From contig CM074512.1 of assembly GCA_037379345.1 (NCBI GenBank), forward strand, positions 46,376,001 through 46,440,000: 64,000 nucleotides of DNA, in the 5' to 3' direction. A model generated the notes under the pieces. It did not search any database and was not told the origin of the DNA. It saw only the letters and a list, made by a program, of their open reading frames with translations. The stretch is from Perna viridis (Eukaryota). Below are positions 1 through 64,000 of the stretch, one piece after another (the stretch's first letter is position 1; the number at the start of each line of letters is the position of its first letter). A program made the position numbers and the translations under genes.

Positions 1-120
1 TATATAAATAAGAAGATATCAGCCAGAGACGATATTTTTTCTGCAATGGCGACCGGATGCTTTGGTATTGTAATTGTTTGTACTCTTGTTGTTTTGATAG
101 CGACGTCGTTAGCTGTTTGA
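1..120 (+). pseudogene. 3' end (juxtamembrane + TM segment) of a paralogue of the WSC/mucin TM gene, apparently frameshifted
   Basis: Frame 1 reads YINKKISARDDIFSAMATGCFGIVIVCTLVVLIATSLAV*, versus YIYTKISMRDDRVSAMATGCFGIVVVSIPVVLIVCSDILKCLMWK in ORF 11390-12247. The SDVVSCLMRK equivalent lies in another frame after a small deletion. Confidence 0.75.
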
Positions 121-869
121 TGCGGAAGTAAAAGACATGTATTGCGTGTCTAGTAGACAGTGCTCGTACTTGATGAGTAAAGCAGACATGATATTAAATC
201 TAATACAAGAAACAGTTATCGATAATCAGGTATATCCTAAGGTCGTGAAATATCTCAAAAATGCTAGGTCACATTCATTTACATGGATTTATATGTTACT
301 TATCATTGTCCACGTAAAATGGCATTTTCTCTTGATCACCAAAATATCGTTTATTTGATTAAAACAAACAATGATTGTAAAAAAAAGAAAGCGAAAAGAA
401 AGATATCAAATATGACCAGCACGAAATAATTTTTTTTATCATTTATTGATTTAATAGTTGTTAGCAAAAGCTTGTATTCAAAATGTTTAAAAGGGATTGT
501 CCCGTATTGTGCTGGTCATAAAGAAAATCTTGCCTATTTAGTATGGCACGAAAAATAGAATAATATTAAACTAGACATTGACCCTAACGTGCATGATACA
601 TACACAGCCTGTAGAACCCTGTAATTTGAGGACCAATGTGGACGCACAATTCACACTGGACACAATTTCAGAATACAACTAGAAATTCATACATCCCAAA
701 TTTAACGCCCCTTTAAGTTTCATAACAATCCTGCCTGTATTTGAGGTGGATTCGCGAGACATTACCCGTAACAACATGGTATATTATCCATAGTCTTTAT
801 TTGAGTATTTATAGCTTCATCCCTTTTAGATCCAGCTTTAAATCATTTTGATGTCAGACATTTTTATTT

Positions 870-1990
870 TTATTCCCCCTCTTATACTCACATGTACAAC
901 AAGATTTGTTTCTTCTATATTTTATTAAAATTCATATTAACTGTTACATTCGTCAGGAAGTCTTCTTGCTGTACGAGTATCGTTGGCATCAAGTGTATTT
1001 TCCACTAAGTGATCTCAATTTTACCTTCACTCCCTTTTTCCCCGGTAACATGACTTCTGGTCTTTGGACTTGGTTTTCATTGTATATCCCATATAGCTCA
1101 TGCTATTTCGGATTGAATATCCTCTCATTATATAAGGTTGGACCGTAGATCAATTTTGTAACTTTCTTGATTTATTAAGGTCGCTGTTTCTTATGCAAGG
1201 ACTTCTGCACGGTGTTTTACTCTGGTTTATATTGTATTTAATATCCTGACGCTGTGTCACTTTTTTACGTTCTTAATACATCTGCTCGATCTTTGTTCTG
1301 GATTCCTTTTTAAACTGTTCCATTTATAGGCGTCACATATTCTGGACCAACAACACGATACTTATATATTTATAATGAGAATATTTTGTAAAGAGATGCG
1401 AGATAAATATCCTTACTTACTTCATCCATTTTGTGGGCTATCACGCTGGCAAATGGGTGGACCCACGACATGAAGTGGTCGTCCAAGTATCCCCTGGGTA
1501 CGTCTAAAGCAAGGGGATCGTCTGTCGGATGTATGAAAAAGTTTTCGTCAGCTTGGATCTTGGGTAAGTTTTCTTGAGTTTCATCCTGGATCGATTGGCG
1601 TATCCCTTTCATCGGAATATAATGTTCTTGGCATAGTCCTTCATTAAAGTATCTTGTTTTTTTTTCTTTCCTAAACGCATATTGGTATAGTTCCGTCATC
1701 AAAGTATCGTAGTCCGATAAACAAGTTTGCATTGGTTCTGTCTTCCTAAGGTTATCTTTTTCTGGACAGGATGTATACGTGGACTATATTGGTCTGCTTG
1801 CATGGTTCTCGTAGCCTGATAGACGGCTCTGCAGTGATCCTTGTGATGGTCTAGAATAAGGAGTACACCTGGTTTCTTTCCGATGGGGTAGATCAACTGA
1901 AGTTTGGTATCCATGACTTTTTTTCTAAAATGACGTTTCATATATATCTTCTTGCTAAGATCATCTTGCATTCTGGACAGGTCGCGGACA
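870..1990 (-). mobile_element. Maverick/Polinton-derived segment, left arm of foldback unit 1
   Basis: ~890-1340 is the reverse complement of ~5330-5960, and ~1440-1590 of 4470-4610. ORF 1370-1732(-) carries QENLPK..DENFFIHPTDDPLA.DVP.GY.DDHF.SW.HPF.SVI, the N-terminus of the ATPase at 4470+, then is deleted. Confidence 0.75.
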
Positions 1991-2149
1991 TGTTGTAACC
2001 AAAAATGATAACAATTCTATTTGGCTTTTACTTTTAAGACTATTTTTTTTAAAGTCTTCTCGCTGATATTCCTTCCATACTCTTACCCCTCCCTTTTGGG
2101 CTATGTTTCAGTCTACTCCCCCTTTCTTTCTTTTGACCCTTAATATTGA

Positions 2150-2330
2150 CACTTGACTCTTACTCTTTACACCAACTCTTGACTCTTACTCCCGATTCTT
2201 GACTCTTCTCACGACTCTTTACTCCAAACCTGGACTCTTTACTTCAAATCTTGACTTTTTCTTCCAACTCTTTACTCTTTACTCCCACTTTTGACTCTTA
2301 CTCCTGATTCTTGACTCGTACTCCATTATT
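2150..2330. repeat. Degenerate short-period repeat (ttgactc/tttactc)n
   Basis: Repeated ttgactct/ttactc units visible directly. Confidence 0.7.
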
Positions 2331-2652
2331 TCTGACCGAGAACATATAAAAGGGCCATTATTAAAACACCCATTTCCTAATACATTTATTAACCAACTAG
2401 ACAGAGAAAACATTATATATTATTCTATTGTCTTCATTGTTGTTTCATTAGTATGAAAAGTGTTTTAATGTTAATGTGAGTGTTTTGTTACAATAACTTA
2501 TTTACAGCTGTTGCATAAAATTTAGGTGTCTCCGCATACTGCACCATATCATCATTATTCTACAAAATAATCAAGACAAAGCTGCCATCATCATGTATAT
2601 TGTTAACTTATGAATATAACATTAACGCATATGTGAATACAAAAAAAATTAA

Positions 2653-3054
2653 GTAGCTGTCTTTGTAAGAATCATGCAAAATCTGAAAAAAAGTGATACA
2701 CCCCCAAAAAGGCTACATATTTTTATTTTTGTAATAAAGTTGTTTTATGGGTCTATATCATGAAATGTGTAATTATTCATTCAAGTCTGCCTGCTCTTAG
2801 GAGATAATCAACATTGAAAATCCAATAGATTCTATTGTATTTTACCGTCATTTACAGAGTTATCTCCCCTAATTTTGAAATCTACAGTGCATTCTATATA
2901 TTTTTTTATCTCCTAAGAGCACAGGTGGTTATATGAAAAACCACATGTTAATTTCTGTTTACTATGACATTTCAATCAAAATATCAATAAAAAAAACATT
3001 GTAGGCTTTTTACCCATGAATCACATTTTGCATGATCCTTAGCTGGAGTGCTAC
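2653..3054. mobile_element. Non-autonomous DNA transposon (MITE), TTAA-type, Kolobok-like
   Basis: Imperfect TIRs ttaa|gtagc..taagaatcatgcaaaat and attttgcatgatcctta..gctac|gtaa. A second partial copy lies at 7762-8000. Confidence 0.6.
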
Positions 3055-4469
3055 GTAATTGTCAACTGGAGAAGATATTTGTTCAATATTTGATTTATTC
3101 CTGGGAGCGAGCTGTCATTGTCATATTTTCTTTTATCTGAATAAAAGGCTGTATGGATTTGTTTCTCTTCTGTTTCCTTATGCGATCATGTTTAAATTAC
3201 ATGCCTTTGTAATTGATTGTGAACCTGATGGGTAGCTTTCATTTTTTTAAAGCAACATCAACATTCTGATTATCAATGACTGACAAGGAGTTATCAGTTT
3301 CAAGTACAGCATTTGTTTTTTTGTCCTTTATAACGTTTGAAAATTCAGAAGATTGTTGGATATCAGTGGCATTATCATTTCAAGTAAAATTTCATTATTT
3401 TCAGGAATGACTATATTCGAAAGTAGTTTAGATGTTTCATGGAGGGTACATTATAATGTGTTAATGTTGAAACACTTTTCCATCACCCAAGTTTAACAAC
3501 TTCTGTATTGGGTCAGATTGCAATAATGTAGATGCAAATGTCTTTCTTGTAGAATGTTATACCTTTATTCCCGTTATCCCCGTGTGTGATGCCATACTCT
3601 TCATCATGTTTCCTAGTTTATTTTTGCAAACAGGTTGATGACTATATAAAATTGAACAGCTCTTTTCGGTCGTTTATGCATGTATGGGCGGATCTCGGAG
3701 CTCCTAAACTCGATGAACGGCCGAAGGCCGTTCATGTAATGTTTGGGAGTGGAGACATGCATGAACGATCGAAAATAGCCGTTCAATCCTTATTATTCTA
3801 TCCGACAGTCAAAGTTACCCAGTTAAGGCCTCAGTCGGTTATATTGATACCCTGTGTTTATGTTTACGCTTCAATACACACACATTCCTTTGTACACGTA
3901 TGGGAGCGCGGACAAGTATTTACACTTAATCGGCTGCACAATAACAGTGAAGGCGGTATGGACGAATTGATAGTTGGCATTGAAAATACGAGATGAAACA
4001 GGAATAAAATTATTAAGGAATTACAACAAGGAAGAAGGAAAATTACAATAAGGTGTTTTCAAGGGTTCAGTCAAGACTCAGTTAAAAGTTCTTTCCCCGA
4101 GCTGAAAATTACTCTGTAAACAAACTAGACCGGTATAATCAGTGTGCATGTAATAAACTATTCTTACGGCTATATTATGCTGTTCAGTTCGTTGCCACAC
4201 TCTTTTGAACTACGCGGCCGCCATATTGGTTTCAAGTTGACTGACGTTCATGCATGTATGAACGATCTGGCGAAGTTCATGCATGTATGTTATCAATTTC
4301 TGATTCAAATAGTGTTATATGAAAATTTGATGAGACCTGTACTGAAAAAGATAGTGACCTTTTTAAAACAAACTAAACAATGTAAAAAATATAACTTATC
4401 TAATATTTTTAATTAAAAAAAACTAAGATAAGTTTGAAAGATTGATACCATTGAATTCAATATTTTCCA

Positions 4470-5035
4470 ATCCAAGAAAACTTACCCAAGGACCCAGCTG
4501 ACGAAAACTTTTTCATACATCCGACAGACGATCCCCTTGCTTTCGACGTACCCAAGGGATACTTTGACGATCATTTCATATCGTGGGCCCATCCTTTTAC
4601 CAGCGTCATAACAGGACCCTCCGGAAGTGGAAAAACGATGTTTTGTACGCCGCTTCGTACAAAACATGAAACACATGATGATGTCTAGATCCAATCGAAT
4701 ATGACGTGTACCAGACGATTTGTGGAATAATGGAGGGTGTCGACTTTGTACAAGGAATCCTCGAACTTGACAAGTGTCATGTTGATCAGAATCTTTTCAG
4801 CAAAAACAAGTATCACTGGACCATCAGTCTGAATGCTCCCTACTTTATTCTGTTAAAAAATCCCAAAGACGTATCACAGGCCTTGACCATAGCCCATCAA
4901 ATGTTCCACAAAAAGACAAACTACTTTTTGAAATCGTACGAGTTTGCCACCGCCTAATCCTACGGATATTTACTGATTGACATGAAACAGGGTACTCCTG
5001 ACAAATTGAGATTGAGAAGCAACATTTTCCCATGG
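4470..5035 (+). pseudogene. Decayed Maverick/Polinton (adintovirus-type) A32/FtsK-like DNA packaging ATPase
   Basis: Across frames: HPFTSVITGPSGSGKT (Walker A, ~4590-4637) ... QNLFSKNKYHWTISLNAPYFILLKNPKDVSQALTIAHQMF...YFLKSYEFATA*SYGYLLIDMKQGTPDKLRLRSNIF. This matches Polinton ATPase motifs (QNLF, TISLNAxY, KNPRD, YGYLLID, LRxNIF). The Walker B region appears deleted; stops and frameshifts are present. Confidence 0.85.
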
Positions 5036-7664
5036 GGAATTCAGGATGTGCTCTTGGATGAGGAAATGTATAAATAAAGATAGAAAAGGAGGTCATTTCT
5101 TGACCGACTCGCAAAGGAGATGGACGCAGTCGGACAGTAAATTGACAAGATAGTCCCCTGTCGTGGGTTTCATTTAGAAGAGGTCATCAGTCGTGATGCC
5201 ATACACGTGCAATTGACGAGAGAATGTGCACAATGCAAACCAAAGAATGAACTGACAAAAGAATATAAGGCCCCCAACAGACCTCGTGATAAATCAGCTG
5301 GAAGAAAGGAAAAAAAACGACCAGAAAACAGATGTGACGCCTATAAATGGAACAGCTTAAAGAGAATTCCAGACCAAAAATCCATCAGATGTATTAAGAA
5401 CTTAAACATGTGACACAACGTCAGGATATTAAATACAAGTGGAAACCAGAGCAAAGCACCGTGCAGAAGTCCTGGCATAAGAAACAGCGACCTTAATAAT
5501 TCAAGAAAGTTACAAAATTCGACTAGATGAATTATATTGATCTACGGTCCAACCTTATATAATGAGAGGATATATAATCCGAAATAGCATGAGCTATATG
5601 GGATATACAATGAAAACCAAGTCCATAGACCAGAAGTCGTGTTACCGGGGAAAAAAAGGAAGTGAAGATCAAATTGAGATCACTTAGTGGAAAATACAGC
5701 CTTGGTGCAAACAATACTCAGACAGCAAGAAGTTTCATATGAAGACCAAAAAATGTTCGCGGAAACATAAGAAGATCGGATCGTGAAAAGTGTTACTAAA
5801 TGGGAAACTAAGACCGGTAATGAAGAACGGGTTATGGAACCGACCCTGACGCAGAACCCGGATTTAATTATAAAAAAAAAACAGACGAGTTCCCAACGAA
5901 TGAAACAATTAATATGAATTGCAAATTAAATATAGAAGAAAAAAATCTTGTTGTGTAATAAAACTATACTAAAGAAAGACCTTACAAAAAAGGGGTAGCT
6001 CAAAACCGATAACACATATTAAAACCGTTAAGAACCGTTAGCGATAGCATATGAAACATAAAAAACTTTCACAAGCGTTTACTTAATAGAGCCTCATAAC
6101 ACGTTCAAATTAAGTTTGAGTGTAATTGACTTACAAACGTCGAGAATACTACAGTAGTAAAATGACAAAAATTCTTATAACAAACAAGCGATTATACAAG
6201 GCTGGCTCAAATTTAAAGAGAAAAAATGGGGAGCGTAGGAAACAAAGTTTAACCACGAATAAAAATATGGGGAGAAAAACAATATCCGTAAGTCAATGGT
6301 TTGCCCAATAGACCCCCATAACACAGGTTAAATCAAGTACACTGAAAGTATAATTGAAAAAAAGACATCGGTTTACCCGATAGAGCCCCCATATAAAATG
6401 AAAAGTTATAGTGCGTCTGTAAACATTTCATAGGTGATGAAATAGTCAACTATTTAAATTTTATTTGAATAAAAGTAAAAGGCAATACACCATTCAAAGG
6501 CTCTTAATGTTCCGACGGTAAACATCAATATTGCATGAAAAGAGTTTAAAACTACAATTGTCAGTATAACCTTTAGACGTAATTGAGGATAAAGACCCAA
6601 ATAACAACATTAATCAAATAATTCAATTATTCAATTATTCAATTACTTAATTATTCAAACTGAATTATAGAAAAGATATTAAATATAATTAAAAAAAAAA
6701 TTAAAACAACGATAAAAATTAATTAATTAACTATGAACAAATTGGTTTCATGATGCCAATGGATACTTCATAACGATCCATGAGTTCATGATGACGACCG
6801 TAAATGCCTACTTCCTACTAACGCAATGTTTTGAAAACTAATGATCAATGACTGTCTTCAGAACTTAACATGTCTGGTCTTTGTCCCTGGCACAACATGT
6901 TATAATTTCCTTACAACTGTAATGTATCCATAAAGCACAATTAAAAGCGGTTAAAAGTTTTAAACATCTGTCTAATCCGTGAGACATCTACTTTAGTTTT
7001 TAAATTGTATTACACAATCAATTTAAGGTTATCACACAAAGAAAATTAAATAAAACAAAAATAATTAAACAACACCAAAAAAAATTGATAAAAAATCAAA
7101 CATTCGAGTTGCGTTTATAACATAAATGTATTTATAAAGTACAATACATTAAAAAAAACCCGAAAGATGGACATCTGCTGTACACCGTGAAAACATCTAT
7201 TCAAAGTGAATTACCCAATCAATTTGACATTATTACATAATGACAATGAAATTACAAATTGATAATTTATGAAAATAATTAAAAACAATTACAGATAATG
7301 AAATATATAAATATAAAAAGCAATACAAAGAAAGAAAGATAACTCTAGTCATAATACACCCCTTCTTTTATACTTATCTGTTTATAGAACGCCATACTAT
7401 TAAATAACACTAATTCGGACACTTAATAGGGGTACCTACGGGGATCGTTACCGTCCTCCTGACCTTCAAGATCCCCTTCCTAGATCAAAGGGTCTTCATG
7501 ATCCCCTTTCTTGATCATGGGTCCTCCATCTTAGCCCACTTCCGGTCACTCAAGATCCACTTCCAGTCCCGTCCCCTCCCGGTCCATTCTGGTCCACGGC
7601 CACCGGATCTGACGTCATTCGCATGCATACTGGGGCTAATCCCCTTAATCCCCCGAAAACTACT
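4470..7664 (+). mobile_element. Maverick/Polinton-derived segment with putative terminus, right arm of foldback unit 1
   Basis: Contains the ATPase and is directly homologous to 18140-20955. It ends in a GC-rich block with cacttccgg/gacgtca motifs and ACTACT (7659-7664), the complement of the AGTAGT Polinton end. Confidence 0.7.
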
Positions 7665-7761
7665 AATCATTTGCAACATCTATACTACTACAGTAACTAT
7701 ATAGAAAAGTTTCCATTTATATAATACCATTTCTATTTGTTATTCGCTCAAATGATATTAA

Positions 7762-8000
7762 GTAGTAGTCTTTGTAAGAGACATGCAAAATTCTGTCGTG
7801 ATACACACCAAAAAATGCCAGACATGTTCATGTTTGTTATTAAATTGCTTTATAGGTCTGTATGATGAAATGTAGAATTATATACTTAGGAGATAATCCA
7901 TATTGAAAATCCAATATTTCTATTGTATTTTATTGTCATACACGGAGTTAGCTCCGTTAATTTCAGTACATTCTATATAATTTCCATCTCCTAAGAAAAA
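7762..8000. mobile_element. Partial copy of the 2653-3054 MITE
   Basis: Direct similarity (ttaagtag..ctttgtaaga..catgcaaaat..gtgatacac..cttaggagataatc..attgaaaatccaata..tctattgtatttt). Confidence 0.65.
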
Positions 8001-8883
8001 GGGTTTTATGAAATCTTGATAATAAATAATGCTCCGAGTATAAATTAAAGGGATCTACACTCTCTTATAGCGCAATCAACGGAAGTAACAAGGACAATTA
8101 AACTGATCCTAATTTTAAAAAAATAATTTGGATAAGGTTATATGTTCCTTGTTTTGCTTAATATTCTAAACTGTCGTATGACCTCATTTTGACATTTGTT
8201 TTAGCTGTCAAAGAAATTCATATTCATTGATTTTATTCTGACAGCTTCTGTTAGGATTAAGGAATAAAACAAAAACATTGTAGCTTTAACGAAAATTTCA
8301 ATTATAAGAAACTTTGTATTCATGATTGATCTTTCTTGACACTTAGATCAATAGAATGTAATTGAATAGGCTACGGATTAAGGGTGTAAGTAATTCGGAA
8401 ATGCATCTATCTTTCCTCTGATGCATCCCGAAGCCGAGTAAAAAATATTTTAATCTTTTTAATTGTGAAGATAGGTTATATGTAGGTATGTTTTATCTTT
8501 TGAATTCTCGTTGTAGCAAAACACTTCTGGAATTGAATAGGTGATATTGGCAGTTTTGTGAAAACAGCTAAGAACTCTTTCCACTAAAAATTTCTGAAGG
8601 AATACCATTTTCTGACAGAGGAAACACTGAGCCTGCAGAATACATTTTTCCTGTGTAGTGACATGAATTTTTATGGATTTCTGTTCTCGATTCTGATAGT
8701 GGAGTGTATGATGAATGTGCATGGTAGGACAGTATTTTCCGTATTAATATATGCTAAAATAGTTTCAATGCATTTTATCTTTCATATGGAGTTTTTACGT
8801 AAGACATTAACTATAAATGATAAAAAAAATATATATTTTATCTTTGTCTTTTTATAAAATATGGAAATGGAATTAAATAATTT

Positions 8884-8985
8884 TGTATCATACCGGTATT
8901 TGTATATTGATGCCTGATGTATCATACCGGTATTAGTATATTGATGCCTGATGTATCATACCGGTATTAGTATATTGATGCATGA
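8884..8985. repeat. 34-bp tandem repeat x3
   Basis: tgtatcataccggtattagtatattgatgcctga repeated three times with no spacers. Confidence 0.9.
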
Positions 8986-10033
8986 AAGGTTTAAAGTTTG
9001 ATTTTTATTAATGACTAATTTTGAATAAAAAAAATGAACCATTAAAAATAAAATATGAAAACAAAACAGTTTTGAAATACACAGTTTTTTGGCAAGGAAG
9101 CCTGTTTCTAAATTAACTTATTGCATGTTTTTTTAAAAGGGGGAACCAAAGGTGACAATACTGGGTCTTTTTTTTTTGTTTGTTTTTTAACAACTAATGG
9201 AATATTATCACACGCTGCAATGAAAATATCCATTTTAAGACAAAATAACTATAATTGACATATGCATGAAACCATGGCTACTAAGATGTAGTATGTTTTT
9301 TGTTTTTGTTTTTTGTTCTTGTTATGTATGATTTCAAGTATTCTAACACATCAACAGATTTTGTGACTCTTTTCCCAGCAAATATTTTGACCTTATTTCC
9401 TGTGACTTTTCTTATGACTTTTCTTTCCGATGACTTTTTTTCCAGTGACTTTTTTCCCTACCGAATTGTGACTTTTCTTGTGACTTTTTTTCCTGATTCG
9501 CCAGCGACACCCGTCGCGTTGCAAGTGAATAAAATGCAATAAGCATAAAGTTCAGTGGGTTGTCAATCTTAGATGTGAAATCTTACGGAAGATACAAATG
9601 CTTCTTGCCACAATTGTAAGATGGAAACTTCATATCGGCCAATCAAATTGTAATGACAACTTCAAAACTTCAATAGTGATGAAATCAACTACAGCTGATC
9701 ATATCCTTGTCTAAGATTCTATCGTCCTCGCTCTAATAAAAAAATTACTGTACATATCATGTACACCATAAGTTTTAGATGTTGGTAAAATTGGAAAGTG
9801 AAATTAAGTTTTGATTTCATTTTTGTAACTGATTAAGGTCTAAGTATCAAGCAGTCAGTACCGGTCGGTCCTTTAATTTCAATTTCATTTAGGTATTACA
9901 AATGCAAGTAATCCTTGAAATGGGGATAATCCAGAGATACTAAATACATTGTATATGAAATAAAGCCGTGTGTTTGCGACCCGATTTATGAAAATATATC
10001 TTTGGTCAATTTATTTATTTATTCCTTTAACAG

Positions 10034-12247
10034 GGTACTCTTTCTACAACTGCTACGCCACTGTCACCAGAACAGGATTTCAGCAATTTACCGGACCCTC
10101 TAGCTCAATTGAATGCATAAACAAATGCCTCGAAGTTAACACAATGTATGTATACAGCGGGACGGTGATAACAGGAAATCCTGTAAGTTCCTAAAAGGTT
10201 TTGCGTACTTATCCTTTGGTGTTATTTTATTCGGTTATGAATATGCCACTTTTTCCAGCATAAAAAAATAAATCATCTGTAAATTACACTGAACATGTCA
10301 TCGCTCTAAATCAAAAGCTATCCTCCATCGTATTATACAGTTGCATCTGCAAAAATCATTAAAAAACTCTTAAAGTGTTTCAATCAAATATGAACGGACG
10401 TGTGGATAGTGGTTTGTCATTAAATGGTCATCAAAAGATGCACATAACAAAAACCATCTTCCAGTAAATAATATTAACAGAATGAACATAATATATTTTT
10501 TCACATTTTCAGCCACTTTTTACATGCCATTGTTCGTTTGTAATGGATCTACCGGACGAAAGTATATTGCCAATAACAGATTGTGGGAGTAATCCATGTC
10601 CTCAAGTTACCTCAGATATATGTGGTGACATTGATAAAATGGCAGTATACTTAATTGGTAAGTGGAAATAAACATTTTTTGATCGCAAGACTTGTTATTA
10701 ATTTGCTGTACTAGTTCATAAATGGAAATGGTTTCGTTGAACTTGAAGCGGAACAAGTGTTCTGTCTGGTTAATTGGTTGTCTTACAGTTAAGATAAATC
10801 ATGTTATGTATAATCTGATTTGGTACTGTGGCGTCATTGTCGATTGTTGCACAGTCTAGGATACGAATAATATCGAACGACGCCTTGGCTATGAAAAAAA
10901 TTTTCATCAATTCGGACTAGAACTCACTGAAAACAATATGGGTAATTTTTCTATCTTTTTATTTACATGTTAGATGGACTCGCTTGCTTTTTTGGCACTG
11001 TTTCGATCAAGTTATTTCACACACAAAATAAGAGAAAAACAAAAAACAATTAATAAAGAATGCAATTGTATTACTTTTAATTAAGTAATTACCGTAAATT
11101 GGTTAGTATTCATACTGTTGTAATATGTTTAATTATAATCAGTAGGTTGTAGTGGAAACAGTTCGTATCTTCTTGATAATAATGTATATTTATAAATTAA
11201 CATACAATTTCGTAAGCACTTAAAAAAATAAAAGTATAGTTAAAGTTGTTCCACTGATCATATAGGACTGAATTTATGTCGAAAGTTTGTTTAATAAAAC
11301 CGTTGTTTTGATCTCTTCAAATCTATGTTCATTAATTTTAATATGGTGATGTACCACCGGTCTCCATCCGTACAGCTACTTCACAAAGTATGACAACACC
11401 TGCAGTGCCACAGATAACTACAAATAGTTCACAAAGCACGACTACAGCTGTTGTGCAACAGATAACTACAACTGGTTCACAAAGCATGACTGCAGCTATT
11501 GTGCCACAGATAACTACAACTGGTTCACAAAGCATGACTGCAGCTATTGTGCCACAGATAACTACAACTGGTTCACAAAGCATGACTGCAGCTGTTGTGC
11601 CACAGATAACTACAACTGGTTCACAAACCTCAACCTCAGATGATTCGGTTACTATGACCATAACTGATTCAAGTGTGACCACAACAAGCTCATCAAATGT
11701 ACCTTACGCTGATATGGCTCTGACTGATTCGTCGATAATTAACGAGATTTATACATCTTCTGAATTCATTAGTGATTCTCGAAATCTTTCACTGACTTCA
11801 CTAGTAAAATCTATTGTAACGGAAAATTTGCCATTTATTGAAACAACATCAGAGGAATTATCGACCACAGATTCCAGTCTTAAAAATGATTATGCTTTCA
11901 CTACTGATATGTTAAACTTCGTAAGTTCTTCAACAAACTGTGAGTGCCCTTGTTCAATCGTAAAACATAAATGGGACTTCCTCCGAAATCTGTCCTTAAC
12001 TAAGGACAAGCTCAGACTTTTCTTAAAGGACTATCTTAATGAATTACAGAATGGAATAGCAATTAATAAGAAGCAAACATCATTCTACATTTACACTAAA
12101 ATATCAATGCGGGATGATCGAGTATCTGCGATGGCGACCGGGTGTTTTGGTATTGTTGTCGTCAGTATTCCAGTTGTTCTTATAGTTTGTAGTGATATTC
12201 TAAAGTGTTTGATGTGGAAATCAAGAAAAAAATCTAATCTAGGTTGA
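10034..12247 (+). CDS. Spliced WSC-domain, Thr-rich mucin-like single-pass membrane protein (exons ~10034-10164, 10513-10657, 11376-12247; 5' end uncertain)
   Basis: Phase-compatible GT-AG exons give GYSFYNCY..ECINKC..YVYSGT|PLFTCHCS..DCGSNPCPQVTSDICGDIDKMAVY (WSC 8-Cys pattern ending CG..VY). This is followed by 16-aa Thr repeats, CECPC, a SMRDDRVSA juxtamembrane motif, TM helix FGIVVVSIPVVLIVC and a basic tail. The start may be MKIYLW (9988) or an upstream exon. Confidence 0.75.
11381..11627 (+). repeat. 48-bp coding tandem repeat (~5 units, TAAIVPQITTTGSQSM)
   Basis: Seen directly in DNA and protein. Confidence 0.9.
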
Positions 12248-12529
12248 GCAATTAATATCTTTTAACATATATGTTTATTGACAAAATATTAAATATGATA
12301 TAAAAAAATAAAATTGATAAAAAAATAGCAAACCAGTTCTTTCAAGTTTCAACAATATTTGTAAAAATAATTAAACTAGGCCAAAAAGTAGTCAGAAAGA
12401 CCAATAATGTAACTACCACTACCATGCTATTCATCATTGAGTTAGAGTTCCTCATTTAAACTGATAGACAATTGACAAATGTATGATGATTAAAAAAATG
12501 GAAAAGTACATGTGTTCATTGTTTTGACT

Positions 12530-12765
12530 AATTATGAGCAACTCGGTGGGTATTTATAGAAAAGCAGAGGATGCTAACCCTACCGGTGCATCTGGTCCAT
12601 GCTAGACCCCAGTTTTTAGTGGAGTTCGAGTTGCCTATTTATTTTTGTTACTTTGTATGTATTTTTTTTCTTTTTGTTATTTTATGTTCTTTGTTGTGTT
12701 TGTCTGTTTTCCATGTCTGGTCTTTGTCCCTGGATTACATTCCTTTGATTTCCGATAGATCTCAA
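12530..12765 (+). mobile_element. 3'-end fragment of the Penelope-like element
   Basis: Matches 61690-61930 (tatgagcaactcgg..aaagcagagga..ccctaccggtgca..ggtccatgct..ttccatgtctggtctttgt). Confidence 0.75.
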
Positions 12766-13578
12766 GTAACCTCATACTTCTAACTGAGTTACAATACTCC
12801 ATTATTATGGTAGGAAATGGTTGGGTGTAGATAATATGAAACCGGTATCCGGAAATGGTAGCGATCGTCAAATATAGGAAGAAGTCATTCAAGTGAGGAT
12901 GTCCGTTTAATGTAACAGTTTTATTTACACTTCGATCATAATGAGGCCCGTATTGAAGTATCAAAGTAGATTACTTGTTCCAAAGGTGGGTATTGAGACA
13001 CAGTTCCTTTCACGTGGGCTTGCTTCCAATATGCAGCCCGACTAGCATATAAACACAAAAAGATGATTCCAGATTTGGGGATGCCTCGCTTCAACTCATT
13101 GTTTTCAAATAAAATCGAATATATTACTATTTACTGCTCAGCAATCACTTGACAAATGATGATTGTATCTAATAAATAAACACAAGTATCACCATTATAT
13201 AACACTTCTAATCAAATAAATACAAAGATTTGTACATCCAAACTCTATATTTCTACAACCGCCTGGTTAGAAAGTGAAACAACTGTAACATTTGACATGA
13301 CTAGACAAACCAGGTGTTTGCATAAATACGCATAGACATGTGTATGATATGTTTAAAAAAAGGTATGTTGTAGCGATCTTTGGATCGCTTATGATATTGA
13401 CCAGGGAATCAGTTTAGGATTTAGATTAAGCAATTCGATTATTTAACACCGAGCGACATTTTTGAGAATTTATGAGAATATAAATGCCAAACCCATGTTA
13501 AAATGTGTACTCGGAAAAGTACTTGACTCGGAAAAGTACTTGATTCGGAAAAGTTCAAGTATTTATTACTTGGGGTCA

Positions 13579-15849
13579 TTACTGGTAATTTCAATAGCCC
13601 ATGTATTGATTTTTAACCGTTTTTTTTTATTGTGCTTTATGAATACATTACAGGTGTAAGGACGTGTTGTGCAATGTTTATCTCTCAGACTTTAATTTTT
13701 ATCATTGTTTTAATTATTTTTCTTTAATTATTTTTAATATTTTTTTGTATTTAGTTAATACAACGTTAATAACTTTTGAATTGTGTATTGCCCTTCATTT
13801 CAGATTTTTATTGTCGACCATTTCATCACCTATTACGGACACACTCAACCTTTTCATTGATTATATCCGTGTTGTGGAGCTCTATCGAGCAAACCGATTT
13901 CTTTTTCATATTTTCAATGTTTACATGTCGCGTGTACTTGATTTGACCCGTTATGGGGTTGTATTTGGTAAACCATTGATTTGTTGATTTTTTTTCTCTC
14001 CATATTTTCATTCGTAGTTTGTATCCTACGCCTTTTTTTTGTTTAAGTTTGAGACTTGTGCGCTCGTTTAATGTTTTTCTTTTGTTATTATAAGGAAATT
14101 GAACTTTTTACTGCTATAATATTTTCGATATTTGCATGTCGCGTACGCCCTTTGAACGTGTTATGAGGCTCTATCGGGTAAACCGATTTCTTTTTCATAC
14201 TTTCAATGTTTACATATCGCGTGTACTAGATTTGACCCGTTATTGGGGTAAACCATTGACCTACGGATTTCTATTTTTCTCTCCATATTATGGCATATTT
14301 TCATTCGTGGTTTGTTTCCTTCGCCTATTTTTTGTTTAAGTATTGTATGATAGGTTTTTATAAGAAGATTGAACTTTTTACTGCTGTAGTATGTTTTCAA
14401 GTTACTTACATGCAAACTTTGACCCGTGATATGAGGCTCTGATAGTAAATAAGTGTTTCATGCTGTCGTTAACGGTTTTGAGCTACCCTTTTTGTAAGGA
14501 GGTCTTTCTTAAGTATAGTTTTATTACACAACAAGATTTTTTTCCTTAAATATGTTATTTACAATTCATATTCATTGTTCCATTCGTCGGAGTGTCGTCT
14601 GTTTTTCAAACATAAAGTGTTCTTCTTCCCCTTCAAATAACACTTCACGATCCGATCTTCTTGTGATTCTGCTTTGCTATGAGTAGTCTTGCCGTCCGAG
14701 TATAGTTGGCGTCTAGGCTGTTTTTCCACTCTATTTAATCTTCACTTCCTTTTGTTCCTCGATTTACATGACTTCTGGTCTTTGAACTAGGTTTTCATTG
14801 TACATCCCATATAGCTCCTCCTTTTTTTGATGAACTATCCTCTGTAACTTTATTGATTTATTAAGGTCATCGATTCTTATACAAGGATGCACGATACTCC
14901 GCTCTGGTTTCCACTCGTATTTGATATTCTGACGTTGTACGTTTTACGTTCTTAATACATCTTAATTACTATCGTTGTTCCGAAATCCTCTCTATGCACT
15001 TCCATAAATAGGTGTCCCATCTGTTTTTGGTCGACGTTTTTTCTGTCATCCAGTTGGTCTACCACGAGGTCTTTTTGGGCTTCACTTTCTTTTGAGTTCA
15101 TTCTTTGGTTTACAGTTTGCACATTCTTTTGTCCATTGCACGTGTACAGCATCACGACTGGTGACTTCTTCTAAGTGAATTCCTCAACAGGTGGAACTAC
15201 CTTGTAAATATTTATTGCTCCGGGTGCGTCCATCTCCTTCGCGGGTCATTCACGACGTGAACCAGTATTGTTTTCCATTTCCTTTTATAGTCATCAGCGG
15301 TCGACTGTCGGGTACATAAAAAAGTTTCCATCTGGTGGTTTTTTTGGGTTGCAATTCTTGAGTTTCATTCGGTATCTGGATTTCGTGTTTTGAGCGCATT
15401 GGTTGTATACGGGTCTTAGAGTAGCCCGTTCATCAAAGCATCTTGGTGTATTTCTGTCGTCAAAGCATCTTAGTTTTACACAGTCATCAAAATATCGTTG
15501 TCCTATAAACCAGGTTGCATGGGTCCTATCTACTTGCATCTGCTGGTGCTCGACTGTAGGAGTAATGTAGCTGCTGCTACTGCTGCTCGAATAAGGGGGT
15601 GGGGGTATTCCAGCTGCTGCTGCTCGTAATTGGGGAGGGGTATTTCTGCTGCTGCTTTTCACATATGGGGATATTTCTGCTGCTGGTGGTCGTATTCGGG
15701 GTCATTCTCCCTGCTACTCCTATCTGCTGTTGCTCGAATATGAGCGTATGAGCGTATTCTAGTTGTTGCTGGCTGCATCCGGGGTCATTCGTCCTGATGC
15801 ATTCGTCTGCTGCAAACGGTCAGTTTGCTCGCTGGGTTCGTTTTTGTTG
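13579..15849 (-). mobile_element. Polinton-derived segment, left arm of foldback unit 2
   Basis: Reverse complement of 17663-20508 along its length; homologous to the unit-1 arms. Confidence 0.85.
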
Positions 15850-16359
15850 TGTTTACTTTTCAAGTTAAAATCGGAAGGTCAAGATTTAGTTTTTTTTCGT
15901 AAGTTTATTTCATGTTGTTTTCTCCTAAGTAACTTGACGTCTGGTACTTTAAGTGGGGTATATATATTTTGTTTTTGTTATTTTTCATAAAGTTAGGGCT
16001 TAGATCAATCTTCTCTATATTTAATTTTTATGATACTATATTACGCGCTTCATTGAACTTCAATTTCAGATCAAATCCGTACTGTTGAAATCCTCCTTAC
16101 CATAAAACTTAATCTTTTTTTTTATTAGCATTCATGTAGTTGTCCGCTTCTTCATCCTTTCCTTGCGTCTAACACTTGTTATTGTTCGTTACAAAACTTT
16201 AATCTGACTCAAACTATAGCTTTACCTCCTCATATTACAACTATTTTGATATTGATCTTTTCTAAACGTAAACCATAACTTAACCAACGAATTAACTCAA
16301 CGAAGCCTCAACCCATTCCAAGATACTAATTCTATTTAGGAGTCTAGTCTTATCCTTTG

Positions 16360-17655
16360 ACCCTAACACTAACCCTAACAACTAACCCTACCTATAACCA
16401 CTAACCCTAGCACTAACTCAACCATAACCCTGGACAAACATCAACATCTGAGCCAAACCTTAAACATAACCCTAAGCCTAACCCAACACTTAACCATAGG
16501 CTTAACCCTTGCCATAGATTTGATAATATATTTAAAGGTTGAATCTAACAACTTTCTTGATACTAGACCTGAAACTCTAACCCTAACCATAACCCTAAAC
16601 CATCCCCTACTGACCTAAGCACTATACATAACACTAGGCGTAACCCTATACTTAACCATACACTTAACCCTAACCCTTACCAGTAACCCTAACCCCTAAC
16701 CCTTACCTGAACTTAACCATAACCCTGGACAAACATCAACATCTGACCCACACCTTAAATATAACCCTAAGCCTAACCCAACAGTTAACCATAGACTTAG
16801 CTCTTGCCATAGACTTGATACTTTATCTAAAGTTTGAGTCTAACAACTTTCTTGACACTAGACCTTATCTGAAACTCTAACCCTACACCTAACCCTAAGC
16901 CATCCCCTACTGACTTTAACTCTACACTAGGCGTAACCCTGTACTTAACCATACACTTAACCCTAACCCTTACCAGTAACCCTAACCCCTAACCCTTACC
17001 TGAACTTAACCATAACCCTGGACAAACATCAACATCTGACCCACACCTTAAATATAACCCTAAGCCTAACCCAACAGTTAACCATAGACTTAGCTCTTGC
17101 CATAGACTTGATACTTTATCTAAAGTTTGAGTCTAACAACTTTCTTGACACTAGACCTTATCTGAAACTCTAACCCTACACCTAACCCTAAGCCATCCCC
17201 TACTGACTTTAACTCTACACTAGGCGTAACCCTGTACTTAACCATACACTTAACCATTACCCAAACCCTTACACAACCCTAACACAACCCTAATCACTAG
17301 CCCTAATCCGAACTTAACCATAACCCTAAACAAACATCAACATCTGACCCCAACCATAACAAAATACCCTAAGTTTAACCCAACACATAACCATAGGCTT
17401 AACTCTTGCCATAGACTTGATCCTATATCTAACGGTTGAATCTAACAATTTTCTTGACACTAGACCTTATTTGAAACTCTAACCCTATACCTAACCCTAA
17501 GCCAACCCCTACTGACCTTACCTCTATACCTAACACTAGGCGTAACCGTATACTTAACGATGCACTTGACCCTTACCCTAACCCTAACACAACCCAAATC
17601 ACTAACCCTAACCCTAATTCGAACTTAAACATAACCCTAGACAAACATCAACATC
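16360..17655. repeat. Telomere-like (TAACCC-rich) satellite, ~293-311-bp units x~4.3
   Basis: Anchor ac(t/c)aaccataaccct..acaaacatcaacatct at ~16416, 16711, 17004, 17312 and 17623. Units are built from degenerate ctaacc/taaccc hexamers; two adjacent 293-bp units are near-identical. Confidence 0.9.
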
Positions 17656-17662
17656 TTACCCC

Positions 17663-20600
17663 CAACAAAACGAACCCAGCGAGCAACACTGACCGTTTGC
17701 AGCAGACGAATGCAGCAGAAAGATTGACCCTGGATACAGCAGCCAGCAACAACTAGAATACGCCCATACTCGAGCAACAGCAGATAGAAGCAGCAGGGAG
17801 GATGACCCCGAATACGACCACCAGCAGCAGAAATACCCCTCCCCAATTACGAGCAGCAGCAGCTGGAATAACCCCACTCCCTTATTCGGGCAGCAGTAGC
17901 AGCAGCTACATTACTCGGGAAGTCGAGCACCAGCAGTTACAAGTAGATAGGACCCATGCAACCTGGTTTATCGGACATCGATATTTTGATGACTGTGCAA
18001 AACCAAGACGTTTGATGAACGGGCTACTCCAAGACCCGTATACAACCAATGCGCTCAAAGCACGAAACCCTGATTCCGAATGAAACTCAAGAATTGCAAT
18101 CCAAAAACCCAGCAGATGGAAACTTTTATATGTACCCGATAGTCGACCGCTGAATGCAGATGACTATAAAAAAAATGGAAAAGAATACTGGTTCTCTTCG
18201 TGAATGACCCGCGAAGGAGATGGACGCACCCGGAGCAATAAATATTTACAAGGTAGTCCATGTAGAGGAATTCACTTAGAACAAGTCACCAGTCGTGATG
18301 CCGTACACGTGCAATGAACAAAAGAATGAACTGACAAAAGAAAGTGAAGCCCTGGTAGACCAACTGGAGGAAAGATGTTTGTTGTTTGTTTGTTGGGGTT
18401 TAACGTCGGAGTAGCAATATTTCAGCTATATTCAGACGATGAACATGAAATTGATGATAAAATGAACATGAATGATGATGATGAAATGAAAAAGGGATGG
18501 GACACAAGGATAATGGGGTCGACAAATTTTGATTGCCACTGGAAATAGGGAGAGGTGGGTAGGGTCGGGCAATTTAGCCTCCTGTGGCAGAGCCCTATGG
18601 TTCCTACTCCGGGAGAATACCACAATAGGGATCTTTAACGTGCGAGGAACGTGACATCTTTCCCAACACGGTGCACCACTATGGTTTGCGGTCAGGTTTT
18701 CCGTATTATAGCCTGACAACCCCAGCATATAACACGCCAGGGATACCCCATTCCAGTTGCTTTGTGGGCAGAGCGCCCTAGCCCCCGGCTAGTGTTCTGA
18801 GCACTATTTAGTCGCCTTTTATGACAAGCTTAGCGCTGCTGCAGGCCTATTCTTTTAACACCCGGACCTGCACGGGGCACTGGAGGAAAGAAAAAAGTCG
18901 ACCAAAAACAGATGTGACACCTATAAATGGAACTGTATAGAGAGGATTTTGGAACTAAGATAGTGCGGATGTATTATGAACGTAAGACGTACAACGTCAG
19001 AATATCAAATACAAGTGGAATCCAGAGCGGAGTATCGTGCATCCTTGTATTAGAATCGATGACCTTAATAAATCACGAAAGTTACAAAAGTTCAACTAGA
19101 TTAATCATTTTGATCTACGTTGCCAGAACCTTATATCGTGAGAGGATAATTCATCAAAAAAAGGAGGAGCTATATGGGATGTAAAATGAAAACCTTGTTC
19201 AAAGACCAGAAGTCATATAAACCGAGGAACAAAAGGAAGTGAAGATTAAATAGAGTGGGAAAAACAGCCTTGATGCCAAAGATACTCGGGCGACAAAACA
19301 ACTCATAGTAAAGCAGAATCATAAGACGATCCCATCGTGAAGTGTTATTTGAAGGGGAAGAAGAACACTTTCAGGAACAGACCATTGAACAGGACCCGGT
19401 TTCGAAAAACAGACGACACTCCGAAGAATGGAATAATGAATATGAATTGTAAATAAAATATAAAAGTAAAAAAATCTTGTTGTGTAATAAAACTATACTA
19501 AAGAAAGACCTCCTTACCAAAAGGGTAGCTCAAAACCGACAACACTATTAAAACCGTTAGCAACAGCATGAAAAACATATTTACAATCAGAGCCTCATAA
19601 CACGGGCCAAGGTTTGCGAGTAAGTAACTTGAAAACATGATATAGAAGTAAAAACTTCAACCTCCTTATAAAAAACCTATCATACAATTCTTCAGCAAAA
19701 AAGGGGCGAAGGAAACAAACCACGAATGAAAATATGCCATTATATGGAGAGAAAAATAAAACTCCATAGGTCACTGGTTTACGCCCATAACGGGTCAAAT
19801 CAAGTACACGCGACATGTAAACATTGAAAGTATTAAAAAAAATCGGTTTCCCAATAGAGCCTCATAATACGTTCAAAAGTTGTACGTGACATGCAAATAT
19901 CGAAACTATTATAGCAGTAAAAAGTTCAATCTTCTTACAATAACAAAAGAAAAACATTAAACGAGCACACAAGTCTCAACCTTTAACAAAAAAGGGCGTA
20001 GGAAACAAACTACGAATGAAAATATGGAGAGAGAAAAAAAATCAACAAATCAATGGTTTACCTAATACAACCCCATAACGGGTCAAATCAAGTACACGCG
20101 ACATGTAAACATTGAAAATATCAAAAAGAAATCGGTTTACCCAAAAACAGCCCCATAACACGGATATAATCAATGAAAAGGTTGAGTGTCCATAATAGGT
20201 GATGAAATGGTCGACAGTAAAAATCTGAAACGAAGGGCAATACACCATTCAAAAGTTATTAACGTTCCAAATGTAAACATCAACTGTAAACCTTACAATT
20301 ATCAGGATAATCATTAGTGGTTAGTCAAAATTTCAAACTGAATACAAAAAATATTAAACATAATTAAACAAAAATTATTAAAACAATGATAAAAATTTAA
20401 GTCTGAGAGATAAATATTGCACAACACGTCCTTACACCTGTAATGTATTCATAAAGCACAATAAAAACGGTTAAAAATCAATACATGGGTTATTGAAATC
20501 ACCAGTAAAATGGGAAGTTTTAAACATCTGTCTTATCCGTGAGACATCTATTCAAAATACACAATCAATTGAACACAAAGAAAATCAAATCAAAATTTAA

Positions 20601-20955
20601 CATCTATTCAAAGTGTCCATTCAATTTGACATTATTACACAAAGACAATGAAATTACAATTAATTTACAAAAATAATTAAAAAAACAATTAACGTATATG
20701 AAAATGTATAAAAAAAAACAAAGAAAGACAAGTCACAATACCCCCTTTTTATACTTACCTGTTTATAGTATACTGCATAATGATACTAATTAAGACACTT
20801 AATGAGGATACCTATGGAGGTCGTTTCCCTCCTAACATTTAAGGGTCCCCTTTCTAGGTCAAGGTCCCCATGTTCCCTTTATTGGTCCTCCATCCACTTC
20901 CGGTCACCCAAGGTCCACTTTCGGTCATGTCAAAGGTCCACTTCCGGTCACTTAG
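17663..20955 (+). mobile_element. Polinton-derived segment, right arm of foldback unit 2, with subterminal cacttccggtca repeats
   Basis: Inverted to 13579-15849. 18140-20955 is directly homologous to ~5070-7570. The ATPase core is deleted right after PADGNFYMYP. Confidence 0.8.
18376..18878 (-). mobile_element. ~510-bp non-autonomous retroposon (SINE-like), copy A
   Basis: 13-bp TSD actggaggaaaga (18363-18375 / 18879-18891) and a (CAAA)n tail. The empty site is present in the opposite arm near 15040-15060. Confidence 0.92.
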
Positions 20956-23900
20956 TCTTAGACAAGCTGTCATCACTAGGTCATATGACGATCAATACTA
21001 GATCATTAGTCATCATATTGCCCAACCAGGTGTCCGCTATGTTGAAAACTGATCCTTACAGATCTTCCGCTTGAGTGCACATTTACAATAGAAAAGGTTC
21101 ATTAAAGTGATCTATATGTACGTCTATGACTACTGATTCGATAGAAAATTCACCTGTTTACGATTTTATAGTAATTTTAACCCCAAAAAAGAAAATCTAA
21201 GCGCCTAATGTGATCAGATATGTTGGTTAAATTATTATCTTAATTATGAATGTATAAAATATTAGTTCATAATGCCGGTGTGCTTTGAATGAAAATTCTG
21301 TTTGATAGATACTCTGACCAGTTTTCAAGGGATAGGGGTAATGGTTTTAACACTTTTTGAAAATTCCTTCTTGCAAATTAGCTTTTTGTGGTTTGTCATG
21401 TAGAAAATAAGATTATCGATCGAATGATATGAAATTTGAGTCATTTTAATTGAGCTTTAACTTAAAGAGTCGAAATTATGCGACTTTTTACCGGAAAATC
21501 GAAAATCCAGTTTTTGCCATTTTGGATAAATTGTGACTACAAAAATCGCCACAAGTCGTCAAATGAACCCCAGAAGTATTATTTGTATTTATCCTAACTA
21601 GAAAATACCAAAAAAGCCATTCTTTTCTGAAGTATAGATTCTCTAGGGGTTTTGACATTGAAAAATATGTTAATTTAGGCGATTTTTCTGTGGGGTGGGG
21701 GTATATTTTTTTTCATTTTACTCTAAAACCCTAAGTGTTACCGCAACTTTCTTGATAGCAGAAGTTTGAAGAATCAAAAAACATAAAAAATGAATTTCAG
21801 CCTCAACGAGGTATAAAAGTAGTAAAAAAAATACCAAAATGTTTCAGTTTATTTTTGGCGACAAAAAGATTCGTGAATGAGAGGTATAAGGATAGCTAAA
21901 ATCATATTTTGGTTGATGAGTGGGAGTGCACGGGGGATATCTCAGCCCACGTACTAATAAATTTATTTGAAACTTGATCTACATGTCATATTGCCAAAAG
22001 AAGCGTATTGTTTTGATTAGAAAAAGTTTGGTTGAATGGTCCTTACATCCTAGAAACAAGTACCACGGATGGACAGACTGGAAATATACGTACGATTCGC
22101 CGCGTAGAGAAAATACTTCATTTATTTGTCTCAATAAAACAAATAATACCAGTGATTTGATCATGGCAACAGCATTTAATGTTGTAATATGGGGAAATAC
22201 GCCCCTAAGACAACAAGCAATGAAGAACGCACTTGAAAGCGGTGTATATTGCAAATAATTAACTAAACAAGACTGAAATAAAAAGTTGAATAAGTAATCA
22301 TCATAAATTGCAACTATCAGTATGGCTACCAAGGAAACTGTATTTTTAAGAATTTGCTGTTTCATCGGCGTATAAAAAAGTTGACCGTAGTTCATTTCCA
22401 TGAAGTGCTAGCTTCATGACCAAAATATGTGACTGGGTCGGTCAACTTTACACACCGATGAAAATGTAGCATTCAATATTTATACATTTTTTTGTAACTA
22501 CATCTGGCGTTCCTCTTAATTTATTTTTTTTCCATTTTGAAGAAATGCATAGAAAATAAGCAATATGCAAAACGAGTTTTAGACCAAACCTGGCACTTTC
22601 TGTCGTAAAGTGATCAAATTTGTACGTTTGTACCGTGCTCAACTCTAATATATACGCCGTATTCAAATGACTTCGTTTTTCCAGGAACTTGTAAATTTCT
22701 GGTTTAAACGCCTACAGTAAATAATACTAACCCGGAAAAGTACAATATGTATAAATATATAGATTACTGTATTTATTGCTTTAAACGAATGATAAGATGG
22801 AGAAGTACTATATCGTTTTGTGCATTTTCCTCTTGTTTCACGATTTAAATGGTAAACATTAATTATTTATATATATATATATATATATATAACTATTAGT
22901 TAATTGATAATATTATATTTAAAAGAAAGTGCTTCGTTTTGGCTTGCCTTTTTGACAAAAACTTTTGAGTATCTGAAATAGAAAGTCTAAAAATATTTCT
23001 AAATATGTTTATATTAGTCTAGGAGAAATGAATATAAATATGCTTTACGAGAAATTTTTTGATGAATGTCATGCACCTCCACTTTATCTCGATACACAGA
23101 TTTACGGGAATTGTTTTAATGAATGTCACCTCCAATTTATCTCAATACACAGCTTTACGGAAATTTTTTTTATGAATGTCACCTCTAATTTATCTCGATA
23201 TATACGTATGTTTTCGATTTTTTTTTCATGCGACTTATAATCGATTTGTTCGCTAATATTCAAACACAGATATCATTCCATCGAAGAGCTCTGTTATAAA
23301 ACTAGTTTAGTGGATAAAAACAATAAATCATGTTGGAATAGCATACTCAGTAGGTTACATATAGAGAGGCATTTAACGATTATATGGTTCTCCCTCCTCC
23401 AGTATAATTTTCTTTACGTTTCAGTTCGAGCTTTAAATACAACAAGCTACGGTAATTTTAATCGTAACAAACAAAATAACGGCAGATATTCTCGAGGTAG
23501 GTAAACTAAGTTGTTTTTTTTTCTTGACCTGTTGAAAAGCGTAAAAAGGAATGTATTTTTTTTACTTGTATAGAACTCTGTTCAATAAAACCGTGTACAC
23601 TTTCATACATTGAACACAAAATTGTTCTCTCTTGCTTTTTAAACGATCATCCATTATGGTATACCGCTTTCCGTCCAGCTGTCCTTACCCATTTTAAACG
23701 AGTTTGAAAGTGTTTTGTGTCCCTCCTTTCTGAGTTATGGAACATCAGACACCAAAAACTAAAATTGAGCTAGCTTATGTCGTGCGGTATAGCCCAGTTA
23801 CTTATCTAACTGTTGACTTTAAATAAAAAATCTGGTACGATAAATGCCTGGATTCTTATAAGCATTAATAATTCATATCAGCTCATTTTCCAAGTAACGA

Positions 23901-24853
23901 ATACGACTTTCCAACCTTCTGTGACTTGTAACGACTTTTCAGTAGCAGTCTTTATGTAAATCAGACAGGAAGTGATTCATGCATTTCAAAAACCCAACGA
24001 TTTTCACTTTTATTTCTTCTTTAGAATCAATTACAGACCACATAACCAGTCTTAGATTTTCATTTGGGTGTTGCGCTTTTGAGGTAAAATTTATATAGAT
24101 TGTACATAAAATAATTTTAAAGCTCTTTGCAAGTTATCGTTCTTTACTTTGTTCGATTTGGTTGATTTAAGAGGGAGATAAATATATGATTTTCTCAAAT
24201 GTACAGATCTGAATATGGAAAAGATAACTGTAAAAATATAGCATATGAAGATTGAAAAACATTGTCTGTTCCGTGGGTTTTTCTTTACCATGAATCACTT
24301 TAATATGGACAATGTCTGAATTTTATATGGACCGGTACATGAAATATTACCAATCCACGTGACAAACGAAGCTCAAATGTTTACAAAGAATTGAAGCAGT
24401 ACTCTTGACGTCAAACAGTATATCAACACATGAACGAATGATCAATTGCTGTGCATGTTTTGTTTATTTTATGGTATGAAAACAATTAACAATGTTAGCC
24501 AGCTATGTACATCTAACGCTCCTCAATAATTTCAAATACACAACTAATTCTACTGTTTGTTCCAATCCACCTCGGATTTATTGTCATATTTAATATTCGG
24601 TATGTTTAATCATATTGCCAGTACCCTTATTTGATTGATAAATTTTCCTGAAGTTGTTCTACCAAGAATGTTAACCCTCTTTTAATCTAATAAATTTCAA
24701 AACGAAAGTAGCACCTGTCTACTTTCATTTTACCATTCTTTCTTAGAAAGCACATAAGGTATGTTGGTATTTTTATGAGCGTTAAGGTAAAGGGTGAGCA
24801 TTATAATGAAACCCCTCCAGCGCCATCTGTACTTATGTAAACAAAATGAGCCC

Positions 24854-24861
24854 TATAAATA
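24854..24861 (+). promoter_or_regulatory. Candidate TATA box of the 25.5-31.3 kb gene
   Basis: cccTATAAATAgc ~680 bp upstream of the first confident coding exon; position only. Confidence 0.3.
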
Positions 24862-25536
24862 GCTGAATTTAACATAGAAAGTAACTGAGAGAGAAATAGT
24901 GCTTGATACCTTAAGTCAAACAGGAATTGGTATCAGACAGGCCCACAGAATTAGGTCAGGAACGTGAATTCAAAGTGAATTAAGTAACATTTAAGTTGGT
25001 TTAAAATTAAATTATGCAATTCAAAAACCATAAAAATACAAATGAATTATTTACAGTGTCTAGATCCGGTACGCTGATTTACTTTAAAAAAAAAAAATGG
25101 ACAACCGTTTACTTATTCTATCTCACTCCTTTCAGCCATCGTCCTTTTTTCAATCCCTAACTGATAAGCTGATAACGTCATTTTCGTAAACATTCGGGTG
25201 CCATGATTTGACCATCCCTATCTTGGAAAAAGCTTTTGTGTTTAACCAACGAAGCTAGCAAATGTTTTCCGAGACTGGTGTGGTTCTCAACTGCATTTAC
25301 TCCATACAAAGCGTACGAAAATGAAGTTTCAGTGATACTGTTTTTAAGCTCCCAACTTTTTTGTTTTTGTTTTTTGTTTTTTGGGGTTTTTTTTGCCCTA
25401 AGCATATTGAACCCAGTTTTTGGGAGCGTATTAACCACAGTTTTAAGATAAATTTTCATTCCTCAGCTAAGTAACTGGTTCAAAGATCAAAGAAATATAT
25501 TTTATTTATTTGAGTAGTTGAATCAATATGTTTTAG

Positions 25537-38639: not shown

Positions 38640-41600
38640 GGGGTCCTCTGATGAAGGATTTTATATTGATACTCAGGTTTGTGGAAAAGATGTTTCAATG
38701 TTAGTAGACACGGGTGCAAGTGTAACAATTTTGAATCAGAAATTTTTAGTAACTTAAATCCTTCATCCAGGCCTTCTATTTCTCCTGTAAAAATTAAAAT
38801 GATAACCGCAACTGGTGAACTATCTCCTTTTGTTGGTCAGATTGATGTTCATATTAGTTTGGGAGGAAATTTGATAAAACATAATTTATTAATTGCTGAT
38901 ATTCCCACCGAGGGCATTCTTGGAATGGATTTTTTCACTAAAACTGGGTGTGATGTACTTTTGAGCAAAAGTTGTATTCGTTATCATGGTCAAGAGTTAC
39001 CTTGTTTTAAATACAAAAACCATACTGAAGCTTCATGTTGCAGAATTTGTATTCACGAAAAAGTAGTTTTGCCTCCATCAAGTGAAACTATAGTTTCTGG
39101 TAAAGCCGTTGACCCTTTAGTTAAAGGAAAAACGGCCCTTGTAGACCCAGTTGATAAATATATAACAAAACATGGATTGCTTATAGCAAGAGCTGTAGTT
39201 CAACCAAAGTCTGGTCTAATACCAATGAAAATTTTAAATGTCACTGACCAAGAACATGTCTTGCAGAAAAACACATTGGCAGCCATTTTGGAACCTATTG
39301 ATACTAAAACAGTTCAGGAATATCAAACAGTAAATGCAGTTAATGTGCTGAAAATTCTATGAATATTTTGTCTGAACATGTTCAAACTGTATTTGATAAA
39401 AATAATAAGGAGTTGTCAGAGGATGAAAAATTACAGTTTAAAAATATTTTAGACAAATATCAGAATTCTTTTTCAAAATCAGTTACTGATATTGGTCGTT
39501 CAGAATTGATTGAACATACTATCAATACGGGACAAATTCCTCCAATACGACAACAGCCTCGACGGGTGCCTTAAGCTAAAATTCAAGAAGCAGATGCTGA
39601 AATCGAGAAAATGCCGCTCAAAATATTATAGAGCCTAGTATTAGTCCATGGTGCTCACCAGTTGTAATTTTACGCAAGAAGGATGGGTCTATCAGTTTTG
39701 CTATTGATTATAGGATGTTGAATCACTATACAGTTAAAGATTCACACCCTTTACCCCGGATAGATGATACTTTAGATGCTTTATCTGGCTCGAAATAATA
39801 TTCAACAATGGATCTCAAAAGTGGTTACCACCAGGTAGCTATTACACCAGAAGATAGACCAAAAACAGCTTTCTCTTACCCTGGTAGCGGTTTGTAGCAA
39901 TTCACAGTTTTAGCTTTTGGGTTATGTAATGCCCCTGCAATCTTTGAAAGATTAATGCTGAAGATTTTAAGCGGGCTCGCTTGGAAAGTCTGCTTAGTAT
40001 ACTTGGATGACATAATTGTTTTCTCCAAAACTTTTGATGAGCATCTTAAGAACTTAACAGAGGTCCTTGATCGATTAAAAGGGTCAAATTTAAAATTAAA
40101 TCCTAAAAAATGCCATTTCTTTCAAAGATGTGTTACCTTTCTGGGTCATGTTGTTAGTGAAAATGGGGTGGCTACAGATCCGGAAAAGACAAAAGCTGTT
40201 TCAGAGTGGCCGGTTCCTAAGAATGTTAAAGAAATCAGATCATTTTTAGGCCTTCGCTCTTATTATCGCAAATATATTTTTCATTTTGCAGATACTGCGA
40301 GAGAGTTGCACAAATTAACAGAGAAAAACCAACCGTTTGTTTGGTCTGATAAATGTCAAATAGCAATTAATACTCTAAAGCAGAGATTAATAAATGCACT
40401 CATTTTAGCATACCCTAAAAATGAGGGTTTATTCATAATTGATACAGATGCTAGCAATACATGTCTAGGATCTGTACTCTCCCAAATCATTTAGCAGAGT
40501 AAAAAGAAAATATTGTGTTACTCGCAGAGAATTATTGGCGGTGGTAATTGCTATAAAACACTTTCATCATTATTTATATGGTCGACACTGTATTGTTCGC
40601 AGTGATCATGGTGCTTTACGCTGGTTATTAAATTTTAAAAATCCAGAAGGTCAGATAGCTCGCTGGTTTGAAATATTATCAACGTATGACTTTGAAATTG
40701 AGCACCGAGCAGGTCGCTCTCACTCTAATGCACCCCGTGCAGGTCCGGGTGTTAAAAGAATAGGCCTGCAGCAGCGCCAAGCTTGTCGTAAAAGGCGACT
40801 AAATAGTGCTCAGAACCCTAGCCGGGGGCTAGGGCGTTCTGCCCACAGAGCAACTGGGATGTGTGCCCCAGGCGGTGGAATGGGGTATCCCTGGCGTGTT
40901 ACATGCTGGGGTTGTCAGGCTATAAGACGGAAAACCTGACCGCAAACCATAGTGGTGCACCGTGTTGGGAAAAATGCCACGTTCCTCGCAGGTTAAAGAA
41001 CCCTACTGTGGTATTCTCCCGGAGTAGGAACCACAGTGCTCCGCCACAGGAGGTTAAATTGCCCGACCATACCCACCTCTCCCAATTTCCAGTGGCAATC
41101 AAAATTTGTCGACCCCATTATCCTTGTGTCCCATCCCTTTTTTATTTCATCATCATTTCATGTTCATTTTATCATCAATTTCATGTTCATCGTCTGAATA
41201 TAGCTGAAATATTGCTGCTCGGACGTTAAACCCCAACAAAAAAAAACCAGACACTCTAATGCTGACGCTTTATCACGACGTCCCTGCAATGACAGTTGTA
41301 GTCATTGTAATCGTTATGAACAAAAATGTGAAAACCAACAGTGTGAAACAGCTGATGTCAATATTTTTAAAGAGATTAAGGGGAATAACTCAGAAAAATT
41401 ATCAAAAAGTTTCTCAAAAGAAGAAATAGTTGCTGTTAAAATAACTACCCGATCTGGAAAGATTTTGGGGGAATCTTCTTCTTTTAGTAATCAGGAATCT
41501 TTAGATTTGCAAAGCTTTCCTGCAACTTCTGAAGATGATCATGATTTAATGAAAAGTCAAATGATTTTGAAATCAGTTTATTGTTATTATGGCTGGAGAA

Positions 41601-42840
41601 GGGAGAAAACCCCCCCTGGAAAATTGTATCTCCTTATAGTGCTGCCATAAAATATTATTGGACTCTCTGGGATTCTTTGTGTATAAAGAAAGGAATTTTA
41701 TATTATAGATGGGAGACCATCAATGGATGTAGAAGGAAGTTTTTAATTGTTTTGTCCAGCAATTTGAGAAATTTGGTTTTAACACATTTACATAATAGCA
41801 TTACTGGGGGACATTTAGGGGTTAAGAAAACCTTATCTAAAGTTAGGGAAAGATATTCCTGGTATAAACAGCGAGATGATGTTGAAAATTGGTGTAGGCA
41901 ATGTGATATATGTGCTTCGAAGAAACCTCCAATTAAGAAGCTGAAAGGACCTCTACAGCAATATAATGTTGGGGCTCCCCTCGAACGAATTGCAGTTGAT
42001 ATTTTGGGTCCCCTAACAAGGTCAAACAAAGGGAATAAATATTTGCTGGTTGTGGGTGATTATTTTTCAATATGGGCTGATGCAATTCCCATTAGGGATC
42101 AAGAAGCAAAAACAGTTGTAAATAAACTAGTTGAGAGGGTCATAACTATATTAGGAGTCCCAATGGAGATTCATTCTGATCAGGGAACAAATTTTGAATC
42201 CCAAGTCTTTAACGAAATGTGTAAACTTTTAGGTTTGCATAAAACCAGAACCACGGGACTAAGACCTCAAAGTGATGGCATGGTTGAAAAAGCAAATTCT
42301 ACAATTTTAAATATGTTGGCAAGTTTTGTTGCTGAGAACCAAAAGGATTGGGATTAATATATATATCTATTAATGATGGCGTATAGAGCTTCTGCTCATG
42401 AGATCACCAAAGTCTCCCCTTATGAAATGATGTTTGGTCGCAATATGAATTTAACTATTGATTTGATTATAGGACACCCTGAAAATAATTATATGTATCA
42501 GGAATTACATAGTGAATATGTTTATGAGCTTTCTCAGAAAATAGAGAAAATTTGCCAGAGAACATATAATGCTTTCAAGCAATAACATGAAGCGTTTTTT
42601 ATGACAGGAGTATAAATTTCAAAAGATTTAATGCCGGAGAATCTGTTTGGCTGTATAGTCCAGCTCGAACAAGAGGGTTGAATCCTAAATTGCAGAGACC
42701 GTGGCAAGGACCTTTTGAAGTCTTGGAGAGAATAAATGATGTTATTTATAAAAAAAGAAAAGGCCCCAGGTCCAAAATTAAAATTGTTCATCATGATCGA
42801 TTAAAATCATATGTTGGGGAACCATCCAGGGTTGGAACAT
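38640..42840 (+). pseudogene. pol: pol (protease-RT-RNaseH-integrase), disrupted by stops, frameshifts, a small RNaseH deletion and a retroposon insertion
   Basis: LVDTGAS (~38701), SPWCSPVV, DLKSGYHQV, FGLCNAPA, YLDD (~40000), DTDAS, HHCC zinc motif GGHLG..CDIC, AVDILG, HSDQG, GMVE, and GPY-like WQGPF. Confidence 0.93.
40732..41251 (+). mobile_element. ~510-bp retroposon, copy C, inserted in Gypsy pol
   Basis: 11-bp TSD cactctaatgc (40721-40731 / 41252-41262). Removing it restores HRAGRSHSNA-DALSRRPC. Confidence 0.95.
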
Positions 42841-42980
42841 AGAGTTTGCAGTATTTATAAAATAAAAAAAATTACAATGTATTGAGATTGCATAGCAGCA
42901 TTAACCCGTTAAAAAATAATAATAATAACAATAACAATAAGTCATGCCTAAATTATATGGTTTGATAATTGTTCTTGTAG

Positions 42981-44179
42981 GTAACTTTATATAGGTGTGG
43001 GCTATGTCTCAACCATGACTTTGACAGACCATTTAAGGTGGAGCGACACATGGATGAGCAGCACTCTAATTTTGGATACGTGTGTCCAGAATGTAGCAGG
43101 CTTTTCCTATGAAAAAACTCTCAACACAAAAACTGCAAGCATGGAGAAGCTGGGGGAAAAGATCTAAAGTTTGTTCGTAGGGAAAATTTCAAGTATGGGG
43201 AGGAGGAGAAACAGAAATATAAAAAATTTAGGAAGGATAGTAGGGAACAAATACAAACAATACACCCTATTCCTCCTTCTAAATCCCTATCTATAGAAAA
43301 GAAGGAAGGAGCAGAGAAAGAGAAACATCTTAATCTTATTAGTACAAAACAATAAACTGAAAAGTCAAAGAAAACACAAGAAAATAGGAAGAAAAAAACT
43401 ACAAAAAGGAAACTCATACTGGAAGACCAAGAAGAACCAGCGAAGAGGTCACCCTTATCAGATAATATATTCAATAAGAAAAGGACACTCATCATAAAAC
43501 CAGTCTCCCAAGTTAGGCATGACAATATTTTTGCACCGCTCCTTACCCCTCCTGCAGTGCCAATATCTCCACTTAAATCTACAACTTCTGCTCATGATTC
43601 CCCAATTACTATAATATCACCAATGTGTAATCAATCTGAATGTACAACTTCCATTGCCACACCAGCTCGCAGCTCTAGCTTACCACTCAAAGACAATTCT
43701 CCTAGTAAAACTAACAGCCCAATACAGATGCAATTTCTCTATATGCTCCAGAATACACAGATTCTACCAGCACCAAGGAGGTAGACTACATTCCTACACC
43801 AAAATATATGTTGAAGTTGAAAACTATGGCGGATTGCCAAAAATCTAGAATCATTTTAAATATTGGTGGATCCAGGTTTGAAACCTGTGCAGAGACTCTT
43901 ATGAAGGATCCTTCCTCAATTCTATCATACAAGGTACTGCCAGAATCACCATTCAAGCCATACAACGTGGACAATATCTACGCCTACTTCATAGACAGAG
44001 ACCCCCGTCAGTTTATCCACGTTCTCAACTACCTTCGGAGGAACTGTGACAGTGATATTTCTACACTACCTACAAGTATTCCAGCCCTTAGAGAACTCCA
44101 GCAAGAGTGCAGTTTCTACAACTTAACCAACCTACACAATTTAGTGGAGACCAGAATTTCAGACATTTTGTCTCGATGA
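42981..44179 (+). pseudogene. Extra ORF of the Gypsy element: C2H2-type zinc fingers, Lys-rich and Ser/Pro-rich linker, KCTD/T1-type BTB domain (2 stops, 1 frameshift)
   Basis: After acceptor-like ttcttgtag: YRCGLCLNHDFDRPFKVERHMDEQH..YVCPECSRLFL*KNSQHKNC.., continuing in the same frame to ~43720. The frame then shifts into DAISLYAPEY..MLKLK..IILNIGGSRFETCAETL..DPSSIL..YFIDRDPRQFIHVLNYLR..LP..LRELQQECSFYNL (BTB_2 signature). Confidence 0.85.
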
Positions 44180-44974
44180 TATTGTGAATTATTATACTTT
44201 CTATTTACAATAAGCATTGGTTGTTGTTCCCGCTTCCCATGATATTGTAAAGAAGTATCCCCGTGTATCCCTTGGGTGGGTATTTTTCATATTTTATTGT
44301 TAATATTGTAGCCTATAATAATGTAGGTTATAGCTTTAACCTAAGAAGGTTTGAGCTTTGAAAGTACCTTGGTAACTGTGATTATTCTTTACTGTTATTG
44401 ATTCCAATAGTGTTGCAGTTGTTTGCTGATATGAAACATGTATTCACACATGTATTTATGCTGAATCATTTGGCTATTGTGAATTGAATGAAGGCTGAAG
44501 TGATATGTTTTCTTCGTTTTTTTTCTTGTGTGTGTGATGTTGTTAGGTGCACCAGGATTATTGCTGGTAGTGTAATTGCTTGTATAATATTAGGTACATG
44601 ATATATATATGTATATTTCTGGTGCCAAGGACTTTATGCACTAGGAATGAAAGAGACGTTTCTAATTAGTGATATCAGTATTGATGAAAAACATTGTTTA
44701 AAATATTTACAATGTACGTGTCATTGGTAACGTATGATGATTTTACTTGGTGCATCTGATGGCATTGCAAAAAAAAATTTCAGTTGTTTTATTTTTGGGA
44801 ATAGAAGTGTTTTGGTAAATGATGGTGTAATTGTGTATTAATTTTGTTTGTATTGTTATATATTTTGGAAGTGTAAACTTGATAGCAGTGGCTCATTACT
44901 AAATATTAGTTTGAGAATCTGTTGTCAAATAATAGAATATCTGCATAGATTTGAGGACAAATCCTTGTTTTCAT

Positions 44975-44988
44975 AAGGGAGGGGGTAG
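44975..44988 (+). promoter_or_regulatory. Polypurine tract
   Basis: aagggagggggtag immediately before the 3' LTR. Confidence 0.9.
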
Positions 44989-45937
44989 TGTTACGGCTGG
45001 TGAATTTCAGTATCGGACATATTATTGTCAATTATCGGTTTCGTGTAGTATTCTCATTCACCAGTATTTTTACATACAGATATTCGGTCATTTTTTGCAA
45101 TGCTTGGTGCTTGGACTGAAGAATTGTTTTACCTGTTATAAATAATATTTGTAATTATCATTTTATCGTTGTCCCGAACACACTTGACTGTATTATTGTT
45201 AATTTATCTCCGTGTTCGGAGTTGCACATCGAATTCGGCGCCATTCCGTGTGATGTGTAATTGTGTGTAGTTATTTACTGTTGTTTGTGTACTACGTCAT
45301 GTCCTAGTTACTATGTAAATAAATAGCGTAGGCTTACACCGAGCTGTCATCTGTTCCTTTGATCTTTTGACAGACAGTTGTAGAAGCCAATTGGCTTACT
45401 GCGTAAATTATCGCCCAAAGTCAAATTAGTTTTGGCCAGAAACTGGTAATTTCTAATTATTTGTGAACTTTTATGCTGCTATTACTTATTATCTACAGAC
45501 TGCTCCGACGTCTGCTGGGGCTTACTTTTCGAGGAAATTACTCCAAGTAAACTTTTGGCAACACCAACTAAGTGTTTGGTGCTGCACCAAGTGAATTACT
45601 CGGTGCACAAATTATTACCTTAATCCTTATAGTGTAAGAGATATTGAGTTTTTATTCATTAACTTGGTCACCTTGTGAAAAGTGTTTGATGCTGCACCAA
45701 ACTGCCCCAAGTGCAGTTTGCTCCAAGTATACCAAGTATATGTGTGTCAAAGATTTCTGTGATTAGGATTCACCGTATCATTTTATTAATTTATCATATT
45801 GCTGATACCTATGTATGCAGAGTTTAAGATTGCTAATTATATAAATTATTGAACTTCCATCCAATCTTTATTATTATTTCCTACACCAGGGACCCACAAA
45901 AATTATAGTCAACTCCAAAAATAGTTGGGGCGTTACA
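44989..45937 (+). repeat. 3' LTR (949 bp)
   Basis: Direct repeat of the 5' LTR, followed by TSD atat. Confidence 0.95.
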
Positions 45938-47130
45938 ATATTGATGGTGAAAAATTAAAAATAAAAGCTAAGTTTTTGCTTTATGTTTTGTTTTTGTTTC
46001 TTTTTTTTCCATTTCAAATAATAATCTGTTATTAAAAAAAAATGATCATATATCTTACATTTTCGGGCCAAAAAAATTTAACAGTACTAGTTTTAAAATG
46101 CTAGTATAGCTATCAAATTCGTTACTTATGGCGTCACATGACTACCACAGAACATTTTTGACATAAAAAAGAATGTTTTAGTCTGGTGGCGAGGTGGGTG
46201 TTTTTCTTTTCTCAGTTATAGTTACTGTTATAATTGGTTCTTGAGCGAGTTACCTTCTACAATTCTGCTCAAACAATTTCAATATTTTAGTGAAAGTTAC
46301 ATAACTTTGTGTGAATTTCTTTTGTTTTATCGAATCTGGTTACCCCATTCTCGTTTTTAAAATTAAAGTACTACTCTGTCTAGGAATCAAGCAAAATGTA
46401 CATGAGGTGTGGCAATGAAAAAAAAAATTAACACAGAGATTAAGTTGCATTATCCAAGTATTTATACCTTATAACCTCCAGAAATAATCATCATAGTGTT
46501 TGTAAAGTTTGCCTTTGGCCAAATTTAGTTGAAATGCATGCAAGAAAAATGGCGGGAAAATTTTCTCGCACTTTTTCCGTATGTAACCAGTAAAAATATC
46601 TACGTCACAGATGATTCAGAATAAATTTAAAATTTAAATGGCTTTTTTTTTTCGTTTGTCAACTAGATGTCTTGAACATATTTTAGGCAGGAAGGACCAA
46701 AATTTAATTGAGAAAATGATGTGCCACCCATTGCTTGATTCTTACAGAGAATTATACTTAAAAAGCCACCAATCTATTACATTTATTTTTTTTTAAAGTT
46801 TTTTTTTTCTTTTTTCGATAACAATACAACATTTTTTGCACAAACGATTTAAATAATGTGTTAGATATAGATTTAGGAAATGTCTTTTGTTACAATTGAC
46901 GTAGTATATGTTGATAACAATTGACGTATTGTTACCTTTATCGACATGTAATAAGTAGTTTGACATTGTAAAAAAAATACGTGTTTATGAATTACAAACT
47001 CTTAAAGTAATTGAACTTCAAGTATATAACTGTACTCAGTGACTGTACTATAATATTTTGTCATACGCGTGGTCTATCTCGGAGAAGACATTTGAACTAT
47101 ACACCATTTGAATATACAAATTGGCATTTA

Positions 47131-47562
47131 AGCGGGGGCTAGGCGCTCTGCCCACAGAGCAACTGGGATGTGTGCACCAGGTGGTGGAATGGGGTACCCC
47201 TGGCGTGTTACATGCTGGGGTTGTCAGGCTATAATACGGAAAACCTGACCGCAAACCACAGTGGTGCACCGTGTTGGGAAAGATGTCACGTTCTTCGCAC
47301 GTTAAAGAACCCTACTGTGGTATTCTCCCGGAGTAGGAACCACAGGGCTCCGCCACAGGAGGTTAAATTGCCCGACCCTACCCACCTCTCCCTATTTCCA
47401 GTGGCAATCAAAATTTGTCGACCCCATTGTCCTTGTGTCCCATCCCTTTTTCATTTCATCATTGTTTCATGTTCATTTTATCATCAATTTCATGTTCATC
47501 GTCTGAATATAGCTGAAATATTGCTGCTCGGACGTTAAACTCCAACAAACAAACAAACAAAC
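47131..47562 (+). mobile_element. ~510-bp retroposon, copy D (5'-truncated)
   Basis: Starts at gcgggggctagg and has a (CAAA)n tail; no clear TSD. Confidence 0.9.
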
Positions 47563-47665
47563 TATCACATTCTCGATTTTTATTCTGTTCCAAGTTAACA
47601 AATGCCAATTTAGAAGAGAAAAATGTCAACTTGGACCTGCGAAGTGTCGGACATCGTGGTTGTTG

Positions 47666-49443
47666 GGTGTCATCCAAATTGTCCCACATTTTAAAAATTA
47701 CAGGTAAAAATGTGTGGGACAAGTGGGAATTGTGTACATGTTAATTAGTTGTTTTCACACCCTTATTACAATAGGTAATTATGTATAGTCTTTTTCTGAA
47801 TATTATCTAATTGTATTATGTAGTATCTATAGATAAATTGTTCCTGAAGTATATTTATTGCTATAAAATATGTAACTTATTATAAAATAAAATAGATCTT
47901 TTCCAATCCTTTGTACTGATGCCTGGTAACAGAGGGAGATATTCCATGTGGATAGTTTGAATGCATTTTGAACTGTGCTTTTTGATGATGCTTTTTCCAT
48001 ATTAATATTTTTCTCCTTGGGTGATAATTGAAACAACAATAATTTTTTCTAATAGTTATTAATTGCTTTATGATATATTTCAATATTTATGAAAATAACA
48101 AGATTCACAAAAATTAACAGAGAATGATAATAATGCACTATTACAGTATAAAACAAACAGTAAAATGTTCACACACTTCTACCCAAGGTGAATAAGCTGA
48201 GATGCTGCATCAGCATAATTGATAACTGTGATTTCCCCGTTGCGTAGTCTTTGTTTGAGTAGTTGCAGTCTGTTGTCTATATTTCTGTATTTGCGGCGCT
48301 TTCTTGTTGGTAGTCCCTCTGCTCTAATTTGGATGATATTTACTTCATTGGCTGACTGGACCTGCATGAGATGAGTAATGAATGTGTAGATGTTCGGATG
48401 TGCATGCTGTATTTGTTTCTTAATCTTGGAATGCCATCCCTCTAAGTGGTTGGTTGTTCTGGATTCATCATGGTCAAAGTGGTTCCAGATTTGCTGATCA
48501 GACTGTACCCACTGCGTTGTTACATAGTCTGTAAATGGTATTGTGTTCATGTTAATATCGGTATGTTCCAAGTCAGTCAAAGCATTAAACCACACATCTT
48601 CTACACTCTGCAGAGGAACTAAGGGTAGCACTGCTGCTCTGCGTACCAGTGTCTTGATGACTTCATTTTCTTTGTACTGTGTTTGTAGTCCTGATTGCTG
48701 TGTCTTCCTCCAAATACACTGCGTGAAATGAAAAAAAAAACACCCTCGAATTGCAATGTTAGGAAAGACAGTTGGTATGTACAATACTAAAAAACCTTCT
48801 GTAAACGTCTTCACTCTTGCCAGGGAGTAGCTCTGCTCTGTGGTTGTGTTGAATGTTGTAACCTACTGGTATGTTGTTTAAGGTTCTTATAGTAGCTGGG
48901 CATGTTCTGACAGCACATCGCCAGTAAACCCTTTCTTCACGTCGATTCTTTACCTGGAAACGGTAATTGTTGTGAACAAGACTTTGTCCACCTCTACTGT
49001 TCTCTATGAATTCTATGTTTAGCTGTGCATTAACCATTTTGACTTTGATTCAAGTTGACATTTTTACTTTCTATATATACCTCTTTTGAGATGTATTCAC
49101 ATTGATTTCAACAAGCTGAAGTGGCATGTTGCTCATAAGCAAGCCCACTTAGAAAGAAATTGATTAGCCAATTAATTAGGTCAGTTATTAAAAGTTATTA
49201 TATGACTGCTGGTTTAATTAGTTAAAATAATTAACTTCACTTTTTATTTTTATTATTATTATTATTATTTTTTAATTCCAATCAAAAATATGTATCTACA
49301 TGTATATGACTAGATGGTGATAGTGGAGTACTAGAAAAAGACTATAACTTTGTCAAAACACTAATTAATTATTTGTTGTTATAAGAATGTTGAACAACTG
49401 GGAATATAGTTTTTTTCAAATGTGGGACAAATGGGAATAAACC
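47666..49443 (-). mobile_element. Internally deleted MULE (Mutator-like) DNA transposon
   Basis: ~27-bp imperfect TIRs (ggtgtcatccaaattgtcccacattt / aaatgtgggacaaatgggaataaacc) and an 8-bp TSD ggttgttg. Confidence 0.85.
48179..49037 (-). pseudogene. FLYWCH-MULE transposase remnant
   Basis: FLYWCH (SRGGQSLVHNNYRF..YWRC..CPA..HNH) joined across a deletion to the C-terminal GCFFFHFTQCIWRK..RTTNHLEGWH. The first catalytic Asp residues are missing. Confidence 0.85.
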
Positions 49444-49622
49444 GGTTGTTGTCTAAAAACCTTTCTTCAAAACATATTTAAATCATAATAACTTGGAATT
49501 GATATTAATAAATATTCAAGTTTAATGTATAATAAATATGATCAAATGAATTAAAATAAAATAAAATCTTTGAAAAGATTTTATTAAAATATTTCAAATA
49601 CTTTTATTGTTTAAGTCATGTA

Positions 49623-50256
49623 TACTCGGCGTCACATAAATAACATACTGTTAAAATTTGAATGAAAATATTTTCTACGACTTTATTGACACCTACTGTC
49701 GTTTAAATTGTTTTAAATGACTTGCTCATTCCTTTAGCCAAACGGCTTCTCCCTAAACAAGTCGCTTATTAGCTTAAATCATGCGTAACAAATCCTTACG
49801 GGAAAATCCCATACTAATATCCGCCATGTTGGTTTCTACGGGACGATTTGTTAACAAACAAAGTTCGTAAGTTCCCGTCCAACTCCGGTGACAATCGTCT
49901 GCTTGATCAACTTCTCGGTATTGTACGTTGTTCGCGTAAAATAAATCCGGGATATCCGAAATAACGCCGAAATGCATTTTGGGTTCTTCGGTTTTTGGAC
50001 AAACCATTTAAACGTAAATAACATCTCCTTGCAACCCGATCACTGTAAACATGGCCGACTTTTTACAATGTAAATATTGGCACCGAGAATTAAAATCTGA
50101 CCGGAATTTAACGATTCAATGTTTAGGGAGAAGCCGTTTGGCTAAACGAATGAGCAAGTCATTTAAGACAATTTAAACGAAGGTAGGTGTCAATAAAGTC
50201 GTAGAAAATATTTTTATTCAAATTTTAACAGTATGTTATTTATGTGACGCGGAGTA
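49623..50256. mobile_element. MITE with ~135-bp TIRs and TA flanks (Tc1/mariner-like)
   Basis: ta|tactcggcgtcacataaataacatactg...ctccctaaaca is inverted at tgtttagggag...tatgtgacgcggagta|ta. Confidence 0.88.
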
Positions 50257-50649
50257 TAGTAGGTTTTCAAGCTGGATTGAAGTTTTCTGTTTTTTTCCCT
50301 TTTTTTTTTTTTTTTTTTTTGTTTTGTTTTATAAGATATTCTATAGCATCCATAGTGGTTAACTAGCGACCGTATAACGTACATGTTTTGTATATAGATG
50401 GACAATAAGATGTCTTCCTGATTGATGGCGTAGTTGCTAAAATAACAACAATAAACCGTGTATTCTAACAAATTAAGGAGATATTGTATTTTTCAGTAAT
50501 TGTGTTTACTAGACAGAACCTTGCTAATGAAACTATGAAACTTATGATTTTTTGCTAATTTTATAGAAATGAATTACAGCATTTATTGCATGGATGATAA
50601 TGAGTGACAATGTTAAACTTTTTTTCAGTAAAAAATATAAAATTACCAC

Positions 50650-64000: not shown

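What the first reader, a model, noticed from the sequence alone, without database searches (positions are those of the whole stretch)
13579..20508. 7-kb quasi-palindrome with ~2.3-kb arms: candidate integrated copy-back (defective) Polinton genome
Seen: the arms are highly similar (roughly 90% by eye), share the same ATPase deletion, and both point outward towards the element terminus. A retroposon sits in only the right arm, so it post-dates arm formation. Inference: template switching during protein-primed strand-displacement replication would give end-core-end snapback molecules, analogous to defective viral genomes. This would be a non-autonomous giant-TIR Polinton class and a possible source of long hairpin dsRNA/siRNA against the helper.
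Basis: partly seen in the sequence, partly recalled or inferred. Interest (0 to 1): 0.7.

Follow-up and report, generated by a model that had tools for sequence, protein, structure and literature searches.

The report
Decayed fold-back Polinton remnant pair
This 7-kb stretch is an old, eroded mirror-image relic of a virus-like jumping DNA element (Polinton/Maverick type) in an invertebrate genome; a second, independent mirror-image relic lies 6 kb away, which hints that such elements fold back on themselves as a habit, but the ends that would prove it are lost.

Summary
The inverted arms are real: 13579-15849 and 17663-20508, 92.6% identical. Both lack the same ~520 bp of an A32-type packaging ATPase gene, and a retroposon with a 12-bp target duplication sits in the right arm only. 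The claim of a complete end-core-end genome is not supported. The inverted repeat stops at least 420 bp short of the family's end, neither side keeps a Polinton terminus, and no target-site duplication was found.

Two things are new. The arm sequence is a dispersed repeat family: about 60-370 times single-copy depth on the outer arm and 8-32 times on the inner arm, in three samples. A second inverted pair from another subfamily (76-80% identical) lies at 896-7664, and the arms within each pair are sisters (39:0:1 sites).

Best reading (0.55): one old non-autonomous long-arm derivative of a Polinton family. Copy-back replication is only one of three ways to get such arms. Long gene-bearing Polinton TIRs and TIR extension are already in print. 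The small-RNA idea and the full-span assembly are untested.

The parts
13579..15849 (-). Left arm of element B: decayed 5' extension of a ZnF-ATPase gene, ATPase domain missing, downstream decayed coding-like region, non-coding outer part with a ~290-bp internal direct repeat; outer end truncated
17663..20508 (+). Right arm of element B (92.6% identical to the left arm over aligned columns)
20509..20951 (+). Continuation of the right copy towards the family end, without a left counterpart; ends in 23-bp repeats and lacks the last ~90-110 bp seen in copy A
18375..18878 (-). SINE-like host retroposon in the right arm only, 12-bp target duplication at 18363-18374 and 18879-18890; four more copies in the window; strand inferred from the simple-repeat tail at the low end
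   Evidence: no Rfam match up to E 1
15288..15298 (-). ATPase-domain deletion junction in the left arm (about 520-530 bp missing relative to copy A-right)
18146..18165 (+). The same deletion junction in the right arm
15850..16363 (.). Non-repeated part of the spacer; multicopy in the genome (7-18 times single-copy depth over 15932-16250) and continuous with the left arm in divergent contigs
16364..17662 (+). 293-bp satellite, about 4.2 units, rich in degenerate TAACCC on one strand only (54 matches versus 0 on the other strand); units 2 and 3 are 293/293 identical, other pairs 85-89%
13371..13510 (.). Cut fragment of a different, very high-copy repeat next to the left arm; not part of the arm
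   Evidence: tables 2 and 7
896..2030 (-). Left copy of neighbouring element A: start of the ZnF-ATPase gene (zinc finger ~1950-2000), two internal deletions, outer end truncated at 896
4473..7664 (+). Right copy of element A: decayed A32-like ATPase (~4500-5062), downstream region homologous to the B arms, and a putative terminus ending in (ACT)2 at 7659-7664

Best explanation
Element B is one old, dead insertion of a non-autonomous fold-back derivative of a Polinton/Maverick family. An ATPase-deleted sub-lineage carried the same end region, from inside the ZnF-ATPase gene to the terminus, on both sides of a short core. It was probably replicated and integrated in trans by an autonomous relative (inferred). 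The arms were identical or nearly so at insertion. Each has since drifted by about 3.7%; the right arm gained a retroposon, the left lost at least 420 bp and the right about 100 bp of the outer end. Element A is a second, independent insertion of the same architecture from another subfamily, of similar age. SHOWN: arm anatomy, shared deletion, sister relationship, multicopy family, second pair. INFERRED: single insertion, trans-mobilisation, and how the arms became long.
For: (1) Four related copies lie in 21 kb as two outward-pointing inverted pairs. Informative sites support (A-left,A-right | B-left,B-right) 39 times against 0 and 1 in 327 columns; within-pair distance 8.0% and 9.5%, between-pair 20-21%. 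(2) Both B arms share the ATPase deletion. At 31 ungapped sites where the left arm differs from most other genomic copies, the right arm shares the left arm's letter at 6, against 0.6-1.2 expected by parallel change (binomial P 0.001 to 3e-5). (3) Arm sequence is a dispersed family: outer arm 61-371, inner arm 8-32 times the single-copy flank depth in runs X12, X1, X4; also present in organism B (X9). (4) The neighbouring host exons are paralogs at only 65% identity and their flanks score no better than shuffles, so A and B (76-80%) did not arise by the host gene duplication. (5) Precedent: ~2-kb gene-containing TIRs and polB-less mobile polintons in butterflies (bioRxiv 10.1101/2025.02.07.637071, sections 12 and 13 read); TIR extension by recruiting internal sequence in Galileo (PMC3573991, passages). 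(6) Weak, post hoc: the hexamer after A's putative terminus (7665) recurs at 841, ~50 bp outside A's left copy; it occurs 3 times in the first 8 kb.
Against: No terminus motif and no TSD on B. The arms are asymmetric at both ends, and the left arm runs on into multicopy sequence at 15850 (table 8), so that 'junction' may be native sequence. No other locus with both arms was seen; no contig spans the stretch. The 2:1 arm-to-core depth expected of a symmetric family is not clearly there: site-level ratios 1.27, 0.99, 1.17 (15 versus 7 sites, P 0.4-0.7), bin-level medians 26/8, 22/13, 18/15; the two measures disagree, and the tool warns that summed contig depth is no copy number. At 25 of the 31 sites the right arm sides with the other genomic copies, so the arms share only a short common branch, as two insertions of one subfamily also would. 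No pPolB, integrase or capsid remnant was found, and no intact parent with gene context was recovered.
Confidence: 0.55

Rival explanations
1. Local inverted duplication in the chromosome: one already decayed, ATPase-deleted copy was duplicated in inverted orientation by fork fold-back or break repair. The palindrome never moved as a unit.
For: Ragged, asymmetric ends and no TSD; 6 of 31 derived letters shared by both arms could be decay before the duplication; about 4 bp of microhomology between satellite and arm at 17663 (by eye).
Against: It must have happened twice within 21 kb, in two subfamilies, at about the same time (8.0% and 7.4-9.5% arm divergence), and both times copied element sequence only.
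Confidence: 0.2
2. Two separate insertions of the same ATPase-deleted subfamily landed head to head (local hopping or nesting) and were later trimmed.
For: The family is abundant; 25 of 31 left-arm changes are not shared with the right arm; Polinton remnants cluster and rearrange at one locus in C. elegans (bioRxiv 10.1101/2024.01.15.575659, passages).
Against: Both pairs have the same geometry and are sorted by subfamily (39:0:1); independent insertions need not be outward-pointing, nor subfamily-matched twice.
Confidence: 0.17
3. One ancestral palindrome was duplicated in tandem with the neighbouring host gene, and arm-to-arm gene conversion then kept each pair similar.
For: A and B both lie 0.7-1.3 kb behind paralogous exons (13-226 and 12098-12321) and show parallel asymmetry (left copy cut outside, right copy cut inside).
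Against: The coding paralogs (65%) are more diverged than the neutral A/B sequence (76-80%); flanks share nothing above shuffles; B belongs to a dispersed family at 82% identity or more; arm divergence is not significantly patchy (chi-square 13.6, 8 df, P 0.09).
Confidence: 0.04
4. Assembly artefact (fold-back chimera or mis-joined haplotypes).
For: No piece spans the structure; satellite units 2 and 3 are 293/293 identical while others are 85-89%, which could be a local assembly duplication.
Against: The arms differ by 160 substitutions, 32 gaps and a retroposon with its own TSD. Contigs 96-98% like the window bridge the left arm-spacer border in X1 and X12 (records 8, 14), and the left flank is held with 0-1 differences in three runs.
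Confidence: 0.04

Closest known systems
Polintons/Mavericks and their eroded copies (PMC8097293, passages read)
   Same: A32-like packaging ATPase remnant; one putative (ACT)2 end in copy A; heavy erosion (96% of vertebrate loci are degraded in that survey).
   Different: No pPolB, integrase, protease or capsid remnant found; arms of 2.3 kb or more exceed the 46-1,447 bp TIR range reported for vertebrates; no termini or 6-bp TSD on B.
Butterfly polintons with ~2-kb gene-containing TIRs and polB-less mobile derivatives (bioRxiv 10.1101/2025.02.07.637071, sections 12-13 read)
   Same: Kilobase inverted arms that include element genes; loss of replication genes.
   Different: There the TIRs hold hexon and adenain and flank a gene-rich core; here the arms hold the ZnF-ATPase region, make up about three quarters of the element, and everything is dead.
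Foldback-type transposons, Galileo two-TIR copies with extended TIRs (PMC3573991, passages)
   Same: Long, internally repetitive inverted arms, short non-coding middle, arms that take in internal sequence. That paper also says inverted-repeat expansion has been reported for Polintons, citing three references, among them Jurka et al. 2007 (not seen).
   Different: Galileo is a P-superfamily cut-and-paste element with a transposase; this sequence derives from a Polinton-type element.
Copy-back / snap-back defective viral genomes (search listing and abstract starts only); hairpin derivatives of protein-primed linear plasmids and adenovirus (recalled, no call)
   Same: One end region duplicated in inverted orientation around a short loop; loss of coding capacity.
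   Different: Defined by intact replication termini, a template-switch junction and helper-dependent replication; none of these is shown here.
Clustered Polinton remnants at C. elegans eri-6/7 (bioRxiv 10.1101/2024.01.15.575659, passages)
   Same: Several partial Polinton end fragments at one locus, in rearranged orientations.
   Different: There host exons were inverted between copies; here the inverted sequence is element-derived and each pair is subfamily-matched.

Membership tests
Polinton/Maverick | Packaging ATPase (A32-like) | tested here: met
   Met in neighbour A, deleted in B. Window fragment: Pox_A32 E 0.021; phmmer best E 2.7e-17, 442 relatives; 4 of 12 relatives scanned pass the Pfam Pox_A32 cut-off; tblastn E to 8e-50. 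That these relatives are Polinton genes is recalled; no gene context was obtained.
Polinton/Maverick | Protein-primed DNA polymerase B | tested here: not met
   0 of 94 stop-free stretches of 48 aa or more in 850-7700 and 13500-21000 hit any Pfam family at E 0.02 (5 of 99 stretches were left out: 4 scanned, 1 cut by the range end). Low power on decayed DNA.
Polinton/Maverick | Retroviral-like integrase, protease, capsid genes | tested here: not met
   Same scans. The only integrase hit in the window (41545-42354) belongs to an LTR retrotransposon.
Polinton/Maverick | (AGT)2 // (ACT)2-type end motifs at both termini | tested here: not met
   B has none at either arm end. A has (ACT)2 at 7659-7664 only; that hexamer occurs 5 times, and its complement 6 times, in the first 22 kb, so the motif alone is weak (motif from PMC8097293).
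Polinton/Maverick | 6-bp target-site duplication | tested here: not met
   None at B's inverted-repeat ends. A: a hexamer repeat at 841 and 7665 is a weak post hoc hint.
Copy-back defective genome | Same genomic end on both sides in inverted orientation | tested here: met
   Both arms cover the ATPase-to-end region and point outward.
Copy-back defective genome | Intact replication termini on both ends | tested here: not met
   Left arm lacks at least 420 bp, right copy about 100 bp, of the end seen in A; later erosion cannot be excluded.
Copy-back defective genome | Defined template-switch junction shared by several loci | tested here: inconclusive
Copy-back defective genome | Helper-dependent replication, interference or small-RNA production | not testable with these tools
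   No RNA run laid; 29 perfect runs of 21 bp or more (909 bp in all, longest 60) show only that a read-through transcript could pair.
Foldback-type (Galileo/FB-like) element | Long internally repetitive inverted arms around a short core | tested here: met
   Arms 2.3 kb with a ~290-bp internal direct repeat (71-79%), core 1.8 kb.
Foldback-type (Galileo/FB-like) element | Cut-and-paste transposase lineage and its TSD | tested here: not met
   No transposase hit, no TSD; the coding remnant is an A32-like ATPase.

The most novel reading that the evidence does not exclude
Polintons in this animal repeatedly threw off fold-back derivatives by template switching during protein-primed replication. 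These were amplified and integrated in trans as a satellite-like family, and A and B are fossils of two independent such sub-lineages: the integrated DNA counterpart of copy-back defective viral genomes.
Probability: 0.25. Interest if true: 0.7.

Novelty: new variant of a known kind. Interest (0 to 1): 0.42.

Why it matters
If outward-pointing inverted pairs are the rule for this family, Polintons have a fold-back parasite class whose arm-spacer junctions record errors of their replication. That replication mode is proposed but little tested, and the junctions would make it testable from genomes alone. Long hairpins beside host genes could also feed small-RNA silencing. This particular copy is a poor type specimen: old, without termini or TSD. 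Its value is the second independent pair next door and the evidence that the arm family is abundant.

Tried and rejected
No whole genome is held for this window, so genome-wide counting of inverted pairs and TSDs was not possible.

Searches for an intact parent with gene context failed: viral contigs with four queries gave no confirmed locus; a 19-nt motif in metagenome contigs gave 24 loci, all chance matches (GC 49-74%, no similarity beyond 24 bp); genome contigs gave 1 weak bacterial P-loop hit (E 8e-5). A word-based protein search with the ATPase fragment found nothing. The protein atlas gave no usable hit for the 135-aa inner-arm frame. PHROGs gave 0 families for 4 ATPase relatives; solved structures matched only the zinc finger. 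Rfam gave 0 matches up to E 1 in 13000-21500. Folding A's last 550 nt gave z -1.96, not informative. A motif search was at chance level.

Depth ratio of inner arm to spacer was tried as a test of a symmetric family and is inconclusive. Homology of 13480-13578 to the family end, and of 840-900 to A-right, scored no better than shuffles. Telomere fusion was considered for the satellite and rejected, because the repeats lie on one strand only.

Ten literature searches showed no paper describing a fold-back or copy-back Polinton class in their listings; the library lacks most subscription papers and Repbase reports, bioRxiv supplements were not available, and most hits were seen only as listings.
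Full report
1. Observation. Self-comparison of the 64-kb window (34% GC, no N) finds the inverted repeat at the stated coordinates. A global alignment of 13579-15849 with the reverse complement of 17663-20508 gives 1992 identities in 2152 aligned columns (92.6%), K2P 0.078 and 32 gaps, the largest a 515-bp insertion in the right arm. Divergence is spread along the arm (89-96% per 250 bp; chi-square 13.6, 8 df, P 0.09) and the longest perfect run is 60 bp. The insertion is a SINE-like retroposon with a 12-bp target duplication and an empty site in the left arm. It has 7 private changes in 386 columns against four other window copies, so it is younger than the arm split. The spacer is ~500 bp of non-repeated sequence and a 293-bp satellite of about 4.2 units with degenerate TAACCC on one strand only.

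2. Origin of the arms. A related copy at 4473-7664 (A-right) keeps a broken P-loop ATPase. Its C-terminal fragment finds 442 relatives by phmmer, best E 2.7e-17; 4 of 12 relatives scanned pass the Pfam Pox_A32 cut-off, and some carry an N-terminal C2H2 finger. These relatives hit A-right at E down to 8e-50 and the finger of A-left at E 0.001, but nothing credible in B. Both B arms keep the gene's 5' extension and then skip about 520-530 bp, the ATPase domain, at the same place. That this ATPase clade belongs to Polintons rests on my own knowledge plus the A32 match and one (ACT)2 end at 7659-7664; no intact parent with neighbouring pPolB or integrase was recovered, and none of 94 stop-free stretches in A and B hit Pfam.

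3. The ends. The right copy of B continues past the inverted repeat, collinear with A-right (20599-20931 against 7192-7573, 72% with gaps), and stops about 100 bp before the position of A's putative terminus. The left arm has no counterpart of these 420 bp or more, and 13480-13578 is not similar to them above shuffles. It sits next to a cut fragment of another repeat. No target-site duplication flanks the arm ends. So the stated coordinates do not delimit a complete element. The end motifs and 6-bp TSD that define intact Mavericks are taken from PMC8097293 (passages read).

4. A second pair. The same region occurs as another outward-pointing inverted pair at 896-2030 and 4473-7664. In the 327 columns shared by all four copies, 39 informative sites group the arms by pair, against 0 and 1 for the alternatives; distances are 8.0% (A), 9.5% (B) and 20-21% between pairs, and 23-24% over a longer three-way block. 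Both pairs lie behind paralogous host exons, but those are only 65% identical and their flanks are unrelated, so the host duplication is older than the A/B split. Two subfamily-matched pairs of the same geometry and similar age are the strongest argument that the fold-back shape comes from the element and not from one local accident.

5. Evidence from other samples. Fourteen public runs hold part of the stretch. The flank is held by one contig per run with 0-1 differences (depth 128, 7.9, 57 in X12, X1, X4). Against this baseline, summed depth is 61-371 times on the outer arm, 8-32 times on the inner arm and 7-18 times on the spacer start. The tool warns that this is no copy number; I read it as an order of magnitude, consistent in three studies. 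Organism B (X9) also holds the family. Contigs with 6 substitutions and 6 gaps in ~305 bp bridge the arm-spacer border in X1 and X12, and two more divergent contigs in X12 bridge it as well. At several sites the window's own letter remains at about single-copy depth (for example 15006, 15472, 15867), at others it is absent (for example 13874). X12 may be the window's source. No piece spans the stretch.

6. Are the arms sisters within the family? One search shows 40 of 426 variant sites; I dropped one in the flank, leaving 32 in the arm and 7 in the spacer. At the 32 arm sites the right arm has the letter of the other genomic copies at 25, the left arm's letter at 6 and a gap at 1. Six of 31 exceeds parallel change (P 0.001 to 3e-5), so the arms share a short private branch. 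This fits one element with identical arms at insertion, but also a duplication soon after insertion or two insertions of one minor subfamily. The arm-to-core depth ratio, expected to be 2 for a symmetric family, is 1.0-1.3 by sites and 1.2-3.2 by bins: inconclusive.

7. Mechanism. Most likely (0.55) B is a single old insertion of a non-autonomous long-arm Polinton derivative, later eroded. Within that, three routes are about equally open: a parent with long gene-bearing TIRs that lost its middle, copy-back during protein-primed strand displacement, or TIR extension by repair. Rivals are a local inverted duplication (0.20), two head-to-head insertions (0.17), tandem duplication with arm conversion (0.04) and artefact (0.04). 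On small RNA: the arms share 29 perfect runs of 21 bp or more, but internal promoters would give two sense transcripts that do not pair, so a hairpin needs read-through from one side (inference). No RNA data were examined.

8. Relation to what is known. Vertebrate Maverick TIRs span 46-1,447 bp and most loci are eroded (PMC8097293, passages). Butterfly polintons have ~2-kb TIRs holding hexon and adenain, and polB-less forms stay mobile (bioRxiv 10.1101/2025.02.07.637071, sections 12-13 and passages). Galileo copies extend their TIRs with internal sequence, and that paper notes reported inverted-repeat expansion in Polintons (PMC3573991, passages; the cited review was not seen). Polinton remnants cluster and rearrange at C. 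elegans eri-6/7 (bioRxiv 10.1101/2024.01.15.575659, passages). The anole survey found no non-autonomous Polintons (PMC3014272, passages). Passages of PMC6431247, PMC10294476 and bioRxiv 10.1101/2025.01.09.631634 added nothing specific. Ten searches showed no paper on a fold-back or copy-back Polinton class in their listings. Earlier notes of this scan report palindromic Polinton-ended elements in other genomes; these are unchecked AI notes, not tested here and not counted as support, but they suggest that better-preserved examples exist.

9. Verdict. Observation partly confirmed, interpretation partly supported. B works like a fold-back, non-autonomous Polinton derivative but fails the membership tests for an intact Polinton and for a copy-back genome (termini, TSD). 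New variant of a known kind; interest 0.42. The bold reading, a replication-made fold-back satellite class, has probability about 0.25 and would deserve 0.7.

Noticed in passing
window 36316-45937: Ty3/Gypsy-like LTR retrotransposon (LTRs 36316-37122 and 44986-45937, 96-98% identical; RT, RNase H, integrase hits) with a retroposon inserted in pol (40733-41253). A sense-strand frame at 43715-44179, between integrase and the 3' LTR, carries a BTB_2 (KCTD-type) domain (E 8.7e-16): possibly captured cargo.
   Followed up: partly
   Followed up: yes
window 16665-17250: Two satellite units are 293/293 identical while all other pairs are 85-89%: a very recent tandem duplication or an assembly duplication.
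   Followed up: partly
window 2156-2325: 20-bp tandem repeat just inside A's left copy, in a position like that of B's satellite (upstream of the ZnF-ATPase gene); the two are not similar above shuffles.
   Followed up: partly
window 2640-3060 and 7749-8013; 3651-3787; 49621-50258; 56245-56393: MITE-like or hairpin elements with weak or short inverted repeats.
   Followed up: no
window 9964-12247 and 13-226: Multi-exon host gene with a Thr/Ser-rich 48-bp repeat and a C-terminal hydrophobic stretch; its last exon has a 65% identical paralog at the window start. The cysteine-rich exons look WSC-like by recall but gave no Pfam hit.
   Followed up: partly
window 29783-31345: Intact 520-aa frame with coiled-coil and central hydrophobic segments and only weak Pfam hits (E 0.02 or above).
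   Followed up: no
window 48179-48862: 227-aa frame on the minus strand that resembles a Mutator-like transposase fragment by recall; no Pfam support.
   Followed up: no
window 12524-12759, 27029-27143, 54628-54755, 55816-55963, 61694-61930: Five copies of another short dispersed repeat (72-88% identical).
   Followed up: no

Follow-up and report, generated by a model that had tools for sequence, protein, structure and literature searches.

Structure of the element and of its third reading frame

The window, a stretch of 64,000 nucleotides from Perna viridis, contained one decayed Ty3/Gypsy element of 9.6 kb on the forward strand, with two LTRs (TG...CA), a PBS, a polypurine tract (PPT), and a target-site duplication all present. 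The 5' LTR (804 bp, 36319–37122) and the 3' LTR (949 bp, 44989–45937), which is about 147 bp longer, differed at 25 of 801 aligned columns (K2P 0.032). They were flanked by the duplicated 4-mer ATAT (36315–36318 and 45938–45941), and ATAT was found on both sides in seven of the eight copies with readable ends. The PBS (37124–37141) was complementary to the 3' end of host tRNA-Leu(CAG); its pattern had 31 matches in the P. viridis genome, and ARAGORN identified tRNA-Leu(CAG) at both loci scanned. A tandem array at G000:C8:24302963-24356679 carried 31 matches to the tRNA-Leu 3' end and is the likely source of the primer.

The internal region began with a gag-like ORF (37193–38632), which was recognized by its position and its conservation across copies and had no match in Pfam. 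It was followed by a broken pol (38670–40729) with a weak protease (Asp_protease_2, E 0.011), a reverse transcriptase (RVT_1, E 4.8e-21), and an RNase H (RT_RNaseH, E 4.6e-19), and by a broken integrase (41545–42842) with H2C2, rve, and C-terminal p58/SH3 domains; the domain order in Pfam, PR-RT-RH-IN, is that of Gypsy elements. A SINE-like high-copy short repeat with an 11-bp duplication was located inside pol (40733–41253, no strand assigned), and the PPT lay at 44975–44985. Clade placement was based on trees of rows from the P. viridis genome itself; the mollusc Gypsy clades named in the available text of PMC6238403 are C-clade, MolGy, and others.

A third reading frame (ORF3) was located after the integrase and before the PPT, within the LTR pair, and its coordinates agree with the placement given in the initial annotation. 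In this copy, ORF3 has no start codon. It opens behind a T-rich tract that ends in TAG (42961–42980), a predicted phase-0 splice acceptor, and this TAG (42978–42980) adjoins the first codon. The N-terminal domain (42981–43270) consists of a C2H2 finger (C-x2-C-x13-H-x4-H, 42996–43064), a C2HC finger (C-x2-C-x10-H-x2-C, 43083–43136), and a strand-helix-strand unit. The linker (43271–43799), in which an NLS-like Lys/Arg tract lies at 43386–43412, is a basic tract at first and then Ser/Pro/Thr-rich, and was predicted to be disordered in the model of a relative. The C-terminal part (43800–44179) comprises a pre-BTB helix and an unbroken KCTD/T1-type BTB domain that ends in TGA. The frame is interrupted by stops at 43110–43112 and 43353–43355 and by a frame change within 43715–43784, which are the two stops and one frameshift noted earlier, and the two fingers, the Lys-rich tract, the Ser/Pro linker, and the C-terminal BTB described in the initial annotation were all recovered. 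Pfam, which had been proposed as a check on both domains, bore out the BTB (BTB_2 at 43850–44137; E 8.7e-16, 58.5 bits, cut-off 21.4), whereas the finger by itself scored low (E 0.004–0.015). The finger is nevertheless far from a chance pattern, because a profile of this domain alone matched 308 clusters at E ≤ 0.001 (91 at E ≤ 1e-10) and the domain folded alone reached a pLDDT of 94.

A readthrough fusion of integrase and ORF3 was ruled out by the in-frame stops that lie between 42842 and 42981. An env glycoprotein was also rejected as the identity of ORF3: a transmembrane-like stretch was found in none of 30 long relatives, all of which had a maximum 19-residue hydropathy of at most 1.57, and the only Pfam domain was BTB_2.

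Distribution of ORF3 and selection on its domains

The BTB domain of the window, used as a query, matched 45 places in the P. viridis genome. The 37 loci fetched included 24 with Gypsy pol and/or the finger domain, 12 that were host KCTD/Kv-like, and one degenerate fragment; integrase identity to the window among the 24 Gypsy-associated loci was about 30–86%. No copy examined in this genome carried finger and BTB in one unbroken frame. The integrase tree (60 rows), a quick search in which 20 of the 23 ORF3 carriers had been picked because of ORF3, contained one branch (SH-aLRT 94) of 24 rows, 23 of them with ORF3, and none of the 36 rows outside this branch had it. The other 40 rows had been drawn by integrase alone from 150 matches in the genome, regardless of ORF3; among these, three of the four loci inside the clade carried ORF3, and none of the 36 outside did. 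ORF3 is hence not a one-off retrocopy, which the initial annotation had named as the outcome that would speak against its proposal, as it occurs in many families of the 37-locus survey and throughout nearly all of one integrase clade.

In a quick tree of BTB domains (105 rows; 18 of 123 matches were left out as near-copies or fragments), the TE BTBs all lay to one side of a single branch (SH-aLRT 90), host sampling being thin. The comparison with host KCTDs that had been suggested earlier therefore sets the TE domains apart from the host KCTDs sampled, with the reservation that four rows labelled "other" also fell on the TE side; three of these were mislabelled cluster-mates of P0104, and the fourth, P0009, is of unknown origin. 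The main family groupings of the BTB tree matched those of the integrase tree, and the window family grouped with the L003 and L007 families in both. Outside a Gypsy context, an unbroken frame of 559 aa at L014:6674-8350 (+) encoded a coiled-coil-like stretch and, at its C-terminus, a BTB_2; L014, together with L015 and L028, is a candidate relative of the BTB donor family.

Database searches recovered unbroken relatives of ORF3 of 250–960 aa, which included natural finger-linker-BTB proteins (P0004, P0073, P0074, P0076, P0077, and others). P0004, a protein of 413 aa from a cluster of 10, has a BTB that is 72% identical to that of the window. The finger profile listed 147 new proteins. After the exclusion of 21 multi-stretch finger arrays, every remaining protein of at least 200 aa, 55 in total, was scanned with Pfam. 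Among these listed matches, 27 ended in BTB_2, six were gene models joined to integrase/RT, one was a finger array, and 21 had no Pfam domain, some of the last group being visibly truncated; the BTB was C-terminal in all 27 BTB-positive matches. Finger and BTB thus share one natural frame in 27 of 55 database proteins tested, which answers the earlier concern that the two might never do so. The unbroken relatives were compared at the level of protein sequence. All named records were from molluscs, namely Mytilus trossulus, M. edulis, M. coruscus, M. galloprovincialis, Magallana angulata, Pecten maximus, and Gigantopelta aegis, the last being a gastropod; partial records came from Crassostrea virginica (BTB part only) and Mercenaria mercenaria (finger part only). 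The DNA around the unbroken relatives had no match in two metagenome scans, and atlas searches returned only generic C2H2 and BTB_2 clusters. Several relatives carried host-gene names, such as trichohyalin-like (P0106), SRRM2-like (P0108), DNA ligase 1-like (P0085), and SAFB2-like (P0198), and "BTB domain-containing protein" was a further name in use. Because databases name such relatives as host genes, counts of mollusc BTB/KCTD genes are inflated.

Pairwise codon counts in 27 pairs, in which finger and BTB were compared with integrase and RT, revealed purifying selection on both ORF3 domains between families. The values for both domains between families (pS 0.7–0.9 versus pN 0.27–0.43) were much like those of integrase and RT, and the neutral evolution that the initial annotation had held against its own proposal was not observed. 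Between sub-families, omega was 0.09 for the finger domain (56 codons; pN 0.09, pS 0.56) and 0.43 for the BTB in the window-L012 pair, and 0.12 for the fingers and 0.31 for the BTB in the L007-L016 pair. Within families, omega was scattered from 0.2 to 3.0; such scatter is expected from decay after insertion, and integrase and RT scattered likewise.

The finger-BTB ORF3 is real, conserved, and clade-defining, and there is little doubt that it is a conserved accessory gene. The BTB domain was likely taken from the host. The initial annotation is borne out in so far as this is a conserved accessory gene of the TE whose BTB is of host type, and which is seen across families, under selection, and in single-frame proteins.

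Among the loci of sister integrase clades without ORF3, 20 of 36 had C2H2-like motifs on the sense strand after the integrase, versus 4 of 36 in the antisense control. Fingers were combined with a coiled coil in some of these clades, e.g., L053 and L070 (weak Pfam), and a TatD_DNase was located in the ORF3 slot of L065, L074, L082, and L084 (G000 C12 and C15; Pfam E down to 1e-38). In these loci a finger-like motif and the TatD_DNase lay about 0.7–2.5 kb downstream of integrase, and the TatD_DNase was enclosed by a 221-bp direct-repeat pair (94–98% identical) in the three copies checked. Judging from these sequences, the lineage apparently retains a finger module at the env position while the partner of this module varies, and the coiled coil behind the fingers of sister clades suggests that the BTB is an interchangeable oligomerization module. 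The literature search found no paper combining TatD, gypsy, and retrotransposon.

The C2H2-like third ORFs of other sister clades (L051–L088) lie 0.25–2.8 kb downstream of integrase. They include fingers with a coiled coil (L053, L054, L066, L070, and L083), repeated finger pairs (L057, L060, L068, L076, and L080), and fingers with unknown C-terminal modules (L051, L061, and L077). A young multi-copy Gypsy family had a 226-aa ORF downstream of integrase (L087:2033-2710, +) that had no Pfam match and that, by eye, we presume to resemble an SGNH/GDSL hydrolase.

Predicted structure and expression of ORF3

AlphaFold2 (72-row alignment) predicted two confident domains (residues 1–100 and about 280–410, pLDDT about 90 or more) and a low-confidence linker. 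The BTB model matched KCTD1, 15, 13, 5, and 17 at E about 1e-6 with no clear winner, and it also matched the BTBs of large DNA viruses. With Pfam BTB_2 above the cut-off and a KCTD-like fold, the domain belongs to the KCTD/T1 class, and by analogy with that family it would form a homo-oligomer (tetramer or pentamer). Residues 1–53 of the finger domain aligned weakly with tandem DNA-binding C2H2 pairs (Z 3–4), and the best structural match was p06 of the archaeal virus AFV1 (Z 4.5). Fold searches with the finger domain gave no Foldseek match at E ≤ 0.001 (best E 0.63) and no Z ≥ 5, which does not show a new fold.

Of 130 homologues, 98 conformed to the pattern and were used for residue statistics of the fingers. 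In the helix of finger 1, position +6 was Arg in 77 and position -3 was Phe in 77 of the 98, Arg or Lys occupied +1 in 58, and positions -1, +2, and +3 were variable. Finger 2 was C2HC in 85 homologues, and the linker between the fingers (His to Cys) had 6 residues in 95. The inter-finger linker of canonical C2H2 arrays has 7 residues, and this difference, together with the C2HC form of finger 2, makes RNA or protein binding quite possible. In 30 long relatives, none of which had a transmembrane segment, the linker between finger domain and BTB ranged from about 10 to 700 residues, its first half being basic in 22 and its second half acidic in 26. A search for a repeated candidate binding motif in the LTRs and 3' non-coding DNA of four families gave top 8-mer counts of 3–4, equal to those of shuffles.

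At a distance of 5–7 codons upstream of the first Cys, an in-frame CAG or TAG occurred in 17 of the 22 copies scored in the P. viridis genome, versus 2 of 22 at a control offset; three further copies had no locatable CxxC and are outside the 22. The codon depends on the family, with TAG in some and CAG in others; that a stop codon can stand in for Gln at this site argues for a splice acceptor and against a coding constraint. Among 40 database proteins with at least eight upstream residues, 24 had Gln at -6 (background 4.5%), mostly after Phe or Leu, and several gene models joined integrase to the finger at the conserved YAG point. The conserved in-frame YAG at the start of ORF3 makes splicing in the manner of env likely, and translation of ORF3 from a spliced RNA is predicted with good confidence. 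A search for a splice donor found no conserved candidate in the 6 of 18 copies that had a recognizable PBS, and we therefore infer splicing from the acceptor side. Four presumed-RNA contig sets were compared with 36320–44985; no RNA junction at the acceptor was present among the joints listed, in a table dominated by the SINE-like repeat, and a few contigs crossed the acceptor unspliced.

Possible functions and relation to known systems

ORF3 probably oligomerizes and binds nucleic acid of its own element, either DNA or RNA. The best explanation, which is put forward tentatively from the sequences, is the DNA form, in which ORF3 would be an oligomeric nuclear regulator that acts on its own LTR and raises expression. 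The protein would be produced from a spliced subgenomic RNA, of which the acceptor alone has been located, and would enter the nucleus via the basic half of the linker. Finger 1 would then bind DNA, and a BTB ring would present several finger modules and so provide avidity. The target would be the element's own nucleic acid, most likely proviral LTR DNA, and activation or anti-silencing would depend on the Ser/Pro half of the linker, which is acidic. Among the options offered by the initial annotation, an LTR transactivator would fit best. A wider reading, which is speculative and rather unlikely in its full form, is that this mollusc Gypsy lineage encodes zinc-finger regulators with swappable effectors (BTB; TatD or coiled coil), the BTB form being a sequence-specific anti-silencing factor that would oligomerize on the LTR of its own element and would either recruit host BTB partners or sequester them. 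If true, such regulators would be a transposon-side mirror of the host KRAB/ZAD/BTB zinc-finger defence.

The fingers may instead act on RNA. The spliced ORF3 product would then bind its own unspliced RNA through the fingers, multimerize through the BTB, and license the export of full-length RNA in the manner of CERV or Rev. The strong conserved acceptor, at which full-length RNA must escape splicing, and the C2HC finger 2 with its non-canonical linker are consistent with this. A parallel is CERV of Cer1 in C. elegans, a Gypsy protein that is encoded in the env position, is translated from spliced RNA, bears a Cys finger, is predicted to form a ring of 5 or more subunits, and is required for the export of gRNA (PMC10309623). 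However, the residues of finger 1 follow the DNA-reading C2H2 helix pattern, the nearest finger structures are DNA-bound pairs (a weak match), and a non-systematic search identified no export signal or RNA element; this reading is considered less probable than the DNA form. It is improbable that ORF3 serves as an integration tether, with fingers that bind target DNA or chromatin and a BTB that bridges to the integrase complex: the frequent ATAT duplication does imply a target preference, but other Gypsy elements have a 4-bp AT-alternating preference from integrase alone, which could explain the one seen here, and ORF3 is separated from integrase by in-frame stops instead of being fused to it. 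A neutral passenger, whether a retrocopy captured only once or sequences juxtaposed by chance, has hardly any probability left. Every copy examined in the P. viridis genome was broken and omega varied widely within families, as such a passenger would have it, but decay within families was equal for integrase and RT, and the constraint between families, the clade-wide presence, and the unbroken relatives in several mollusc groups contradict it.

The initial annotation had favored a Cul3 adaptor or decoy. Under such a reading, the BTB would recruit Cul3 while the fingers or the linker hold the host silencing factor that is to be degraded, or the BTB would poison host KCTD oligomers. The KCTD-type fold, with the Cul3-binding KCTD5, 10, 13, and 17 among the close matches, the presence of a Cul3 gene in the host, and similar BTBs in large DNA viruses are compatible with this idea, and global similarity does not separate Cul3 binders from non-binders (PMC10856315). 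According to that study, KCTD-Cul3 contacts are made mostly via the α2-β3 loop, and non-binders are recognized by a loop that is long, structured or rigid, or that contains Pro (PMC10856315). The loop had at least two Pro in 27 of 35 TE domains versus 2 of 18 host domains, the host-type acidic turn (D/E-x-x-G/N) was present in none of the 35 TE domains versus 14 of the 18 host domains, and the model had a β-hairpin in this region; given the small host set, the loop motif is a descriptive contrast and not a validated predictor of Cul3 binding. The remodelled, Pro-rich loop without the acidic turn weakens the adaptor idea, as do the sister clades that have a coiled coil or TatD instead, and a Cul3 role is accordingly considered unlikely.

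Among known systems, CERV recalls ORF3, by description, in its env position in a Gypsy element and its Cys finger, and the splicing and ring formation predicted for ORF3 have counterparts in CERV, but it consists of domains H, M, and a G-protein mimic and, in the available text, is confined to Caenorhabditis, whereas ORF3 has C2H2/C2HC fingers and a KCTD BTB (PMC10309623). The ORF3s of LTR retrotransposons in bdelloid rotifers, which are also invertebrates, encode a GDSL esterase and a DEDDy exonuclease; here, too, domains of cellular origin have been captured into the env slot, and the ORF3s are typically spliced. In contrast to the ORF3 described here, they are enzymes without fingers, BTB is unmentioned in the accessible text, and their intragenomic evolution looked neutral rather than constrained between families (PMC5408684). 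The BTB of ORF3 shares Pfam family PF02214 and fold with the KCTD/T1 proteins KCTD1, 15, 13, 5, and 17, and the helix before its core loosely recalls the BTB extension of KCTD1 (PMC7618933, in part). The BTB of cellular KCTDs is N-terminal in the text available (PMC10856315), whereas that of ORF3 is C-terminal, TE-borne, joined to fingers, and remodelled in its loop. BTB-ZF (ZBTB) factors, including ZBTB11 with its integrase-like finger, also combine zinc fingers with a BTB oligomerization domain, but they are host genes with the BTB upstream of C-terminal finger arrays, as far as the available text describes them, whereas ORF3 has the reversed order and lies inside LTRs (PMC12062965). ORF3 further differs from ZBTB proteins in its BTB_2 class and in having only two atypical fingers, with the 6-residue linker (95 of 98) and a C2HC finger 2. 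We know of no domain that ORF3 shares with VANC of the Arabidopsis VANDAL elements. VANC is nevertheless a functional analogue of the best reading, LTR regulation by ORF3, as a TE-encoded accessory protein that acts selectively on its own family; it belongs to a DNA transposon and, in the text available, targets high-copy tandem motifs, whereas the LTRs of four ORF3 families had no such array (PMC6719617).

Non-env third ORFs are therefore already known (CERV; rotifer GDSL and DEDDy), and the finger-BTB form is a new variant. An orchid LTR element reportedly has a non-env ORF3 with an RNA-demethylase domain. No publication describing a Gypsy third ORF of the finger-BTB or TatD type emerged from the literature search; annotation may exist in Repbase, in subscription papers, or in the supplement of PMC12062965, which lay outside its scope. 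Complex retroviruses are characterized by regulatory accessory genes, which to our knowledge have rarely been described for LTR retrotransposons of animals. The clear published precedent is CERV, and ORF3, conserved across bivalves and a gastropod, would be a second, unrelated, phylum-wide candidate, composed of two recognizable and assayable modules. Together with the finger-TatD and finger-coiled-coil ORFs of the sister clades, it makes self-regulation or counter-silencing by animal retrotransposons testable.

The window also contained other repeats and frames. Five SINE-like copies of approximately 500 bp lie at about 18376–18878, 34296–34787, 40733–41253, 47048–47560, and 53948–54457, and this repeat was very abundant in the presumed-RNA contig sets. 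Long inverted-repeat structures (TIR or foldback-like) were located at 1035–5657, 13624–20467, and 49621–50258, the second of which encloses a 293-bp tandem array (16336–17674) and a SINE-like copy. Four frames had no Pfam match: a 520-aa open frame (29783–31342, +), a Ser/Thr-rich frame with a 48-bp repeat (11342–12244, +), a retroelement-like fragment (59963–60427, +), and a 227-aa frame (48182–48862, -) that by eye has the look of a MULE-type transposase fragment.
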